A stretch of 64,000 nt of DNA from Aromatoleum sp. (GTDB lineage Bacteria; Pseudomonadota; Gammaproteobacteria; Burkholderiales; Rhodocyclaceae). Under the pieces are notes generated by a model, which saw only the letters and a program-made list of their open reading frames with translations, was not told the origin of the DNA and ran no database searches. The stretch is from positions 46,239 to 110,238 of the forward strand of contig NZ_JAKFEF010000069.1 in the NCBI RefSeq assembly GCF_036675785.1. The letters run 5' to 3'. Position numbers and translations under genes: made by a program. Positions 1 to 64,000 of this stretch are shown piece after piece. Position 1 is the stretch's first letter. Every line of letters starts with the position of its first letter.

Positions 1-445
1 CGATGTAGCTGCTGCGTCGCTCGTGAAAGCCGATCAGCACACCGCCCTTGCTCGGCACGACCCGAACTCCAATCCGTGCGCGGTAGCGGTAGCCCCATGA
101 CGGCCCGTGAATCGCCGGATAAACGACCGCGGGTTTCACCTTGCCGACGTGCCACAGCGCATCTTCGAGCACCCGCTGCTTCCCTGCCGCCTGGGCGACG
201 GGGTCCAGATGCTGCATCGAGCAACCGCCACAGACCGAAAAATGCGGACAGCGCGGCGCGACCCGCTGCGCACCGGACTTGACGATGCGGGTCACCTGCG
301 CGAGGTCGTAGCTCGGTCGGCTGCGATACACCGAGTATTCAATTTGCTCGCCGGGCAGCGCACCTTCGACGAAGACGACTTTGCCGTCGACATGGGTGAC
401 GCCGCGGCCTTCATGATCCAGCGACTCGATGACTGCGGTAGGCAT
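1..445 (-). CDS. rlmD: 23S rRNA (uracil-5-)-methyltransferase RlmD/RumA, N-terminal part (gene continues beyond window start)
   Basis: Hand translation of the minus strand from ATG at 445 gives MPTAVIESLDHEGRGVTHVDGKVVFVEGALPGEQIEY...CPHFSVCGGCSMQH. This is a TRAM domain plus the Fe-S Cys cluster typical of RumA. It is absent from the ORF track because it runs off the window. Confidence 0.85.
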   Translation of the reverse strand, partial: MPTAVIESLDHEGRGVTHVDGKVVFVEGALPGEQIEYSVYRSRPSYDLAQVTRIVKSGAQRVAPRCPHFSVCGGCSMQHLDPVAQAAGKQRVLEDALWHVGKVKPAVVYPAIHGPSWGYRYRARIGVRVVPSKGGVLIGFHERRSSYI

Positions 446-582
446 GGACGGCCCGCCCCAAAAGAGCGCGATTTTACCGGCCGGCGGCCCGGTTTTGACA
501 CTGCCGCCTATAATTCCGCGGCGAATCGCGCAGCGTGGCGCGAGAATCCGGAAGTACCGACTGCTACCGCAGGAGCAAGCCG

Positions 583-1071
583 ATGAAGGAATTTTCACCG
601 CGCCGGTTCGACAGCTATGCGAGCTACCGTTCGGCGATGCTCGCCGCGCTCGACGTGGCGACAAGCACGATCGCGATATTCGATCCCGACCTTCGCGACG
701 CCGGCCTGGAGAATTCGGCGGCGATCGTGGCCCTCGACAGGCTGTGCCGCACGTCGCCCCGCCGCGAAGCGGTGCGCATCCTCGTCCACGCGGCCGATTT
801 TGCCGAACGCGAATGCCCTCGCCTCGTCGCGCTGATCGGCGCGTTCACCCACCGCGCCGCCCTGCGCGTCACGAGCACCCCGTTCCTGAGCTGGACGCAA
901 CCGTTTCTCGTCGCAGACGAACGGCATGTCGTCACGCGCTTCGACCGGGACGGACCGCGCGGCAAACTGGCCGTCGAGGATGAGCGGACCTCGTCGATGC
1001 TTCTCGCCCAATTCGAAACGATGTGGATGAGTGGCACGCCGACGACAACCGGCGCCCCTCTTGGGATTTAG
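583..1071 (+). CDS. Conserved hypothetical protein, 162 aa, with a possible degenerate PLD/Nuc-like fold
   Basis: ATG at 583 lies 7 nt after AGGAG. The ORF has coherent codon usage, and its strand/helix pattern (TIAIFDPDL...VRILVH...FLVADERHVVT) recalls single-domain PLD proteins, but no HKD motif is present. Confidence 0.6.
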   Translation: MKEFSPRRFDSYASYRSAMLAALDVATSTIAIFDPDLRDAGLENSAAIVALDRLCRTSPRREAVRILVHAADFAERECPRLVALIGAFTHRAALRVTSTPFLSWTQPFLVADERHVVTRFDRDGPRGKLAVEDERTSSMLLAQFETMWMSGTPTTTGAPLGI

Positions 1072-1246
1072 CGGACAAGGGGCGTTGTGGCGGCGCAACA
1101 CGAAGGTGCCTTTGAAATAGGCGTCCGTGCTAGAATTTTCGTTGGTCTTTCGGCTGCCCACTCGTCCGGCTTATCCGGACAATGCCATCGGCAGACGACG
1201 CTGATCAACTGCTGTCCTCACCCCCGTCAAAAAAAGGATTCAGAAC

Positions 1247-1519
1247 ATGAAGCAATCGCTCCTCGCCGCCGCCCTGATCGCCCTCGCCGTTTCCGCCTGC
1301 GGCAACAAGGAAGAGGCCGCGCCTGTCGCCCCGACCTCCGAGCAGACCGCCCCGGCGGCCGCGCCGGTCGAGCAGGCCGCCAAGGAATCGGTCGAAGCCG
1401 CCAAGGAAGGCGCGGCCGACCAGGTCGAAGCCGCCAAAGAAGGTGCCGAGCAGGCCGTCGAAGCTGCGAAGGAAGGCGCCGAGCAAGCCGTCGAAGCCGC
1501 GAAGGAAGAAGCGAAGTAA
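1247..1519 (+). CDS. Small lipoprotein with 11-residue (33-nt) tandem repeats
   Basis: Signal peptide with lipobox LAVSAC, followed by about 3.8 copies of VEAAKEGAEQA. A strong terminator follows the gene. Confidence 0.8.
   Translation: MKQSLLAAALIALAVSACGNKEEAAPVAPTSEQTAPAAAPVEQAAKESVEAAKEGAADQVEAAKEGAEQAVEAAKEGAEQAVEAAKEEAK
1391..1516 (+). repeat. Imperfect 33-nt tandem repeat (3 full copies plus a 27-nt partial copy) inside the lipoprotein gene
   Basis: Units start at 1391, 1424, 1457 and 1490. Each begins gtcgaagc(c/t)gc and the copies differ mostly at synonymous positions. Confidence 0.85.
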
Positions 1520-1537
1520 TCCACGCTTCGCGACAAC

Positions 1538-1566
1538 GAAAAGCCGGCTGCGAGCCGGCTTTTTTG
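1538..1566. terminator. Bidirectional rho-independent terminator between the lipoprotein gene and bamC
   Basis: Stem gccggct / agccggc (1543-1549 and 1553-1559), flanked by an A-run and a T-run. Confidence 0.8.
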
Positions 1567-1630
1567 TGTCCTCGCCATGCAGCGGTCGAGTTTCGCGAAG
1601 CGGGGCGCCGCGGAAGCGCCCCCTTCTTTC

Positions 1631-2779
1631 CTAGCGGAGTTGCTGCTGCAGCAGGCCGAGAATCTTGCCTGCGGTCTCCGACGGGTCCTCGCCGCCCTCG
1701 CGCGTGAGCACCGACACCGTCGACGCCTCGCCCTCGCCCTGCACCCGGATGCGGTATTCGCTGCCGCCCGCGACGGCATCCTCCTTGTCCCGCCAGAACG
1801 CGAGCTTCGACAGGAATCCTTCGGACTTCTTCGACTGGGCGCCCACTTCAGGGTCGACATAGCGGACGAAGTACAGCCCCTTCGAACGATCGCGGTCTTC
1901 GACCGTGAAGCCGGTTCGATCGAGCGCCAGGCCGACTCGCCGCCACGCCCGGTCGAAGGACTCTTCGAGCGCCAGACTGACCTTTCCGCCCGCCGCGCTC
2001 TTGAGTTCCGCGCGCTGCGGTTCCGGCGCGGCCTTGACGATCGCCTGCGCGCGTGCCTCGTCCGCGCCGAGACGAACCATCAGCCGGCGCAGCATTTCCG
2101 CTTCGAGCTCCGGGTCGGCGGGGCGCGGCTGCCAGACTGTCGTGTCCTTCGCTTCGTTCGGGTAGATCTCCATCATGCCGCGATGGCTGATGTAGATCTC
2201 GACAGTGCCGGGCTCCTTGCCTGCCTCGAAGCGCGTACGGAACTTGTCGCGTTCGGGCGTCGAGAACAGCCCGTCGAGGACCTTGCCGAGCGTCGAGCGC
2301 ACGAAATCCTGCGGAATCTTCGCCCGGTCCTCGGCCCAGTCGGTTTCCATCACCCCGACTTCCGGCCGCTCGACGTCGAGGATGAAGCCGAGTTCGAGCC
2401 AGAAATCCTTGACCTGCGGCCACAGCATGTCCGCCGACCCCGGCACGACGAGCCATCGCTGCGTGCCCGCGCGCTCGACGCGCATGCGCTCGACGGCAGG
2501 GAGGACGTCGGCGCCCGATTTCGCCTGCGGCTGGGCCGCGCGCTCGTTGCTGTAGGCCGAGAACGTTGCCACGCCGCGCGGCGAAACATCGGGAACGGCG
2601 TAACGGTCGTCGCGTGTCGGCTCGGTGAGATCCGGCGGGATTTCGAGCGGCGGCAGCTTCTGCGCACTCTTGTAGTCGATCTTCTTCGATTCCAGAAGCG
2701 AACCGGAGCACCCTGCGAGGGCAACCGATAGCGCGATGAGTGACGCAGAAGTGCGGACAGTGCGGTTCATGAGTTTCAA
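1631..2779 (-). CDS. bamC: Outer membrane protein assembly factor BamC (NlpB)
   Basis: Lipobox LAGCSG followed by SLLESKKIDYKSAQKLPPLEIPPDL, a typical NlpB N-terminus. The gene sits directly downstream of dapA, as in many proteobacteria. Confidence 0.9.
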   Translation of the reverse strand: MKLMNRTVRTSASLIALSVALAGCSGSLLESKKIDYKSAQKLPPLEIPPDLTEPTRDDRYAVPDVSPRGVATFSAYSNERAAQPQAKSGADVLPAVERMRVERAGTQRWLVVPGSADMLWPQVKDFWLELGFILDVERPEVGVMETDWAEDRAKIPQDFVRSTLGKVLDGLFSTPERDKFRTRFEAGKEPGTVEIYISHRGMMEIYPNEAKDTTVWQPRPADPELEAEMLRRLMVRLGADEARAQAIVKAAPEPQRAELKSAAGGKVSLALEESFDRAWRRVGLALDRTGFTVEDRDRSKGLYFVRYVDPEVGAQSKKSEGFLSKLAFWRDKEDAVAGGSEYRIRVQGEGEASTVSVLTREGGEDPSETAGKILGLLQQQLR

Positions 2780-2794
2780 GCGGTCCTCGAGGAT

Positions 2795-3673
2795 TCAAAC
2801 ATTCACGCCGGCCCGGCGCATCGCGAGTTGCACCCGCTCGTGCTGCGCCGGCGAGAGCGTCGTAAGCGGCAGGCGGATGCCGGCCTGGATCAGTCCCATC
2901 CGCGCCACCGCCCACTTCACCGGGATCGGGTTCGCCTCGCAGAAGAGGTCGCGGTGCAGCGGGACGAGACGGGCGTTGATCTCGCGCGTTTTCCGGGTGT
3001 CACCGGCGAGCGCGGCGGCGCACATCTCGTGCATCGCGCGCGGCGCGACGTTGGCCGTCACCGAGATCGTCCCGTGGCCGCCGAGGAGGATGAAGACGGC
3101 CGCCGTCATGTCGTCGCCGCTGTAGAGCGCGAAGTCTCGCGGCGCACGTTCGATCAGGTCGCAGGCGCGGTCGATGCTGCCGGTCGCGTCCTTGATGCCG
3201 ACGATGTTCGACAGTTCCGCAAGCCGCAGCGCAGTGTCGTTGCCGAGGTCGGCGACGGTGCGCCCGGGCACGTTGTACAGAATCAGCGGCAGCTCGACCG
3301 CTTCGGCGATCGAGCGGAAGTGCCGGTACAGGCCTTCCTGCGTCGGCTTGTTGTAATACGGCACGACGGAGAGATGCGCGGCGGCGCCGGCCTTCTCCGC
3401 GAAACGCGCCAGCTCGATCGCTTCGCGCGTGGAGTTCGCGCCGGTGCCGGCGATTACCGGAATCCGCCCCGCCGCGTGTTCGACGGCGACCCGGATCAGC
3501 TCGCAATGTTCGTCCACGTCCACCGTCGGCGACTCGCCGGTCGTGCCGACGATGACGATGCCGTCGGTGCCTTCGGCCACGTGGAAGTCGATCAAGCTGC
3601 GCAGACGCGGGAAATCCAGGCTGCCATCCTCGTTCATCGGGGTGACGATGGCGACAATCGATCCGGTAATCAT
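2795..3673 (-). CDS. dapA: 4-hydroxy-tetrahydrodipicolinate synthase
   Basis: [51 protein letters not shown]. Start trimmed to the ATG at 3673 inside the longer ORF. Confidence 0.95.
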
Positions 3674-3779
3674 GGGAGTGGCCGAAAGATTAAAAACGCT
3701 GATTCTACCCGATCGCCGCACGACGACTAGTGCGGGTCCGGGTAACGTCCGCCGACACGAGGTCGGGCGGCGGACGGCA

Positions 3780-4706
3780 TCACAGGTCGGCCAGCGCCTT
3801 GATGTGGGCAACCACGGAGCGGGCGAGCGACGACAGCGCGTACCCGCCCTCGAGGATCGAGACGATGTTCCGGTGCCCGCAGTCCTCGGCGACCGCCTTG
3901 ATCTGCTGCGTCGCCCAGACATAGTCGGATTCGACGAGCCCGAGCGAGCCCATGTCGTCTTCGTAATGGCCGTCGAAACCCGCCGAGATGAAGATCATCT
4001 GCGGGTTGTGGTCGCGCAGCGCCGGCACCCACATATCGCTGACGATCTGGCGGAAAGTGTCGCCGCGCGTGCCGGCCGGCACCGGAACATTGACCATGTG
4101 CGAGGACGTGCAGTCCGCACCGCTGTACGGGTAGAACGGGTGCTGGAAGATGCTCGCCATCAGCACGCGCGGGTCGTCGCGGAAGATGTCCTCGGTCCCG
4201 TTGCCGTGGTGCACGTCGAAGTCGACGATCGCGACGCGTTCGAGCCCGTGCGCCTCGAGCGCATGGCGCGCGGCGATCGCGATGTTGTTCAGGAAGCAGA
4301 ATCCCATCGCCTTCGATCGCTCAGCGTGGTGGCCGGGCGGACGCACCGCACAGAATGCGTTCTCGATCTCGCCCTTCAGGACGAGGTCCGTGGCGAGCAC
4401 GCCGGCACCGGCCGAGCGCAGCGCGGCCTTCAGCGTGTCGGGATTCATCGCGGTGTCCGGATCGAGGTGGCGGATGCCGTGCTCGGGAACGCTCGCCTTC
4501 AATTCTTCGAGGTAGCTTTCGGGGTGCGCCCGCGCGATCTGTTCCGGCGTCGCCTGGGGGGCATCATAGAACGACAGGTAAAGGTCGAGACCGGCGGCGA
4601 TCAGCCGGTCGTTGATGGCCGCGAGCCGGTCCGCACATTCCGGGTGGAAACTACCCATGTCGTGCAGCCAGCACTCGCGGTGCGTGATGAACGCCGTCGT
4701 CGTCAT
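3780..4706 (-). CDS. Histone deacetylase-family (HDAC/AcuC-like) amidohydrolase
   Basis: Motifs [17 protein letters not shown] and EGGY are present. Confidence 0.9.
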
Positions 4707-4838
4707 ACTCCCCCTCTATCCGGCGCGGCAAGCTCACGCCTCGATCCTCGAACTGGCCGGTCCCGCCTCGGGCGCGGCCTGATGGTCTTTGTCGTCTATT
4801 ATCGCCGCTTCACCGCCAATTTCACAGTACGCCGAACC

Positions 4839-5756
4839 ATGCCCCACCGCCACGCGACGCGCCTTCTCGAAGCGGCCGGCTGCATCATTCTCGGGAAGGA
4901 ACGGGAGCTGCGGCTGGCGCTCACCTGCCTCGTCGCGCGCGGCCATCTGTTGATCGAGGACATCCCCGGCGTCGGCAAAACGACGCTGGCGCACGTGCTC
5001 GCGCGCCTCGTCGGTTTGCAGTTCCAGCGCATCCAGTTCACGAGCGATTTCCTGCCGGCCGACATCCTCGGCGTCTCGGTCTTCGACCGCGACACCGGCG
5101 CGTTCCGTTTCCACCCCGGCCCGATCTTCGCGCAGCTGATCCTCGCCGACGAGATCAACCGCGCGACGCCGAAGACGCAGAGCGCACTGCTCGAAGCGAT
5201 GGAGGAACGGCAGGTCACCGCCGACGGCGAGACACACGTCTTGCCCGAGCCCTTCTTCGTCATCGCGACGCAGAATCCTTCGCACCAGATCGGCACTTTT
5301 CCGCTGCCCGAAAGCCAGCTCGACCGCTTCCTGATGCGCATCCGGCTCGGGTATCCCGATCGCAGCGCCGAGCGCGCGTTGCTGATGGGCGAGGACCGGC
5401 GCCAGCTGCTGGAGCGCCAGGAACAGGTCATCCGCCCGCGCGATTTGCTCGATCTCCAGCGCGCCGCGCGCGACGTCACCGTCGCCGAGCGGCTGATCGA
5501 TTACGTCCAGACGCTGCTCGCGAGCACGCGGCAGGACGCCGAACTCGCGGTCGGCCTCAGCCCGCGCGCGGGACTCGCGCTGCTCGCAGCCGCGCGCGCG
5601 TGGGCGCTGATCGACCGGCGCGACCACGTGCTGCCGGAGGACGTGCAGGCGGTCTTTCCGCATGTTGCCGGACATCGGCTGCATCTCACCACCGACGGGC
5701 GCGCGGCCGGATCCGACGTCCTGACCCGCCTCATCCGCAGCGTCCCGGTCGTCTGA
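4839..5756 (+). CDS. MoxR-like AAA+ ATPase
   Basis: Walker A GVGKT, ADEINRATPKTQSALLEAMEE and VIATQNP. Start taken at MPHRHATR inside the long shadow ORF. Confidence 0.9.
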   Translation: MPHRHATRLLEAAGCIILGKERELRLALTCLVARGHLLIEDIPGVGKTTLAHVLARLVGLQFQRIQFTSDFLPADILGVSVFDRDTGAFRFHPGPIFAQLILADEINRATPKTQSALLEAMEERQVTADGETHVLPEPFFVIATQNPSHQIGTFPLPESQLDRFLMRIRLGYPDRSAERALLMGEDRRQLLERQEQVIRPRDLLDLQRAARDVTVAERLIDYVQTLLASTRQDAELAVGLSPRAGLALLAAARAWALIDRRDHVLPEDVQAVFPHVAGHRLHLTTDGRAAGSDVLTRLIRSVPVV

Positions 5757-6730
5757 TGCGGCGATTTGCGATGCTGCGCGACCGGCTGTCCGGCTGGCTG
5801 CTCCGTGCGGGGCCGCCCGAACCGTCGCCGATCGTCCTGGGCCAGGGCCGCATCTTCGTGCTGCCGACCCGAGCCGGCGTCGGTTTCACCAGCGCGCTCC
5901 TGGTGATGCTGATCGCCTCGATCAATTACAACCTCGGCCTCGGCTTCGCGCTCGTTTTCCTGCTCGGCGGCGTCGGGGTCGCGAGCATGATCCATGCGTT
6001 CCGCAACCTGCTCCACCTGTCGGTCCGGCCCGGCCGCGCCGCCCCGGTGTTTGCCGGAGAAACGGCGCAATTCCACCTTCTCGTCGGCAATGCGCGAAAG
6101 GGCCGGCGGCCGGCGCTAAAGCTCGGAGCACCCGGGGCGGGCACGTCGTTCGAACTCGCGGGGGGCGAGACGATCGACGTCGCGCTGACGGTCCCGAGCA
6201 AGCGGCGCGGCTGGAAGCCGCTCGGCCGTGTCGTGCTCGAAACCGCCTATCCGCTCGGCCTGATCCGCGCGTGGTGCGTGCTGGTCCCCGATCTCGATTG
6301 CCTTGTCTATCCGGCGCCGGAACGCGACGCGCCGCCGCTGCCTCGCCGGACGGCGAATGACTCCGGCGAGCGGTCCCGGCGATCCGGCGACGAGGATTTC
6401 GCGGGACTGCGACGGCACCGACCCACGGATTCGCCGCGCCACGTCGCGTGGAAGGCGGTCGCCCGCGGCGGGCCGATGCTGACGAAGGAGTTTGCCGGCG
6501 CGGAAGGGGGCGACGTGACCCTCGACTGGCATGCCCTCCCGGAAGACCTCGACGTCGAAGCCCGGCTTCGCCGGCTCGCCGCGTGGGTCGTTGCCGCCGA
6601 AGCCGCTTCGGTCGCTTTTTCGCTGAAACTCCCGGACGGCCGGTATGGTCCGGATGCCGGCGTGGCCCATGAGGAAGCCTGCCTGAGGCGGCTCGCGCTG
6701 TTCGGCTTGCCGGAAGCACGGCATGGTTAG
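5756..6730 (+). CDS. DUF58 domain protein (MoxR partner)
   Basis: ATGA overlap with moxR. N-terminal TM pair, and DFAGLRRHRPTDSPRHVAWK is typical of DUF58. Confidence 0.85.
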   Translation: MRRFAMLRDRLSGWLLRAGPPEPSPIVLGQGRIFVLPTRAGVGFTSALLVMLIASINYNLGLGFALVFLLGGVGVASMIHAFRNLLHLSVRPGRAAPVFAGETAQFHLLVGNARKGRRPALKLGAPGAGTSFELAGGETIDVALTVPSKRRGWKPLGRVVLETAYPLGLIRAWCVLVPDLDCLVYPAPERDAPPLPRRTANDSGERSRRSGDEDFAGLRRHRPTDSPRHVAWKAVARGGPMLTKEFAGAEGGDVTLDWHALPEDLDVEARLRRLAAWVVAAEAASVAFSLKLPDGRYGPDAGVAHEEACLRRLALFGLPEARHG

Positions 6731-8669
6731 ATGGTTCCCGCTCGACCACCAGTCGGCGCGCTGGCTTCTGGCGACCGCGGCCGCGACGCTCGCGCCGCAC
6801 GCGATCCATCTGCCGCCGTGGCTCCTGGCGATCTGCGCGCTGCTGCTCGCATGGCGGTCGCAACTGCCGTGGCAGAAGGGCGCGGCCGGTCACCGCGTCG
6901 CGATCCTGTTCCTCGCGCTCGGCACCGCGGTGGGGGTCAGGCTGCATTTCGGCCATTTCTTCGGACGGGATTCCGGCGTCGCGCTGCTCGCGGCGCTGTT
7001 GTGCCTCAAGGTCCTCGAAAGCAGCAGCGCCCGCGACGTCCGCGCCTGCGTGCTGCTAAGCTTTTTCCTGCAACTCGGGCTGTTCTTCTACGACCAGACG
7101 CCGGCCATCGGCGCGCTCGCGCTCGTCGGAAGTCTGCTCGCGATTGTCACGCTGACGAGTCTTCAGGACGCGGCAGCGCCGCTCGCCGCCCAGTTGCGGA
7201 CTGGCGCCCTGCTGCTCGCCCAGGGCCTTCCGTTCATGATCGCGCTGTTCGTGCTGTTCCCGCGTGTGCAGGGGCCGCTGTGGGGATTGCCGGCCGACGC
7301 GTACGCCGGGCGATCCGGGCTGTCGGATTCGATGACGCCCGGGTCGATCAGCCAACTCGGCCTGTCCGACGCGATCGCGTTCCGCGCAGCATTCCGCGCC
7401 GCCCCGCCGCCACGGGCGCAGCGCTACTGGCGCGGGCCCGTGCTGACGACGTTCGACGGCCAAACGTGGCGGCCGGGCAGTTACACGGTCGCGTCGCAGC
7501 CGTCGTACCGCGCGGCCGGCCCGACGTACCGCTACCGTCTCACGCTCGAACCTCACGGGCAGAACTGGCTGCTCGCGCTCGACTATCCGGCGGGTGTGGT
7601 TCGCGGCGCGCGCTATGCGAGCGACCATCGCCTGCTTGCCGACGCGCCGCTCCGCGGCCGCAGCCGCTTCGACCTCGTCGCCACGCCATCCGCTCTGATC
7701 GGTCTCGACGAGAATTCTGCCGTTCTCGCCGCCGCGCGCCACCTTCCCCCCGAGTCGAATCCGCGCGCGCGGGCGCTCGCCCGGAAATTCGCCGAAAGCG
7801 ACGCTTCGCCCGCCGTGATCCTCGAGCGCACGCTCGCCCACCTGCGGGCGAGCCGCCTGACCTACACGCTGAACCCGCCGCGGCTAGGCAAGCACAGCGT
7901 CGACGGGTTCCTGTTCGATACGCGGCGGGGCTTCTGCGAGCATTTCTCGTCGGCGTTCGTGTTCCTGATACGGGCCGCGGGCGTCCCGTCGCGCGTCGTC
8001 ACCGGATATCAGGGCGGCGAAATCAACCCGATTGACGGCAGCCTCGTCGTGCGTCAGTCGGATGCGCATGCGTGGGCCGAAGTCTGGCTCGCCGGACGGG
8101 GATGGGTCCGCGTCGATCCGACCGCGCTCGCCGCGCCGCTGCGGATCGAGGCCGGACTTGGGGCGGCGCTGCCCGAAGGCGAACCGCTGCCGTTCATGAG
8201 GCGCACGCAGTTTGCGTGGCTGCTTGCGGTGCGCAACCAGTGGGAAGCGGCATCCCATACCTGGAACCAGTGGGTTCTTGGATACAATCCGGACCGGCAG
8301 CGCGAACTGCTCGCTCGACTCGGTTTCCCCGGTACCGACTGGCAAGCCCTCACCGTGCTGCTGGGCGCGACCGGTGCGGGACTGATGCTGCTGCTCTTCG
8401 CGGGGGCCTTCCTGCAGCGGAACACCGCCGATCGGCTCGACAGGGCGTGGTCCGCTTTTTGCCGGAAGCTCGCGAAGCGCGGCGTCGCGCGACAGCCGTG
8501 GGAAGGCCCGGTCGACTACGGCGTTCGCGCGGCAAACGCCTTTCCCCGCCAGGCTGCGGCACTGCACGCGATCGCGGCGAACTACGCCCGCTTGCGATAC
8601 GGACCACTCGCCGAACCGGGAGCAGTTCTTGAACTCTACCGGCGAATCAGGAGATTGAAGCTTCAATGA
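6723..8669 (+). CDS. tgpA: Transglutaminase-like membrane protein TgpA (DUF3488 plus transglutaminase core)
   Basis: Multi-TM N-terminus followed by GFCEHFSSAFVFLIRAAGVPSRVVTGY...DAHAWAEVW, which supplies the Cys-His-Asp core. Confidence 0.9.
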   Translation: MVRWFPLDHQSARWLLATAAATLAPHAIHLPPWLLAICALLLAWRSQLPWQKGAAGHRVAILFLALGTAVGVRLHFGHFFGRDSGVALLAALLCLKVLESSSARDVRACVLLSFFLQLGLFFYDQTPAIGALALVGSLLAIVTLTSLQDAAAPLAAQLRTGALLLAQGLPFMIALFVLFPRVQGPLWGLPADAYAGRSGLSDSMTPGSISQLGLSDAIAFRAAFRAAPPPRAQRYWRGPVLTTFDGQTWRPGSYTVASQPSYRAAGPTYRYRLTLEPHGQNWLLALDYPAGVVRGARYASDHRLLADAPLRGRSRFDLVATPSALIGLDENSAVLAAARHLPPESNPRARALARKFAESDASPAVILERTLAHLRASRLTYTLNPPRLGKHSVDGFLFDTRRGFCEHFSSAFVFLIRAAGVPSRVVTGYQGGEINPIDGSLVVRQSDAHAWAEVWLAGRGWVRVDPTALAAPLRIEAGLGAALPEGEPLPFMRRTQFAWLLAVRNQWEAASHTWNQWVLGYNPDRQRELLARLGFPGTDWQALTVLLGATGAGLMLLLFAGAFLQRNTADRLDRAWSAFCRKLAKRGVARQPWEGPVDYGVRAANAFPRQAAALHAIAANYARLRYGPLAEPGAVLELYRRIRRLKLQ

Positions 8670-9676
8670 AGGTCACGATTACCGGCGCGCTGCTCGCGCT
8701 CCTGCTGCTCGCGGGTCCCGCGCAGTCCGATGCGTCCTACCTCGAGCGCGAGGACGTCAGAGCCTTTGCGCGGGAGATGGCGGAAAAACACGGCTTCGAC
8801 ACCGCCGAACTGCTCTCGGCGCTCCACCGCGCCGAGCATGATCCGCGAGTGATCCGGCTGATCACGCCGCCCGGCGAGCCGGGCGTGCGCTCCTGGCAGC
8901 GCTACCGCGCGCGCTTTCTCGACGTCGCGCGCATCGAAAACGGCGTCGCTTTCTGGCAGGAAAACGAGGCGGCGTTGCGCGAAGCCGCCCAACGCTACGG
9001 CGTCCCGCCCGAAATCGTCGTCGCGATCCTCGGCGTCGAAACGTTTTACGGCCGCAATGCCGGCAGCTTCGAGACGGTGTCCGCGCTCGCGACGCTCGCA
9101 TTCGATTACCCGCCGCGTGGACCGTTGTTCCGCCGCGAGCTCGAAAACCTGTTCCTCCTCGCGCGCGAACAGGAGCGCGACCCGTTCAGCTACCAAGGCT
9201 CATATGCCGGCGCGATCGGCTATCCGCAGTTCCTGCCGAGCAGCATGCGGGCATACGCGGTCGACTTCGACGGCAACGGGAGAATCGATTTCGAATCCGG
9301 GCCCGACGACGCGATCGGCAGCGTCGCGCGCTACCTCGCCGAACACGGCTGGCGACGCGGGGAACCGGTCGCCGAACCCGCTCGAATCGCGGGCGCGGAT
9401 CCGCAGCCCCTCGTTGACGCCGGCATCGAGCCGGCGCTCCCGCCCGAGACGCTCACGCACGCCGGCGTCACTACGGCGAACGGCACACCGCCGGCCACCA
9501 TCGCGACCCTCGTCGACCTCGCAACGCCGGGAACGGACACCGAGTACTGGCTGGGCTACCGCAACTTCTACGTGATCACGCGGTACAACAAGAGCAGCTT
9601 CTACGCGATGGCGGTGTTCCAGTTGGGGCAGGCGTTGCGGGAAACGCAGGACGCGGCAACGGCTGCGGGCCTCTGA
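8666..9676 (+). CDS. mltB: Lytic murein transglycosylase B
   Basis: VAILGVETFYG...GSYAGAIGYPQFLPSS...DFDGNGRIDF. ATGA overlap with tgpA. Confidence 0.9.
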   Translation: MKVTITGALLALLLLAGPAQSDASYLEREDVRAFAREMAEKHGFDTAELLSALHRAEHDPRVIRLITPPGEPGVRSWQRYRARFLDVARIENGVAFWQENEAALREAAQRYGVPPEIVVAILGVETFYGRNAGSFETVSALATLAFDYPPRGPLFRRELENLFLLAREQERDPFSYQGSYAGAIGYPQFLPSSMRAYAVDFDGNGRIDFESGPDDAIGSVARYLAEHGWRRGEPVAEPARIAGADPQPLVDAGIEPALPPETLTHAGVTTANGTPPATIATLVDLATPGTDTEYWLGYRNFYVITRYNKSSFYAMAVFQLGQALRETQDAATAAGL

Positions 9677-9840
9677 ACTGGGCGGCTCTTCCGGCCGCTG
9701 CGGCGCGCCGATGAGGCGGGGCATCTCGCCGGACGCACAACACAGGAAACGGCAATCGAGCGCAGGCGTCGCGCGGAGCGGGAGATGGCCGGATGCGCCG
9801 GTACCCGGCGACGCAATGCTACCGAGGGTCGGAAACCCGC

Positions 9841-10776
9841 TTACAGCAACTCGTCCCGCGATATCCCGCGGCGCTTGACCGTGCGCCGCAACTGGCCGAG
9901 CGCTTCGAGCTGGATCTGGCGCACGCGCTCGCGCGTCAGGCACAGCCGCGACGCGAGTTCCTCGAGCGTCATCACCTCGCATTCGTCGAGGCCGTAGCGA
10001 TGCCGGATCACGAGGCGCTGCTTTTCGTTCAGCATTCCGATCCACTCCTGGATCAGCGACTCGACTTCGGCGTCGTGGATGTGCGAATCGGGGGGCTCGG
10101 CCTGGTCGTCGGCGAGCGACTCGCCGATCGACAGCGTCGGGTCGATGTCGAGCGGGGCGTCGAGCGAGGCGGTGTGTTCGCTGAGCGCGAGGATCGCCCG
10201 GACTTCGTCGACCGACTTGTCGAGCCGCGACGCGACCTGCTCGAGGGTGAACTCCCCGTTCCCGGACGCTTCGAGATTGCGCTGCGCGCGAAGAACCTGG
10301 TTGAGTTCCTTCACGACATGGACCGGCAATCGGATCGTGCGCGACTGGTTCATGATCGCGCGCTCGATGTTCTGGCGGATCCACCAGGTCGCGTAGGTCG
10401 AAAACCGGAAGCCGCGTTCCGGATCGAACTTTTCGAGCGCGTGCATCAAGCCGAGGTTGCCCTCTTCGACGAGGTCGAGGAGCGGGATCCCGCGGTTGAG
10501 GTAGTGCTTGGCGATATTGACGACCAGGCGCAGGTTGCGCTCGATCATGATCTGGCGGGCGGGAAAGTCGCCGACGCGGACCCGCCGCGCCAGCGCGGCC
10601 TCTTCCTCGGCCGTCAGCAGCGGGTTCGCGCCGATCTCGTTCAGGTAGATCTGAGTGACGTCGCTGAGAAACTCGTTCTCGAAGGCCGGCGCGGCCCGCT
10701 CGACGAACACCTCCACCTCGGGAGGCAGATCCGGTTCCTGACTATCCGCATCGTCACGACTCACCGGATCGTACAT
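9841..10776 (-). CDS. rpoS: RNA polymerase sigma factor RpoS
   Basis: Sigma-70 regions 1.2 to 4 (YLNEIG, GNLGLMHALEKFDPERGFRFSTYATWWIRQ) and a position directly after nlpD. Confidence 0.9.
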   Translation of the reverse strand: MYDPVSRDDADSQEPDLPPEVEVFVERAAPAFENEFLSDVTQIYLNEIGANPLLTAEEEAALARRVRVGDFPARQIMIERNLRLVVNIAKHYLNRGIPLLDLVEEGNLGLMHALEKFDPERGFRFSTYATWWIRQNIERAIMNQSRTIRLPVHVVKELNQVLRAQRNLEASGNGEFTLEQVASRLDKSVDEVRAILALSEHTASLDAPLDIDPTLSIGESLADDQAEPPDSHIHDAEVESLIQEWIGMLNEKQRLVIRHRYGLDECEVMTLEELASRLCLTRERVRQIQLEALGQLRRTVKRRGISRDELL

Positions 10777-10786
10777 AGCCTCCTCG

Positions 10787-11677
10787 TCAGCGTGCTGGCA
10801 GATACTTCATCGGGTCGACCGGACGTCCCTGCTTGCGGATCTCGAAGTGAAGCTTCGGGCGATCCGCATCGGTACTTCCGAGTTCGGCGATTTTCTGGCC
10901 CTTCGCGACCGACTCCCCTTCCTTTACCAGGAGCTGCTGGTTATGTGCATAGGCGGTGAGGTAGTTCGCGTCGTGCTTGATGATGACCAGTTTTCCATAG
11001 CCGCGCAACCCACTTCCGGAATACACCACCTTGCCCCCGGCCGAAGCGATCACCGAGTCGCCGGGCTTGCCCGCGATGTCCAGTCCCTTGTTCGACGCCT
11101 CGTCGAACGTCCCGATTATCTGGCCGTTCGTCGGCCACAGCCATACCGGATCCGACGTAGTCGAGCCATTCGCGGCGTTCGGCGCGGGAGAAGGCTGCGG
11201 GGGCGGTGCAGCCGGAGTCGCCTTCGGCTGGATGGCCGCCCAGGCCTCGTCGCTGTATGGCTGCTTGCCGCCCCGCGGTTCCTGTTTGACCGTCGCCCTG
11301 GCGCTTTCCATGCCGGGCTCCATCTCGATCGGCTGCGAGATCGCGATCGGCTGCACCGTCGTCCCGCTGGGAGGACCGACGAAGATCTCCTGGCCAACGT
11401 GGATCTGGTTCGGATCGGCAAGCTGGTTCCACGCGATCAGGTCCTTCGTCTGGACGCCATAATTGCGCGCGATTCCGAGCAGGGTGTCCCCCGGGCGGAC
11501 GATGTGCACCGGCTGGCCGGTCGAAGACGGCGGGGCGGCGCCGGCACCCCGCTGCGACGAAGGCGGCGTGGTGTCGCGCACCGGGGCCGGCGATGGCGCG
11601 ACACAGCCGGTCAGCAGCGCGGCGAAAAGGACGAGCGTGAGAAATCGCGGGGCGTTCGAATTGTTTTGATGAGTCAT
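10787..11677 (-). CDS. nlpD: LysM/M23 peptidase lipoprotein NlpD
   Basis: Lipobox LLTGC, LysM segment ([17 protein letters not shown]), Pro-rich linker and an M23 C-terminus. Confidence 0.9.
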
Positions 11678-12330
11678 TCCATTCCAGTTAGCAAGGGCAC
11701 GAAGCGAACGGCCTCGTACCGGCTCTCCTTGAAAACATTACCTTGACGTTCGACCATCACGAGCCGCTGATCCGCGGTGCCCAGCGGCATCATCAGCCGG
11801 CCCCCGGGCGCGAGCTGCGCCTTCAGCGATGACGGGACACTTTGCGCCGCCGCCGCGACGATGATCGTGTCGAACGGGGCCGCCTCCGGCAGCCCGAGGC
11901 TACCGTCGGCACATTTCAGCCGCACGTTGGGAAGCCTCAACGGCCGGAGGTTTTCGCGGGCGACATCGAGCAACGGCCGAATCCGCTCCACGGCGTACAC
12001 CTCGGTGGCAACGAAGGACAGCACGGCCGCCTGATACCCGCAGCCGGCGCCGACTTCCAGGGTTCGTCCCAACTCGCGCCCGGCGCGCAGGATCTCGATC
12101 ATCCGCGCGACGACGAGCGGCTGCGAAATCGTCTGCTGATAACCGATCGGGAGCGCGGTGTCGTCGTACGCGCTATACGCGAGGCCCTCGTCGACGAACT
12201 TGTGCCGCGGCACCTGCATCATCGCGGCGAGAACGCGCTCATCGGTGATCCCCTGTCCCCGCAAGCGCTCGACCATGCGGCCACGCGCGCGTCCGGCCGC
12301 CTGGCCGGCGTCCCGCGAATGCAGAGTCAT
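11674..12330 (-). CDS. pcm: Protein-L-isoaspartate O-methyltransferase
   Basis: [13 protein letters not shown]...[15 protein letters not shown]. Confidence 0.95.
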
Positions 12331-13070
12331 TTACGAATCCACTCGCCGACGGCAGGAATGAGGCCGTTATGGGTCAGATCGATCTGCAGCGGCGTGACCG
12401 AAACGAAACCGTCCGAGACGGCGTTGAAATCCGTCCCGTCTCCCGCGTCCGCTGCCTGCCCGGCGGCGCCGATCCAATACACGGTGTCGTTGCGCGGCGT
12501 AACGCTGCGGATCACCGGTTCCGCCTTGTGCCGCTTGCCGAGGCGGGTGATGCGGGTGCCTTTGAGATCGTCGTAGGGCAGGTCCGGAACATTCACGTTG
12601 AGCAGCACCGGTTGCTGGAACGGGGCGCGCGTGAAGCGCTCGGCGAGATCGCGCGCGACGCGCGCGGCAGCGGAAAAATCGGTCGCCGCCTTGCTGACGA
12701 GCGAAACCGCAATCGACGGCACGCCGAGCAGATAGCCCTCGGTGGCGGCGGCGACAGTTCCGGAGTAGATCGTGTCGTCACCCATGTTCGCGCCATGGTT
12801 CACGCCGGACACGACCATGTCCGGGAGATGGTCCAGCATACCGGTCACGGCGAGGTGGACGCAGTCGGTCGGGGTGCCATTGACGAAGTAGAAGCCGTTT
12901 GCCGAGCGCCGCAGCGACAGCGGCCGGTCCAGCGTGAGCGAATTGCTCGCGCCGCTGCGATCGCGCTCGGGCGCGACGACCGTGACGTCCCCGACCGCGC
13001 TCAGCGCTTCCGCGAGCGCGGCAATGCCGGGCGCAAAATAACCGTCGTCGTTGCTGACCAGAATCCGCAT
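12327..13070 (-). CDS. surE: 5'/3'-nucleotidase SurE
   Basis: [16 protein letters not shown]...[14 protein letters not shown]. Start trimmed to the ATG at 13070. Confidence 0.95.
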
Positions 13071-13543
13071 GCTTGTTCCGTTCGGAGCGGCACGTGCTGA
13101 ACGCCGTGCCCGTTGTATCGCCGAGGCGACGGAGGATCTTAGCACAGCGGCACACCGCGCTCAGCGCGTCGTGAGCACCGGACCGGACGACGCTTGCGTC
13201 GTTGAGGTCGCGTGCCGCGGCCGCTCGAACCCCGTCGCCGCGCCCCGGGGCGAGGCAGCCCGAACTTTTTACATCCTCCGGTCCGTCGCGGGTAGCTTTT
13301 ACCGATGCCGCTCGCGGCCGCCTCTGCCGGCCGCCGGCACCTTTCTTGCCGTTCGCGTCACGCAGAAGCGGCAGGAGACGGCCATGAGCGGAGGTTTCGG
13401 CGATCGCGACCTGGAACGCACCAGCGCAGGGCGCCTCCAGCGGCGCTTCGCATGCCGCGGGGGCGCTGCACACCGGGCTCCGGGTCCCGTTAGCCCACGC
13501 GGCGCACGCTCGCCGTCGACCGCGCGGGCGGGTTGATCGAAGG

Positions 13544-13954
13544 ATGCCCGTTCGGGAAAGCGCGGCTCCCATAGAGTCGGTCGTCGTCGCCGGCGAATAC
13601 GGCTACGACCCGACGCACTTCCGGCGGATGCTGGAAGCACAGGCGGTCGATGTCCTGCAGGCGGACGCGACACGCTGCGGCGGCATCACCGGGTTTCTCG
13701 GCGTCGCCGCGCTGTGCGAAGCCTTCCACGTGCCGCTTTCGAGCCACTGCGCGCCGTCCCTGCACCTGCCGCTGTGCTGCGCCGCGCGGCCGACGGTCCA
13801 TCTCGAATATTTCCACGATCACGTGCGCATCGAACAGCTCCTGTTCGACGGCGCCGTGCAACCGTTGGACGGCCTGCTCTCCCCGCTTGACGACCGGCCC
13901 GGCCTGGGCCTCGTGTTCAAGGGACAAGACGCCCGATGCTTCAGGAACCCGTAG
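13544..13954 (+). pseudogene. 3' remnant (about 135 codons) of an enolase-superfamily (mandelate racemase/muconate lactonizing enzyme-like dehydratase) gene
   Basis: VRESAAPIESVVVAGEYGYDPTHFRRMLEAQAVDVLQADATRCGGITGFL...HLEYFHDHVRIEQLLFDG matches only the C-terminal barrel part of the family. No N-terminal capping domain or metal-ligand region is found in any frame upstream. Confidence 0.75.
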
Positions 13955-16872
13955 ACATCAGCGCGCTGTCGCGGCGCGGCGGCGTCGATGCGAAGTCACT
14001 GGAGCGCGAACTTCGCGACGCGATCTCGGGCGAGGTGCGCTTCGACGCCGGCAGCCGCGCGCTCTACGCGACCGACGCGTCGAACTATCGGCAGGTCCCG
14101 ATCGGCGTCGTGATTCCGCGCAGCGTCGACGACGTCGTGCGCACGGTCGCGCTGTGCCGGCAGCATCGCGCGCCGATCCTGTCGCGCGGCGGCGGCACGA
14201 GCCTGTGCGGCCAGTGTTGCAACGTCGCGGTCGTGATGGATTTCTCGAAGTACCTGAACCGCATTCTCGAAATCGACGTCGAGCACAAATTCGCGCGGGT
14301 CGAACCGGGTGTCGTCCTCGACGATCTGCGCGGCGCCGCCGAGCCGCACGGGCTCACGTTCGCGCCCGACCCGGCCACCCACACGCACAACACGCTCGGC
14401 GGCATGCTCGGCAACAATTCCTGCGGCCCGCATTCGGTGATGGGAGGCGAAACGACGCACAATGTCGTCGAACTCGACATCCTGACCTACGACGGCCTGC
14501 GGATGACCGTCGGCGCCACGGACGACGAGACCTTCGAGCGCATCGTCGGCGAAGGCGGCCGGCGGGCCGAAATCTATTGCGAGCTGCGCGATCTTGCCGC
14601 GCGCCACGCGGACGAGATCCGCCGCCGCTTTCCGCCCATCCCCCGCCGCGTATCGGGTTTCAACCTGCCGCCGCTGTTGCCCGAAAACGGCTTCCATGTC
14701 GCCTGCTCGCTGGTCGGCTCCGAGGGCACGTGCGTCACCGTGCTCGAAGCGAAGCTTCGACTCGTCGACTGGCCGCCGGCGCGCTCGCTGCTCGTGCTCG
14801 GCTACCCGAGCGTGTTCGAGGCGGCAGACCACGTCCCGATGGTCATGGAAGCCCGGCCGATCGCGCTCGAAGGCTTCGACGATCGTCTCATCGCGGACAT
14901 GAAGGCGATGCAGCTCCATCCGCGCAACATCGCTCTGCTCCCCGAGGGCGCCGGCTGGCTGCTCGTCGAGTTCGGCGGCGCCGACGGCGCGCAGGCCGAC
15001 GAACGCGCGCAAGCCCTGATGGACCGGCTGCGGCAAACACCGCTACCGCCGCAGATGGCGCTCTACCACGATCCGCGAGAGCAACAGCAGATCTGGAAGG
15101 TCCGCGAGTCCGGACTCGGCGCCACCGCGCACCTGCCGGACAAGCCGCTCACGTGGGAGGGCTGGGAGGACTCTTCGGTGCCGCCGGAGAGACTCGGCGA
15201 ATACCTGCGCGAGTTGCGCGCGCTGCTCGAAAAGCACGGTTACGAAGGCGACCTGTACGGCCACTTCGGCCAGGGCTGCGTGCATACGCGCATCGATTTC
15301 GATCTCGAAAGCGCGGACGGCATCCCCAGGTTCCGCGAATTCATCCACGCCGCCGCACGGCTCGTGACGCGCCTCGGCGGGTCGATCTCGGGCGAGCACG
15401 GCGATGGCCAGTCGAAGGCGGAACTGCTCCCAATCATGTACGGCGACGAGGTGATGCAGGCGTTTCGCGAGTTCAAGACGATCTGGGACCCGGGCAACCG
15501 GATGAATCCCGGCAAGGTCATCGACGCGCACCGCGCCGACGAGGACTTGCGCCTCGGCATCGCCTACGATCCCCCGCGCGTCGCGACGCAGTTCGCGTAT
15601 GGCTCGGACAACCACGACTTCGCGCGTGCGCTGCTGCGCTGCGTCGGGGTCGGAGAATGCCGCGGCAAAACCGGCGTGATGTGCCCGAGCTACATGGCGA
15701 CCGGCGAGGAAATGCATTCGACGCGCGGTCGCGCGCGGCTGCTGTTCGAGATGTTGCGCGGCGAAACGCTCACCGGCGGCTGGCAGGAACCGGCCGTCAA
15801 GGAGGCGCTCGACCTCTGCCTGTCGTGCAAGGGCTGCAAGGGCGAATGCCCGGTGCACGTGGACATGGCGACGTACAAGGCAGAGTTCCTGTCGCACTAT
15901 TACGAAGGACGCCGGCGGCCCGCGGCGGCCTACGCGTTCGGGCTGATCGACCGCTGGGCGCGGCTCGCGTCGCGCATGCCGCGCGTCGCGAATTACTTCT
16001 CGCAGCACGAGCCGTTCGCCGCGATCGCGAAGCGGGTGATCGGGATCGCGCCGCAGCGCTCGCTTCCGGCCTTCGCGGTGAAACCCTTCACCCACACTTT
16101 CTGCAATCGCCGCGGCGCCGGCACGCCGGTGATCCTCTGGCCCGACACGTTCAACAACTACTTTCACCCGGAAGTCGCGCAGGCGGCCGCTGAAGTCCTC
16201 GACGGCGCCGGTTTCGAGGTGCGCGTGCCGCGCATCCACCTGTGCTGCGGGCGGCCGCTGTACGAATTCGGCATGCTCGACCGCGCCCGCCAATACCTGC
16301 TCCGCATCCTCGACACGCTCGACGCCGAAATCCGCCAAGGCATTCCGATCGTCGGCCTCGAGCCGGCCTGTGTCACCGTCTTTCGCGAGGAGCTCCCCGA
16401 GATCCTGCCGGACAACGAGCAGGCGATGCGGCTGAGCCGGCTGGTTTTCCCGCTCGCCGAATTTCTCGCGCAGCACGCGCCCGACTTCCCGTTCGCGCCG
16501 CTCCGCCGCGAGGCGCTGGTCCACGGCCACTGCCACCAAAGGGCGATCCTTGGAATGGACGCCGACGCCGCGCTGCTGGGGAAGCTCTGCCTCGATTTCC
16601 GCATCCTCGATTCGGGCTGTTGCGGCATGGCGGGCTCGTTCGGTTTCGAGAAGGCGAAGTACGAAGTTTCGCTGCGCTGCGGCGAGCGCGTGCTGCTGCC
16701 CGCGGTCCGCAAAGCCGACGACAGCACGCTGATCATCGCCGATGGGTTCAGCTGCCGCGAACAGATCCTGCAGACGACGCCGCGCCGGCCGGTCCATCTC
16801 GCGCAGGTGCTGCGCCTCGCGATGACAGCCAAGCCGGCCGCCACCCGGATCTCGCCGGAGCGGCGCGAGTGA
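13936..16872 (+). CDS. FAD-binding (PCMH/GlcD-like) plus 2x[4Fe-4S] plus CCG-domain (GlcF-like) fusion oxidoreductase, YdiJ-like
   Basis: 978 aa. FAD domain (PIGVVIPRSVDDVVRTVALCRQHRAPILSRGGGTSL), ferredoxin motifs (CVGVGECR..., CLSCKGCKGECP) and CCG motifs (HLCCGRP, SGCCGMAGSFG). Confidence 0.9.
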   Translation: MLQEPVDISALSRRGGVDAKSLERELRDAISGEVRFDAGSRALYATDASNYRQVPIGVVIPRSVDDVVRTVALCRQHRAPILSRGGGTSLCGQCCNVAVVMDFSKYLNRILEIDVEHKFARVEPGVVLDDLRGAAEPHGLTFAPDPATHTHNTLGGMLGNNSCGPHSVMGGETTHNVVELDILTYDGLRMTVGATDDETFERIVGEGGRRAEIYCELRDLAARHADEIRRRFPPIPRRVSGFNLPPLLPENGFHVACSLVGSEGTCVTVLEAKLRLVDWPPARSLLVLGYPSVFEAADHVPMVMEARPIALEGFDDRLIADMKAMQLHPRNIALLPEGAGWLLVEFGGADGAQADERAQALMDRLRQTPLPPQMALYHDPREQQQIWKVRESGLGATAHLPDKPLTWEGWEDSSVPPERLGEYLRELRALLEKHGYEGDLYGHFGQGCVHTRIDFDLESADGIPRFREFIHAAARLVTRLGGSISGEHGDGQSKAELLPIMYGDEVMQAFREFKTIWDPGNRMNPGKVIDAHRADEDLRLGIAYDPPRVATQFAYGSDNHDFARALLRCVGVGECRGKTGVMCPSYMATGEEMHSTRGRARLLFEMLRGETLTGGWQEPAVKEALDLCLSCKGCKGECPVHVDMATYKAEFLSHYYEGRRRPAAAYAFGLIDRWARLASRMPRVANYFSQHEPFAAIAKRVIGIAPQRSLPAFAVKPFTHTFCNRRGAGTPVILWPDTFNNYFHPEVAQAAAEVLDGAGFEVRVPRIHLCCGRPLYEFGMLDRARQYLLRILDTLDAEIRQGIPIVGLEPACVTVFREELPEILPDNEQAMRLSRLVFPLAEFLAQHAPDFPFAPLRREALVHGHCHQRAILGMDADAALLGKLCLDFRILDSGCCGMAGSFGFEKAKYEVSLRCGERVLLPAVRKADDSTLIIADGFSCREQILQTTPRRPVHLAQVLRLAMTAKPAATRISPERRE

Positions 16873-17792
16873 GCGTCTGGCTCCAGTCCGCCCTCGCTCC
16901 GCGCGGTCCGGAAGCGGCGGCGATCGCCGAAATCACCTGGGTCCTCGTCGCCGCGGGCGCGGTGATCTTCGCGATCGTGCTCGTGATCGCCGCGCTCGCG
17001 CTGTTCCGGCCGCACGCCTGGCTCGGCAGCACCCGCCTCATCGTCGCGGGCGGCATCGTCTTTCCGGTCGTCGTGCTGTCGGCGCTGCTCGTCTACGCGC
17101 TGCTCGCGGCGCCGCGGCAGGCCGCCGCCGGACCCGCGGACGTCGTCGTCGAAGTGGTCGGCCACCAGTGGTGGTGGGAGGTGAATTATCTCGACGACAG
17201 CGGCGCGCCCGACTTCACGACGGCGAACGAGATCCACATCCCGGTCGGTCGGGAAGTCGAGCTGAGGCTGCACTCGGCCGACGTGCTGCACAGCTTCTGG
17301 GTGCCCGCGCTCGCCGGCAAGCTCGACCTGATTCCCGGCAAGGACAACCGGCTGCGCCTCGCGGCCGATCAGGCGGGGACGTTCCGCGGCCAGTGCGCCG
17401 AGTATTGCGGCGGACCCCACGCGCAGATGGCGCTTTTCGTCGTCGCCGAAGATCCCGCGCGTTTCGACGCGTGGCGAACGGCGCAGCGCGAACCGCAGCG
17501 AGGCATCGCTGACCCGCAGGCGACCGAGGGCAGGCAGCTCTTCCTCGCCCATTGCGGGTCGTGTCACACACTGCGCGGGACCGTGGCCGAAGGGAAGCTC
17601 GGACCGGATCTGACGCACTTCGGCAGCCGCATCGCGCTCGGCGCCGGCATCCGGCCGAACCACACGGGCGCGCTCGCCGGCTGGATCGCCGGCAACCAGC
17701 GGATGAAGCCGGGCAACCTGATGCCGGAAATCCGCGATCTGGATGGCGACGAACTGCGGACGCTGTCCGATTGGCTCGGGACGCTGAAGTAG
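16869..17792 (+). CDS. Cytochrome c oxidase subunit II with C-terminal haem c domain (caa3-type IIc)
   Basis: GTG start overlaps the upstream stop (GTGA). Two TM helices, CuA motif HSFWVP...CAEYCGGPHAQM, and a C-terminal CGSCH. Confidence 0.9.
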   Translation: MSVWLQSALAPRGPEAAAIAEITWVLVAAGAVIFAIVLVIAALALFRPHAWLGSTRLIVAGGIVFPVVVLSALLVYALLAAPRQAAAGPADVVVEVVGHQWWWEVNYLDDSGAPDFTTANEIHIPVGREVELRLHSADVLHSFWVPALAGKLDLIPGKDNRLRLAADQAGTFRGQCAEYCGGPHAQMALFVVAEDPARFDAWRTAQREPQRGIADPQATEGRQLFLAHCGSCHTLRGTVAEGKLGPDLTHFGSRIALGAGIRPNHTGALAGWIAGNQRMKPGNLMPEIRDLDGDELRTLSDWLGTLK

Positions 17793-18878
17793 ATGCTCGA
17801 GAACCTCTCCGTGTGGGGCAACGTCGGGGTTTTCGCGCTCGGCGCGGCGATCGTGTGGGCGGCCGGCACACGGGTCGCCCGCTATGCCGATGCAATCCAG
17901 CGCCGCACCGGGATGGGCGAGGCGGTCGCCGGGATGCTGCTCCTCGGCCTGATCACCGCCCTCCCCGAAGTGGCGGTCACCGTGACCGCTTCGCACAGCG
18001 GCGACGCGACGCTGGCCGTCAATAACATCCTCGGCGGCTTGGCGCTGAATGTCGCGATCCTCGCGAGCGCGGATGCGGCGATTCGCCGGGAAGCGCTCAC
18101 CGCGACGGTCGCTTCGGCGCTGCCACTGCTGCAGGGTGCGCTGCTGGTGCTGATGCTCTCGATCGCCGCCGCGGCGACGGTCGCGGGAGACCGGCAGATC
18201 TTCGGCGTCGGCATTTGGTCCTGGCTGCTGCTCGGGATCTATGGGCTGAGTGTCGAGCTCGTCCGCAAGACCCGCGGCCACGAAGCGTGGGTGCCGACGA
18301 AAGGCAAGGCGCTCGCCGGCGCAACGAGTGCTGCGCAGCGCGGTGACAGCGCCAAGACGGGCGAGAGGAACGAAAGGGCCAGGAGCGAAAGGGACAGGAG
18401 CGGCTCTCCGCTCCCGGCCTTGATCGGCAAGACCGCGCTCGGCGCCGGCGCGATCCTCGCTGCGGGCTACGCGATTGCCCGCAGCGGCGAGGCGCTCGCC
18501 GAGCAGACGGGGCTCGGCGCGAGCTTCTTCGGCGCGGTATTCCTCGCGGTATCGACCTCGCTGCCCGAGATCACGATCGTCTTTTCGTCGGTCCGCCTCG
18601 GCCGCTATGCGATGGCGGTGTCCGACATCCTCGGCGCGAACCTCGTCGGCCTGACCCTGCTCTTCGTCGCCGACGCGGCGTACCGCGGCGGTCCGGTATT
18701 GGCGCAAGTCGACCGTTTCGGGACGTTCGCCGCACTGCTCGCGATCGCGGTGACCGCCCTCTTCATCGCCGGCCTCCTCGAACGGCGCCACGCGATGGTG
18801 CTGCGCATGGGCGTCGACTCGCTCGCCGTGATCGGCACCTACCTCGCCGGCGTCGTCGTGCTGTATCGCCTCAAATGA
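17793..18878 (+). CDS. CaCA-family (YrbG/Na+:Ca2+ exchanger-like) cation antiporter
   Basis: Two internal halves carry alpha-repeat-like motifs GLITALPEVAV and AVSTSLPEITIV, joined by a charged central loop. ATG immediately follows the TAG of subunit II. Confidence 0.8.
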   Translation: MLENLSVWGNVGVFALGAAIVWAAGTRVARYADAIQRRTGMGEAVAGMLLLGLITALPEVAVTVTASHSGDATLAVNNILGGLALNVAILASADAAIRREALTATVASALPLLQGALLVLMLSIAAAATVAGDRQIFGVGIWSWLLLGIYGLSVELVRKTRGHEAWVPTKGKALAGATSAAQRGDSAKTGERNERARSERDRSGSPLPALIGKTALGAGAILAAGYAIARSGEALAEQTGLGASFFGAVFLAVSTSLPEITIVFSSVRLGRYAMAVSDILGANLVGLTLLFVADAAYRGGPVLAQVDRFGTFAALLAIAVTALFIAGLLERRHAMVLRMGVDSLAVIGTYLAGVVVLYRLK

Positions 18879-21382
18879 CGACGCTGCCCAATCCCGCGCC
18901 GCGACCGGAAGGCGAAGTCGACGAACTGCGACGACTCTGGAGCCGGCCACGCGGCATTCGCTGCATCACCGTCATCAACAACAACTACATCGGCATCATG
19001 TACGTCGGCGCGGCGTTCCTGTTCTTCGTGCTCGCCGGCATCCTCGCGCTGCTGATGCGCGTGCAGCTCGCGGTGCCGGAGAACGACTTCCTCGGCCCCG
19101 ACCGCTACAATCAGCTCTTCACGATGCACGGCACCGTGATGATGTTCCTGTTCGCGGTGCCGGCGGTCGAGGCGATGGGCATCCTGCTGCTGCCGAACAT
19201 GCTCGGCGCGCGCGACCTGCCGTTCCCGCGCCTGTCCGCCTACGCGTTCTGGGCCTATCTCGTTGGCGGGCTGGTGTTCTTCGCGAGCATCTTCAAAGGC
19301 TGGGCGCCCGACGGCGGCTGGTTCATGAACCCGCCGTTGACGAACGAGACGTACTCGCCGGGCTACAACGCCGATTTCTGGCTGCTCGGCATCGGCTTCA
19401 TCGAAATCTCGGCGATCGCCGGCGCGGTCGAGATCGTCGTCGGCGTGCTGCGCACGCGCGCGCCCGGGATGACGCTCGGCAGGATGCCGATCTTCGCGTG
19501 GGCGATGCTCGTGTTTGCGGTGATGATCATCTTCGCGTTTCCGGCGGTGATCCTCGCGACCGCGCTGCTCGAACTCGAACGCGCGTTCCACTGGCCGTTC
19601 TTCGTCGCCGAACTCGGCGGCGACCCGCTGCTGTGGCAGCACCTGTTCTGGTTCTTCGGCCACCCGGAGGTCTACATCATCTTCCTGCCGGCCGCCGGCA
19701 TGGTTTCGATGATCGTGCCGACGCTGGTGCAGGCGCCGCTCGTCGGTTACCGCTACGTCGCGCTGGCGCTCGCGGCGACCGCGTTCCTGAGCTTCGGCCT
19801 GTGGGTGCACCACATGTTCGCGACCGGCATTCCGCAGCTGTCGCTGTCGTTCTTCCAGGCCGCGAGCATGGCGGTCGCGATTCCGGCGGGCGTCCAGGTG
19901 TTCGCGTGGATCGCGACGCTCGCGCACGGCCGCGGGCGCGTGAAGATGACGACACCCGCGCTCTTCGTCCTCGGCTTCCTCTTCACCTTCGTCCTCGGCG
20001 GGCTCACCGGCGTGATGGTCGCGGTGATCCCGTTCGACTGGCAGGCGCACGACAGCTACTTCATCGTCGCCCACCTGCATTACGTGCTGATCGGCGGCAT
20101 GGTGTTTCCGCTGTTCGCGGGCTTCTACTACTGGATGCCCTACACGAGCCGCCACCGTCTGTCGGAACGGCTCGGGCGCTGGGTCTTCGGGCTGATGTTC
20201 GTCGGCTTCAACATCGCGTTCTTCCCGATGCACATCACCGGGCTCGCGGGGATGCCGCGCCGGGTCTATACGTACGCCGCGGGCTACGGCTGGGACGCGC
20301 TCAATTTCGTGTCGACGGTCGGCGCGTTCCTGATCGCCGCCGGCGTGCTCGTCTTCATCGTCGATGTCGCGCGGAAGTTCCGCATGGCGTCCGAGGACAA
20401 CGCCGGCAACGTCTGGAACGCCGGCACGCTCGAATGGCTGCCGAACGGCAATTATTCCAGCCGCAGCATTCCGATCGTCACGAGCCGCGAGCCGCTGTGG
20501 GATCAACCGAACCTCGCTGCGGACGTCGAGGCCGGTCACTACTACCTGCCGGGTGCGCCGACCGGCGGGCGCGAGACGATCGTCACGAGCGCGCTCGATG
20601 CCAGACCGGAGTTCCTGCTGCGCATGCCGATGCCCGGCTGGGCGCCGCTGGTCGCGGCGTGGTTCACCGCGGCGTTCTTCCTGCTGCTGACGGTGAAGCT
20701 CGTCGTACCCGCGGCGGTCTGCGGCGTCATCGCGATCGCCGGCATGCTGCACTGGGCGTGGGCACTCGACCCGGCGCCGCCCGCCGCGCCGATCGAGATC
20801 GGCGGCGGCATCCACCTGCCGGCCTATCTGAGCGGCCCGCGCTCCCAGTCGTGGTGGGGCGTCGTCGTGCTGCTGCTCGTCTCAGCTGCGCTCTACGGCT
20901 GCGCGGTGTTCTCCTACCTTTACCTGTGGACGGTCGCGCCGTGGACATGGCCCGCGCCCGCGCAGCTTCCGGGCCTCGCCTACCCGTTCGCCGAGGCGCT
21001 GCTGCTCGGCGCGAGCAGCCTCGCGGTCGGGCTCGCGAACCGCCGGCTCTCGGCGGGCCAGCGCCGGATCGGCGCCCCGCTCGTCGCCGGCCTGCTTCTC
21101 CTGGTCGCCGCCGTCGCCGTCGAGGTCTGCGCACAACGCGACTTTCCGCCGGCCGCTTCGGCCTACGGCGCAATCGTCTGGCTGCTCGCGTCGCTCGCCG
21201 GTTTCCAGGCGTTCGTCGTCGTCACGATGGCGGTGTTCACGCTCGCGCGGGCGGCAAGCGGCAAGCTCGACCGGGTGCGCCGCGTCACGTTCGACAACGC
21301 CCGGCTCTTCTGGCATTACACCGTCGGGCAGAGCCTCGTCGGCGTCGCCGTCGTGCATGGCTTTCCGCGGATGCTCGGATGA
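18875..21382 (+). CDS. Haem-copper oxidase subunit I fused to subunit III (835 aa)
   Basis: TMHGTVMMF, WFFGHPEVY, WVHHMF and AHLHYVL, with a C-terminal 5-TM subunit III-like part (LFWHYTVGQ). Confidence 0.9.
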   Translation: MTTLPNPAPRPEGEVDELRRLWSRPRGIRCITVINNNYIGIMYVGAAFLFFVLAGILALLMRVQLAVPENDFLGPDRYNQLFTMHGTVMMFLFAVPAVEAMGILLLPNMLGARDLPFPRLSAYAFWAYLVGGLVFFASIFKGWAPDGGWFMNPPLTNETYSPGYNADFWLLGIGFIEISAIAGAVEIVVGVLRTRAPGMTLGRMPIFAWAMLVFAVMIIFAFPAVILATALLELERAFHWPFFVAELGGDPLLWQHLFWFFGHPEVYIIFLPAAGMVSMIVPTLVQAPLVGYRYVALALAATAFLSFGLWVHHMFATGIPQLSLSFFQAASMAVAIPAGVQVFAWIATLAHGRGRVKMTTPALFVLGFLFTFVLGGLTGVMVAVIPFDWQAHDSYFIVAHLHYVLIGGMVFPLFAGFYYWMPYTSRHRLSERLGRWVFGLMFVGFNIAFFPMHITGLAGMPRRVYTYAAGYGWDALNFVSTVGAFLIAAGVLVFIVDVARKFRMASEDNAGNVWNAGTLEWLPNGNYSSRSIPIVTSREPLWDQPNLAADVEAGHYYLPGAPTGGRETIVTSALDARPEFLLRMPMPGWAPLVAAWFTAAFFLLLTVKLVVPAAVCGVIAIAGMLHWAWALDPAPPAAPIEIGGGIHLPAYLSGPRSQSWWGVVVLLLVSAALYGCAVFSYLYLWTVAPWTWPAPAQLPGLAYPFAEALLLGASSLAVGLANRRLSAGQRRIGAPLVAGLLLLVAAVAVEVCAQRDFPPAASAYGAIVWLLASLAGFQAFVVVTMAVFTLARAASGKLDRVRRVTFDNARLFWHYTVGQSLVGVAVVHGFPRMLG

Positions 21383-21678
21383 ACGCCGATCTCGCCCGCC
21401 TGCGCATGCTCTCCGGCGTCGTCATCTGGGCGCTGCACTTCGCCGCGATCTACGGTTTCACGGCCGTCGCGTGTGCACGCCGGTTCCCCGGCCCGGTGCC
21501 GCTCGCGGTCGCGCTGGCGACGCTCGTCGGCGCAACCGCGTGCGCGCTCATCGTCATCGCCGAGCTGCGCGGGCGGCAGGGGTTCGAGTCCTGGATGACC
21601 GGCGGGCTCGTGGCGATCGCGCTGCTCGCGATCGTCTGGGAAGCCGTACCGGTTCTCGTCGTCACGCCATGCGAGTGA
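21379..21678 (+). CDS. Small 3-TM membrane protein (possible oxidase subunit IV-like accessory subunit)
   Basis: ATGA overlap with subunit I/III. 99 aa with three hydrophobic segments and no recognisable motif. Confidence 0.6.
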   Translation: MNADLARLRMLSGVVIWALHFAAIYGFTAVACARRFPGPVPLAVALATLVGATACALIVIAELRGRQGFESWMTGGLVAIALLAIVWEAVPVLVVTPCE

Positions 21679-22097
21679 GCACTGCAGACCTTTCCAGCGG
21701 TTCGCTTTTCCCGGCCGCCATCCGGGCGACGTCGCCGCACCGTGTGCTCGGTCGGTTCGCCGCTGTCGTCTGCATCGTCCTCGCCGGCTGCGGTGACAAT
21801 CCGCCGCCTGCACTGGGCGGCGACCCGGACAACGGGCGCCTGCTGCTGCGCCAGTTCGGCTGCGGCAGTTGCCACCGCATTCCCGGGGTCGCGGCGGCAC
21901 GCGGCAACGTCGGCCCGTCGCTGGAGGGCGTCGCGACGCGCGTCTATCTCGGCGGGGTGTTGCCGAACACGCCCGAAAACATGGTCCGGTGGATCCGCAA
22001 CCCGAAGCAGTTCGACCCCGAAACCGCGATGCCGGACCTGCCTATCGCCGAAGGACAGGCGCGCGACATCGTCGCCTACCTTCAGGGCCTGAAATGA
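21669..22097 (+). CDS. Monohaem c-type cytochrome, lipoprotein
   Basis: Lipobox VLAGCG, one CGSCH, and a distal Met in ETAMPDL. Confidence 0.85.
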   Translation: MRVSTADLSSGSLFPAAIRATSPHRVLGRFAAVVCIVLAGCGDNPPPALGGDPDNGRLLLRQFGCGSCHRIPGVAAARGNVGPSLEGVATRVYLGGVLPNTPENMVRWIRNPKQFDPETAMPDLPIAEGQARDIVAYLQGLK

Positions 22098-22915
22098 AAA
22101 GACTTCTTTTCGCGCTGTCCGCCCTCGCAGCGACCGTTGCCGTCGCCGCGGCCGTCGTCATCTATGGCGGTCTCTACGACATCTCGGCGACGGATCAGCA
22201 CCTCGCGCCGACCTACCGGATTCTCGATGTGGCGATGCGACGCTCGATCGCGCGGCGCGCGGCGAACATCGTCGTGCCGCCGCTCGACGCCCCGCCGATG
22301 CTCGACCGCGGACTCGCGCTCTACGACGCGCATTGCGTGCAGTGTCACGGCGCGCCGGGCGTCGCACCGGAACCGTTCGCGCTCGGCCTGACGCCGGCCC
22401 CCGCGAACCTCGCCCACACGGCTCGCGCGTGGCCGCCGGCCGACATCTACTGGGTGGTGCGCAACGGCATCAAGATGACGGGCATGCCCGCGTGGCAGTT
22501 ACGGCTCAGCGACGCCGACCTCTGGGCCGTCGTCGCGTTCGTCGAGAAGCTGCCGGAGCTGTCGCCCCGCGATTACGACGGACTGACCGGCGCGCTCGGG
22601 CCGGCCCGCACCGAGGAGATGCCGGTGCGCAACCGGCCCGACCCGGAACGCGGCAAAACGGCGATGCAGCAATACGCCTGCGTGACCTGCCACCGGATCC
22701 CCGGTCTCGTCGGGCCACACGCGCCGGTGGGCCCGCCACTCGACGGCATCGGCAGCCGGACCTACATCGCCGGCGTGCTGCGCAACGAGCCCGACAACAT
22801 GATCCGCTGGCTGCGCTCGCCGCAGGACGTCAACGCCGCGAGCGCGATGCCGAATCTCGGCGTCGGCGAGCAGGACGCGCGCGACATCGCGGCCTATCTC
22901 GCGACGCTGGATTAG
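22094..22915 (+). CDS. Membrane-anchored dihaem c-type cytochrome
   Basis: N-terminal TM helix with CVQCH and CVTCH. The second domain is paralogous to the preceding monohaem protein. Confidence 0.85.
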   Translation: MKRLLFALSALAATVAVAAAVVIYGGLYDISATDQHLAPTYRILDVAMRRSIARRAANIVVPPLDAPPMLDRGLALYDAHCVQCHGAPGVAPEPFALGLTPAPANLAHTARAWPPADIYWVVRNGIKMTGMPAWQLRLSDADLWAVVAFVEKLPELSPRDYDGLTGALGPARTEEMPVRNRPDPERGKTAMQQYACVTCHRIPGLVGPHAPVGPPLDGIGSRTYIAGVLRNEPDNMIRWLRSPQDVNAASAMPNLGVGEQDARDIAAYLATLD

Positions 22916-23150
22916 GGCGCGCACTCCCCGACCGCCCCCGGCTGCGACGGACGAGGTCCGGGGGCACGCGGATTGCATGTTTTCCGGGTCGCGAGCGTGA
23001 CGAAAAACCGGACGGGCCGTGACCATGGCGTTTGATCACGCGGTCGAGTCCGACAACGACACTCGCATACCCCGCCCACTTCCGCGCCCCGCACCGGGAC
23101 AGCCGATCCCGGGCCGCTCGCCAAACCGGAGTCTTGCCAGGAGAAGGTCC

Positions 23151-24461
23151 ATGGATCGCAGCCCGCTCCTCCTATCCGTCGTGTTTTCGCTTGGACTCGG
23201 CGCGTGCGCGGAACACGCGCAGCTTTTGCCGTCGGCCAGCGTGGGGCCCGATCCGACGCTGCCGCCGCCGACGAAGTCGCTGATTCCCACCGTCGACATC
23301 GCGCCCGCAGCGGGATGGCCGGACGGCGTGAAGCCGACCGGACCGGCCGGCACTCGCGTCGACGCGTTCGCGACGGGGCTCGATCATCCGCGCTGGCTCT
23401 ACGTGCTGCCCAATGGCGACGTGCTCGTCGCCGAGACGAACGCGCCCGAACGGCCCGAACAGGGCAAAGGGATCAAGGGCCGCGTGATGAAGATGGTCCA
23501 GAAACGCGCCGGCGCAGGCGTGCCGAGCGCTAACCGGATCACGCTGCTGCGCGATGCGGACGGCGATGGCACGGCAGAAGGCCGCTTCGCGTTTCTCGAA
23601 GGCCTCAACTCGCCGTTCGGCATGACGCTGGTCGGACGTGACCTGTACGTCGCGAACACCGACGCCGTCGTCCGCTTCCGCTACGAGGAAGGGCAGACGT
23701 CGATTACCGCGTCCGGGACGAAGCTCGTCGACCTGCCGGCCGGCCGGCTCAACCATCACTGGACGAAGAACGTCATTGCGAGCCCCGACGGTTCGAAGCT
23801 CTACGTGACGACGGGGTCGAACAGCAACGTCGCCGAGAACGGCATCGAAGCCGAAGCCGGGCGCGCCGCGATCTGGGAAGTGGACGCGAAAACCGGGGAG
23901 CACCGCGTGTTCGCGAGCGGGCTGCGCAATCCGAACGGACTCGACTGGCACCGCGGCACGGGCAAGCTGTGGACGGTCGTCAACGAACGCGACGAACTCG
24001 GCAGCGACCTCGTGCCGGATTACCTGACGTCGGTCGCCGACGGCGCGTTCTACGGCTGGCCGTACAGCTACTTCGGCAACCGCGTCGACGAACGGGTCGT
24101 GCCGCCGCGGCCCGATCTCGTCGCGACCGCCATCAAGCCCGACTACGCGCTCGTCCCGCACAGCGCCCCGCTCGGCCTCGCGTTCGCCGACGGCAGCGCG
24201 CTGCCGCCGCCGTTCCGCAACGGGGCCTTCATCGGGCTGCATGGGTCGTGGAACCGCAGGCCGCCGAGCGGCTACAAGGTCGTCTTCGTGCCGTTCGCGG
24301 ACGGCCTGCCGAGCGGCGAGCCGATCGACGTGCTGACCGGATTCCTCTCCGCAGACGGTGATGCGTACGGCCGGCCGGTCGGCGTGGCGATCGACCGCAG
24401 CGGCGCGCTGCTCGTCGCCGACGACGTCGGCAACGTGGTCTGGCGGGTGGCGCCGCGCTGA
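23151..24461 (+). CDS. PQQ-dependent sugar (sorbosone/aldose) dehydrogenase family lipoprotein
   Basis: Lipobox LGLGAC and beta-propeller motifs ([35 protein letters not shown]). GGAGAAGG lies upstream of the ATG at 23151. Confidence 0.85.
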
Positions 24462-24540
24462 GTCATGGCAACGGTTTCAAACGCGCGGCAGTTCTTGCAT
24501 CGCGGGGACACGCGGCCGCTTCCGACGGCCGCGCACGCCG

Positions 24541-25251
24541 CTATGCCCGCGGCGCGTCCTCGACTTCGTCGCGCGTAACCTTCAGCCGCATCTCGCGCGT
24601 CAGCCAGTCCACGCTGTCGACGGCATCGACCGGCACCAGCACATGTTTGCCCGGCAGCCAGTTGCGCGTGTCGACGATCATCCGGTCGATCCCCCAGTTC
24701 GTTTCGTCGACGACGAAATCCTCGACGTGACCGATCGGACCATCGGTCGCGACGACCCGGTAGCCGATCACTTCGTCGCTGCTGCGCAGGTGCGACTCGC
24801 GCGCCTGCTGCTCCGCCTCCTTCAAGTCCTGCGTGCGCTCGCGCGGCGGCGCTCCCTGCGGCGGAGTCGTCACCGACGGCGCGCCGGTGATCGGATGTTG
24901 CGTCGTGCCCCAAAGGTAAGGGCCGTCCCAGTAGAACGGATAACCGTAGTAGTTCGCGTGCGCTTCCTCGAACTGACGCGACACCGGCTGGTGCTCGTCC
25001 GGCCCCGGACAGTTGCGGACCTGCTCGCGGGTCAGCGTGACCGCGATGTCCTTGTGGCCGGAGCCGTTGCGGCGGATCGACGCGGGCGAAATCAGGACTT
25101 TTCGCCCTGGCACTCCGGTGCCGGCATCGACTTCGAGGTAGCGCACGACCCAGCGCTGGTCATCGAAATACACGTCCCGAACCGTCCCGATCCGGCCGTC
25201 GGTTGCGACGAGATGCTTGCCGAACAGTTCGCCTTTTGCCTCGAGAAGCAT
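24541..25251 (-). CDS. Tandem PRC-barrel domain protein
   Basis: Two PRC-barrel-like segments (LVATDGRIGTVRDVYFDD and VVATDGPIGHVEDFVVDE) joined by a linker containing YYGYPFYWDGPYLWG. Confidence 0.8.
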   Translation of the reverse strand: MLLEAKGELFGKHLVATDGRIGTVRDVYFDDQRWVVRYLEVDAGTGVPGRKVLISPASIRRNGSGHKDIAVTLTREQVRNCPGPDEHQPVSRQFEEAHANYYGYPFYWDGPYLWGTTQHPITGAPSVTTPPQGAPPRERTQDLKEAEQQARESHLRSSDEVIGYRVVATDGPIGHVEDFVVDETNWGIDRMIVDTRNWLPGKHVLVPVDAVDSVDWLTREMRLKVTRDEVEDAPRA

Positions 25252-25363
25252 ATCGGTCTCCTTCGTTTCGTCGCAGTCCGGTCATTCCAGCAAACACCGT
25301 TCCGCCGTCTCGCGGGAACGCCGCTTGCGGACCCGCCGATCATCGACCACCCGCGAGGCCGCG

Positions 25364-26141
25364 ATGAACGACCGGCTGAAGGACCGCATTGCAATCGTCA
25401 CCGGATCGGACTCCGGCATCGGCCAAGCGATCGCCGAAGCCTTCGCCGCCGAAGGCGCAGACGTCGTCGTCACGTATCTGGACGATCGCCAGGGCGCGGA
25501 CGAGACGCGCGGGCGCATCGAAACAGCGGGCCGCCGAGCCGAAGTCATCCGGGTGGACCAGCGCGAGCCGCTCGAAGTCGACCGCCTCTTCCGCGAAACG
25601 CGAAATACACTCGGCATTCCCTACATTCTGGTAAACAACGCCGCGGTCGGCGGCGTCGGCGGGCAGTGGTCGACACGTCGCCGGAAGACTGGGACAGGGT
25701 TCTGAAGACTGACCTGTACGGGCCGTTCTATTGCTGCCGTCACTTCGTGCGCGAGAGGCGCGCCGCGGGCGGCCGGGGCAAGATCATCAACGTCACGTCG
25801 GTGCACGAGGAAATCCCGCTCGCGGACGCCGCCGCGTACAACGCCGCGAAGGCGGCTTGCGCAACCTCACCCGCACGCTGTGCCTCGAACTCGCGCCGGA
25901 CCACATCAATGTGAACAACATCGCGCCGGGGATGGTGCTGACGCCGATGAACCAGCAGGCGATCGACGACCCGGCGGCGCGCGAACGGCAAGTGCAGCAC
26001 ATCCCGTGGAAACGCGCGGCCGAACCGTGGGAAATCGCGCGACTCGCGCTGTACCTCGCGTCCGAGGATGCCGACTACGTGACGGGGCAGACCTTCACGA
26101 TCGACGGCGGCCTTTCAATCAACGTCGGCCAGGGCGCGTAG
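25364..26141 (+). pseudogene. Short-chain dehydrogenase/reductase (glucose 1-dehydrogenase / FabG-like) interrupted by two -1 frame changes
   Basis: Three pieces fall in three frames. Piece 1 is TGSDSGIGQAIA...VNNAAVGG. Piece 2 is VVDTSPEDWDRVLKTDLYGPFYC...NVTSVHEEIPLADAAAYNAAK. Piece 3 is GGLRNLTRTLCLELAPDHINVNNIAPG...TFTIDGG. The breaks are near 25665 and 25861. Confidence 0.8.
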
Positions 26142-26277
26142 TCCGGCCACGTCGTCCGGCCAAAGCGGCGCTTCCAAATCCTCGGTATCGACGCAACGGG
26201 CTCTCGACATCAACGAGAGCCGGAACGCTTCGGGCGCCCCGTCCGCGCCCGGCGCGCGGCAGGTTCCCCTCCCCGGG

Positions 26278-26976
26278 TCAGGGCTGCTTTTCGCGCGAGC
26301 CGACGAGCTCGGCTAGACCCCACCACAGAAGCGCCCAGAGCGCCCCCGCCGCCCACCCGGCCAGCACATCGGTCGGCCAATGCACACCGAGATAGACCCG
26401 GCTCATCCCGATCAGCAGCGTGAGGATCAGCGCGACGGTCATCACGTAGAGCTTCAGCCTGCGGCGCGGGACGATCCGCGCAAGCAGCGCGCCGAGCGTC
26501 AGGTAAACGAGCGCGGAAATCATCGCGTGTCCACTCGGAAAACTCGCGGAGACAACGTAATCGCCGTGCGGAAAGAGATCGGGCCGCGGGCGCGAGAAGA
26601 TGTGTTTGAGCAGCGAGGACACAAGGGCACCGCTGACGGTCGCGACAATGACGAACGCCGCGGTCCGCCGCTTCTGCGCGAGAATGAGAAAGACGCCGAC
26701 CGCCAGCACGACGAGCCCGAGCACCGGGAAACTTCCGAGCGCGGTGACATCCCGCGCTGCAGCCTGCAGCCACGGCGGGCCGATATCGCCGGTCACCCCC
26801 AATGCCGCAAGAATCGCGCTATCGACCGTGTGGGCTTCCCCTTCGATGACCTCGTCGGCGACTTCGATGAAAGCCCAAAGCGCCGACGTCGCCGCAACGA
26901 CGATCGCGAGAATTCGCGGTTCGAGCCAGCCCCGAAGAAAGCGCAACACGAGATCTCCGAATAAGCCAAAAAGCAA
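26278..26976 (-). CDS. PAP2-family membrane phosphatase
   Basis: KHIFSRPRP...SFPSGHA...SRVYLGVHWPTDV, the three PAP2 motifs. Confidence 0.9.
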   Translation of the reverse strand: MLFGLFGDLVLRFLRGWLEPRILAIVVAATSALWAFIEVADEVIEGEAHTVDSAILAALGVTGDIGPPWLQAAARDVTALGSFPVLGLVVLAVGVFLILAQKRRTAAFVIVATVSGALVSSLLKHIFSRPRPDLFPHGDYVVSASFPSGHAMISALVYLTLGALLARIVPRRRLKLYVMTVALILTLLIGMSRVYLGVHWPTDVLAGWAAGALWALLWWGLAELVGSREKQP

Positions 26977-27016
26977 AAAGGCCAGTCTTTCGACTGGCCC
27001 AAGTGCTTGATTCTAT

Positions 27017-27094
<78 letters not shown>

Positions 27095-27105
27095 CACGAG
27101 TGCGC

Positions 27106-27140
27106 ATTATAGCAGTATCGGTCCGGTTTGCCACTGTCAC
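27106..27140 (-). promoter_or_regulatory. Probable tRNA-Pro promoter (-10 TATAAT at 27106-27111, GC-rich discriminator)
   Basis: The minus strand reads ...gtggcaaaccggaccgatactgcTATAATgcgcactcgtgt followed by the tRNA 5' end. The -35 element is weak. Confidence 0.5.
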
Positions 27141-27212
27141 GCGCGGACCTCGCCTAAGCCGGCGCTGAGCGAGGCGAATTGACCGACCCCGCCCATTACC
27201 GGGCGGTCCGCG

Positions 27213-27593
27213 TCACGCCCGGAGTTGTTCGAGCGTTTCGACGATCTCGGCACGCACGTGCGCGAGCGCGCTGCGAAGGCGGTCGGCTTCTTCCGCTTCC
27301 TCGTGCTGGTGAATCGCGGTCTCGTCGAGCTTGTTACGCGCCCCGGAGATCGTGAAGCCCTCGTTGTAGAGCAGTTCGCGGATCCGGCGCACGAGCAGCA
27401 CCTCGTGGTGCTGGTAGTAGCGCCTGTTGCCACGCCGCTTCACGGGTTTCAGCTGGGTGAACTCCTGCTCCCAGTACCGGAGCACGTGCGGCTTCACCGC
27501 GCACAGCTCGCTGACTTCGCCGATCGTGAAATAACGCTTGGCGGGAATCGGCGGGAGTTGCTCCGCCTCGTCGTTATGGCTGCTTGCTTGCAT
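27213..27593 (-). CDS. MerR-family transcriptional regulator (the type commonly found downstream of ihfA)
   Basis: HTH segment [25 protein letters not shown]. Confidence 0.85.
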
Positions 27594-27885
27594 CGCTCAA
27601 CTGCTCCACAGCGGCCTTCAGCTTCTGGCTCGCGTGAAAGGTGACGACCCGGCGCGCGGTGATCGGAATCTCTTCACCGGTCTTCGGATTGCGCCCGGGG
27701 CGCTGCGGCTTGTCGCGGAGCTGGAAATTTCCGAAACCCGACAGCTTGACGCATTCGCCGCGCTCGAGCGCCTGCCGGATCTCTTCGAAGAAGCCTTCGA
27801 CCATGTCCTTGGCTTCGCGCTTGTTGAGGCCGACGCGCTCGAACAGCAGGTCGGCGAGTTCCGCCTTCGTAAGGGTGATGTTCAT
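27574..27885 (-). CDS. ihfA: Integration host factor subunit alpha
   Basis: [36 protein letters not shown]...[12 protein letters not shown]. Confidence 0.95.
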
Positions 27886-27889
27886 CTGA

Positions 27890-30268
27890 CTATCCACGCA
27901 ATCGCGCACCCAGAGCAGTTTCCGCATGACGCACGATCGCTTCGACGGCCGAATCCACTTCCGCATCCTCGAGAGTGCGCTGAGTATCTTGCATCAACAC
28001 TCTGAACGCAAGGCTCTTTTTTCCCGGATCGATGCCTTTGCCATGGTAGACGTCGAAGAGTTCGATTCCCTTCACGATCGGTGCGGCGTCCTCGTTCATG
28101 ACCTCGAGAACACGCGCGACCGGAACCGCCTGTTCGATGACCAGCGCGATATCGCGTGTGACCGCCGGCAGCTTCGAAATCTCGCGGTGGGCGGGCAGTT
28201 CGGCCGCGAGCGCGGCATCGAGTTCGACCTCGAACACGACCGGTGCGCTGCCCAGTTCGTACCGCTGCACCCACACCGGATGAATCTCGCCGACGACACC
28301 GATGCGACGCTCGCCCATCAGCACCGTTGCCGCGCGCCCCGGATGCAGCGCCGAGTGCGAGACCGGCTCGAAGCTGAGCGCACGCGGCGCGAACAGCGCT
28401 TCGAGATCGCCCTTCACATCGAAAAAATCGATCGACCGGGACGCGCTGCCCCACTGCTCGGGTAGTGCGAGCCCGGCGGCGAGCGCAGCGATCCGCAGCG
28501 GCTGGTGGAAACCGGCAACCGGCTCACCGTCCGCCTTGCGCTCGAAGCAGCGGCCGACCTCGAATACGCGCACGCGCGACTGCTGGCGCTTGCGGTTCGC
28601 GACGAGGTTCGCCGCGAGGCCGGGAATCAGGCTCGAACGCATCACGCTCATCTGGCTCGCGATCGGGTTCGCGAGGCGGATCGGCGTCTCGTTCGCGCAG
28701 AAATCGCGTTCCCACGCCTCCTCGACGAAAGCATAGTTAACGACTTCCTGATAGCCGCGCCCGGCGAGCCGGCACCGGACGTCCCACGCGCTGCGGCTCG
28801 ACTCCGAGCGGTCGAGCATCGCGAGCGCGCCTTGCGGGGCGACTGCGGGAATCGCGTCGTAACCGTGCAGCCGCGCGATCTCCTCGATCAGATCCTCCTC
28901 GATCTCGATGTCGAAGCGGAACGACGGCGGCTCGACAAGCAGCGCATCGCCGTCGCGCCGCACCGACAGGTGGACGCTTTCGAGCAGTTGGACGATCGCG
29001 TCGTCGTCGAGATCGATGCCGAGGAGACGCCGCGCCCGCGCCGGACGCAGGCGGACCGCGTTGCGCAGCGGCAGGTGATCCGGCGCGACGGCTTCCTCGA
29101 CGGGGCCGGCGGCGCCGCCGCAGATGTCGAGGATCAGCTTTGTCGCACGCTCGATCGCCTGCGACGCGAGGGCGAAATCGACGCCGCGCTCGAAGCGGTG
29201 CGACGCGTCGGACACGAAGCCGTAGCTGCGCGCGCGCCCGGCGATCGCGGCCGGCGCGAAGAATGCGCTCTCGAGGAAGAGATCGACGGTGTCGAGCGTG
29301 ATGCCGCTTTCGTCGCCGCCCATGATGCCGGCGAGCGCGAGCGCACGCGCTTCGTCGGCGATCAGCAGCGTGTCGGCGGCGGGTGTCACGGTCTGCTCGT
29401 TGAGCAGCAGCACCTGTTCGCTGTCGCGCGGATAACGCACGTGAATTGCGCCGGCGAGTTTCGCGTTGTCGAACGCGTGCAGCGGCTGGCCGAGTTCGAG
29501 CATCACGTAGTTCGTCACGTCGACGAGCGCGCTGACCGAACGCAGCCCGCTGCGCTGCAGCCGCTGCTTCATCCAGTCCGGCGTCGGCGCCTTCGCATCC
29601 ACTCCGCGCAAGATCCGGCCGCAGTAGCGCGGACAGCCTTCCGGCGCGTCGAGCACGATCACGCGCCGCTCGTCGATCGTCGGCGCGACCGGGTCGAGCG
29701 GCGGCAGTGCGAGCGGTTGGCCGGTCAGCGCCGCGACTTCGCGCGCGACGCCGGCAAGGCTCAGGCAATCGGAACGGTTGGGCGTAAGCTTGATCGTGAA
29801 AAGCGTGTCGTCGAGCGCGAAATACTCGCGCACGTCCTGGCCGATCGGCGCATCGGGCGGCAATTCGAGCAAGCCGCCGTGATCGTCGGAGAGCCCGAGT
29901 TCGCGCGCTGAACACAACATGCCGAACGACTCGACGCCGCGCAGCTTCGCGGCCTTGATCGCGAAGGCGGGCAGGCTCGCGCCGACGACGGCACACGGGA
30001 CTTTCATGCCGGTGGCGGCGTTCGGCGCGCCGCAGACGATCTGCAGCAGTTCGCCTTGTCCCGCATCGACCTTGCACAGCTTCAGCTTGTCGGCGTTCGG
30101 GTGCTTCCCGGCCTCGACGATCCGGGCAACGACGACGCCCGAAAATGCCGGCGCCGCCGGCACCGATTCTTCGACTTCGAGACCGGCCATCGTCAGCAGG
30201 TGGCCGAGGGCGTCGCTGTCGAGCGGAGGATTCACGAAGCTCCGCAACCAGTATTCCGAAAATTGCAT
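27890..30268 (-). CDS. pheT: Phenylalanine--tRNA ligase beta subunit
   Basis: [34 protein letters not shown], 792 aa. Start trimmed to the ATG at 30268. Confidence 0.95.
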
Positions 30269-30275
30269 GATTCGA

Positions 30276-31325
<1,050 letters not shown>

Positions 31326-31329
31326 TCAG

Positions 31330-31360
31330 AAAAAAAAAGGAGGCCAAGCCTCCTTTTTTC
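31330..31360. terminator. Rho-independent (bidirectional-looking) terminator between rplT and pheS
   Basis: a8-GGAGGC-caa-GCCTCC-t6. On the minus strand the T-run ends about 25 nt before the pheS ATG. Confidence 0.8.
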
Positions 31361-31373
31361 GCGCCGCGTTGGC

Positions 31374-31733
31374 TTACGCAGCGAGTTTGGCCCGGGCCTG
31401 ATCGGCAAGCGCCGCAAACGCCGCCTTGTCGAACACGGCCAGGTCGGCCAGCACCTTACGATCGACTTCGATCGCGGCCTTCTTCAGGCCGTTCATGAAG
31501 GTGCTATAGGTCAGACCGACTTCACGCGCGGCCGCATTGATACGGGCGATCCACAGCGTGCGGAACTGGCGCTTGCGCTGGCGGCGGTCACGGTATGCGT
31601 ACTGACCGGCCTTCATCACCGCCTGCTTGGCGATGCGATATACGTTCTTGCGGCGGCCGCGGTAACCCTTGGCCTGATCGAGAACCTTCTTGTGACGCGC
31701 GCGGGCGGTTACACCACGTTTGACTCTGGGCAT
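31374..31733 (-). CDS. rplT: 50S ribosomal protein L20
   Basis: [28 protein letters not shown]. Confidence 0.97.
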
Positions 31734-31745
31734 GGCGGTCTCCTA

Positions 31746-31943
31746 TCAGGCGTAAGGCAGCATGGCGCGGATCAGCTTCTCGTCGGCGGCGTGAACTTCT
31801 GTCATGCCGCGCAGCTGGCGCTTGCTCTTGGTCGTCTTCTTCGTAAGGATGTGGCGCTTGAACGCCTGGGACCGCTTGATCCCGCCACTCGAGCGGACCT
31901 TGAACCGCTTCGCGGCTCCGCTCTTCGTCTTCATCTTGGGCAT
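31746..31943 (-). CDS. rpmI: 50S ribosomal protein L35
   Basis: [24 protein letters not shown]. Start trimmed to the ATG at 31943. Confidence 0.95.
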
Positions 31944-32084
31944 TGCTAACTCCAGGTTTATGAATGCCGTCAGGTAGCGTCGCCACGCGGCGCGTTTTCG
32001 ACCTGACACCACTTGTTTTCCGCCGGACTTTGTCCCGCGGTTTTGCCCCCGCCCGAAAGCGGGAGGCGAATTCGTTTCGCCCGA

Positions 32085-32606
32085 TCAGCGATTCTTCTTC
32101 GGGGAGATCACCATGATCATCTGACGCCCTTCCATCTTGGGCATCTGCTCGACCTGGCCGAGTTCTTCCAGGTCCGCCTTCACGCGCTCGAGCTGTCGCA
32201 GCCCGAATTCCTGGTGAGCCATCTCGCGCCCGCGGAAGCGCAAGGTCACCTTGCACTTGTCGCCGTCCTCGAGAAAACGCTTCAGATTCCGCAACTTGAT
32301 CTGGTAGTCGTTCTCGTCCGTCGCCGGCCGGAGCTTGACCTCCTTGATCTGAACCTGCTTCTGCTTGAGCCGGGCCTCGTGGGCCTTCTTCTGCTCCTGG
32401 TACTTGAACTTGCCGAAATCCATCACCCGGCAGACCGGGGGCTGCGCCATCGGCGCGATCTCGACCAGGTCCAGCCCGGCCTCCTCGGCCGCGTTCAGCG
32501 CCGCGTTCAGCGACACGATGCCGAGCGGCTCGCCGTCTTCGCCGATCAGACGGACTTCGGGCGCGCTGATCTCCTCATTGACGCGCTGCTTCTTTTCTTG
32601 AGCGAT
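32085..32606 (-). CDS. infC: Translation initiation factor IF-3 (non-canonical ATC start)
   Basis: Homology ([32 protein letters not shown]...) extends upstream of the first GTG/ATG. The only in-frame candidate after the thrS stop is ATC at 32604-32606, 6 nt after GGAGAA. Confidence 0.85.
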
Positions 32607-32633
32607 GGTTCGTTCTCCACGAAAGCCAAAAAA

Positions 32634-34550
32634 TCAGATCGAGGCCGACCGCGCTTCGACTTCGCGCTGCCAACGCTCGATCAATGTATCGAGGGTCATC
32701 TGGCCAAGATCCTGGCCGCCCCGAACGCGCACGGCCACGAGGCCCGCCGCCTTTTCCTTTTCGCCGATGACGATCTGGTATGGCAGTTTGTGCACGCTAT
32801 GTTCGCGAATTTTATAGTTAATCTTCTCGTTACGCAAATCCGACTCGACCCGGAAACCCGCCTGCTTCAAGCGTTTCGTAACTTCAATTGCGTATTCCGC
32901 CTGCCCTTCGGAGATGTTCAGCACGACCGCCTGCACCGGCACTAGCCACATCGGCAGCGCCCCGGCGTAATGCTCGATCAGGATGCCGATGAAGCGCTCG
33001 AGCGAGCCGAGGATCGCCCGGTGCAGCATCACCGGATACTTCTTCGTATTGTCGTCGGCGACATACTCGGCGCCGAGGCGCACCGGCAGGTTGAAGTCGA
33101 GCTGCAGCGTGCCGCACTGCCAGACGCGGTTCAGGCAGTCCTTCAGCGAGAACTCGATCTTCGGCCCGTAGAATGCGCCTTCGCCGGGCTGCAGATCGTA
33201 CGCGAGGCCCTGCGCATCGAGTGCCGCGGCGAGCGCCGCTTCGGCCGCATCCCACTGCTCGTCGGTCCCGACGCGCTTGTCGGGCCGCGTCGACAGCTTG
33301 ATCAGGATCTCGTTGAAACCGAAGTCGGCATAGACCTTCTGCAGCAGTTCGATGAACGCCGCCGACTCGGCCTGCACTTGGTCTTCGGCGCAGAAGATGT
33401 GGGCGTCGTCCTGCACGAAATTGCGCACGCGCATGATGCCGTGCAGCGACCCGGACGGCTCGTTGCGGTGACAGGAGCCGAACTCGGCCATGCGCAGCGG
33501 CAGGTCGCGGTAGCTCTTCAGCCCCTGGTTGAAGATCTGGATGTGGCACGGGCAGTTCATCGGCTTGACCGCGAAGTCGCGCTTCTCGGACTGCGTCGTG
33601 AACATCAGATCCGAATACATGCCCCAGTGGCCGGATTTTTCCCACAGCGAGCGGTCGACGATCTGCGGGGTCTTCACTTCCTGGTAGCCGTTTTCGCCGA
33701 TCGTGCGGCGCATGTACTGCTCGACCTGCTGCCACAGCGTCCAGCCTTTCGCGTGCCAGAACACCATCCCCGGCGCCTCTTCCTGGATGTGGAAGAGATC
33801 GAGCAGGCGCCCCAGCTTGCGGTGGTCGCGCTTCTCGGCCTCTTCGAGCATGTGGAGATAGCTCTCGAGGTCTTCCTTCTTCGCCCACGCGGTGCCGTAG
33901 ATCCGCTGCAGCATCTCGTTCTTCGAGTCGCCGCGCCAGTACGCGCCGGCGACTTTCGTCAGCTTGAAGACCTTGAGCCGGCCGGTCGACGGCACGTGGG
34001 GGCCGCGGCACAGGTCGATGAAATCACCCTGGCGATACAGCGACACATCCTCGGCCTGCGGGATCGACGCGATTATCTCCGCCTTGTAGTTCTCGCCCTG
34101 CGACTTGAAGAACTCGACGGCCCGGTCGCGGGGCCACACTTCCCGCGCCACGGGAATCTCGCGCTTCGCGAGTTCCGCCATGCGCTTCTCGATCTTTTCC
34201 AGATCCTCCGGCGTGAAGGGACGCTTGTACGCGAAATCGTAGTAGAAGCCGTTTTCGATCACCGGGCCGATCGTGACCTGGGCGTCCGGGAACAGCTCCT
34301 TGACCGCGTGCGCGAGCAGGTGCGCCGTCGAGTGCCGGAGGACCTCGACGCCTTCATCGCTCTTGTCGGTGACGATCGCCAACGGCGTGTCGGTTTCGAT
34401 GCGGTGCGAGAGATCGACGAGCCGACCATCCACCTTGCCGGCGAGCGCCGCCTTCGCGAGCCCGGCTCCGATCGACGCCGCCACCTCGGACACGGTGACC
34501 GGGCGATCGAAGCGGCGGACGGAACCGTCGGGAAGCGTGATGTTCGGCAT
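32634..34550 (-). CDS. thrS: Threonine--tRNA ligase
   Basis: [24 protein letters not shown]... with TGS, editing, class II core and anticodon-binding domains, 638 aa. Confidence 0.97.
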
Positions 34551-34591
34551 GTGTCGAAGCCTCGGACTAGTGGTTCAGCGAACTGTGGACG

Positions 34592-34621
34592 AAAAAAAAG
34601 TGCGGACGGGCCGCACTTTTT
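34592..34621. terminator. Rho-independent terminator between tRNA-Val and thrS
   Basis: a8-GTGCGG-acggg-CCGCAC-t5. On the minus strand the hairpin is followed by T8, 45 nt upstream of the thrS ATG. Confidence 0.8.
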
Positions 34622-34703
34622 CCTGCAGGTACTACAGTGGAGCCCGATTTCAGCTTCCGGCTACGGCAGTAGTTCGGAACATCCTTCTTCCAGCTCCAAG
34701 TGT

Positions 34704-34780
34704 TGGTAGGCGCGATTGGACTCGAACCAACGACCCCCACCATGTCAAGGTGGTGCTCTAACCAGCTGAGCTACGCGCCT
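34704..34780 (-). tRNA. tRNA-Val (anticodon GAC)
   Basis: AGGCGCG/TA/GCTC-AGCTGGTTA-GAGC/A/CCACC-TTGACAT-GGTGG/GGGTC/GTTGG-TTCGAGT-CCAAT/CGCGCCT-A-CCA. Confidence 0.92.
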
Positions 34781-34793
34781 GCAAGAGCTGCGC

Positions 34794-34822
34794 ATTTTAG
34801 GCAAGCCGTTCGATCCGTGCAA
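34794..34822 (-). promoter_or_regulatory. tRNA-Val promoter (-35 TTGCAC, 17-nt spacer, -10 TAAAAT, GC-rich discriminator, A/T-rich upstream element)
   Basis: The minus strand reads gaaatattcgaaaaatgcTTGCACggatcgaacggcttgccTAAAATgcgcagctcttgc followed by the tRNA 5' end. Confidence 0.7.
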
Positions 34823-35013
34823 GCATTTTTCGAATATTTCGGCGTTCCGGAGGTGCGGCGTGGGCGTTCAGGCTCTTACGCGTTGCGCAAAATTGCATTT
34901 GCGGCGGTTGCCCGGTCCTCGCACTCTCCATCCAGGCAAGATCGGCTGCAACTCGCGGGAATCGATTTCAATGCCGCCCTGTCCAACAAACGTTGTGAGC
35001 GGAGGAGGACTTG

Positions 35014-35673
35014 ATGGCAGGGATCGTGCGCAGCCGGCGACGGGCGCTGGCCAATGCAGTTCTCGCGAGCGCTCTGGCAATCGCAATCTCGGACAGCGCC
35101 GCCGAGCCGGCGCAGGCCGCTCCGCAGCGGGCGACGGCGGTCTTCGCCGGGGGCTGCTTCTGGTGCATGGAGCCCCCGTTCGACAAGCTCGACGGCGTGA
35201 TCTCGACGACATCGGGTTACACCGGCGGAAACGTCGCGAATCCGACCTACAAGGCGGTGTCGTCGGGTGGGACGGGGCATTTCGAGGCAATTCGCATCGA
35301 ATACGACCCGAAGAAGATCAGTTACGAGCAACTGCTCGAAACCTTTTGGCCAAATATCGACCCGACCGATGCCGGCGGACAGTTCTGCGACCGCGGCAAC
35401 CAGTACCGCGCCGCAATCTTTTACGCGGACGAAGCGCAGCGGGTCACGTCGGAACGCTCGCGTGAAGCGCTCGCGGCGAACAAGCCGTTTCCGCAGCCGA
35501 TCGTCACCGAGATCGTTCCTGCCAGCACGTTCTATCCGGCCGAGGAATACCATCAGGACTATTACCTGAAGAATCCGCTGCGCTACAAGTTCTACCGTCA
35601 CGGTTGCGGACGTGACCGGCGGCTCGAATCGCTGTGGGGCGACACCGCCGGCAATGGAGAGAAGCAACGATGA
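35014..35673 (+). CDS. msrA: Peptide-methionine (S)-S-oxide reductase MsrA with N-terminal signal peptide
   Basis: GGCFWCMEPPFD and GHFEAIRIEYDP, preceded by a roughly 35-aa extension RSRRRALANAVLASALAIAISDSAAEPAQA. Confidence 0.9.
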   Translation: MAGIVRSRRRALANAVLASALAIAISDSAAEPAQAAPQRATAVFAGGCFWCMEPPFDKLDGVISTTSGYTGGNVANPTYKAVSSGGTGHFEAIRIEYDPKKISYEQLLETFWPNIDPTDAGGQFCDRGNQYRAAIFYADEAQRVTSERSREALAANKPFPQPIVTEIVPASTFYPAEEYHQDYYLKNPLRYKFYRHGCGRDRRLESLWGDTAGNGEKQR

Positions 35674-36164
35674 AAAGGCGTTTATTTCTGGCCGGCCTGC
35701 TCGGCACGGCGTCGATTCCGCTCATTCGCGCGACGCACTCGGCGAACGGGGAATCCGCGCCGGTGAAAATCGAGAAGATCCGCCGCTCGGAAGCAGAATG
35801 GCGCAAGGTGCTGACGCCGGAGCAGTTCGACGTCTTGCGCGACGAAGGAACGGAGCGTGCGGGCAGTAGCCCGCTCAACGACGAAGAGCGGGCCGGGGAA
35901 TACCGCTGCGCCGGCTGCGATCTCGCGCTCTTCACGTCGGACATGAAGTACGACAGCGGCACCGGCTGGCCGAGCTTTTACACGTCGATCCCCGGACATT
36001 TCGAAACGAAGCGGGACTTCAAGCTGATCCTGCCGCGGACGGAATATCACTGCGCGCGCTGCGGCGGGCACCAGGGGCATATCTTCGACGACGGCCCGCC
36101 ACCGACCGGCAAGCGCTGGTGCAACAACGGCGTCGCGCTGAAATTCGTGCCCGCGGTCGGCTGA
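35670..36164 (+). CDS. msrB: Peptide-methionine (R)-S-oxide reductase MsrB with twin-arginine-like signal peptide
   Basis: MKRRLFLAGLLGTASIPLIRA, two CxxC Zn motifs (CAGC, CARC), and GWPSF with catalytic RWCNNG. ATGA overlap with msrA. Confidence 0.9.
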   Translation: MKRRLFLAGLLGTASIPLIRATHSANGESAPVKIEKIRRSEAEWRKVLTPEQFDVLRDEGTERAGSSPLNDEERAGEYRCAGCDLALFTSDMKYDSGTGWPSFYTSIPGHFETKRDFKLILPRTEYHCARCGGHQGHIFDDGPPPTGKRWCNNGVALKFVPAVG

Positions 36165-36220
36165 GCGTCGGGGAGCGCACTGGAACGGCACGTTCCGGAC
36201 GCCGCGCACGGCCCGCCGCG

Positions 36221-37831
36221 TCAGTGGCTCGTGCCTTCCTCGCGCGTGATCTTGTTCCAGACGTTGTACTTGCCGACCGGCTTCTTCATCGGGAGGCGCT
36301 TGACCTCCTCGAGCGTCTTCGCGTCGTAAACGATCACGGCGCCGTCCATCTCCCACAGGCTCGCGAGCGCGTAGCGCCCGTCGCGCGTGAACTCGATGTG
36401 CGCGAGCGTCTTGCCGGGGTCGGTCTTCAGTTCCCGCACGACTTCGAGCGTCTGCTTGTCGATGACCTGCAGCACGTTCTTCGCGTCCCGGCTCATCATC
36501 GAGTCGACGAAGGCGTAGCGGCTGTTCTCGTGGCTGCGCAGGAAGAAGCCGGGGCCGCGCGTCGGGATGCGTTTGACGACGCTCCAGTCCTGCATGTCGA
36601 TGACCGTGACTTCGGCGGCCTTCAGGTTCGTGCTCGCCATCACGCGCCGGCCCTGCCAGTCCCAGGTGATCCCCGACCCCAGGTGCGGCATGCCGTCGAG
36701 CGGCAGATCGGCGATCTTGCGGCGCACGTCCAGCTGCACGACCTGACCGACGCCGTCGCGCGACGCGCCGAGCAGCGTCGAGTAGTCCTGCGTGAAGAAG
36801 AAGTCATCGAGCACTTCGGCGAGTTCGGTCCGCCGCGGGTTGAGGTAGCCGCGGACGAACGCGCCCTCGCGGTACTGGTAGTCGTGCACGTAACCGGTCG
36901 GGATTTCCTCGGCGGTCTGGTCGTAGCTGATCTCCCACACTTCGGGCACGTCCTTCAGCGCGGCGACGAAGGAGTTGCGCGGTGTCGCCTCATAGACTGC
37001 GGACACGCGCGACGTCTTCTTGCCTTCGCGGTCGGTGACGTCGATCGACTTCAGCAGGTTCAGGTCGCCGTCGAGCAGCACGAGCGTGTGGGGTAGGTAG
37101 TTCGCGACCGCGACGTGGCGGCCGTCGGGCGACACCGCGACGTTGCGCGTATTGATGCCGGCGCGGATCTCGGCGACGACCTTGAGGTTCCACAGGTCGT
37201 ACTTCGTGACCCAGCCGTCGCGCGAGCCGAAGAACACGTAGCGGCCGTCCTGCGTGAACTTTGGCCCCCCGTGCAGCGCGTGGCGCGACGGGAAGCGGTG
37301 GATCGGCTCGAGGCGGTCGCCGTCGAGCACCGACACGTGGTGGTCGCCGCTCTCGACGACGACGAAGAGGTTCATCGGGTCGGCGTCGAACACCGGCTTC
37401 GCAGAGAGGGTCGCGGGATCGACATGCGCGATGCGCGACGCGCGGATGTCTGCCTCACTCCATTTTGGCGCCGGCACGACCGGCGAGTAGATCCACGCGC
37501 CGAGCGCGGCGATCTCGTCGGCGTTCAGGACGCCGCCGAACGCCGGCATCTGCGTCGCCGTGCGTCCGCCGCGAATCACGTCGAGCGCTTCGTCCTTCTT
37601 CAGGCGCGCGAGGTTTTCCGGCAGCAGCGCCGGACCGGTGCCGCCGAGGCGGTCCGCGCCGTGGCACGTCGCGCAATGTTGTTGGTAGTGACTTATGGGG
37701 CCTGGCGTGTCGTCCGCACGGGCGGACGCATAGCCGGCAGCCGCCGCGACGACGAGTGCGGCTGCGGCGACGATTCGGTACGGCGCACGGGCAGCGATGG
37801 TGCGTGGCGCATTGCGGGCTTTCATCGTCAA
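36221..37831 (-). CDS. nirN: NirN (cytochrome c plus d1-type beta-propeller; dihydro-haem d1 dehydrogenase)
   Basis: Signal peptide, CATCH haem c domain and a NirS-like propeller (HHVSVLDGD, HGGPKFTQDGRY). Position after nirJ. Confidence 0.85.
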   Translation of the reverse strand: MTMKARNAPRTIAARAPYRIVAAAALVVAAAAGYASARADDTPGPISHYQQHCATCHGADRLGGTGPALLPENLARLKKDEALDVIRGGRTATQMPAFGGVLNADEIAALGAWIYSPVVPAPKWSEADIRASRIAHVDPATLSAKPVFDADPMNLFVVVESGDHHVSVLDGDRLEPIHRFPSRHALHGGPKFTQDGRYVFFGSRDGWVTKYDLWNLKVVAEIRAGINTRNVAVSPDGRHVAVANYLPHTLVLLDGDLNLLKSIDVTDREGKKTSRVSAVYEATPRNSFVAALKDVPEVWEISYDQTAEEIPTGYVHDYQYREGAFVRGYLNPRRTELAEVLDDFFFTQDYSTLLGASRDGVGQVVQLDVRRKIADLPLDGMPHLGSGITWDWQGRRVMASTNLKAAEVTVIDMQDWSVVKRIPTRGPGFFLRSHENSRYAFVDSMMSRDAKNVLQVIDKQTLEVVRELKTDPGKTLAHIEFTRDGRYALASLWEMDGAVIVYDAKTLEEVKRLPMKKPVGKYNVWNKITREEGTSH

Positions 37832-37843
37832 TCCATTCGAAGG

Positions 37844-39046
37844 TCAGGCGCTGCGGCGGCGCGGAAACGGCGTCGTCACGACGCGCTCGCTGCCGTAGTC
37901 CGCCGCCGCGACGCCGATTTCCTCGTCGCTGAGATAACAGGCCGGATCTTCGACCCACGGGTCGCCGGTGATCTGCTGCGCGCGCACGCGCGAGCTGCCG
38001 TTGCAGATCGCGAGGAACTTGCACTCGCCACAACGTCCGACGACCTGGCGCGGATGACGCTTCAGCCCCGCCATCAGCGGGTCCGAGACGTCAGTCCAGA
38101 TTTCCGAGAACGGCCGCTCGCGCACGTTGCCGAGCGGCACGTGCCACCACATCGTGTCGGGATGGACGACACCGAGATTGTCGATGTTCGCGACATTGAC
38201 GCCGCTCGCGTTGCCGCCCCATTGCAGCAGCTTCGCGCGGATATGCTCGGCGCGGTCGGGAAAGCGGCGCGCGACCCAGTGATACATGTAGACACCGTCG
38301 GCATCGTTGTTGCCGGTGACGAATTCCTTCTCGATGCCGCGCCGGTGCAAATCCAGGCAGGTGTCGAACAAGAGATCCATCGCGCCGCGCGTCGTCTGGT
38401 GCCGCGCGTCGTCACCGCGGTACTTGTTGCCGCGGCCGGCGTAATTGAGGTGCGAAAAATAGAACTTGTCGATGCCTGCGTCCTCGACCAGATGCAGCAA
38501 CGCCGGCAGATCGTGCGCGTTGTCCTCGGTCATCGTGTAGCGCACGCCGACCTTGATGCCGCGCTCGAGGCACAGCCCGATGCCGCGCATCGACGCATCG
38601 AACGCGCCGTCGAGGCGGCGAAACTTGTCGTGCGTCGCGCCGATGCCGTCGAGACTCACGCCGACGTAATCGAAGCCGGTTTCGGCGATCGCGTCGATGT
38701 TCGATCGGTCGATCAGCGTGCCGTTGCTCGACAGGCCGACATAGAACCCCATCGCCTTCGCGCGTCGGCCGATTTCGAAGATGTCGGGTCGCAGCAGCGG
38801 CTCGCCGCCCGACAGGATCAGCACCGGCACGTGGAAGGCCTTGAGGTCGTCCATGACGCGGAAGACTTCGTCGGTCGACAGCTCGCCCGGGAAGTCCTTG
38901 TCGGCCGAGATCGAGTAGCAGTGCTTGCAGGTGAGGTTGCAGCGGCGGATCAGGTTCCAGATCACGACCGGACCGGGCGGGTTGCCGCGCGGGCGCGCCG
39001 GGGTCGGGTGGTCGAGTTCGCGGATGAAGCTCGAGATGCGGAACAT
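37844..39046 (-). CDS. nirJ: Radical SAM haem d1 biosynthesis protein NirJ
   Basis: CNLTCKHCY radical SAM motif, a SPASM-like Cys-rich C-terminus, and nir-cluster context. Confidence 0.9.
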   Translation of the reverse strand: MFRISSFIRELDHPTPARPRGNPPGPVVIWNLIRRCNLTCKHCYSISADKDFPGELSTDEVFRVMDDLKAFHVPVLILSGGEPLLRPDIFEIGRRAKAMGFYVGLSSNGTLIDRSNIDAIAETGFDYVGVSLDGIGATHDKFRRLDGAFDASMRGIGLCLERGIKVGVRYTMTEDNAHDLPALLHLVEDAGIDKFYFSHLNYAGRGNKYRGDDARHQTTRGAMDLLFDTCLDLHRRGIEKEFVTGNNDADGVYMYHWVARRFPDRAEHIRAKLLQWGGNASGVNVANIDNLGVVHPDTMWWHVPLGNVRERPFSEIWTDVSDPLMAGLKRHPRQVVGRCGECKFLAICNGSSRVRAQQITGDPWVEDPACYLSDEEIGVAAADYGSERVVTTPFPRRRSA

Positions 39047-39067
39047 GGGACTCTCCTAGGTGCGGTG

Positions 39068-39109
39068 ATTACACCGGAGACGCGGCGCCGGCAAAATGAT
39101 GCGGGTCAA
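39068..39109 (-). promoter_or_regulatory. FNR/Dnr-type box TTGAC-CCGC-ATCAT (39096-39109) plus -10-like TGTAAT (39068-39073) upstream of nirJ
   Basis: Exactly 22 nt separate the box and the hexamer, as expected for a class II site centred at -41.5. GGAGAG and the nirJ ATG lie about 20 nt further downstream. Confidence 0.6.
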
Positions 39110-39165
39110 GCCAGAGGAGCGAAGACGACGGCATGGCGCCGCAGAGGGGGCCGCGGTCGGCCGCA

Positions 39166-39477
39166 TCAATCCTCGACGACCACGACGCCAGTCATCTCGG
39201 GGTGCGGCCCGCAGTGGTACTCGAAGCGTCCAGCCGCGGGGAACACACGCGTCCATTTCTCGTCCGGGAACAGGCGTTCCGACTCCTCGCCAGTCGCGTT
39301 GAACAGCACCGAATGGCTCGTGCGTTTTTCGCGGTTGACCCAGGTCACCGTGTCGCCGGCGCGTATCCGCAACTCGGCGGGCGCGAACTTGTACTCGGCC
39401 ACGCTCACCTCGTGCTCCGCGGCAATCGCGGTACCGGCCGCCGCCAGTGCGGCGGCGATCAGGATCGGTAGGGGCAT
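39166..39477 (-). CDS. Small cupredoxin (amicyanin/pseudoazurin-like type 1 copper protein)
   Basis: ATG at 39477 lies 5 nt after GGAGG. Signal peptide present. Ligand pattern is H (TSHSV) ... C-G-P-H-P-E-M, which has the amicyanin-like C-x2-H-x2-M spacing. Confidence 0.8.
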   Translation of the reverse strand: MPLPILIAAALAAAGTAIAAEHEVSVAEYKFAPAELRIRAGDTVTWVNREKRTSHSVLFNATGEESERLFPDEKWTRVFPAAGRFEYHCGPHPEMTGVVVVED

Positions 39478-39506
39478 CGGAACCTCCGTCAAGGGTGCGC
39501 ACAGAT

Positions 39507-39541
39507 AAAAAAGCCGTCTCCCGCACGCGCTGGGAGACGGC
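39507..39541 (-). terminator. Rho-independent terminator after the nirB-like gene
   Basis: 10-bp stem GCCGTCTCCC / GGGAGACGGC, followed on the minus strand by T6. Confidence 0.8.
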
Positions 39542-39560
39542 TCGCATGCGCAACGAAAGC

Positions 39561-40439
39561 TTACTGCTTCGCGGCGGTGATGTCGGCCTTCGCGTCGATG
39601 CCGAGATGGTGGCCGAGCGAGACGTGGTGGAAGCGGCCGGCCGCGCTGTCGTCATGGATCGCGAAGCCGAAGTTGTAGGTCTTGCCGCTTTCGAGCTTGA
39701 CGTCGCCTTCGCCACCGCCGGCGAGCTTGCGCGTGAAGACGACCGTCCAGGTGTTGCCGTCGAGCTTGCCGTCGGCGCTGACGAGACCCTTGCCGCCTTC
39801 CATCACGCGCTTGTCGGCGACATAGCCGTCGTAGCCCTTCTTCTCGCCGCTGCGCCACTGGACGAGGTCGTAGAAGCGTCCCTCGGCGAGCGACCCGCCC
39901 TTGACGTACTTCGTCTTCGTCTCGGCCGCGCCCGGCATCGTGCGCGAGTCGTTGTGGCAGCTCGCCCAGCAGCCCGCGAGGTCGGCGAGTTCGACCTTGC
40001 CGCCGGATTCGAGCATGTACGCGATCTTGACCGGGTTCTTGTCGTCCATCTTCGCGCCGCCAGACGCCTTCGGCTGTGTCCACGAGAAGCGGAGATACAG
40101 GTTCTCGCCGTCGTGCGCGGCCTGCACCTTGACGGGAATCGCGGGCGCCTTGCCGGCGATCGGGCTCGGCTCGATCTTCTTGCCGGTCACCATCTTCGTG
40201 CCCATGTCGGACGCTTCTTCATCGTGGCAGTCCGCGCAGCGCTCGCCCTTCTTCAGCGCCCGCGCGCCACCGTGCTCCGTCCCCTTCGTGATCCACTCGA
40301 TCGGCGACACGCCGGGATAGAGCAGCGTGATCTCCTTCGCCGGAATCTTGCTCCAATCCGCCGGCGCCGCCGCGAGCGCGCTGCCCGCTCCCACTGCCAG
40401 CAGAGTGCCGACCGCACTCGCGATCAAGGTCTTTCTCAT
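39561..40439 (-). CDS. nirB: NirB-like dihaem cytochrome c552 (cytochrome c552/EB_dh-type haem-binding domain)
   Basis: Signal peptide, CADCH plus CWASCH, about 30 kDa, and a position directly after nirT as in the P. stutzeri nirSTB cluster. Family assignment is from memory. Confidence 0.65.
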   Translation of the reverse strand: MRKTLIASAVGTLLAVGAGSALAAAPADWSKIPAKEITLLYPGVSPIEWITKGTEHGGARALKKGERCADCHDEEASDMGTKMVTGKKIEPSPIAGKAPAIPVKVQAAHDGENLYLRFSWTQPKASGGAKMDDKNPVKIAYMLESGGKVELADLAGCWASCHNDSRTMPGAAETKTKYVKGGSLAEGRFYDLVQWRSGEKKGYDGYVADKRVMEGGKGLVSADGKLDGNTWTVVFTRKLAGGGEGDVKLESGKTYNFGFAIHDDSAAGRFHHVSLGHHLGIDAKADITAAKQ

Positions 40440-40485
40440 GTTCGCTTCCTCTCAGTGAATGCTCGAATTTCGGGGCTGCCGCGGC

Positions 40486-41097
40486 TCAACCTTCATCTTC
40501 CTCGGTCATGCCTTCCGGCTTGTGGTGCGCGATGCCCTTGTGGCAGTCGATGCACGTCATGTTGTCTTCTCGCGCCATCTCGTGCTGCTTGCGCGCACGC
40601 TGCTTCTGCGTCTCGGTGTTCATGCTCTCGAGGCTGTGGCAGTTGCGGCACTCGCGCGAATCCGAGGCCTTCATCCGCTTCCACTCGTTCCTCGCGAGCT
40701 CCAGCCGCTTGGCTTCGAACTTCTCGCGCGTGTCGATGCTTCCGGTCAGTTTGCCCCACACCTCTTTCGACGCCTGGACCTTGCGGATCATTTTGTGCGT
40801 CCAGTCCTTCGGCACGTGACAGTCGGGACAGGTCGCCCGCACGCCGGTGCGGTTCGAGTAGTGGATGGTCTCCTTGTACTCCTGATAGACGTTGTTCTCC
40901 ATCTCGTGGCACGAAATGCAGAACTTCTCCGTGTTGGTCGCCTCGAGCGCGGTGTTGAAGCCGCCCCAGAAGAAAACGCCCGCAATCACGCCCACCGTCA
41001 GCAAGCCGCCGAGCGAATACTTCATGCTCGGCCGCCGCAAGGACGCCCACGGCCCGCCCCGCTCTTGCCGCTTGTTGTCGCCGCTGTTGTCTGTCAT
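40486..41097 (-). CDS. nirT: NapC/NirT-family membrane-anchored tetrahaem cytochrome c
   Basis: One TM helix and four CxxCH motifs (CISCH, CPDCH, CRNCH, CIDCH). Confidence 0.92.
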   Translation of the reverse strand: MTDNSGDNKRQERGGPWASLRRPSMKYSLGGLLTVGVIAGVFFWGGFNTALEATNTEKFCISCHEMENNVYQEYKETIHYSNRTGVRATCPDCHVPKDWTHKMIRKVQASKEVWGKLTGSIDTREKFEAKRLELARNEWKRMKASDSRECRNCHSLESMNTETQKQRARKQHEMAREDNMTCIDCHKGIAHHKPEGMTEEDEG

Positions 41098-41112
41098 TGC
41101 ATTCTTCCTAGG

Positions 41113-41138
41113 CCATCCCCCGCCGCGGCGGGGGATGG
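41113..41138. repeat. Perfect 26-nt GC-rich palindrome between nirS1 and nirT
   Basis: CCATCCCCCGCCG|CGGCGGGGGATGG. No adjacent T-run. Confidence 0.9.
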
Positions 41139-41162
41139 ATCAGCAGGAGATCGGCAGCGCGA

Positions 41163-42845
41163 TCAATAGATGTCCTGCATTGTGTTGAACACGTTGAACT
41201 TGCCGGTCGGCGTGACGATCGACGGGTCGGTGATGACCTTCTTCAGCTTAAGGGTCTTGTCGTCATAGACGACAATCGCCGACTGGTCCGTCTTGCCGCC
41301 CCACAGCGAGATCCACACCTCGTTGCCCGCCTCGTTGTACTCGGGGTGGGTCGCGCGGCGGATCGCCTTGCTTTCCGGCAGGCCCGAGTCCTTCGCGACG
41401 TCGAGGCGCTGCGGCTCCTTCGACAGGTCGTTCATGTCATATACATACACCGACTCGGCGACCTCCCGCTCCGGGTTCATCGGCGCGTCGGCCCACAGGT
41501 GCTTCGACTTCGGGTGCGTCTTGACGAACAGGTTGCCCGCCCCCGGCATCTTCAGCTCCTGCACGACCTTCCAGTTCTTGTCCTTGTACTTAGCGTACTT
41601 GGCTTCGTCCGACGCGGTCGAGATCACGGAGATCACGTCGGCGCCGAGGTGGCCCGTCGTCCACACCGGACCGAACTGCGGATGGACGAAGTTCGCGCCG
41701 CGGCCCGGGTGCGGGATCTTCGCGGTGTCGATCAGCGCCGCGAGCTTGCCGGTCTTCGTGTCGACCGCCGCGACCTTGTTCGACGCGTTCGCCGCGACCA
41801 TGAAGTAGCGCTTCGACGCGTCCCAGCCGCCGTCATGCAGGAACTTCGCGGACTCGATCGTCGTCGTCTTCAGGTTCTTGATGTCGGTGTAGTCGACCAG
41901 CATAATCTGCCCGGTCTCCTTCACGTTCACGACCCACTCCGGCTTGATGTGCGAGGCGACGATCGACGCGACGCGGGGCTCGGGGTGGTACTCGCCGTCG
42001 ACCGTCTGGCCACGGGTGGACACGACCTTGATCGGCTCCAGTGTCTCGCCGTCCATGATCGAGTACTGGGGCGGCCAGTACGTGCCGCCGATCAGGTACT
42101 TGTCCTCAAAGCCCTTGAACTTCGACGTATCGACCGAGCGCGCGTCCGAGCCGAGGCGGACCGTCGCGACCGTCTTCGGCTCCTCGTACCACATGTCGAT
42201 GATCGTCGTCAGGCCGTCGCGGCCGACCGTATACACGTAGCGACCCGACGCCGACAGCCTCGAGATATGCACGGCGTAGCCGGTGTCGAGCACCTTCCAG
42301 ATCTTGTGCGTGTCACCGTCGATCAGCGCGAGCTTGCCCGCGTCGCGCAGCGTCACCGCGAAGACGTTCTTCAGGTTGATGTTGTTCATCTGCTTCTTCG
42401 GACGCTCGGCAACCGGAACAAGGAGCTTCCAGCTGTTCTTCATGTCCTGAAGCGAGAACTCCGGCGGCACATCCGGCGTGTTCTGGATGTACCGCGCCAT
42501 CATGTTGATTTCGTCCTTCGTCAGGATGTCGTCGTAGTTCACCATCCCGCCTTCGGTGCCGTAGGAGATGATCTTCTCGAGACGCTCCGTGCCGAGCTTG
42601 AGCGTGCCGCCTTCGGTCTTGGTGCCGTCGGCCGCGGTCTTCGTCCAGTGCGGCTCGAGGTTCTTGCCGGTCGCGCCCTTGCGCAGCACGCCGTGGCAGC
42701 CGGCACATCGCTCGAAGTAGATCTGCTTGGCTTTCTCCTTCTCGCCATCGGTCATCTCAGGCGCCGATTGCGCCCAGACCGCTCCGACAGCCATCGGGAG
42801 TACCGCCATGGCCAATGCCTTTCCCATCCAACTATTGTTTTGCAC
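41163..42845 (-). CDS. nirS: Cytochrome cd1 nitrite reductase NirS, copy 1 (short N-terminal arm)
   Basis: GTG start 6 nt after GGAG. CAGCH haem c domain and d1 propeller ([40 protein letters not shown]). Confidence 0.95.
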   Translation of the reverse strand: MQNNSWMGKALAMAVLPMAVGAVWAQSAPEMTDGEKEKAKQIYFERCAGCHGVLRKGATGKNLEPHWTKTAADGTKTEGGTLKLGTERLEKIISYGTEGGMVNYDDILTKDEINMMARYIQNTPDVPPEFSLQDMKNSWKLLVPVAERPKKQMNNINLKNVFAVTLRDAGKLALIDGDTHKIWKVLDTGYAVHISRLSASGRYVYTVGRDGLTTIIDMWYEEPKTVATVRLGSDARSVDTSKFKGFEDKYLIGGTYWPPQYSIMDGETLEPIKVVSTRGQTVDGEYHPEPRVASIVASHIKPEWVVNVKETGQIMLVDYTDIKNLKTTTIESAKFLHDGGWDASKRYFMVAANASNKVAAVDTKTGKLAALIDTAKIPHPGRGANFVHPQFGPVWTTGHLGADVISVISTASDEAKYAKYKDKNWKVVQELKMPGAGNLFVKTHPKSKHLWADAPMNPEREVAESVYVYDMNDLSKEPQRLDVAKDSGLPESKAIRRATHPEYNEAGNEVWISLWGGKTDQSAIVVYDDKTLKLKKVITDPSIVTPTGKFNVFNTMQDIY

Positions 42846-42890
42846 TTCCTTCTCCTTGTGCGATGCGGGATGTCCTACTTACCGGGGTGG

Positions 42891-42932
42891 ATATTGACCC
42901 CTCCGAAACCGGTAATCTTTGATGTGCCTTAA
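42891..42932 (-). promoter_or_regulatory. FNR/Dnr-type box TTAAG-GCAC-ATCAA (42919-42932) plus -10-like CAATAT (42891-42896) upstream of nirS1
   Basis: 22-nt spacing between the box and the hexamer, within the only AT-rich patch of the 285-bp nirH-nirS1 spacer. Confidence 0.55.
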
Positions 42933-43130
42933 ATTTCCACAGACGTTGTGGGGATTAATGCTGAAGCCCCAATCATTGCGATGTGAAATGCCACGCAGGT
43001 AGGGCGCGGCGGCACGAAAAACGGGGACAAACAAGCGCTGCGGCCGGGCTTGCGCCATGCCGGGCGGGTCGTCGGTGGCGAGGCTCACTGCGCTCGGGCT
43101 GGAAGCGAAGGGGGCATGTCGTTCGCGTGT

Positions 43131-43649
43131 TCAGCCGGGAGCGCCGAGGCGCAGCCCGGTCTTTTTCAGGATCGCCGACGAGAACAGCAGGTCGCGGGCC
43201 CGGCATGCGCCGGGGAAGCGCTCGCCGATACGCGCCTCGATATCGCCGATCTGGCGTTCGACGGCGTCCCGATTGCGGCCGTGCACCATCGCGAAGAGGT
43301 TGTACGGCCACTCAGGCAGGCGGCGCGGTCTGCGGTAGCAGTGCGTGACGCCGTCGAGCGCGCCGACGAACTCGCCGACAGCATCGACGCGCGCATCGTC
43401 GATATCCCAGACGCTCATGCCGTTCGCGGTATAGCCGATCGCGTAGTGGTTCGGCACCGCGCCGATGCGCCGGATCACGCCGCGGTCGAGCATCGAGCGC
43501 ACGCGCGCGAGGAGCTCGTCGACGCCGATCCCGACGCTTGCGGCGACCTCGTCCCACGGCCGCGCGACGAGCGGCAGGCCCGCCTGCGTCGCGACGATGA
43601 TGCGGCGCTCGACGTCGTCCGCAGTGCCGATGCCCTGCTGTTCGCCCAT
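43131..43649 (-). CDS. nirH: Sirohaem decarboxylase subunit NirH (AsnC/Lrp-like)
   Basis: 172 aa, RRIIVATQAGLPLVARPWDEVA...SVWDIDDARV...HCYRRPRRLPEWPYNLFAMVHG. Named by its position after nirG. Confidence 0.8.
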   Translation of the reverse strand: MGEQQGIGTADDVERRIIVATQAGLPLVARPWDEVAASVGIGVDELLARVRSMLDRGVIRRIGAVPNHYAIGYTANGMSVWDIDDARVDAVGEFVGALDGVTHCYRRPRRLPEWPYNLFAMVHGRNRDAVERQIGDIEARIGERFPGACRARDLLFSSAILKKTGLRLGAPG

Positions 43650-44131
43650 CACGCCTCCAGCTTCATCTCGACGAAGTACTCCCGTTCCTTCGGGAACCTG
43701 AACACCGGCAGGCCGGTGGCCGCCTCGATCCGCCCCGCGGTGTCCGCAATGCCGGCCGGCGTCTCGGTCGCGAGCACGAACCACATGTTCAGCGCATGCT
43801 CGCGGCGGTAGTTGTGCGCGACCTCGGGAAACGCATTGACCGCAGCGGCGACGCGCTCGAAGTCGGGCTCGGGCACCTGCATCGCCGCGAGACAGAATGC
43901 GCCGCCGATGCGCTCGATCTGGAACATCGGCCCGAAGCGCGTCAGCACGCGCGCATCGAGCAGCCGGCGCACGCGGGCGATGACCTCCGCCTCGGCGAGG
44001 CCGACGCGCTTGGCGACCTCCGCGAACGGCTCGCGGCTCAGCGGAAAGTCGCCCTGCAGCGCGTTGATCAGCGCGCGGTCGGTCGCATCGAGCTCGGCCC
44101 GCGCGCCAGCCGTTTTCATCGTGTCCGTCAT
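43649..44131 (-). CDS. nirG: Sirohaem decarboxylase subunit NirG (AsnC/Lrp-like)
   Basis: 160 aa, DRALINALQGDFPLSREPFAEVA...AHNYRREHALNMWFVLA. ATGA overlaps at both ends. Confidence 0.8.
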   Translation of the reverse strand: MTDTMKTAGARAELDATDRALINALQGDFPLSREPFAEVAKRVGLAEAEVIARVRRLLDARVLTRFGPMFQIERIGGAFCLAAMQVPEPDFERVAAAVNAFPEVAHNYRREHALNMWFVLATETPAGIADTAGRIEAATGLPVFRFPKEREYFVEMKLEA

Positions 44132-45180
44132 GCGGCGGCCTCGGTGAGGTAGCGGGCGCCGTGCTGCTTGAAGCGCCGACAGCTGAACAGCACCGCATGC
44201 GGCCAGCGGTCGAGATCCAGCCGTTCGGCGAGCTCGTCGCGCAGCGCCTGCACGCGGTCGCGCGACTTGCCATGGATCATGCAGAACAGGTTGTAGCGCC
44301 AGTGCGGCGGCACCCGGGTGCGCCGGTAGCACAGCGTGACCGCCGGCTCGCCGGCGAGCAGCCGCCCGAGCGCCGCGACCTGCTCGTCCGGGACGTCCCA
44401 GACGCACATCGCGTTCGCTCGGAAGCCGAGTTCGTGGTGGCGCACGACGACACCGAAACGCTTGATCAGTCCATCGTCGAGCCATCGGCCGAGCAGCGCG
44501 ATCGCCTCGGTCTCGTCGAACCCGGCTCCGCGCGCGAGCGCAGCGAACGGCCGCGGCTCGAGCGGCAGCCCCGCCTGCAGTCCGGTGATCAGCCGGCGCT
44601 CGAGCGGGCCGAGCCCACAGGCACGCTCGCCGAGCGGCGGCAGCTCCGGCGACCGGCGGCGCGCCCGGGGGCGGGCGCCGCCTGCGAGATCGAAGCCGAG
44701 ATCGATGTGGAACTCCTCTTCGAGCGGCAGCACGATGACCATGCAGCCGGTATCGCGCTCGATGTCGGCGACGATCCAGCAGAGTCGCTCGATCGTCGCC
44801 GCGGTAACGACGAACCACAGGTTGAACGCATGCTCACGCTGATAGTTGTGGTTCACCTCGGGGATCGCGCTGACGCGCGCGGCGATCTTGTCGAGTTCGG
44901 CGACCGGTGCCGCGAGCGCCGCGAGCGCGCTCGCACCGACCCGTCGCGGCGCGAATACCGCCCCGACCCGGCTGACGACGCCGGACTCGATCCAACCGCG
45001 CAGCGCCGCGAGCACCTCGTCCTCCGTCAGGCCACACGCATCGCCGACCGCGGCGAACGGCGCCTCGACGAGCGGGAAGCCGCGCTGGAAGTCGTTCAGC
45101 AGCCGGAAGGTCGCCGCCTCGCGCGCGAGCGCGTCGGGCGCGGATCGGATGTTCGCCGCAGTTGCGCTGGCCCCCGCCAT
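44128..45180 (-). CDS. nirDL: Fused sirohaem decarboxylase NirD-NirL
   Basis: 350 aa with two tandem AsnC-like modules (LNDFQRGFPLVEAPF...NHNYQREHAFNLWFVV and RRLITGLQAGLPLEPRPF...CYRRTRVPPHWRYNLFCMIHG). Confidence 0.85.
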   Translation of the reverse strand: MAGASATAANIRSAPDALAREAATFRLLNDFQRGFPLVEAPFAAVGDACGLTEDEVLAALRGWIESGVVSRVGAVFAPRRVGASALAALAAPVAELDKIAARVSAIPEVNHNYQREHAFNLWFVVTAATIERLCWIVADIERDTGCMVIVLPLEEEFHIDLGFDLAGGARPRARRRSPELPPLGERACGLGPLERRLITGLQAGLPLEPRPFAALARGAGFDETEAIALLGRWLDDGLIKRFGVVVRHHELGFRANAMCVWDVPDEQVAALGRLLAGEPAVTLCYRRTRVPPHWRYNLFCMIHGKSRDRVQALRDELAERLDLDRWPHAVLFSCRRFKQHGARYLTEAAA

Positions 45181-45181
45181 G

Positions 45182-46372
45182 TCAGAAACCCGTCCTGAAC
45201 GCGCGGCTCGTGAAGAATATCCCGCTCGGGCTGGCGGCCGGCAGCTCCGCAAGCTTGTCGCGCTTCGCGGTGCCATAGACGACGACCTTGTTGTCGTCGC
45301 GCGCCGAGATCCACACCGCCTCACCCTTCGGCGTGAACTCCATGTGCAGGATCGCGCGGCCGGGCTGAAGCGTGTCGACGACGCGGTGCTCGAATGTGTC
45401 GATGACCTGCATCCAACCGTTGTCGGGGAATGCGAAATTGACCCAGACCTCGCGGCCGTCCGGCCGCGCCATCACGAACACCGGCTGGCTCTTGACCGGG
45501 ATACGGCCGACTTCCTTCCACGTGCCGAGTTCGACGACGAGCACTTCGTGCCGGCCGATCGCCGGTAGGTAGGCGCGGCCGGCGGCAACCGCCCAGCCGC
45601 GCAGGTGCGGCATCTTGTACACCGGCAGCGCCTGCTCGCCGCGGCCGTAGCCGGGCAGGATCGTGCGCACGCCCTGCGCCGGCTGCCACAGGTCGAGCAT
45701 CGACAGTCCGTCCTCGCCGAACAGGCCGGCGATGTAGTAGCGGCCATCGGGCGTCACCAGCGCGTCGTACGGCTGCTTGCCGGCCGGGTAGCGCTCGGTC
45801 TTCGGTTGCCGCGGATCGGAGAAGTCGGTGACGCGGATCTCGTTCGCGTCGAACAGCGAATAGACGAAACGGTTGCCCGGCAGGTCGGCGAGCCCGACGA
45901 CTTTCGATCGCTTGCCGTCGCTGCCATAGGTCGCCGGCACATCGGCGAGCAGTTCGAGCGTGTCGGCGTCGAACGCCTTGATGCCGCCCGGCTCGTAGTT
46001 CTGCGCGACGAGGATGCGGCCATCCTGCGAGATCGCGCCGCCGATCGCGTTGCCCGCCTGCACGACGCGGCCGGCGATCTCGGCGCGCAGCAGATCGACT
46101 TTCGTCAGCCCGCCGTCGCGCCCGAAGACGTATGCGTAGCGGCTGTCGCGCGAGAAGACAACCGACGCGTGCGACAGGTCGCCGAGCCCGGACACCTGCG
46201 CGAGCGCGCGGCGACCGGTCGTCTCGACGACCTGAAGCTGCCCGGTCGCCCGCTCGACGACGACGCCGAGGTCGCCCGTGCCGCGCAGCGCGGCCGGAGG
46301 CTGCGATGCGCACGCCGACAGCAGCAACACCGGAACCACCCACCAGAAGTACTTCGCGAAAGTCTGCAGCAT
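45182..46372 (-). CDS. nirF: NirF (d1-type beta-propeller haem d1 biosynthesis protein), lipoprotein
   Basis: Lipobox LLLSAC, a propeller homologous to the NirS/NirN d1 domain, and no haem c motif. Confidence 0.85.
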   Translation of the reverse strand: MLQTFAKYFWWVVPVLLLSACASQPPAALRGTGDLGVVVERATGQLQVVETTGRRALAQVSGLGDLSHASVVFSRDSRYAYVFGRDGGLTKVDLLRAEIAGRVVQAGNAIGGAISQDGRILVAQNYEPGGIKAFDADTLELLADVPATYGSDGKRSKVVGLADLPGNRFVYSLFDANEIRVTDFSDPRQPKTERYPAGKQPYDALVTPDGRYYIAGLFGEDGLSMLDLWQPAQGVRTILPGYGRGEQALPVYKMPHLRGWAVAAGRAYLPAIGRHEVLVVELGTWKEVGRIPVKSQPVFVMARPDGREVWVNFAFPDNGWMQVIDTFEHRVVDTLQPGRAILHMEFTPKGEAVWISARDDNKVVVYGTAKRDKLAELPAASPSGIFFTSRAFRTGF

Positions 46373-46408
46373 CGGATGTCTCGTTTCGTTTCGGAAGTGC
46401 GTCGCGGC

Positions 46409-46777
46409 TCAGCGCGGCGCTCGCGACCCACCGGCGGGCCCGGGGTCCGACGGAAAACCTTCGATCAGACGCTCGACGATCCACTGCGCCTCGCCCTCGG
46501 AGACGATTCCGCGGAACGGCGGCATCGGCGTGCCGGGCCGGCCGCCGACGATCGTCACGACGAGTCCTTCGACGGGCTTGTCGCGCAGCGTCGCCGGCGT
46601 CAGCGCCGGGCCGAGCCCGCCGGCGAGCGTCAGCCCGTGGCACGACCCACAGTCCTGGCGGACGATATGCACGAGTTCGCGCTGCCGCTCGTCGTCGGGT
46701 GCGGCGCCGCCGGCCTGCGCAGGCGCTGCGACGAGCGCGGCGATACTGGCCGCGAACAGGACAAGTCGATCGGACAC
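46409..46777 (-). CDS. nirC: NirC (cytochrome c55X)
   Basis: GTG start after GAGGG. Signal peptide, single CGSCH, and first position in the d1 biosynthesis operon. Confidence 0.8.
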   Translation of the reverse strand: MSDRLVLFAASIAALVAAPAQAGGAAPDDERQRELVHIVRQDCGSCHGLTLAGGLGPALTPATLRDKPVEGLVVTIVGGRPGTPMPPFRGIVSEGEAQWIVERLIEGFPSDPGPAGGSRAPR

Positions 46778-46875
46778 GCTTCAACCCTCGGTGATGGAAA
46801 CCGCGGCCCGGTCAGTCGCCCGGAACTCGATCCGCGGTGCAGCCGGAGTATCCGCCCCGCATCGATTCGCGCTCC

Positions 46876-46917
46876 TTGATATCGGTTAATTTCCCGGACG
46901 GGAAGTAGGGCTAAAGT
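46876..46917 (+). promoter_or_regulatory. FNR/Dnr-type box TTGAT-ATCG-GTTAA (46876-46889) plus -10-like TAAAGT (46912-46917) upstream of nirE-nirS2
   Basis: 22-nt spacing between the box and the hexamer. The site lies in the divergent nirC/nirE spacer. Confidence 0.55.
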
Positions 46918-46996
46918 GGCGGCGTTCGAACACCTGTTCGCGCCAACTGACATCGCCGCGAGCGACCGTTTCGCGGCATACGCGGAGAGCCCATTC

Positions 46997-47824
46997 ATGA
47001 GCAAGCATGTCGACGGCATCCACAGCCCGGCCCCCCGCGAGGCGCACGCGGGACACTGCCGACCCGGCAAGGTGTACCTCGTCGGTGCCGGGCCCGGCGA
47101 TCCGGAGCTGCTCACGCTCAAGGCAGCCCGTCTGCTCGCCGACGCCCGCGTTGTCGTCTACGACCACCTCGTCGGCGAAGGCATCCTCGGTCTGATCAAT
47201 CCCGCCGCGCGGATGATCTACGCCGGCAAGGAGGCGGGCCACCACGCGCTGCCGCAGGACCGGATCAACGGCCTTCTCGTCGAGCTCGCGCGCGGCGGCG
47301 ACAACGTCGTCCGGCTCAAGGGCGGCGACCCGTTCCTCTTCGGCCGCGGCGGCGAGGAACGGGAGGAGCTGCTCGCGGCCGGCGTCGAATGCGAGGTCGT
47401 CCCCGGGATCACCGCCGCGTGCGGAATCTCGGCCTGTACCGGCATGCCGCTGACGCATCGCGACCACGCGCGCTCGGTCGTCTTCACGACGGGGCACCTC
47501 AAGGACGGGAGCGTCAACCTCGACTGGACCGCGCTCGCGCGGCCGAACCAGACGGTCGTGATCTACATGGGGCTCGGCGCGCTCGACATCATCTGCGCGC
47601 AGCTCATCGCGCACGGGCTCGCCGGCGGGACGCCCGCTGCGGTCGTCCACAAGGGCACGACCGACGGACAGATCGTCGTGACCGAGCGCCTCGACTGCCT
47701 GCCCGGCGCGGTCAGGCGCGCCCGGCTCAAATCGCCCGCGCTGATCATGATCGGCTCGGTCGTATCGCTTCACGCTTTACACGGAGGCGCAGTACAACCG
47801 GATCAACTCGCTATGACGGCGTGA
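46997..47824 (+). CDS. nirE: Uroporphyrinogen-III C-methyltransferase NirE
   Basis: VYLVGAGPGDPELLTLKA...VVRLKGGDPFLFGRGGEE. Confidence 0.9.
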   Translation: MSKHVDGIHSPAPREAHAGHCRPGKVYLVGAGPGDPELLTLKAARLLADARVVVYDHLVGEGILGLINPAARMIYAGKEAGHHALPQDRINGLLVELARGGDNVVRLKGGDPFLFGRGGEEREELLAAGVECEVVPGITAACGISACTGMPLTHRDHARSVVFTTGHLKDGSVNLDWTALARPNQTVVIYMGLGALDIICAQLIAHGLAGGTPAAVVHKGTTDGQIVVTERLDCLPGAVRRARLKSPALIMIGSVVSLHALHGGAVQPDQLAMTA

Positions 47825-47834
47825 CCGCCTATAA

Positions 47835-49610
<1,776 letters not shown>

Positions 49611-49650
49611 TTTCCGGGGGCTCGACACGAGCCCTTCGGATGTCCTCGCG

Positions 49651-49681
49651 AACGGCCGGCGACAAACTGGCCGTTTTTTTA
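49651..49681. terminator. Rho-independent terminator between convergent nirS2 and the glsB-like gene
   Basis: AACGGCC-(11 nt)-GGCCGTT followed by T7. Confidence 0.75.
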
Positions 49682-49691
49682 TTTGCGCCGG

Positions 49692-49937
49692 CTACCGGCG
49701 GCGCAAGCGCGTGAAGACGAACAGGATGATGATCGCGCCGACGATCGCGCCGATGAAACCGGCAGGTTCGTCCGCGCGATAGAGGCCGAGGAACTGCCCG
49801 CCGTAGGTCGCGAGCATCGCGCCCGCAATGCCGAGCAGCGTCGTCAGGATGATCCCGATTCCGTCGCGGCCCGGATGCAACAGACGGGCGATCAGCCCGA
49901 CGATGAACCCGATGACGATTGTTCCGATGATGGACAT
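49692..49937 (-). CDS. GlsB/YeaQ/YmgE-family transglycosylase-associated membrane protein
   Basis: MSIIGTIVIGFIVGLIARLLHPGRD...GAIVGAIIILFVF. GGAGG lies upstream of the ATG at 49937. Confidence 0.85.
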   Translation of the reverse strand: MSIIGTIVIGFIVGLIARLLHPGRDGIGIILTTLLGIAGAMLATYGGQFLGLYRADEPAGFIGAIVGAIIILFVFTRLRRR

Positions 49938-50761
49938 GCGTACCTCCTGCCGAATCCCCGTCCATCTTCGGGCGCCCTCTCGGGCCATGCTGCAAGAAAC
50001 TGTTTCCAGTGCGGCGCATCGATACGCGCGAGGGTCTCCCGGACGACCGCGAGTTCCGCCGCGTGCGCAGCGGCGTCGAGCTGGCCGCGCATGCGCTGGA
50101 ATCCGAGATACACGAGATAGGTATTCACGACATCGGTCTCGCAATAGTCGCGGATTTCCGCCGCTCGCCCCTCCTGCCACGCCGACCACACTGCCGACCC
50201 GTCCATCCCGAGCTTGCCCGGGAAACCCATCAGCTTCGCGAGTTCATCGAGCGGCGCATTCGCGCGCGGCTGATACAGCGCGAGCAGGTCCATCAGGTCG
50301 AGATGGCGGCTGTGATAGCGGCCGATGTAATTGTTCCACTTAAAATCGCGCGAGTCGTGGTAGTCGCCCTCGCCCTGGTCCCAGTAGCGCGGCGCCGTAA
50401 CGCCGTGCTGCATGCCGCGGTAATGCAGTACCGGCAGGTCGAAGCCGCCGCCGTTCCACGAGACGATCTGCGGCGTGTAGCGCTCGATGCCGTCGAAGAA
50501 GCGCTGGACGATCTCGCCCTCGGTGCAATCAGGCTCGGACAGCGAGAACACGCGGAACTGATTCGCGTCGCGCAGCGCGCACGAAATCGTCACGATGCGC
50601 TGCAGGTGATGCTGCAGGAAGTCGCTGCCGTTCGCGGCCCGCCGCTGCTGGAACGCAAATTCGGCGACCTCGTAGTCGCTCAGGTCGGCGGGCAGGTCGT
50701 TGAGCGCGCGGATGCCGGCGACGTCGGGGATCGTTTCGATGTCGAAGACGAGGATCGGCAT
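49892..50761 (-). CDS. Predicted 3'-5' exonuclease (PolB-exonuclease-like / DnaQ-fold)
   Basis: MPILVFDIETIPD...IVSWNGGGFDLPVLHYRG...YCETDVVNTYLVYL, the Exo I-III-like motifs. The low-complexity C-terminal tail overlaps the glsB-like gene by 46 nt. Confidence 0.8.
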   Translation of the reverse strand: MPILVFDIETIPDVAGIRALNDLPADLSDYEVAEFAFQQRRAANGSDFLQHHLQRIVTISCALRDANQFRVFSLSEPDCTEGEIVQRFFDGIERYTPQIVSWNGGGFDLPVLHYRGMQHGVTAPRYWDQGEGDYHDSRDFKWNNYIGRYHSRHLDLMDLLALYQPRANAPLDELAKLMGFPGKLGMDGSAVWSAWQEGRAAEIRDYCETDVVNTYLVYLGFQRMRGQLDAAAHAAELAVVRETLARIDAPHWKQFLAAWPERAPEDGRGFGRRYACPSSEQSSSGSSSG

Positions 50762-51183
50762 CACTTGCGCCCCCAGCCGCCGCGCTGCACCCACCAGCCG
50801 GACGGTGCGCGGTCAATCCAGCGTTCGCCGAAGGTCTTGCGCACGTCGGCTTCCCATTCGGGGTGCCCGTTCGCGCGCGCGATCTCGCGGTAGAGCGCCG
50901 CGCGATCGGCGTTTTCCGCCGCGACCAGCGCATTCACCTGGCCGCGCTGCGCGAGCGGCACCCCGGAAGCATCGCGCAGTGCGACGTTGCCGTCGGCGGC
51001 GAGGCCGATCACGCCCGAGTCATACAGCGGTGTGAGCTGCGCATGCCGGCGCTGCATCGATTGCTTCAACGCCGCGATCGCCGGCGTGTCGATCTCGAGG
51101 TTGCCTTGCGCGACGGCGAGGCCGGCGACGCCGAGCAAAATAATCGCGAACCACGCTCGGACAATGGGCATCAGCGGGATCAT
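50761..51183 (-). CDS. ydbL: YdbL-family periplasmic protein (DUF1318)
   Basis: VAAENADRAALYREIARANGHPEWEADVRKTFGERW. Confidence 0.85.
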   Translation of the reverse strand: MIPLMPIVRAWFAIILLGVAGLAVAQGNLEIDTPAIAALKQSMQRRHAQLTPLYDSGVIGLAADGNVALRDASGVPLAQRGQVNALVAAENADRAALYREIARANGHPEWEADVRKTFGERWIDRAPSGWWVQRGGWGRK

Positions 51184-51371
51184 TTTTCGTCTCCTTCCAT
51201 CGGTTGCGGCGCGGCCGGCGTCGCGCCGCCGGGCAGTTGCCAGACGTCGTCGATGATGCGATCGGCCGCCTTCTCGGCGGCCGCCGCCGGAAAATAGATG
51301 TTGATCGTTACGCACGCGCTGGCGCTGGCGACAAGGGCGCCGAGCATCGCGATGCTGCGGAGGGCAGTCAT
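51180..51371 (-). CDS. ynbE: YnbE-family small lipoprotein
   Basis: 63 aa with lipobox ASASAC followed by VTINIYFP. Located between ydbH and ydbL. Confidence 0.75.
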   Translation of the reverse strand: MTALRSIAMLGALVASASACVTINIYFPAAAAEKAADRIIDDVWQLPGGATPAAPQPMEGDEK

Positions 51372-51434
51372 GCGGACTCCTGAAGGACCGGCGCTACGCC
51401 GGGAAGGATGTGGGCGTCGCCGCAGCGGCGGTCG

Positions 51435-53495
51435 CTAGCGGACGATCGGAGCGGTGTTCGACGCGATCACCCGCTGCAGCCGGCCGATCAGTACGTTCCA
51501 ATCGACGCGGCGATTGTAGCCGATGACATTCAGCGCCGGGATGCCGCCGCCGCGCACGAGGTAAAACCCCTCGCCCGCGCCGCCGACATCCGCGAGGCCA
51601 CTCATCGTGCATACGCCGCGGCGCAGGACGCAGGAAAGACCGATGTCGCGATAGCCGAACGTCTCGAACAAGCCGATGAAGCCGCGCTGCAGCGCCGCGA
51701 CCGCACCGGCTCCGCCCAGCGCGCCGATGTTCTGCACCGCCCGCTGGCTGACCCGGCGACCGTATGAACCCGGGCTGCTCGCGACGCGCGCATCGAACTT
51801 CACCGGTCGCCACCCGGCGAGGTCCAGCCCGACGATGTCCGCGTCGATCAGACCGGTGATGCTCCCGAACGAGAAGGTTTCGGTCAGTTGCCCGAGGTCG
51901 ATCGACCGCGCCTCGACGTCCGTGTAAAGATGCGGCGCGACGCCGAAAGGCTCGAGAAGATGCAGACCCGTCGCCTGCACGTAGCCGCCGAAGACCGAGA
52001 TCACTAGTGCGCCGTCGAGCGCGATCTCGCCGGGCGAGACGCGCAGGTTCGGCAGCGACGCGGCCAGCGTGCCGGACATCGCGGGCAGGCCGGCCGCCTC
52101 GGTCAGCCGGCTCATCGACACCGGCTCGACGACGAGTGCACCGCTCCCGTGCCAGCCCGTCCGATCCTTGCGCAGCACCAACTCGTCGACGACGAGCGCG
52201 CCGTCGAGCAGTGGCACTTCGACGCGTTCGACCTCGAGGCGGGATCCGGAAAGCCGGGCCGCAACGTCGAATTCGCCGAGCGCTAGTGTCTGCCAGCGGC
52301 CGCCGCCGACCGCGAGCGTCGCCACGATTTCCCGGTCCGCGCGCCATGGCACGGAGCCGGTCAGCGGACCGAAGCTCAGGGCCTTGTCAGTCAGCCTGAA
52401 CGCGGCCTCGTCGAGCGCGACGTCGAGCGCGCGCAACGCCCCGTTTTCGATCTCGATCCCGGCGCTCAGCCGGCCGGCGAATTGCAGTTGCGCGGCATCG
52501 GCCGGAGCGAGCGCCGGCGCGAGAAAGCGCGGACCGACGACCGCGAGATCGGCATCGGCGACCGACAGCGCGAGGCGGCGCAGGGCAGCCTTTCGCAGGT
52601 CGAACTTGCCCGCGGCGGCGATCGTGCGCACACCTGCAAGCTCGAGATGCGCGCGATCGACGGTGAGCGAACCCGACGTGTACCGCCCCGCTGCGTCGAT
52701 CACCGGACCCGCGACGAGGTAGACCGGATGTACATAGGCTTCGCCGCCGGTCCACGCGACACGCCCCTCCCAGTTCCATCCTCGAGCCGCGGCGCGGGCG
52801 CGCACGTTGACGTCCAGCGCGACCTTTTCCGCCGCGCGGAGGCCGTCCGCGCTCGCGAACCCTGCGTCCCGGAGCGTGGCCGAGGCGATGAGCCGGCCGC
52901 CGTCCTCGCCCGGCGAATAGTCGAGGCGCCCGTCGAGGCGCCCGCTCGGCTGCCATGACGCGAGTTCCGCGAGTCCGGCGGCGAGTCGGGCGACGCGGAC
53001 GCCTGCGAGCCGAAGCTCGCCCCCTCCATCGCGCCCCACGGACAGATCGACCGCCTCGCCGTCACCGAAGCGCAGAGTCGCCTCGCCGCTCCCGTCACCG
53101 GTGTCGAAGCGGAAACCGACCGCCGCGGCGTCGATCAAGCCGGGCACCGAGAGCGTGCCCGCGCGGCAGTCGACGACAGCGCGCTCGAACCGGAACCGGG
53201 CGCAGCGGATGCTCGAACGCTCCCAACGGTGCCCTCCGGCCTCGATGCCCCGGATCGCCATCTGCGCGGTTTCGCCGTCCCCATCGATGCGGACGCTCAG
53301 TCCGTCGATGACGAATGCGGGGTGCTCGAAGCGGCCGAGTTCGAGATGCAGCGAGCCGACGGATGCAAGCGCCGGCCGGACGACGATCAGCAGGAGAAGG
53401 AGCAGCGCGAGGCGGCCGCGCGGAAAACGGGCCGCACCGCCCGCGTGGGGGCGATCAGCCGGGGAAAACGCCCGTCGACAGATAACGGTCGCCAC
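51435..53495 (-). CDS. ydbH: YdbH-like AsmA-family intermembrane transport protein
   Basis: N-terminal TM helix and a long repetitive beta-rich body, with a C-terminal YdbH-like region (GSYGRRVSQRAVQNI...GYRDIGLSCVL). The annotated start overlaps the cysM 3' end by 41 nt, so the true start may lie downstream. Confidence 0.8.
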   Translation of the reverse strand: MATVICRRAFSPADRPHAGGAARFPRGRLALLLLLLIVVRPALASVGSLHLELGRFEHPAFVIDGLSVRIDGDGETAQMAIRGIEAGGHRWERSSIRCARFRFERAVVDCRAGTLSVPGLIDAAAVGFRFDTGDGSGEATLRFGDGEAVDLSVGRDGGGELRLAGVRVARLAAGLAELASWQPSGRLDGRLDYSPGEDGGRLIASATLRDAGFASADGLRAAEKVALDVNVRARAAARGWNWEGRVAWTGGEAYVHPVYLVAGPVIDAAGRYTSGSLTVDRAHLELAGVRTIAAAGKFDLRKAALRRLALSVADADLAVVGPRFLAPALAPADAAQLQFAGRLSAGIEIENGALRALDVALDEAAFRLTDKALSFGPLTGSVPWRADREIVATLAVGGGRWQTLALGEFDVAARLSGSRLEVERVEVPLLDGALVVDELVLRKDRTGWHGSGALVVEPVSMSRLTEAAGLPAMSGTLAASLPNLRVSPGEIALDGALVISVFGGYVQATGLHLLEPFGVAPHLYTDVEARSIDLGQLTETFSFGSITGLIDADIVGLDLAGWRPVKFDARVASSPGSYGRRVSQRAVQNIGALGGAGAVAALQRGFIGLFETFGYRDIGLSCVLRRGVCTMSGLADVGGAGEGFYLVRGGGIPALNVIGYNRRVDWNVLIGRLQRVIASNTAPIVR

Positions 53496-54345
53496 GGTCG
53501 CAGACGATGGAGACGATCACGGCGTTCTCGAGTCCGGCGGCGAGTCGCACCGCGACGTGCAGCGCCCCGCCCGACGAGATACCGGCGAAGATTCCTTCCT
53601 CGCGGGCGAGCCGGCGCGTCATCTCCTCGGCGTCCGCCTGGCTGACGTATTCGAGCGCGTCGACCCGCGGCTTCTCGTAGATCCTGGGCAGGTAGGCTTC
53701 GGGCCACTTGCGGATGCCCGGAATCTGCGACCCTTCCTCGGGCTGGCAGCCGATGATCCGGATCGCGGGATTCTTTTCCTTCAGGTACTGCGAGCATCCC
53801 ATGATCGTGCCGGTCGTCCCCATGCTGCTGACGAAATGGGTGATGCGTCCGCCGCTCTGCTCCCAGATTTCGGGACCGGTCGCTTCGTAGTGCGACAGCG
53901 GGTTGTCCGGGTTCGCGAATTGGTCGAGGATGATCCCCTTACCCTCGTCGCGCATCCGCTCCGCGACATCGCGCGCCATTTCCATCCCGCCTTCGCGCGG
54001 CGTGAGCACGAGTTCGGCCCCGAACGCGCGCATCGTCTGTCGGCGCTCGATGCTCTGGTTTTCCGGCATCACGAGGATCATCCGGTAACCGCGCATCGCC
54101 GCCGCCATCGCGAGCGCAATGCCAGTGTTGCCGCTGGTCGCCTCGATCAGCGTGTCGCCGGGACGAATGTCGCCGCGCGCCTCCGCGTGCACGATCATCG
54201 ACAGCGCCGGCCGGTCCTTCACGGAGCCGGCCGGGTTGTTCCCTTCCAGTTTCGCGAGGATCACGTTGTTGCGCCCCGCGCCGATGCGCTTCAGGCGCAC
54301 GAGGGGCGTGTGGCCGACGTAGTCTTCGAGCGTCTTGTATTCCAT
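53455..54345 (-). CDS. cysM: Cysteine synthase B (CysM-type PLP enzyme)
   Basis: MEYKTLEDYVGHTPLVRL...NPAGSVKDRPA...TSGNTGIALA. An alternative ATG lies 15 nt upstream at 54360. Confidence 0.9.
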   Translation of the reverse strand: MEYKTLEDYVGHTPLVRLKRIGAGRNNVILAKLEGNNPAGSVKDRPALSMIVHAEARGDIRPGDTLIEATSGNTGIALAMAAAMRGYRMILVMPENQSIERRQTMRAFGAELVLTPREGGMEMARDVAERMRDEGKGIILDQFANPDNPLSHYEATGPEIWEQSGGRITHFVSSMGTTGTIMGCSQYLKEKNPAIRIIGCQPEEGSQIPGIRKWPEAYLPRIYEKPRVDALEYVSQADAEEMTRRLAREEGIFAGISSGGALHVAVRLAAGLENAVIVSIVCDRGDRYLSTGVFPG

Positions 54346-54454
54346 TTCCCGGTATTCCATCTGCTGCGAATGCCCGATATTAAGCGGGCGCCACGGGCGG
54401 GCACCCCGGCGCAGCGGCATAAGCTTATAGCAGTGGCCGTGCCGGAAATCCCGT

Positions 54455-55777
54455 TCAGCGGCGGCCGATGCCGTGATATTCGAGACCGTAGCGCTTCATC
54501 ACCGCCGGCTCGTACATGTTGCGGCCGTCGAACACGACCGGCGCCCTGAGGGTCTGCCGGATGCGTTCGAAGTCGGGGCTGCGGAACTCCTTCCATTCCG
54601 TCACGATCACGAGCGCATCGGCGCCTTCGAGCACGCTCATCGGGCGCTCGACGAGGGTCAGCCGGACGTCATCGCCGAAAATGCGTCGGGCCTCGCCGAC
54701 CGCGACCGGATCGTAGGCCGCAACCGTCGCGCCGCGGCGGAACAACTCGGCAACGACCGTCCGGCTCGGCGCGTCGCGCATGTCGTCGGTGTTGGGTTTG
54801 AACGCGAGCCCCCACAGGCCGAAATGCTTCCCGGAAAGGTCTTCGCCGAAACGGGCGACGATCTTGTCGACGAGCCGCAGCTTCTGCGCCTCGTTCGCCG
54901 ACTCGACGGCGTTCAGTATCTGCAGGTCGTGACCCCGTACACGGCCGATGCGCATCAGCGCTTTCACGTCCTTCGGAAAGCACGAGCCACCGTAGCCGCA
55001 ACCCGCGTACAGGAATTGCCAGCCGATGCGCGGGTCCGAGCCGATGCCCTGGCGAACGAGCTCGATGTCGGCGCCCAGCGTCTCGGCTAGGTTCGCGAGC
55101 TCGTTCATGAAGCTGATGCGTGTCGCCAGCATCGCGTTCGCCGCGTACTTCGTCATCTCCGCGCTCTTCACGTCCATGACGAGGACCTTTTCGCGATTGC
55201 GCTGGAACGGACCGTAAAGCTCCCGCATCAGCTCGATCGCGCGTTCGTCCTCGGCGCCGACGATGATGCGGTCCGGGCGCATGAAATCCTCGACCGCGGC
55301 GCCTTCCTTCAGGAACTCGGGGTTCGAGACGACGCTGAATTCCAGGTTCGACTCCCGCCGGCGCAACTCGGCGGCGATCGCCGCGCGGACCTGATCACCG
55401 GTCCCCACCGGAACCGTCGATTTGTCGACGACCACGCGGTACCCGTCCATGTAGCGGCCGATGTTGCGTGCCGCGGCGAGCACGTACTGCAGGTCGGCCG
55501 AGCCGTCCTCGTCGGGCGGCGTGCCGACCGCGATGAACTGCATGGTCCCGAAGCGAGCCGCGGCCTCGACGTCGGTCGTGAAGGACAGCCGCCCGGCCGC
55601 GACGTTGCGGCGCACGATCTCGAGCAGTCCCGGCTCGTGGATTGGGATGTCGCCGCCCTCGAGGACCCGGATTTTCGCGGGATCCAGGTCCAGACACAGC
55701 ACGTCGTTGCCGACATCCGCAAGACAGGCGCCGCTGACGAGTCCGACATATCCGGTTCCGACGACAGATATCTTCAT
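54455..55777 (-). CDS. ugd: UDP-glucose 6-dehydrogenase
   Basis: [20 protein letters not shown]...GGSCFPKD. Confidence 0.95.
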
Positions 55778-55839
55778 GGTGCGCCCCCTGTTGAAAGGTC
55801 AGACTTCGGTTGCTGCTCGTAGGCGGACGGCGGACGCCC

Positions 55840-57015
55840 TCAGGGCTCGAGGTCGTATTCCTCCGTCCGGCGCGGCGGATAGGTCTCCCAGCCGCCGCAC
55901 GCGGGGCAGCGCCACTGGAACTGGCGCGCCTTGAAACCACATTCGGTGCAGCGGTAGCGGGCGACACGACGGGTATGATCGTGGATCAGTTGCTTGACGA
56001 GCTCGATGTCGCTGCGCTGCTCGGCCGGCGCGCTCAGAAGCGCCGCTTCGAGCAGCTTGTCGAGTCCGAGCAGCGTCGGGTTGCGCCGCAGCTCTTCGCG
56101 GACGAGATCATAGGCGGCACGGGCGCCAGCCTTTTCGAGTTCCCAGTGGAAGACTTCGTCGAGCAGATCCAGCGACGGATGCCGCTCGAGCCACGAACGC
56201 AACAGCGTCTGGCCCTGCTCGACCCGGCCGAGCCGCCGATGGGCCTCCATGACCCGCTCCGCGACGAGCGCGAGATAGACCGGATCCTGGCTCTCGACCC
56301 GTTTCCACGTCTCGATCGCCTCCTCGTAGCGCTGCTCGGCGACGAGCACGTCTCCGAGCACGAGGCTCGCCCTGACGCAACGCCGGTTGACCGCGAACGC
56401 CTCGTCCAGGTAACGACGTGCGGCGTCGAGGCGCGAACTCGCCACCGCGGACGTCGCGAGCTCGCAGTAGAAGTTCGCGACCTCCTTGCGCCACAGCACA
56501 CTCTCGTGATCCGGAAGGGCCTTTGCGGCCTCGACCGCCTTCTCCCAGTCCTTTTCCTGCTGGTAGATCTCGAGCAGGAACCGCATCGCGAGGTCGTTGA
56601 GCCGCGAACCGCAAAGCCGCGCGAAAACCGCCTCCGCGCGGTCGAGCAGGCCGGCTTTCAGGTGATCCTGTCCGAGTTCGGCGAGCGCCTGCAGCCGCTG
56701 CTCCTCGGAAAGGTCCTCGCGATCGACGAGGTTCTGATGCATCCGGATCGCGCGGTCGGTCTCGCCGCGGCGCCGGAACAGGCTACCGAGCGCGAAATGC
56801 AGCTCGACCGTCTGCGGATCGATCTTCACCGCCTCGATGAACGCGTCGATCGCCTTGTCCTGCTGCTCGTTCAGCAGGAAGTTCAGGCCGGACAGATACG
56901 AGCGCGGCAACGCGCGCGACTCATGGACGACCTGACGGATGTCGATGCGGGCGGCAAGCCAGCCGAGCGCGAAAAACAGCGGTAGCGCCAGTAGCCACCA
57001 GAATTCGATGTCCAT
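55840..57015 (-). CDS. lapB: Lipopolysaccharide assembly protein LapB (YciM)
   Basis: N-terminal TM helix, TPR repeats, and a C-terminal rubredoxin-like motif CTECGFKARQFQWRCPACGGW. Confidence 0.92.
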   Translation of the reverse strand: MDIEFWWLLALPLFFALGWLAARIDIRQVVHESRALPRSYLSGLNFLLNEQQDKAIDAFIEAVKIDPQTVELHFALGSLFRRRGETDRAIRMHQNLVDREDLSEEQRLQALAELGQDHLKAGLLDRAEAVFARLCGSRLNDLAMRFLLEIYQQEKDWEKAVEAAKALPDHESVLWRKEVANFYCELATSAVASSRLDAARRYLDEAFAVNRRCVRASLVLGDVLVAEQRYEEAIETWKRVESQDPVYLALVAERVMEAHRRLGRVEQGQTLLRSWLERHPSLDLLDEVFHWELEKAGARAAYDLVREELRRNPTLLGLDKLLEAALLSAPAEQRSDIELVKQLIHDHTRRVARYRCTECGFKARQFQWRCPACGGWETYPPRRTEEYDLEP

Positions 57016-57020
57016 ATTGT

Positions 57021-57335
57021 TCAGAACATCTCGGGCGCCTGGACCTCGGGCAGACGCTCCGCCGACGCGGGCGCGGTCTCACGTTCGCGCAGCGCCCGGT
57101 CGAGCTGTCGCCGCAGCCGGGCGATTTCGCGACGCTGCCGCAGCAGTGAGCCGAAGGTCGCCGTTACTCCGAGCAGTGCACCGGCCGAAAACGCGACGAG
57201 GATCACGAACACCAGCGGCAGTTGCCAGTGGCTACCGAAGAAAAACTGGAGGCTCACGAGATGGTCGTTCTTCACTGCGAAACCGAACAGGAAGAAGAAC
57301 AGCAGCAGCCGGATTATCCACATTACGATGCGCAT
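57021..57335 (-). CDS. lapA: Lipopolysaccharide assembly protein LapA (YciS)
   Basis: Two TM helices and a charged C-terminus, immediately upstream of lapB. Confidence 0.8.
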   Translation of the reverse strand: MRIVMWIIRLLLFFFLFGFAVKNDHLVSLQFFFGSHWQLPLVFVILVAFSAGALLGVTATFGSLLRQRREIARLRRQLDRALRERETAPASAERLPEVQAPEMF

Positions 57336-57363
57336 GGGCGTCGATTATCTCTGAGCGAAACGC

Positions 57364-57390
57364 AAAAAAGAAGGCGGCTCGCGCCGCCTT
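57364..57390 (-). terminator. Rho-independent terminator after ihfB
   Basis: AAGGCGGC-tcgc-GCCGCCTT, with T6 on the minus strand. Confidence 0.8.
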
Positions 57391-57432
57391 CCCACACTAT
57401 TGTGTTGCAAACTGAATACCGATTGCCGCCTG

Positions 57433-57717
57433 TCATCCGGCAATATCGACGCGCTCCCGCAACTCCTTGCCCGCCTTGAAATGGGGGACGTACTTCTCCG
57501 GCACGAGCACCTTGTCGCCGGATTTCGGATTCCGTCCCACGCGAGGCGGCCGGTAGTTCAGCGCGAAGCTGCCGAACCCCCGGATCTCGATGCGATCCCC
57601 GCGCGCGAGCGCGTCGGACATCGCATCGATCACCATCTTGACCGCGTAATCGGCGTCCTTTGCGACCAGCTGCGGAAAGCGTGCCGCCAGCTTCGCAATC
57701 AGCTCCGATTTGGTCAT
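57433..57717 (-). CDS. ihfB: Integration host factor subunit beta
   Basis: [17 protein letters not shown]...[30 protein letters not shown]. Confidence 0.95.
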
Positions 57718-57729
57718 GACAGCCCGAGC

Positions 57730-59439
57730 TTAATGCTTCTGCTCGTTGAGCTTAGCCTTCAGCAGCGCACCCAGGTTCGTCGTACCGCTGGCGGCAGAGC
57801 TGTCAGCGGCGAGCTTCTGCATCGCATCGCTCTGCTCGGCCTGGTCCTTCGCACGGATCGACAGGTTGATCGAACGCGTCTTGCGATCGACGTTGATGAT
57901 CATCACCTCGACTTCCTGCCCTTCCTTGAGCACGGTCGTCAGGTCGTCGACACGATGCGCAGCCGCTTCCGAAGCGCGCAGGTAGCCTTCGACTTCGTCA
58001 TTCAGGGCGACGACCGCGCCGCGCGCGTCGACCGATTTCACGGTGCCGCCGACGATGCTGTTCTTCTCGTGCGTCGCGATGAAGTTCGTGAACGGATCGC
58101 CCTCGAGCTGCTTGACGCCCAGCGAGATGCGTTCGCGCTCGACATCGATCGCCAGCACGACGGCCTCGACTTCGTCGCCCTTCTTGAAGCGACGCACGGC
58201 TTCTTCGCCCGCGTCGCTCCATGACAGGTCGGACAGGTGAACCAGACCGTCGATACCCCCTTCCAGGCCGATGAACACGCCGAAGTCGGTGATCGACTTG
58301 ATCTGGCCGCGGACCTTGTCGCCCTTCTTGTGATTGATCGCGAAATCGTCCCACGGGTTCGACATGCACTGCTTCATGCCGAGCGAGATGCGGCGGCGGT
58401 CTTCGTCGATCTCGAGAATCATCACTTCGACTTCGTCGCCGAGCTGGACGACCTTCGTCGGGTGGATGTTCTTGTTGGTCCAGTCCATTTCGGACACGTG
58501 GACCAGACCTTCGATGCCCTGCTCGACTTCGACAAACGCGCCGTAGTCGGTGATGTTGGTCACCTTGCCAAACAGACGCGTGCCCTGCGGGTAACGGCGC
58601 GAGATGCCGACCCACGGATCTTCGCCGAGTTGCTTGAGGCCCAGCGAGACGCGGTTCTTTTCCTGGTCGAACTTGAGGACCTTCGCGTCGATCTCGTCAC
58701 CGACGTTGAGCACTTCCGACGGGTGACGCACGCGACGCCAGGCCAGGTCGGTGATGTGCAGCAAACCGTCGATGCCGCCCAGATCGACGAACGCACCGTA
58801 GTCGGTGATGTTCTTGACGATACCCTTGACGACGGTGCCTTCCTTGAGGTTTGCGAGCAGCTTTTCGCGCTCTTCGCCCATCGTCTCTTCGAGCACGGCG
58901 CGGCGCGACACGACCACGTTGTTGCGCTTGCGGTCGAGCTTGATGACCTTGAATTCGTATTCCTTGCCTTCGTACGGCGAGGTGTCCTTGACCGGACGCA
59001 TGTCGACCAGCGAGCCCGGCAGGAACGCACGGATGCTGTTGGTCATGACGGTCAAACCACCCTTAACGCGACCCGAGATCAGCCCCTTGACCAGCGTGCC
59101 TTCGTTCAGCGCCCGCTCAAGGTCGTTCCACGCGGCGATGCGCTTGGCCTTCTCCCGCGACAGGCGGGTTTCGCCGTAGCCGTCTTCCAGTGCGTCGATG
59201 GCGACGTGGACAAAGTCGCCGACAGTGACTTCGAGTTCGCCGCGGTCATCGCGAAACTCTTCGATCGGCACATAGCTCTCGGACTTGAGGCCGGCATTCA
59301 CGACAACGAAGTTGTGGTCGATGCTGACCACTTCGGCAGTGATCACCTCGCCGGAGCGCATTTCCTGCCGGGAAAGGCTCTCTTCGAACAGATCGGCGAA
59401 ACTTTCCTGGAAATCGGAAACGGGGGTGGCAGTCGTCAT
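57730..59439 (-). CDS. rpsA: 30S ribosomal protein S1
   Basis: Six S1 repeats with N-terminus [10 protein letters not shown]. Start trimmed to the ATG at 59439. Confidence 0.97.
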
Positions 59440-59543
59440 AAAGAATGGAAATCCAAAAACCGCCCGAAAGCGGCACGCAGGGGTTGATTGAAAAAATAGG
59501 CGTTCAGACCTATGTCCGGCCACCCACCTCAGAGGACGCTCGA

Positions 59544-61478
59544 TCAGGAGCGCGCCCGGTCCAGCACGAAACCAACGGCCTGATCGATGCCCATTTCGGT
59601 CGTATCGAGCAGCACCGCATCCGGCAATTTCTTCAACGGAGCCAGGGGCCGGGCGGCGTCGCGCGCATCCCGATCCTGAAGATCCTTTAAAAGACTTTCC
59701 ATGTTAGCAGCCATCCCCTTTTCCATCAACTGCTTATAGCGACGTTCCGCGCGTGTATCGGCCGTTGCGGTGAGGAAGATCTTCGTCGCGGCATCGCGGA
59801 ATACGACCGAGCCCATGTCGCGCCCCTCGGCGACGAGCCCGGGGGCGCGCCGGTAATCGCGTTGTCGGTCGAGCAGCGCCGCGCGAACGCCCGGCATCAC
59901 CGCGACCCGGGATGCGCCGACCGAACAGGCTTCGGAGCGGATCGCGTCGGTCACCTCGACGTCGGCGAGAAACACCTGCGCACCCTCGAATCGCGCCGGC
60001 AGTTCGCCCGCCAGTGCCGCGAGCGCCGGCTCGTCATCGAGCGACACATCGGCTCGCATCGCGGCGAGTGCGACAAGACGGTACAGCGAGCCGCTGTCGA
60101 GGTAGTGATAACCGAGTGCGTCGGCGACGCGGGCCGCGACCGCCCCCTTGCCGGATGCCGAGGGACCGTCGATCGCGACGACTGGGACCGGCCGCGCAAT
60201 CTCGAAAAAGCGCTCGAAGTAAGTCGGGAAAGTCTTATTGACACATCTCGGGTCGTTGATCCGGACGCGACAGCCGCCGAGACTGACCAGCGAGAAGCAC
60301 ATCGCGACGCGGTGGTCGTCGTAAGTGTCGATCGCGGCCGCCGTCAGCGCGGCCGGCGGAGTGACGCACAGGTAATCGCCGCCTTCCTCGACCGTTGCAC
60401 CGACCTTGCGCAGTTCGGCGGCCATCGCCGCGATGCGATCGGTTTCCTTGACGCGCCAGCTCGCGATGTTGCGCAGGCGGCACGGGCCGTCGGTGAACAG
60501 CGCGGCGACCGCGAGCGTCATCGCCGCATCCGGGATGTGGTTCAGATCGAGATCGAAGGCCTTCAGCGGCCGGGCCTCCGGGGCTGCGGCCTCGATCCAG
60601 TTGTCGCCGAACCGGATTTCGGCGCCGAGGGTCGCGAGCGCCTCGGCAAAACGCACGTCGCCCTGAATGCTGTCGCGGCCGACGCCCTCTACCCGTACCG
60701 GACCGCCACCGATCGCGCCAGCCGCGAGGAAATACGACGCGGACGACGCGTCGCCCTCGACGAAAACGGTCCCGGGACTGCGATAGCGAACGCCGCCGGG
60801 CACGACGAAACGCGCCCAGCCCTCGCGCCGCACGTCCACGCCGAAACGCTTCATCAGGTCCAGCGTGATCGAGATGTAGGGTTTCGAGATCAGCTCGCCG
60901 GCGACTTCGATCGTCGTCTCGACGCCGGTCAGCGGCAGCGCCATCAACAGCGCCGTGAGGAACTGGCTCGAGACATCGCCTCGCACACGAACGACGCCAC
61001 CGGGCTGGATCGTCGCGGGGAAAATGTGAAGCGGAGGGAAACCGTCAGTGCCCGTGTAACGGACGTCGGCGCCGACCTGCCGCAGGCCGTCGACGAGATC
61101 GCCGATCGGCCGCTCGTGCATCCGCGGCACGCCGGACAACCGATACTCGCCGCCCGACAACGCGAGCGCGGCCGTCAAGGGGCGGAACGCCGTGCCCGCG
61201 TTACCGAGAAACAGGTCCGCGTGCGTTACCGGGAACGTGCCGCCCGCGCCGGTGACGTGGTAAGTGTCGCTGTCGCCATCCCGCGACCACTCGATGCCGA
61301 GCACGCGCAGCGCATCGAGCATCCGTTCGACATCGTCCGAGGCGAGCAGATCGCGGATCTCGGTCTTGCCGTCGGCGAGCGCCGCGAGCAGCAAGGTGCG
61401 GTTCGAAATACTCTTCGAACCGGGCAGGCGCACGCAGCCGCGCGCGCTCAGCATCGGCGGAAGATCGAGAAAGTCCAT
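59544..61478 (-). CDS. aroA: Bifunctional 3-phosphoshikimate 1-carboxyvinyltransferase / cytidylate kinase (AroA-Cmk fusion)
   Basis: A single 644-codon ORF. The AroA part ([10 protein letters not shown]...[11 protein letters not shown]) runs without a stop into Cmk ([13 protein letters not shown]...YLDSGSLYR). Confidence 0.9.
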
Positions 61479-61480
61479 GA

Positions 61481-62389
61481 TCACTCCGAAGGGAAAGCCG
61501 GGTCGTGCGGACCCGAAAACTGCTCGGCCCAGGTATTGCGCGCGGTCCGCGCTTGGTCGAAAAGCTGCTCGAGCCGTTCGCCGTCGCCCGACAGGAGAAG
61601 CGCCCGAAGATACGCAAGCTCGGCGAGGTACTGGTCGAGTTCGGCGAGCAACGCCTGCCGGTTCGCCAAGCAGATGTCGCGCCACATCTCCGGGTGACTG
61701 CCGGCGATGCGCGTAAAATCACGGAAACCGCCGGCCGCGAAGTCGAAGAGCTGCCCCGCATTCGCGCGCCCCGCAAGGTCATGGACAAGCCCGAACGCGA
61801 GCAGGTGCGGCAGATGGCTCACCGCCGCGAACACGCGGTCGTGCTCCTGCGGCGGCATTTCGTGGATCTGGGCGCCGCAGGCCTCCCATACCTCGCGCAC
61901 CCGCAACACCGCGGCGGGCTCGTTCTCGGGCAGCGGCGTGACGACAACTTTCCGCCCCGCGTACAGGGTTCCGAAAGCGGATTCCACGCCGCTTTTCTCC
62001 GCCCCGGCGATCGGGTGCGCCGGCACGACGGTCGTCAGGTTAGCGGAGAGATGGCGATAAACCGCTTCGATGATGTCCCGCTTCGTGCTGCCGGCGTCGG
62101 TGACGATAGTGCCCGGCGCGAGATGGGGCGCCATCGCCGCCATCACCGCATCCATCTGCCCCACGGGCGGCGCGAGCAGCACGAAGTCCGCGCCGTCGAG
62201 CGCCGTACTCCACTCATTCGTCGCCTCGTCGATGACGCCGAGCGCGACCGCCCGGGCGAGCGACGCCGCGCTGCGTCCGATGCCGACGATCCGCCTTGCT
62301 ACGCCGGCCTGGCGCAACGCGAGCGCGAACGACCCGCCGATCAGGCCGACCCCGCAGACGACGAGCTTCTCGATCACCGTCACCGCCAT
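61481..62389 (-). CDS. tyrA: Prephenate/arogenate dehydrogenase
   Basis: [17 protein letters not shown]...SHLPHLLAF. Start trimmed to the ATG at 62389. Confidence 0.9.
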
Positions 62390-62408
62390 ACGAATCGCCC
62401 TCGCATGA

Positions 62409-63506
62409 TCACGAAAGCGCCTGCCGCAGCGCGGCGATGAACCGCGCGTTCTCTTCGGGCAGCCCGATCGACACCCGCAGCCACTCGGGCATGCCGTAGC
62501 CCCCAATCGGACGCACGATCACGCCCTCCTGCAGCAGCGCGCGATTGACCGCAGCGGCGTCGCCGACCTTGAACGCGAGGAAATTGCCTGCCGACGGAAT
62601 CCATTCGATCGAGAGTTCCGCGAGCGCTTCGGTGATCTGCGCCATGCCGCGGTGATTGAGGTCGGCCGTCCGCTCGAGGAATTCCACGTCGGAAAGCGCC
62701 GCCACGGCCGCCGCGAGGGCGACGCTGCTGACGTTGAACGGCTGCCGGACGCGGTTCATCAGGTCCGCGACCTCCGGGTGGCCGATCCCGTAACCGACGC
62801 GCAAGCCGGCGAGGCCGTAAGCCTTCGACATCGTGCGTGAGACCAGCAGGTTCGGAAAGCGCGGCAACCACGCGAGGCTGTCGTAGCGCTGCTGCGCACC
62901 GAGATATTCCGTATACGCCTCATCGAGCACGACGAGCACGTCCGACGAGACGCTCGCGAGGAAAGCCTCGATCGCCGCCCCTTCGACGAAGGTGCCGGTC
63001 GGATTGTTCGGATTCGCGATGAAGACGATGCGCGTGTCCGGCCGGATCGCCGCGGCCATCGCCGGCAGATCGTGTCCGAAGTCCTTCGCGGGCACTTCGA
63101 TGCCGACGGCGCCGGTGGCGTTCGTCGACAACGCGTAGACCGCGAACGCGTGCTGCGAGAACACCGCCGACCGCCCGACGCCGAGAAACGCGCGCGCCGC
63201 GAGTTCGAGAACGTCGTTCGAGCCGTTGCCGATCACGAGTTGGTCCGGCTGAACGCCGAAGCGGGCGCACAGCGCAGCCTTGAGATCGAATGCGTTGCCG
63301 TCCGGGTAACGTTCGCCGGCGACGAGCGCGGCCGCTGCGGCCTCCTTCGCGCGGCTGCTCATTCCGAGCGGATTCTCGTTGGAGGCCAGTTTCACGATGC
63401 CGGCTTCCGGGATCCCCATTTCGCGGGCGAGCTCTCCGATCGGCTTGCCGGGTTCGTACGGCGAAATCCGGCGGATGTATTCGGGAGCGTTGCTGCCGAC
63501 GGTCAT
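62409..63506 (-). CDS. hisC: Histidinol-phosphate / aromatic aminotransferase (HisC family)
   Basis: KLASNENPLG...TMSKAYGLAGLRVGY, with aromatic amino acid cluster context. Confidence 0.9.
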   Translation of the reverse strand: MTVGSNAPEYIRRISPYEPGKPIGELAREMGIPEAGIVKLASNENPLGMSSRAKEAAAAALVAGERYPDGNAFDLKAALCARFGVQPDQLVIGNGSNDVLELAARAFLGVGRSAVFSQHAFAVYALSTNATGAVGIEVPAKDFGHDLPAMAAAIRPDTRIVFIANPNNPTGTFVEGAAIEAFLASVSSDVLVVLDEAYTEYLGAQQRYDSLAWLPRFPNLLVSRTMSKAYGLAGLRVGYGIGHPEVADLMNRVRQPFNVSSVALAAAVAALSDVEFLERTADLNHRGMAQITEALAELSIEWIPSAGNFLAFKVGDAAAVNRALLQEGVIVRPIGGYGMPEWLRVSIGLPEENARFIAALRQALS

Positions 63507-63551
63507 TGCGGTCTCCTGACTAGTGTCTCTTGCGTGCGTGCCGCGGCCCGT

Positions 63552-64000
63552 TCAGATCACGGCGACCGGGTACGAGCCGAGCACCTTCACGAAGCCCGCC
63601 CGGTCGTTCAGCTCCTTCAGCGACGCGCCCACGGCGGGATCGTCGCGGTGCCCTTCGATGTCCATGTAGAACACGTACTCCCACAAGCCGGCACGCGCCG
63701 GGCGCGATTCCAGCTTGGTCATGCCGACGCCGTGCTGCGCAAGCGGGGCGAGCAGCGCGTGCATCGCGCCCGGCCGGTTCGCCGCCGCGCAGACGAGTGA
63801 CGTCTTGTCGTGCCCCGAGCGCTCCGCGTCATGGTGCGCGATGACGAGGAAGCGCGTCGTATTGTTCGGTTCGTCCTCGATGTTTGCGGCGAGCACGTTC
63901 AGCCCGTACAGCTCGGCCGCAGCCTCGCCGGCGATCGCACAGGACTCCGGGTCCTCGGCAGCGAGCCGCGCCGCTTCCGCGTTGCTCGCGACCGGCACGC
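63552..64000 (-). CDS. pheA: Chorismate mutase/prephenate dehydratase PheA, C-terminal part (5' end outside window)
   Basis: NTTRFLVI... and ACT domain GAMHALLAPLAQHGVGMTKLESRP...YVFYMDIEGH. Confidence 0.9.
   Translation of the reverse strand, partial: VPVASNAEAARLAAEDPESCAIAGEAAAELYGLNVLAANIEDEPNNTTRFLVIAHHDAERSGHDKTSLVCAAANRPGAMHALLAPLAQHGVGMTKLESRPARAGLWEYVFYMDIEGHRDDPAVGASLKELNDRAGFVKVLGSYPVAVI

Follow-up and report, generated by a model that had tools for sequence, protein, structure and literature searches.

The caa3 oxidase of Thermus is classed as an A2 enzyme and carries a YSHP-type motif. In Thermus thermophilus (PDB 2yev), a CuA-containing subunit II that ends in a haem c domain is accompanied by one polypeptide in which subunits I and III are fused. 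Fusions of GlcD and GlpC form a second group of relevant systems, in which Escherichia coli YdiJ and Pseudomonas putida PP4493 are D-2-hydroxyglutarate dehydrogenases and PP4737 is a quinone-dependent Fe–S D-lactate dehydrogenase; according to two articles (PMC9504171; PMC12297413), their shared role is likely to be the transfer of electrons from D-2-hydroxyacids to the respiratory chain. In Acidobacteria, alternative complex III and an A2 caa3 oxidase form a 'superoperon', with a quinol oxidase and caa3 in one string (Trojan et al., 2021, PMC8407424). Neither FAD nor lactate was found by a term search of that article, so the dehydrogenase considered below is apparently not discussed there.

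In this study, a 64,000-nucleotide stretch of Aromatoleum sp. DNA (the window) was compared with these systems. A sequence-only reading had described seven overlapping or abutting ORFs, from a dehydrogenase to a dihaem cytochrome c, as one translationally coupled unit. Sequence and profile checks bore out the ORFs, their domains and the six junctions (Table 1), which consist of a GTGA overlap between the dehydrogenase and subunit II genes (16869–16872), TAG then ATG between the subunit II and CaCA genes (17790–17795), ATGA overlaps at 18875–18878, 21379–21382 and 22094–22097, and a 10 nt overlap, as annotated, between the 99-aa ORF and the monohaem cytochrome c gene (21669–21678). The GC3 of all seven ORFs is 0.83–0.92, which is a coding signal. 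Terminator-like or sigma70-like sites between the seven genes were not found beyond chance, a Shine–Dalgarno sequence is absent before several of the downstream genes, and the genes appear tightly coupled, in agreement with the reading. The absence of ctaA, ctaB, cox11, sco and surf1 among the scanned window ORFs was also correctly reported, and extends to CtaG. The gene list of the reading, however, overlooked the left edge of the locus, with a sigma54-like element, a TPP-enzyme remnant and an enolase-superfamily fragment, and a glucose/sorbosone dehydrogenase (GSDH) gene downstream. The string comprises two modules, namely the relic of a TPP–enolase–dehydrogenase–ASRT operon and a conserved six-gene oxidase module (subunit II–cytochrome c, CaCA, fused I+III, the 99-aa protein and two cytochromes c).

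Table 1. Features of the dehydrogenase–oxidase locus and its flanks, in window coordinates
Feature	Coordinates	Strand	Basis
Sigma54-type promoter-like element GGCAC-N5-TTGC	13336..13349	+	Consensus match; predicted function only
PoxB-like TPP-enzyme gene remnant	13384..13536	+	Ribosome-binding site and ATG with initial codons; reading frame then lost
5'-truncated enolase-superfamily (MR_MLE) gene fragment, pseudogene	13544..13954	+	Pfam MR_MLE_C, tblastn
978-aa FAD / 2x[4Fe-4S] / 2xCCG dehydrogenase, GlcD+GlpC fusion	13936..16872	+	Domain profiles
Cytochrome c oxidase subunit II, CuA site and C-terminal haem c domain	16869..17792	+	TIGR02866, Pfam
CaCA-family cation antiporter, between subunits II and I	17793..18878	+	Pfam Na_Ca_ex, two repeats
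Fused subunit I+III, A1-type haem-copper oxidase, non-canonical K channel	18875..21382	+	TIGR02891, COX1
99-aa three-helix membrane protein	21379..21678	+	Three hydrophobic segments
Monohaem cytochrome c lipoprotein, LAGC lipobox	21669..22097	+	Domain match; start codon uncertain
Dihaem cytochrome c, N-terminal hydrophobic anchor	22094..22915	+	Domain match, hydrophobicity
Second sigma54-type promoter-like element, upstream of GSDH gene	22963..22976	+	Exact GGCAC-N5-TTGC
PQQ-type glucose/sorbosone dehydrogenase (GSDH) lipoprotein	23019..24461	+	Pfam GSDH, lipobox

The oxidase resembles the Thermus enzyme in the layout of subunit II and of the I+III polypeptide, which aligns with the I+III chain of 2yev over residues 31–824. 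However, it has the A1 motif GHPEVY, Gln in place of the K-channel Lys and LSA in place of LNN, it is closer to Bacillus subtilis aa3-600 QoxB (455 bits) than to 2yev (376 bits), and its operon adds the CaCA transporter, the 99-aa protein and two further cytochromes c. The YSHP-type motif is present in the acidobacterial oxidases of the linked loci described below. Subunit I+III barely meets the TIGR02891 cut-off (670.8 versus 670.75) and carries HH and the haem ligands; owing to the missing K-channel lysine, standard oxygen-reductase behaviour is not certain. Subunit II passes the TIGR02866 CoxB model (151.9 bits, cut-off 147.7) and has Pfam COX2 and Cytochrom_C matches, the CuA motif H..CAEYCGGPHAQM, the haem motif CGSCH and an N-terminus that aligns with its orthologues. 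The CaCA antiporter, for which about nine hydrophobic segments are predicted, has the same position in L082–L085, L168, L169, L025 and L001, and in Azoarcus sp. PA01 it is an 83-aa remnant. The 99-aa protein always follows subunit I+III in its clade and is conserved in L081–L086, L025 and L006 (relatives 31–84% identical), with W17, H20, Y25, C32, R34, W87, E88 and C98 invariant. Pfam and NCBIfam searches with this protein gave no match, and its comparison with COX4_pro by hhalign gave a probability of 0.06%. The first 23 residues of the monohaem cytochrome are common only to L086, a 94%-identical relative, and other orthologues begin about 23 residues later; because this start is uncertain, the 10 nt overlap is not secure. 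The cytochrome pair is found near the oxidase in many loci, its side and strand varying, and the tight junctions of the oxidase module are conserved in L081–L085.

The left edge preserves traces of an older operon. Exact matches to GGCAC-N5-TTGC number two in the 64 kb window, both on the + strand, intergenic and upstream of + strand genes, and the first lies 34 nt before the ATG of the TPP remnant. In 9 of 26 loci with TPP homologues such an element is found 31–40 nt before the ATG, with a weaker pair at 12 nt, the background being 0.025 per 200 nt. The window element can be aligned with the DNA that precedes the TPP genes of L081, L085 and L025, and L168 also retains it; no gene for an enhancer-binding protein was seen in the window. 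The element would appear to be inherited from a lost TPP-enzyme gene and may be used as a promoter. In a DNA alignment, the remnant shares the start ATGAGCG..GGCGA with the TPP genes of L081, L085, L025 and L043; its GC3 is only 0.71, and a tblastn search with the full TPP protein found no further TPP sequence in the window. The lost partner belongs to the NF006129 family (TPP-requiring proteins), with pyruvate oxidase and ubiquinone-dependent pyruvate dehydrogenase as next-best matches, and in this it resembles E. coli PoxB, a pyruvate:ubiquinone oxidoreductase; the window keeps only the putative promoter and first codons. In the adjoining enolase-superfamily fragment, the MR_MLE_C match covers only profile positions 98–216, and from 13568 on the fragment corresponds to residues 241–368 of the 368-aa L081 orthologue (tblastn, 80% identity). 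The orthologue is intact in seven loci (L168, L169, L081, L170, L171, L172 and L173), and, as in relatives, 19 nt at the start of the dehydrogenase gene are shared with the fragment.

To the right of the string, the second sigma54-type element scores 10/11 against the consensus, and the true start of the GSDH is probably Met44 (23148). Orthologues of the GSDH (63–69% identity) are found near an oxidase and cytochromes in L008, L009, L021 and L025. An SDR gene fragment at 25713–26141 is the third gene relic of the region, beside those of the TPP enzyme and the enolase-superfamily protein.

The dehydrogenase (profiles FAD_binding_4, FAD-oxidase_C, Fer4 and CCG) has the domain order of YdiJ, PP4493 and PP4737, with FAD_binding_4, FAD-oxidase_C, 2x[4Fe-4S] and 2xCCG in about 1000 aa, and it probably has their role of passing electrons from a D-2-hydroxyacid to the respiratory chain. 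By sequence comparison, however, its subfamily is distinct from YdiJ, to which it is 28% identical and whose model it matches with 500 bits against a cut-off of 1350 bits; an acidobacterial orthologue (L141) is 58% identical. In contrast to the described fusions, the conserved partners of its family are a PoxB-like TPP enzyme, an enolase-superfamily protein, ASRT and terminal oxidases. The residues of 258 of 259 near-invariant columns and all conserved cysteines are present, and this retention indicates an enzyme that is functional and not decaying. Past the conserved ..LRLA, the window, L168, L081 and L083 have no conserved C-terminal tail in common, which fits a deletion scar. The FAD domain has a typical D-2-hydroxyacid dehydrogenase fold, the nearest solved relative is mitochondrial LDHD, and no signal peptide, Tat motif or transmembrane helix was found in the sequence.

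The junction between the two modules is not confined to this strain. A 4 nt overlap of the dehydrogenase and subunit II genes recurs, as ATGA, in two metagenome contigs (L168 and L169; dehydrogenase 82% identical), which have the surE–pcm–nlpD–rpoS flank, promoter element and TPP remnant of the window together with an intact enolase-superfamily gene. The uniqueness that the earlier reading had named as a possible objection is therefore removed, whereas the seven-gene synteny for which it had proposed a search does not hold generally. The dehydrogenase and oxidase are separated by two genes in Azoarcus sp. PA01 and by five in L083, and are not adjacent in L085 and L082; in most proteobacterial-type relatives the partners of the dehydrogenase are the TPP enzyme, the enolase-superfamily protein and ASRT, not oxidase genes. 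The dehydrogenase module lies directly 3' of a fused oxidase in L025 and L043, abuts an alternative complex III–caa3 cluster in L170 and L173, and in L171 runs on into SdhC-like, SdhD-like and SdhB-like genes through overlapping junctions. No oxidase was found near the dehydrogenase in about half of the proteobacterial-type loci (L104, L108, L110, L122, L138, L171 and L172) or in a third dehydrogenase clade. The earlier reading was also not aware of any GlcD/GlcF-fusion dehydrogenase encoded in a cytochrome c oxidase operon. Their absence from such operons is incorrect as a claim, since an Acidobacteriota clade ends an alternative complex III–caa3 string (alternative complex III, SCO1, COX2c, COX1, COX3, COX4, Zn-ribbon protein, dehydrogenase) with such an enzyme. 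Oxidase subunit I lies upstream of the dehydrogenase in 22 of 23 sampled Acidobacteriota loci, and an oxidase lies within 10 kb in 5 of 13 dehydrogenase-ascertained proteobacterial-type loci (binomial P ~9e-7 at a chance level of 1.5%, which is our own estimate), both counts being taken without correction for shared ancestry. Compared with the acidobacterial superoperon, the window lacks alternative complex III, its oxidase is of the fused I+III, A1 type, and its dehydrogenase is placed at the 5' end rather than the 3' end.

The reading favoured here, with fair confidence, is that the string is a composite operon formed by deletions, in which the dehydrogenase and oxidase are co-expressed ends of one aerobic branch. 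The ancestral layout would be that kept in Azoarcus sp. PA01, with a sigma54-driven dehydrogenase operon (PoxB-like TPP enzyme, enolase-superfamily protein, FAD/Fe–S dehydrogenase and ASRT) upstream of a separate oxidase operon; L081 and L083 each have Ion_trans 3' of the dehydrogenase, which argues that Ion_trans was also in the ancestor. The lineage that includes the window and L168/L169 would then have lost all of the TPP gene but the promoter and initial codons, together with the stretch that separated the dehydrogenase from subunit II, so that the dehydrogenase gene terminates within the start codon of subunit II. The enolase-superfamily gene would have been shortened to its final third only in the window. 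Through these three deletions, about 9.6 kb (13336–22915) is probably transcribed as one unit from the inherited sigma54-type promoter, with coupled translation.

For the electrons, a quinone-mediated route appears most likely. The dehydrogenase would be a cytoplasmic, membrane-peripheral D-2-hydroxyacid:quinone oxidoreductase, a bc1 complex or alternative complex III from another locus would oxidize the quinol (no genes for either were found in the window, and the string contains no quinol:cytochrome c oxidoreductase), and the two exported cytochromes c would deliver electrons to the A1-type oxidase at its CuA/haem c subunit II. These cytochromes may also accept electrons from the adjacent periplasmic GSDH lipoprotein. 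By this route the dehydrogenase and oxidase would be the co-expressed ends of a branch and not a directly wired pair. Quinone is the acceptor of P. putida PP4737, an enzyme of this architecture, as stated in PMC12297413 (citing Jiang, 2017). The lack of a transmembrane segment and signal peptide in the dehydrogenase, the Sdh-like genes that follow the module in L171 and the alternative complex III of the Acidobacteriota string likewise favour this route. The sequences themselves show the gene content, the scars of the deletions, the conserved junction and the recurring linkage, whereas use of the promoter, the quinone acceptor, the class of substrate and the path of the electrons are inferred.

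The earlier reading had instead proposed a self-contained substrate-to-oxygen chain, in which the seven products transfer electrons directly or within a physical complex, bypassing the quinone pool and bc1. The tight junctions, the dehydrogenase/subunit II overlap conserved in L168 and L169 and the terminal position that the family keeps in caa3 operons (22 of 23 Acidobacteriota loci) are compatible with such a chain, as is the kinship to mitochondrial LDHD. Mitochondrial D-lactate dehydrogenases of the FAD_binding_4 family use cytochrome c. However, the chain is topologically unlikely and is judged quite improbable. Without a signal peptide, Tat motif or transmembrane helix, the dehydrogenase has no direct access to periplasmic cytochromes c, and its Fe–S/CCG domains are typical of enzymes of the cytoplasmic face, whereas the three cytochrome c domains are exported (lipobox, anchor and periplasmic domain of subunit II) and the only encoded transmembrane electron conduit is the oxidase itself. 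Furthermore, the quinone use of PP4737, the alternative complex III (a quinol oxidase) in the Acidobacteriota string, the SdhCDB-like genes after the module in L171 and the two to five unrelated genes between dehydrogenase and oxidase in close relatives all count against it.

It is rather unlikely, though less so, that the adjacency has no function, having arisen by neutral deletions in a rearrangement-prone region, with linkage elsewhere reflecting common descent or a genomic island that the loci share. The three gene relics (TPP, enolase-superfamily and SDR, 25713–26141), the differing order, side and strand of the modules among genomes, the roughly half of proteobacterial-type loci with no nearby oxidase, and the sharing of PRC-barrel protein, GH15, BON and trehalose or glycogen genes among the neighbourhoods would fit this explanation. 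Yet three oxidase layouts are linked to the dehydrogenase (fused I+III, proteobacterial alternative complex III–caa3 and acidobacterial A2 caa3), the linkage spans two phyla and is kept throughout a diverged acidobacterial clade, and in two diverged lineages the dehydrogenase, after the loss of its TPP and enolase-superfamily partners, has remained fully conserved and joined to the oxidase operon. The dehydrogenase might conceivably serve the oxidase by supplying cytoplasmic reducing power for cofactor or thiol chemistry in its assembly or repair, and disulfide reductases such as HdrB have CCG domains as well. In Acidobacteriota it shares a string with SCO1 and structural genes, and the window operon lacks CtaG, which accompanies its oxidase type in 59 of 86 loci. 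An assembly role is nevertheless highly improbable, given the D-2-hydroxyacid dehydrogenase fold, the catabolic type of the proteobacterial partners (a PoxB-like enzyme and an acid-sugar-dehydratase-like protein), the periplasmic assembly of copper sites and haem c, and the many genomes in which the oxidase has no dehydrogenase nearby.

On the favoured reading of co-expressed branch ends, the adjacency of this dehydrogenase family and terminal oxidases across phyla suggests a respiratory partnership that is itself undescribed, although its parts are ordinary.

The seven ORFs at 13936-22915 on the forward strand of the window lie exactly where the sequence-only reading had placed them, and all six overlapping or abutting junctions that it described were read directly in the sequence. 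Its domain assignments were upheld by Pfam and NCBIfam, the sole soft point being the start of the monohaem cytochrome c, which carries a 23-residue N-terminal extension common only to the window and its closest relative. GC3 is 0.83-0.92 in all seven ORFs, the coding signature of a 68% GC genome. A Shine-Dalgarno-like sequence is absent before four of the six downstream genes, which fits termination-reinitiation coupling of the string. A scan for sigma70 promoters and intrinsic terminators returned no promoters and four terminator-like sites, fewer than in shuffled sequence, and is uninformative at 68% GC; one of its terminators (13325-13339) overlaps a sigma54-like element. No Rfam RNA family was found across 12500-25500 at E <= 0.1. 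The earlier description was thus right about the ORFs, but at the edges it had missed the sigma54-type element, a TPP-gene remnant, an enolase fragment and a GSDH gene, which are listed in the table with the junctions and the wider neighbourhood.

Features of the window at the junctions and edges of the seven-gene string and in its neighbourhood
Feature	Position	Strand	Remarks
sigma54-type element GGCAC-N5-TTGC	13336-13349	+	between surE and dehydrogenase gene
TPP-gene remnant	34 nt after sigma54-type element	+	ribosome-binding site and ATGAGCG..GGCGA; aligns with starts of relatives' PoxB-like TPP enzymes
Enolase-superfamily gene fragment	from 13568	+	last third, residues 241-368 of 368; 80% identity
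Dehydrogenase/subunit II junction	16869-16872	+	CGCGAGTGAGC; dehydrogenase stop TGA inside subunit II GTG start
Subunit II/CaCA junction	17790-17795	+	AAGTAGATG
CaCA/subunit I+III junction	18875-18878	+	AAATGACG
Subunit I+III/99-aa protein junction	21379-21382	+	GGATGAAC
99-aa protein/monohaem cytochrome junction	21669-21678	+	CCATGCGAGTGAGC; 10-nt overlap
Monohaem/dihaem cytochrome junction	22094-22097	+	AAATGAAA
Second exact GGCAC-N5-TTGC	22963-22976	+	only other copy in 64 kb; 3' of dihaem cytochrome gene, 5' of GSDH gene
GSDH-family (PQQ-type) dehydrogenase gene	23019-24461	+	lipoprotein signal
PRC-barrel protein gene	24541-25251	-	recurs near module or oxidase in L083, L089, L125, L126
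Short-chain dehydrogenase gene fragment	25713-26141	+	adh_short_C2 profile positions 148-236 of 236, C-terminal part only
Denitrification (nir) cluster	36221-49610		nirT, nirN, nirJ, nirF, nirDLGH-like, nirC, nirE
cd1 nitrite reductase gene	41163-42878	-	in nir cluster
cd1 nitrite reductase gene	47835-49610	+	in nir cluster
Cupredoxin	39166-39651	-	in nir cluster
EB_dh-like haem protein	39561-40451	-	in nir cluster

Upstream of the string, on the opposite strand, lie surE, pcm, nlpD and rpoS, the real start of surE being read from the sequence at 13070. In relatives, a sigma54-type element is located 31-40 nt 5' of the TPP start codon in nine of 26 TPP loci, with a background of 0.025 sites per 200 nt, and a weaker match is found at 12 nt from the start in two further loci. 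Upstream of the oxidase module (subunit II-cytochrome c, CaCA, fused subunit I+III, the 99-aa protein and both cytochromes c), a plausible site precedes two of 58 subunit II genes, a third match being a contig-end artefact. The window element has GG at -24 and GC at -12 with correct spacing, lies 5' of the operon and is kept at orthologous positions; it is predicted to be a sigma54-dependent promoter, with RpoN dependence likewise predicted. The window was found to hold no gene for an enhancer-binding protein; in L172 one lies 7 kb from the module formed by the TPP enzyme, enolase, dehydrogenase and ASRT genes. Two motifs, TTTTTACAT and TTTTACCG, are kept in the window (13220-13335) and in the metagenome contig L168 (3990-4070), approximately 50-80 nt 5' of the sigma54-like element, and may be activator binding sites. 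An FNR-box search of the upstream regions found nothing.

In most proteobacterial-type relatives this module is the dehydrogenase's own unit. In Azoarcus sp. PA01 (L081) an ion-channel gene comes next, and the oxidase module begins after a gap of 188 nt, an arrangement that, on comparison of the loci, is likely to be the ancestral layout. L081-L085 keep the gene order of the oxidase module, subunit II through dihaem cytochrome, together with its tight junctions; in L083 five genes intervene between dehydrogenase and oxidase, and L085 has the TPP gene alone upstream. In two independent metagenome assemblies (L168 and L169), the dehydrogenase is 82% identical to that of the window. Both have in common with the window the surE flank, the promoter element, the TPP remnant and the overlap of the dehydrogenase and subunit II genes (ATGA in these assemblies), and both carry an intact enolase-superfamily gene of 368 aa. 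In the window the end of the enolase fragment and the start of the dehydrogenase gene share 19 nt, an overlap also present in relatives with an intact enolase gene.

That the dehydrogenase/subunit II junction is a strain-specific deletion scar was rejected because it is also present in L168 and L169. Since these assemblies share the scars, the TPP gene was lost, and the dehydrogenase became fused to the oxidase operon, before they split from the window lineage; truncation of the enolase gene, which is intact in both, is specific to the lineage of the window. Past the conserved ..LRLA, the dehydrogenase ends in C-terminal tails that vary between the window, L168, L081 and L083, as expected if the reading frame now enters former intergenic DNA. 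In the window and L168 the oxidase has lost its own upstream region, and its most likely promoter is predicted to be the one inherited from the TPP gene. Neither IS elements nor flanking repeats were found at the deletion points, a repeat search giving only low-identity GC-rich noise. The suggested synteny of all seven genes across genomes did not extend far: the exact string occurs only in a small lineage related to Aromatoleum and, from the gene orders compared, is the product of deletions.

The dehydrogenase combines FAD_binding_4, FAD-oxidase_C, two 4Fe-4S and two CCG motifs in one polypeptide (Pfam), an architecture by which it is assigned to the GlcD+GlpC fusion FAD/Fe-S class. A protein 100% identical to it carries the source label Aromatoleum sp. 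It falls in a subfamily other than that of YdiJ, with a score of 499.8 bits against the model for YdiJ-type D-2-hydroxyglutarate dehydrogenases (NF049975), far short of the curated cut-off of 1350; identity to Escherichia coli YdiJ is 28% over the full length. YdiJ and PP4493 are D-2-hydroxyglutarate dehydrogenases (PMC9504171; PMC12297413), and PP4737 is cited as a quinone-using D-lactate dehydrogenase (PMC12297413, citing Jiang 2017). These proteins share the architecture of the window dehydrogenase and on that count are the closest known system; its closest solved relative is the mitochondrial D-lactate dehydrogenase. The subfamily retains 58% identity between Proteobacteria and Acidobacteriota. 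A literature search for bll4481/bll4480 gave nothing. The window protein is under constraint: it retains 258 of 259 near-invariant columns and every conserved Cys (569/575/583, 628/631/634/638, 770/771, 812, 866, 895/896 and 940), and on the strength of the near-invariant columns gene decay was rejected.

In subunit I, all six His ligands (of haem a, haem a3 and CuB) and the cross-linked Tyr are present, and the segments FTMHGT, GHPEVY, WVHHMF and AHLHYV align with Bacillus subtilis QoxB (6koc). The fused subunit I+III scores 670.8 bits against TIGR02891 (cut-off 670.75). The A1-defining D-channel Glu (XGHPEV motif) is found as GHPEVY and the entry Asp in GARDLPFPR; the canonical LNN reads LSA, with both D-channel Asn residues replaced (Ser-Ala), across the clade. 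The Lys of helix VIII in the K-channel (..PTGVKIF.W) is missing, the window reading IPAGVQVFAW with Gln in its place. The same Gln is present in 112 of the 120 closest homologues, the remaining eight being unmatched by the search pattern, and in almost every fused I+III locus in which the motif was located; Lys is retained in four loci (L078, L079, L105 and L126). A literature search for natural loss of the K-pathway lysine gave nothing. Trp takes the place of the A1 Glu (GHPWVY) in one sub-clade of the fused oxidases (L057, L059, L066, L068, L070, L073 and L080), the catalytic or proton-pathway chemistry of which may differ. In subunit II, the CuA motif H..CAEYCGGPHAQM and the haem c motif CGSCH were read in the sequence; it scores 151.9 bits against TIGR02866 (cut-off 147.7) and matches Pfam Cytochrom_C. 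Except for the K-channel Lys, the window oxidase is by its motifs of the A-type (A1), caa3-like, with oxygen reduction from cytochrome c and proton pumping predicted.

The closest known system to this oxidase in subunit architecture is the Thermus caa3 enzyme. The fused I+III family is very large (at least 8000 candidates scored, all with E <= 1e-50), and many members already bear the name 'cytochrome c oxidase subunit I+III'. Among 86 oxidase-centred loci, subunit II-cytochrome c and fused I+III form a near-universal core, joined in 59 of them by the assembly gene Caa3_CtaG, which is absent from the window. Placement of CaCA between subunits II and I is limited to the closest clade, Devosia and one Oxalobacteraceae genome. 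The window transporter has two Na_Ca_ex repeats (PF01699, 77.1 bits in two stretches) and nine predicted hydrophobic segments, in keeping with the approximately ten TM segments of the CaCA superfamily, and falls below equivalog cut-offs (TIGR00367, 58 bits versus 180). In Azoarcus sp. PA01 its gene is internally deleted, leaving an 83-aa ORF (L081, 9753-10004) made up of the N-terminal 32 and C-terminal 57 aa; the oxidase of that organism can therefore do without the transporter. The 99-aa membrane protein (21379-21678) has no Pfam match and has the invariant residues W17, H20, Y25, C32, R34, W87, E88 and C98; it could be a metal-handling or accessory subunit. Its identification as subunit IV (COX4_pro) was rejected, as hhalign of the family against 33 COX4_pro sequences gave a probability of 0.06%.

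The association between dehydrogenase and oxidase was examined reciprocally in 80 metagenome loci selected by the dehydrogenase alone. In a large acidobacterial clade (labelled Candidatus Acidoferrum or Sulfotelmatobacter), 22 of the 23 loci with enough upstream DNA have an A2-type subunit I gene 5' of the dehydrogenase gene in the same orientation, a count that ignores kinship. In one of the loci, L141, the genes run ActC, ActD, ActE, two unassigned ORFs, SCO1, COX2-cytochrome c, COX1, COX3, COX4, a Zn-ribbon membrane protein and the dehydrogenase. An alternative complex III-caa3 'superoperon' is known in Acidobacteria (PMC8407424); the L141 string is this superoperon with the dehydrogenase at its end, and in gene organisation the superoperon is the closest known system to the window. 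Among proteobacterial-type loci with long flanks, a haem-copper oxidase lies within 10 kb in five of 13 (kinship again ignored). In L170 and L173 an alternative complex III-caa3 cluster adjoins the dehydrogenase module on the opposite strand. In two further loci, L025 (Oxalobacteraceae) and L043 (Halomonas korlensis), the module comes immediately 3' of the fused oxidase. A third dehydrogenase clade had no oxidase neighbours in this survey. With three oxidase layouts and two phyla involved, the linkage is considered to be real, and the association is a recurrent one. No description of it was found in a limited literature search.

The earlier reading held as regards coupling and conservation, but not in its proposal of a self-contained chain. 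No signal peptide, Tat motif or TM segment was found in the dehydrogenase, whereas all cytochrome c domains of the string are exported, so that direct transfer is topologically implausible; moreover, the string encodes no quinol:cytochrome c oxidoreductase. In one Rhodocyclaceae genome (L171, 11421-13212) the module runs on through overlapping junctions into two Sdh_cyt anchor genes (SdhC-like and SdhD-like) and an SdhB-like Fe-S gene, with no SdhA listed beside them, and the dehydrogenase or TPP enzyme there may use a succinate-dehydrogenase-type quinone anchor. These genes and the quinol-oxidising complex of the acidobacterial loci point to electron entry at the quinone level, and together with PP4737 they suggest quinone as the physiological acceptor; a quinone path is therefore proposed. 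The dehydrogenase would oxidise a D-2-hydroxyacid and reduce quinone, a bc1 complex or alternative complex III with genes outside the string would oxidise the quinol, and the cytochromes c of the operon would pass electrons to the oxidase and then to oxygen, the gene linkage representing co-expression of the two ends of the branch. It seems to us improbable that the subfamily is a dedicated electron input of caa3 branches, recruited independently in Acidobacteriota and Rhodocyclaceae, in a hard-wired, possibly physically associated 'hydroxyacid oxidase' chain partnering the oxidase clade that lacks the K-channel Lys. The periplasmic GSDH lipoprotein is topologically a better candidate than the dehydrogenase for direct donation to the cytochromes c; its orthologues recur near the fused oxidase and its cytochromes. 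Given the second sigma54-type element before its gene, the string and GSDH may share a regulator.

Further downstream, the short-chain dehydrogenase fragment is, from its partial profile match, another gene relic; intact adh_short genes adjoin the oxidase clusters in L170, L173, L082 and L083. In L170, L172 and L173 the TPP gene has a GH15/TREH_N gene as its divergent neighbour, and other neighbourhood genes are BON, DUF1328, hemerythrin and trehalose or glycogen genes. The setting gives a hint of a stress or stationary-phase island next to rpoS; a link to the general-stress/RpoS regulon, based on the rpoS flank and the BON, PRC and trehalose genes, is speculation, and a literature search for it gave nothing usable.

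As every part comes from a known family, the string is not a new kind of machine. The window documents two operons becoming one, with datable deletions that placed a terminal oxidase under the donor's predicted sigma54 promoter. The fused I+III oxidase clade, which is very widespread and is without the K-channel Lys of canonical A-type oxidases, merits biochemistry. Finally, the large and highly conserved dehydrogenase subfamily is found repeatedly beside caa3-type oxidases, which provides a concrete lead to its role and to a so far unrecognised fuel on which abundant soil bacteria respire aerobically.

What the first reader, a model, noticed from the sequence alone, without database searches (positions are those of the whole stretch)
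16869..21382. Oxidase keeps all catalytic motifs but appears to lack the K-channel and the D-channel asparagines
I aligned subunit I by eye to bovine COX1 and R. sphaeroides CoxI from memory. The catalytic residues are conserved:
- the low-spin haem His (TMHG)
- GHPEVY, giving H263, E265 and Y267 (codons at 19661-19675)
- the HH pair H312/H313 (19808-19813)
- AHLHYV

The proton-channel residues are not:
- IPTGVKVFSW is IPAGVQVFAW here, an ungapped 30-residue match after HHMF. The K-channel Lys (bovine K319, R. sphaeroides K362) is Gln341 (19895-19897), and the nearby Thr is Ala.
- In subunit II the LE(I)xWTxxP glutamate at the K-channel entrance aligns with LIVAGGIVFP (about 17036-17065), so Glu becomes Ile.
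- In the D pathway the Asp is kept (GARDLPFPR, D114), but RMNNMSFW is RLSAYAFW, so both Asn are lost, and the GGFGNW Asn aligns with Ile/Leu.

A canonical A-type oxidase needs the K pathway for reduction of the binuclear centre. Loss of cytoplasmic proton pathways is a hallmark of NO reductases and other non-pumping family members.
Basis: partly seen in the sequence, partly recalled or inferred. Interest (0 to 1): 0.7.

Follow-up and report, generated by a model that had tools for sequence, protein, structure and literature searches.

The report
Cytochrome oxidase with rewired proton channels
This is a real cytochrome c oxidase from a large, widespread but biochemically unstudied bacterial subfamily: the lysine of one proton channel is always glutamine, and the asparagines of the other channel are swapped for buried glutamates, so it probably moves protons differently from textbook oxidases.

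Summary
Computed alignments put Gln341 at the K-channel lysine, Ala338 at its threonine, Ser121/Ala122/Ile103 at the D-channel asparagines, and no glutamate at the subunit II K-channel entrance. All six histidines, Tyr267, Glu265, Asp114 and the CuA and haem c sites are intact.

It is not an accident of one gene. Gln is found in 121/121 close homologues and in 70/80 related loci from nine phyla.

- Glu186 sits exactly at the third D-channel asparagine (N207).
- Glu99 lies one helical turn from N121.
- Glu177 replaces the conserved G198.

The D pathway therefore looks rebuilt, not lost. The K pathway looks vestigial.

The enzyme has the caa3 architecture (II-cyt c, I+III fusion). It belongs to the catalogued but uncharacterised 'COX operon type a / A1 subtype a' group, and Sinorhizobium meliloti pSymB carries an orthologue. 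The active site is that of an O2 reductase, so the NOR-like reading is not supported.

Best guess: an accessory cytochrome c oxidase that takes its protons through a single carboxylate-rich D-type path, with altered or absent pumping. I rate it a new variant of a known kind, of moderately high interest.

The parts
16869..17792 (+). coxII-c: subunit II with two TM helices, a CuA cupredoxin domain and a C-terminal cytochrome c domain
   Evidence: TIGR02866 CoxB 151.9 bits (cutoff 147.7), Pfam COX2 + Cytochrom_C. CuA motif H141-x34-C176-x-E-x-C180-x3-H184-x2-M187 and CGSCH at residue 229. GTG start overlaps the upstream stop as GTGA. No Glu at the K-channel entrance position in TM2, residues 57-66, nt 17037-17066.
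17793..18878 (+). Na_Ca_ex (CaCA-family) membrane protein inserted between coxII and coxI-III; probably a dispensable passenger
   Evidence: Pfam PF01699, two stretches; TIGR00367 only 58 bits against a cutoff of 180. TAG|ATG and ATGA junctions. Same position in S. meliloti pSymB, L002, L026 and L085/L086. Reduced to an in-frame 83-aa remnant in Azoarcus sp. PA01. More distant homologues are not next to oxidases.
18875..21382 (+). coxI-III: fused subunit I + subunit III (835 aa), the catalytic subunit
   Evidence: Pfam COX1 E=1.6e-142; TIGR02891 670.8 bits. phmmer to T. thermophilus caa3 I+III (2yev_A) covers residues 31-824. AF2 model pLDDT 80, pTM 0.85; Foldseek best hit 2yev_A with TM 0.82/0.88 over 817 columns.
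19895..19897 (+). Gln341 (CAG) at the K-channel lysine position (K362 in E. coli/R. sphaeroides, K319 bovine)
   Evidence: Q in 121/121 close homologues and in 70/80 GTDB loci.
19886..19888 (+). Ala338 at the K-channel threonine position (T359)
   Evidence: The position is variable in the clade (S 36, T 26, A 12, N 4, M 2).
19430..19432 (+). Glu186 at the D-channel asparagine N207 position (helix IV)
   Evidence: By the definition of the set, E in all 80 E/E/Q sequences and N in all 44 canonical K-bearing sequences. Unconditioned: >=99% conserved among the 121 close homologues and invariant in alignment A1.
19403..19405 (+). Glu177 at the conserved G198 position (helix IV, level of S197/S200/S201)
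   Evidence: E in 66/80 GTDB loci; G in 40/44 canonical sequences.
19169..19171 (+). Glu99 in helix II, four residues before the N121/N124 position
   Evidence: E in 69/75 E/E/Q sequences; G/A/I/S in canonical sequences.
19181..19183 (+). Ile103 at D-channel N121 (Rs) / N124 (Ec)
   Evidence: V/I/M/L in the clade; N in 42/42 canonical sequences.
19235..19240 (+). Ser121-Ala122 at D-channel N139/N140 (Rs), N142/N143 (Ec)
   Evidence: S in 121/121 and A in 120/121 close homologues.
19214..19216 (+). Asp114, the retained D-channel entrance aspartate (D132 Rs / D135 Ec)
   Evidence: D in 121/121 close homologues; D 54, E 10, N 11, S 1 in the wider clade.
19661..19675 (+). HPEVY: CuB ligand H263, D-channel terminal E265, cross-link Tyr267
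21379..21678 (+). 99-aa predicted 3-TM protein, ATGA-coupled to coxI-III; possible small (subunit IV-like) subunit
   Evidence: A 99-aa gene sits at the same position in L084, L085 and L086, with no Pfam hit. A 123-aa hypothetical follows ctaD in S. meliloti.
21744..22097 (+). Monohaem cytochrome c, probable lipoprotein (LAGC lipobox); the start may be 21669 or 21744
   Evidence: Pfam Cytochrom_C, CGSCH. A 119-aa cyt c sits at the same place in L084/L085.
22097..22915 (+). Dihaem cytochrome c
   Evidence: Pfam Cytochrome_CBB3 x2 / Cytochrom_C. Conserved next to the oxidase in many loci.
23019..24461 (+). Glucose/sorbosone dehydrogenase-family (GSDH) periplasmic protein; candidate electron donor to the cytochromes c
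   Evidence: Pfam GSDH. Homologues lie near the oxidase in L009, L010, L012, L020, L022 and in S. meliloti pSymB, annotated 'sorbosone dehydrogenase family protein'.

Best explanation
The region is an operon for an accessory caa3-type, A-family haem-copper cytochrome c:O2 oxidoreductase. Its parts are subunit II fused to cytochrome c, subunit I fused to subunit III, a 99-aa membrane protein and two further c-type cytochromes. A periplasmic GSDH-type dehydrogenase lies beside it.

It belongs to a large monophyletic 'non-lysine' branch of the A family. Within that branch it falls in the E/E/Q clade, whose signature is E99, I/V103, E177, E186 and Q341 together with loss of the subunit II entrance Glu.

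Shown here:
- The O2-reductase catalytic centre, the CuA site and haem c are intact.
- The K-pathway protonatable groups are gone and nothing protonatable replaces them.
- The D-pathway asparagines and hydroxyls are replaced by small residues plus three strictly conserved glutamates, while D114 and E265 stay.

Inferred:
- The K pathway no longer works as a proton conductor. Gln341 is kept for a structural, dielectric or water-orienting role.
- All substrate protons, and any pumped protons, enter through a remodelled, wider, carboxylate-lined D-type path: D114 -> E186/S121 -> E99 (+/- E177) -> E265.
- An acidic residue at N139 or N207 uncouples pumping in R. sphaeroides and P. denitrificans without loss of turnover. 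The enzyme therefore probably has a reduced or zero H+/e- pumping stoichiometry.
- It would then act as an electron sink for periplasmic cytochrome c-linked dehydrogenases.
For: Identity as an A-family oxidase:
- Pfam COX1 E=1.6e-142, TIGR02891, and best PDB sequence hits to A1 oxidases at E=1e-135 to 1e-91, against ba3 at 1e-8.
- Foldseek best hit T. thermophilus caa3 I+III, TM 0.82/0.88.
- All haem and CuB ligands, Tyr267 and E265 conserved in 119-121 of 121 homologues.
- CuA and CXXCH motifs intact.

K pathway:
- Q341 invariant.
- Subunit II Glu absent across the clade.
- T359 and S299 positions drift (S/T/A/N/M; S/A/T) while Q is fixed.
- No clade-specific ionisable residue in helices VI-IX.

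D pathway:
- E186 lies exactly at N207.
- E99 and E177 are 92-100% conserved within the clade and essentially absent from the 44 canonical sequences (1 of 44 has E at 197, none at 198, 207 or 120).
- S145, S201 and T211 become G/A.
- D114 and E265 are retained.
- In a sub-branch the entrance Asp is N/S/A while E207 stays. This parallels the functional R. sphaeroides D132N/N139D double mutant, and N139D/N207D are uncoupled but active (PMC7196763).

Phylogeny and context:
- The NJ tree shows K->Q arose first, with the D-channel glutamates added later in one branch. That points to an ordered, selected remodelling.
- The operon is tightly coupled to three c-type cytochromes and lies beside a GSDH dehydrogenase in several genomes, including S. 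meliloti pSymB.
- S. meliloti also has a canonical chromosomal ctaCDGE (PMC5929573), which fits an accessory role.
Against: - No biochemical data exist for any member that I could find.
- The orientation of E99, E177 and E186 toward the channel is inferred from helical register and from 'N199/N207 faces N131/N139' (PMC7196763), not from coordinates. The AF2 tool returns no coordinates.
- By ideal helix geometry E177 (G198) lies roughly 180 degrees from N207 and may point away from the channel.
- In canonical enzymes the D pathway cannot substitute for the K pathway in the reductive half-cycle, so a D-only mechanism needs an unproven change in gating.
- Polar Gln341 with S278, S331 and Y267 could still hold a water wire, as the lysine-free K-analogue of B-family oxidases does.
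- Pumping could be normal: the D132N/N139D mutant pumps.
- The NJ tree is a simple distance tree without support values.
Confidence: 0.55

Rival explanations
1. A functionally ordinary two-channel, proton-pumping caa3 oxidase. Gln341 with S278, S331, Y267 and bound waters forms a lysine-free K-type water wire, as in B-family ba3 oxidases. The glutamates merely retune the D channel.
For: Q is invariant rather than replaced by assorted hydrophobic residues, as happens in other K-less A-family lineages (PMC8239418 supplementary table). This suggests a specific polar role. S278 (S299), S331 (T352) and Y267 are conserved. B-family and several NOR families use lysine-free K-analogue channels (PMC11214002). 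The R. sphaeroides D132N/N139D mutant restores pumping.
Against: The subunit II entrance Glu is lost clade-wide. The T359 position is Ala here and variable across the clade, and S299 is Ala in a sub-branch, so no continuous conserved H-bond chain exists. From my own recollection, unverified here: K362 substitutions including Gln inactivate E. coli bo3 and R. sphaeroides aa3.
Confidence: 0.22
2. A non-O2 or side-activity enzyme. One version is an NO reductase. Another is a cytochrome c peroxidase or O2-scavenging, non-electrogenic oxidase that does not need the K pathway.
For: K-pathway mutants of canonical oxidases are blocked only in the reductive O->E->R steps (PMC7196763). From memory, they retain peroxidase turnover. 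The window also carries a nirS denitrification cluster 15-28 kb away and no norCB. A-family oxidases have weak NO-reductase activity (PMC11214002).
Against: The active site is O2-reductase type: Tyr267 sits at H263+4, where cNOR has the FeB Glu, and there are three CuB histidines and E265. NOR families lack the Tyr (PMC11214002). The nir cluster is separated from the oxidase by thrS, pheT and other housekeeping genes. The oxidase occurs in many genomes and on S. meliloti pSymB without nir linkage. D114 on the cytoplasmic side is retained.
Confidence: 0.1
3. A cation-linked oxidase. The three membrane-buried glutamates form a Na+/Ca2+ site, and the co-transcribed Na_Ca_ex protein is a functional partner.
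For: The Na_Ca_ex gene is translationally coupled between coxII and coxI-III here and in Sinorhizobium, Devosia, Oxalobacteraceae and metagenomic relatives. Three conserved carboxylates in TM helices are unusual for an oxidase.
Against: Most E/E/Q loci lack the antiporter: 77 of the 80 GTDB loci. In Azoarcus sp. PA01 it has decayed to an 83-aa in-frame remnant while the oxidase remains 80% identical. Its more distant homologues stand alone in ion-homeostasis or stress contexts. There is no direct evidence for cation binding.
Confidence: 0.06
4. A decaying or non-functional paralogue whose channel residues have drifted.
For: It is an accessory copy in genomes that hold canonical oxidases, and its TIGR02891 score sits exactly at threshold.
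Against: The catalytic residues and the substituted positions themselves are strictly conserved across nine phyla. The 835-codon frame is intact with GC3 0.92. The operon is tightly coupled.
Confidence: 0.02

Closest known systems
Thermus thermophilus caa3 oxidase (PDB 2YEV; subunit I/III fusion + subunit IIc)
   Same: Same architecture: subunit I fused to III, and subunit II fused to a monohaem cytochrome c. It is the best structural match (TM 0.82/0.88, 817 aligned columns) and the sequence match spans both domains.
   Different: The Thermus enzyme is A2 type (YS motif instead of the helix VI Glu, from established knowledge) and is listed with an intact K-channel (PMC8239418 Table S1). The window enzyme has HPEVY (A1 motif), Gln for the lysine, and Glu at the N207 and neighbouring positions. 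Identity is only 31%.
'COX operon type a' / 'A1 type, subtype a, COX1-3 fused' of Degli Esposti (PMC4013037, PMC6431628, PMC8239418)
   Same: COX2-cytochrome c fusion, COX1-COX3 fusion of about 840 aa, and proteobacterial distribution (R. palustris BisA53 and Variovorax are cited as examples). Association with Caa3_CtaG is seen in the S. meliloti locus.
   Different: These papers treat it as an operon or phylogenetic category. The accessible supplementary table records 'K-channel: yes', and its residue table has no entry with Gln at K354. The E/E/Q signature is not described in what I could read. The BBA 2020 review was not available.
Canonical A1 oxidases (R. sphaeroides / P. denitrificans aa3, E. 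coli bo3, B. subtilis aa3-600)
   Same: 35-41% identical core, all metal ligands, HPEVY, D132-equivalent Asp, R481/R482, and the Mg-site His/Asp.
   Different: They have K362, T359 and E101(II), and N121/N139/N207 with S142/S200/S201. Here these are Q, A, V/I; I, S, E; and A, S, A. Extra residues E99 and E177 are present.
Engineered D-pathway variants N139D / N207D (R. sphaeroides) and N131D / N199D (P. denitrificans), and D132N/N139D
   Same: A carboxylate is placed at the asparagine 'neck' of the D channel. Natural E186 sits at the N207 site. A sub-branch of the clade also lacks the entrance Asp, like D132N/N139D.
   Different: Those are single or double laboratory substitutions in a K-pathway-competent enzyme. 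Here Glu rather than Asp occurs together with two more glutamates, loss of other channel hydroxyls and loss of the K lysine.
Other A-family lineages with 'modified' K-channels (Acidithiobacillus rus-operon aa3, Sulfobacillus, Thermoplasmatales COX1-3, and others; PMC8239418)
   Same: The K354/K362 lysine and the subunit II Glu are both replaced. This shows K-channel loss recurs in family A.
   Different: Those carry hydrophobic residues (V/I/L/M/F/A) at the lysine site, often have extra N-terminal TM helices, and come from acidophiles. This clade has an invariant polar Gln, is found in neutrophilic soil and water Proteobacteria and eight other phyla, and has the three-glutamate D-channel signature.

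Membership tests
Haem-copper oxidase superfamily, O2-reductase active site | Six conserved histidines (two for the low-spin haem, one for the high-spin haem, three for CuB) and the cross-link tyrosine | tested here: met
   H85, H402; H400; H263, H312, H313; Y267. All are 121/121 among close homologues. Pfam COX1 E=1.6e-142.
A family, type A1 | Helix VI motif GHPEVY with the D-channel terminal glutamate | tested here: met
   GHPEVY at residues 262-267. E265 is E in 119 and D in 2 of 121.
A family (canonical definition by proton channels) | K channel: Lys (K362), Thr (T359), and subunit II Glu (E101 Rs / E89 Ec) | tested here: not met
   Q341, A338, and V59/I58 in subunit II.
A family (canonical definition by proton channels) | D channel: entrance Asp plus the Asn triad (N121, N139, N207) and Ser/Thr lining | tested here: not met
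   D114 is present, but N121->I103, N139->S121, N207->E186, S142->A124 and S201->A180.
caa3-type oxidase architecture (T. thermophilus type) | Subunit I+III fusion and subunit II with a C-terminal cytochrome c | tested here: met
   The 835-aa protein aligns to 2yev_A over both domains. COX2 + Cytochrom_C domains and CGSCH are present.
caa3-type oxidase (haem composition) | Haem a and a3 actually bound | not testable with these tools
   The haem type cannot be read from the sequence, and no ctaA/ctaB gene was seen in the operon.
COX operon type a / A1 subtype a (Degli Esposti) | COX2-cyt c and COX1-3 fused genes adjacent, often with Caa3_CtaG | tested here: inconclusive
   Both fusions are present. 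No CtaG-like gene was recognised in the window operon, but 'cytochrome c oxidase assembly protein' is present in the S. meliloti orthologous cluster.
Nitric oxide reductases (cNOR/qNOR and the newer eNOR/sNOR/gNOR/bNOR/nNOR) | No cross-link Tyr; FeB site with a ligating Glu (cNOR/qNOR) or other family-specific active-site changes; related to the C or B families | tested here: not met
   Tyr267 sits at H263+4, three CuB histidines are present, and A-family sequence and structure affinity holds. NOR features are as summarised in PMC11214002.
B family (ba3-type) | Single lysine-free K-analogue channel, no D channel, sequence affinity to ba3 | tested here: not met
   phmmer E about 1e-8 to ba3 chains, against 1e-135 to A1 oxidases. 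D114 and E265 are retained.
CaCA (Na+/Ca2+ exchanger) family, for the inserted gene 17793-18878 | Two Na_Ca_ex alpha-repeat domains with conserved acidic residues | tested here: met
   PF01699 gives two stretches. The alpha-repeat-like motifs ITALPE and STSLPE are visible in the translation. It scores below the equivalog cutoff of TIGR00367 (58 vs 180 bits), so substrate specificity is unknown.

The most novel reading that the evidence does not exclude
A widespread clade of A-family oxidases may work with a fourth kind of proton-channel architecture. The clade spans hundreds of species in at least nine phyla and includes the model organism S. meliloti. The proposed architecture has no K pathway and a single D-type pathway built from a ladder of buried glutamates (E99/E186/E177 -> E265). 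It would be a natural counterpart of the engineered 'uncoupled' N139D/N207D and 'relocated carboxylate' D132N/N139D enzymes, with a different, possibly zero, H+/e- pumping ratio.
Probability: 0.35. Interest if true: 0.8.

Novelty: new variant of a known kind. Interest (0 to 1): 0.6.

Why it matters
Textbook accounts hold that A-type oxidases need the K-pathway lysine to reduce the binuclear centre and need the D-pathway asparagine 'neck' to keep pumping coupled.

Here evolution has fixed Gln at the lysine site and Glu at the asparagine site in a very large clade of otherwise orthodox oxidases. If these enzymes are active, they are natural experiments on three points:
- how substrate protons can reach the active site without the K pathway;
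- why carboxylates in the D-channel neck uncouple pumping;
- how channel architectures evolve. The tree suggests the order K->Q first, followed either by D-channel glutamates or by E286->W.

An orthologue sits on pSymB of the genetically tractable S. meliloti, so the question can be tested directly.

There is also a practical consequence. Genome-based estimates of respiratory efficiency that count every 'CtaD' as a 4 H+-pumping aa3 oxidase may be wrong for these genes. Some relatives are also mislabelled 'cbb3-type' in databases.

Tried and rejected
1. Alignment shift. Rejected: phmmer against PDB chains and MAFFT against E. coli CyoB give the same register, with ungapped flanks.

2. NOR or B-family membership. 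Rejected on active-site residues and E-values.

3. Link to the nirS cluster in the same window. Rejected: the cluster is 15 kb or more away, behind thrS and pheT, and is not syntenic in relatives.

4. Na_Ca_ex as an obligatory partner or alternative proton path. Rejected: it is absent from most clade loci and has decayed in Azoarcus sp. PA01. Its distant homologues are not oxidase-linked.

5. Compensating protonatable residues near the K path. None were found in a clade-versus-canonical column scan.

6. Literature on this clade:
- Searches for K-channel/Gln variants, Bradyrhizobium bll4479-81, guessed S. meliloti SMb tags, S. meliloti terminal oxidases and K362Q found no characterisation.
- The Pseudomonas KF707 Caa3/Ccaa3 oxidases are a different, unfused type.
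- The BBA 2020 review by Degli Esposti is not held.

7. Structure-based channel inspection. An AF2 model was obtained (pLDDT 80), but the tool gives no coordinates, so side-chain orientation could not be examined.

8. Exact-sequence look-up of the window protein found no record. The closest named relative is Azoarcus sp. PA01, at 80% identity.

Full report
ANATOMY

The finding's coordinates cover three tightly packed + strand genes.
- coxII-c, 16869-17792. It has two TM helices, an intact CuA motif H141-x34-C-x-E-x-C-x3-H-x2-M and a C-terminal CGSCH cytochrome c domain.
- A Na_Ca_ex family membrane protein, 17793-18878.
- coxI-III, 18875-21382, an 835-aa fusion of subunit I and subunit III.

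The junctions are GTGA, TAG|ATG and ATGA.

The operon continues downstream.
- An ATGA-coupled 99-aa three-TM ORF, 21379-21678.
- A probable lipoprotein monohaem cytochrome c, to 22097.
- A dihaem cytochrome c, 22097-22915.
- A glucose/sorbosone-dehydrogenase-family gene, 23019-24461.

A YdiJ-like FAD/FeS oxidase (13936-16872) abuts the start.

CHECK OF THE OBSERVATION

phmmer against PDB chains aligns the query without gaps through both motifs. 'AIPAGVQVFAW' aligns with 'SIPTGVKIFNW', and 'FPRLSAYAFW' with 'FPYLNNLSFW', of B. subtilis aa3-600.

I fetched E. coli cyoABC from NC_000913 and aligned CyoB with the query and 120 database homologues. Results, in E. coli/R. sphaeroides numbering:
- K362 -> Q341 (121/121 Q).
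- T359 -> A338 (S 88, A 24, T 9).
- N142 -> S121 (121/121 S).
- N143 -> A122.
- N124 -> I103 (I 78, V 43).
- D135 -> D114 (121/121 D).
- E286 -> E265.
- Y288 -> Y267.
- All six histidines are kept.

In subunit II, the canonical LE(I/V)xWTxxP glutamate is kept in the K-bearing relatives L078 and L079. It corresponds to V59/I58 of LIVAGGIVFP in the window, and no member of the clade has an acidic residue there.

The third D-channel asparagine, N207 (GINF in CyoB), aligns with Glu186 (GAVEIV).

I compared 80 clade sequences with 44 canonical K-bearing relatives column by column. The only clade-specific ionisable residues in subunit I were these:
- E99: 92% E in the clade. The position is G/A/I/S in canonical enzymes and lies four residues before N121/N124 in helix II.
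- E177: the G198 position, G in 91% of canonical enzymes.
- E186: the N207 position.
- Q341: the K362 position.

E177, E186 and Q341 defined the clade set, so their 100% within it is by construction. Unconditioned, each is at least 99% conserved among the 121 close homologues.

Several hydroxyl residues of the canonical D channel become Gly or Ala (S145, S201, T211). The two ends of the pathway, D114 and E265, stay.

Nothing protonatable appears in the K-channel helices. The other K-path positions drift: T359 is S/T/A/N/M, and S299 is S/A/T. Q341 alone is fixed.

HOW WIDE IS IT

Of the best 80 loci:
- 70 have Q at the lysine site.
- 7 have A or S.
- 3 (Chloroflexota) have K.

The Q-bearing loci come from Alpha-, Beta- and Gammaproteobacteria, Gemmatimonadota, Acidobacteriota, Chloroflexota, Actinomycetota, Verrucomicrobiota, Planctomycetota, Bdellovibrionota and Rokubacteria.

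Among the 150 best 50%-identity cluster representatives, 56 carry Q and 43 carry K.

A neighbour-joining tree of 148 near-full-length cores places all non-lysine sequences in one group, sister to K-bearing Chloroflexi-type oxidases. That group contains three subgroups:
- (i) Q362 with a fully canonical D channel (Acidimicrobiia, Micromonospora).
- (ii) E286->W (HPWVY) with A/S/V/L at 362 and canonical asparagines (Burkholderia, Hyphomicrobium and others).
- (iii) The large E/E/Q clade that holds the window.

This suggests K->Q came first and the D-channel glutamates later. The tree carries no support values.

In part of clade (iii) the entrance Asp is N/S/A while E207 remains.

RELATIVES WITH NAMES

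- S. meliloti 1021 pSymB (NC_003078.1, 1033638-1036160; UniProt Q92UY6) encodes a 63%-identical orthologue.
- Its neighbourhood holds the same module: sorbosone-DH family protein, DUF2231, oxidase assembly protein, c-type cytochromes, coxII-c, sodium:calcium antiporter, ctaD(I+III) and a small hypothetical protein.
- Azoarcus sp. PA01 is 80% identical and shares the YdiJ-like gene upstream.
- 211 PLSDB plasmid records cover at least 80% of the fusion.

STRUCTURE

An AlphaFold2 model built on a 45-sequence alignment has pLDDT 80 and pTM 0.85. Its best PDB match is the T. thermophilus caa3 I+III chain 2yev_A (TM 0.82/0.88 over 817 columns), followed by bo3, actinobacterial aa3 and aa3-600.

The tool returns no coordinates, so I could not examine channel geometry.

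LITERATURE

- The gene family corresponds to Degli Esposti's 'COX operon type a' / 'A1 type, subtype a, COX1-3 fused' (PMC4013037, PMC6431628).
- PMC8239418 documents repeated K-channel loss in family A ('independently lost seven times'). However, its Table S1 marks 'subtype a COX13 fused' as K-channel 'yes'.
- The residue table of the same paper has no Gln at K354; its K-less lineages carry V/I/L/M/F/A.
- PMC7196763 summarises three points. The K channel serves only the O->E->R steps. N139D/N131D and the facing N207D/N199D uncouple pumping while keeping activity. D132N/N139D restores pumping.
- I found no biochemical work on any member of this clade.

INTERPRETATION

Shown:
- This is an intact, strongly conserved A-family O2-reductase of caa3 architecture.
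- Its K-pathway protonatable groups are absent.
- Its D pathway is re-lined with glutamates.

Inferred:
- The K path is vestigial. Q341 is kept for a structural, dielectric or water-orienting role.
- Protons enter through a remodelled carboxylate-rich D-type path.
- By analogy with N207D/N139D, pumping is likely reduced or absent.
- This would suit an accessory oxidase draining periplasmic cytochrome c-linked dehydrogenases.

Confidence is about 0.55.

Rivals:
- The main rival (about 0.22) is an ordinary pumping oxidase with a lysine-free, water-mediated K path, as in B-family enzymes.
Tyr267 sits where cNOR has its FeB glutamate, and all three CuB histidines and E265 are present.
- The nirS cluster elsewhere in the window (36-50 kb) is separated from the oxidase by housekeeping genes and is not syntenic in relatives.
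- A cation-coupled role through the inserted Na_Ca_ex gene is unlikely. 77 of the 80 GTDB loci lack the gene, and in Azoarcus sp. PA01 it is an in-frame 83-aa remnant.

VERDICT

It is an oxidase, not a NOR.
- Novelty: a new variant of a known kind. The family is catalogued, and K-channel loss is known in principle. The invariant Gln plus the three-glutamate signature, and its breadth, appear undescribed in the sources I could read.
- Interest: 0.6.

Noticed in passing
window 17793-18878; L082 7931-9004; L084 9753-10004; L085 8946-10004: A CaCA-family (Na_Ca_ex) gene is wedged between coxII-c and coxI-III with TAG|ATG and ATGA junctions. The same arrangement occurs in S. meliloti pSymB, Devosia (L002), an Oxalobacteraceae MAG (L026) and metagenomic relatives. 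In Azoarcus sp. PA01 only an in-frame 83-aa remnant survives (first ~27 and last ~55 residues).
   Followed up: yes
L058, L067 (Burkholderia), L060, L069, L071, L074, L081; P0132, P0155, P0169: A sister clade of I+III-fusion oxidases has HPWVY: the D-channel terminal Glu286 is replaced by Trp, with Ala/Ser/Val/Leu at the K362 site, while the D-channel Asp and asparagines are canonical. An oxidase lacking both E286 and K362 is at least as odd as the one in the window.
   Followed up: partly
L046, L049, L050, L054, L059, L061-L066 and others: In a large sub-branch of the Gln clade (Acidobacteriota, Gemmatimonadota, Mesorhizobium, Paraburkholderia, Sphingomonas) the D-channel entrance Asp is Asn/Ser/Ala while N142 is kept and the helix IV glutamates remain. 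This is a natural parallel to the R. sphaeroides D132N/N139D 'relocated carboxylate' mutant.
   Followed up: partly
window 36221-49610: A denitrification (nir) cluster with two nirS paralogues (41163-42845 on the - strand, 47877-49610 on the + strand), a NirN/NirF-like cytochrome d1 protein (36221-37831), a radical-SAM NirJ-like gene, NirT, a cupredoxin, an EB_dh-like protein, NirDL-like regulators or decarboxylase, and a tetrapyrrole methylase. No norCB was seen in the window.
   Followed up: partly
window 13936-16872: A 978-aa YdiJ-like FAD-binding/FeS/CCG oxidoreductase ends in a GTGA overlap with the coxII-c start. A homologue lies close to the oxidase in Azoarcus sp. PA01 (L084), L085, L026 and L044, which suggests a recurring association.
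   Followed up: partly
window 21379-21678: A 99-aa predicted three-TM ORF overlaps the coxI-III stop (ATGA). A 99-aa gene with no Pfam hit occupies the same place in L084, L085 and L086, and a 123-aa hypothetical follows ctaD in S. meliloti. It may be an unrecognised small oxidase subunit.
   Followed up: partly
window 18875-21382; P0003, P0034, P0081: The protein scores 670.8 bits on TIGR02891 (CtaD_CoxA) against a cutoff of 670.75. Several close relatives are named 'cbb3-type cytochrome c oxidase subunit I' in NCBI records, a misnomer for this CuA-dependent A-family enzyme.
   Followed up: no
window 23019-24461; L009, L010, L012, L020, L022; L083 3003-4556: A glucose/sorbosone-dehydrogenase-family (GSDH) gene recurs beside these oxidase operons across Beta- and Alphaproteobacteria and Gemmatimonadota. 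This hints at a dedicated periplasmic dehydrogenase -> cytochrome c -> oxidase chain.
   Followed up: partly
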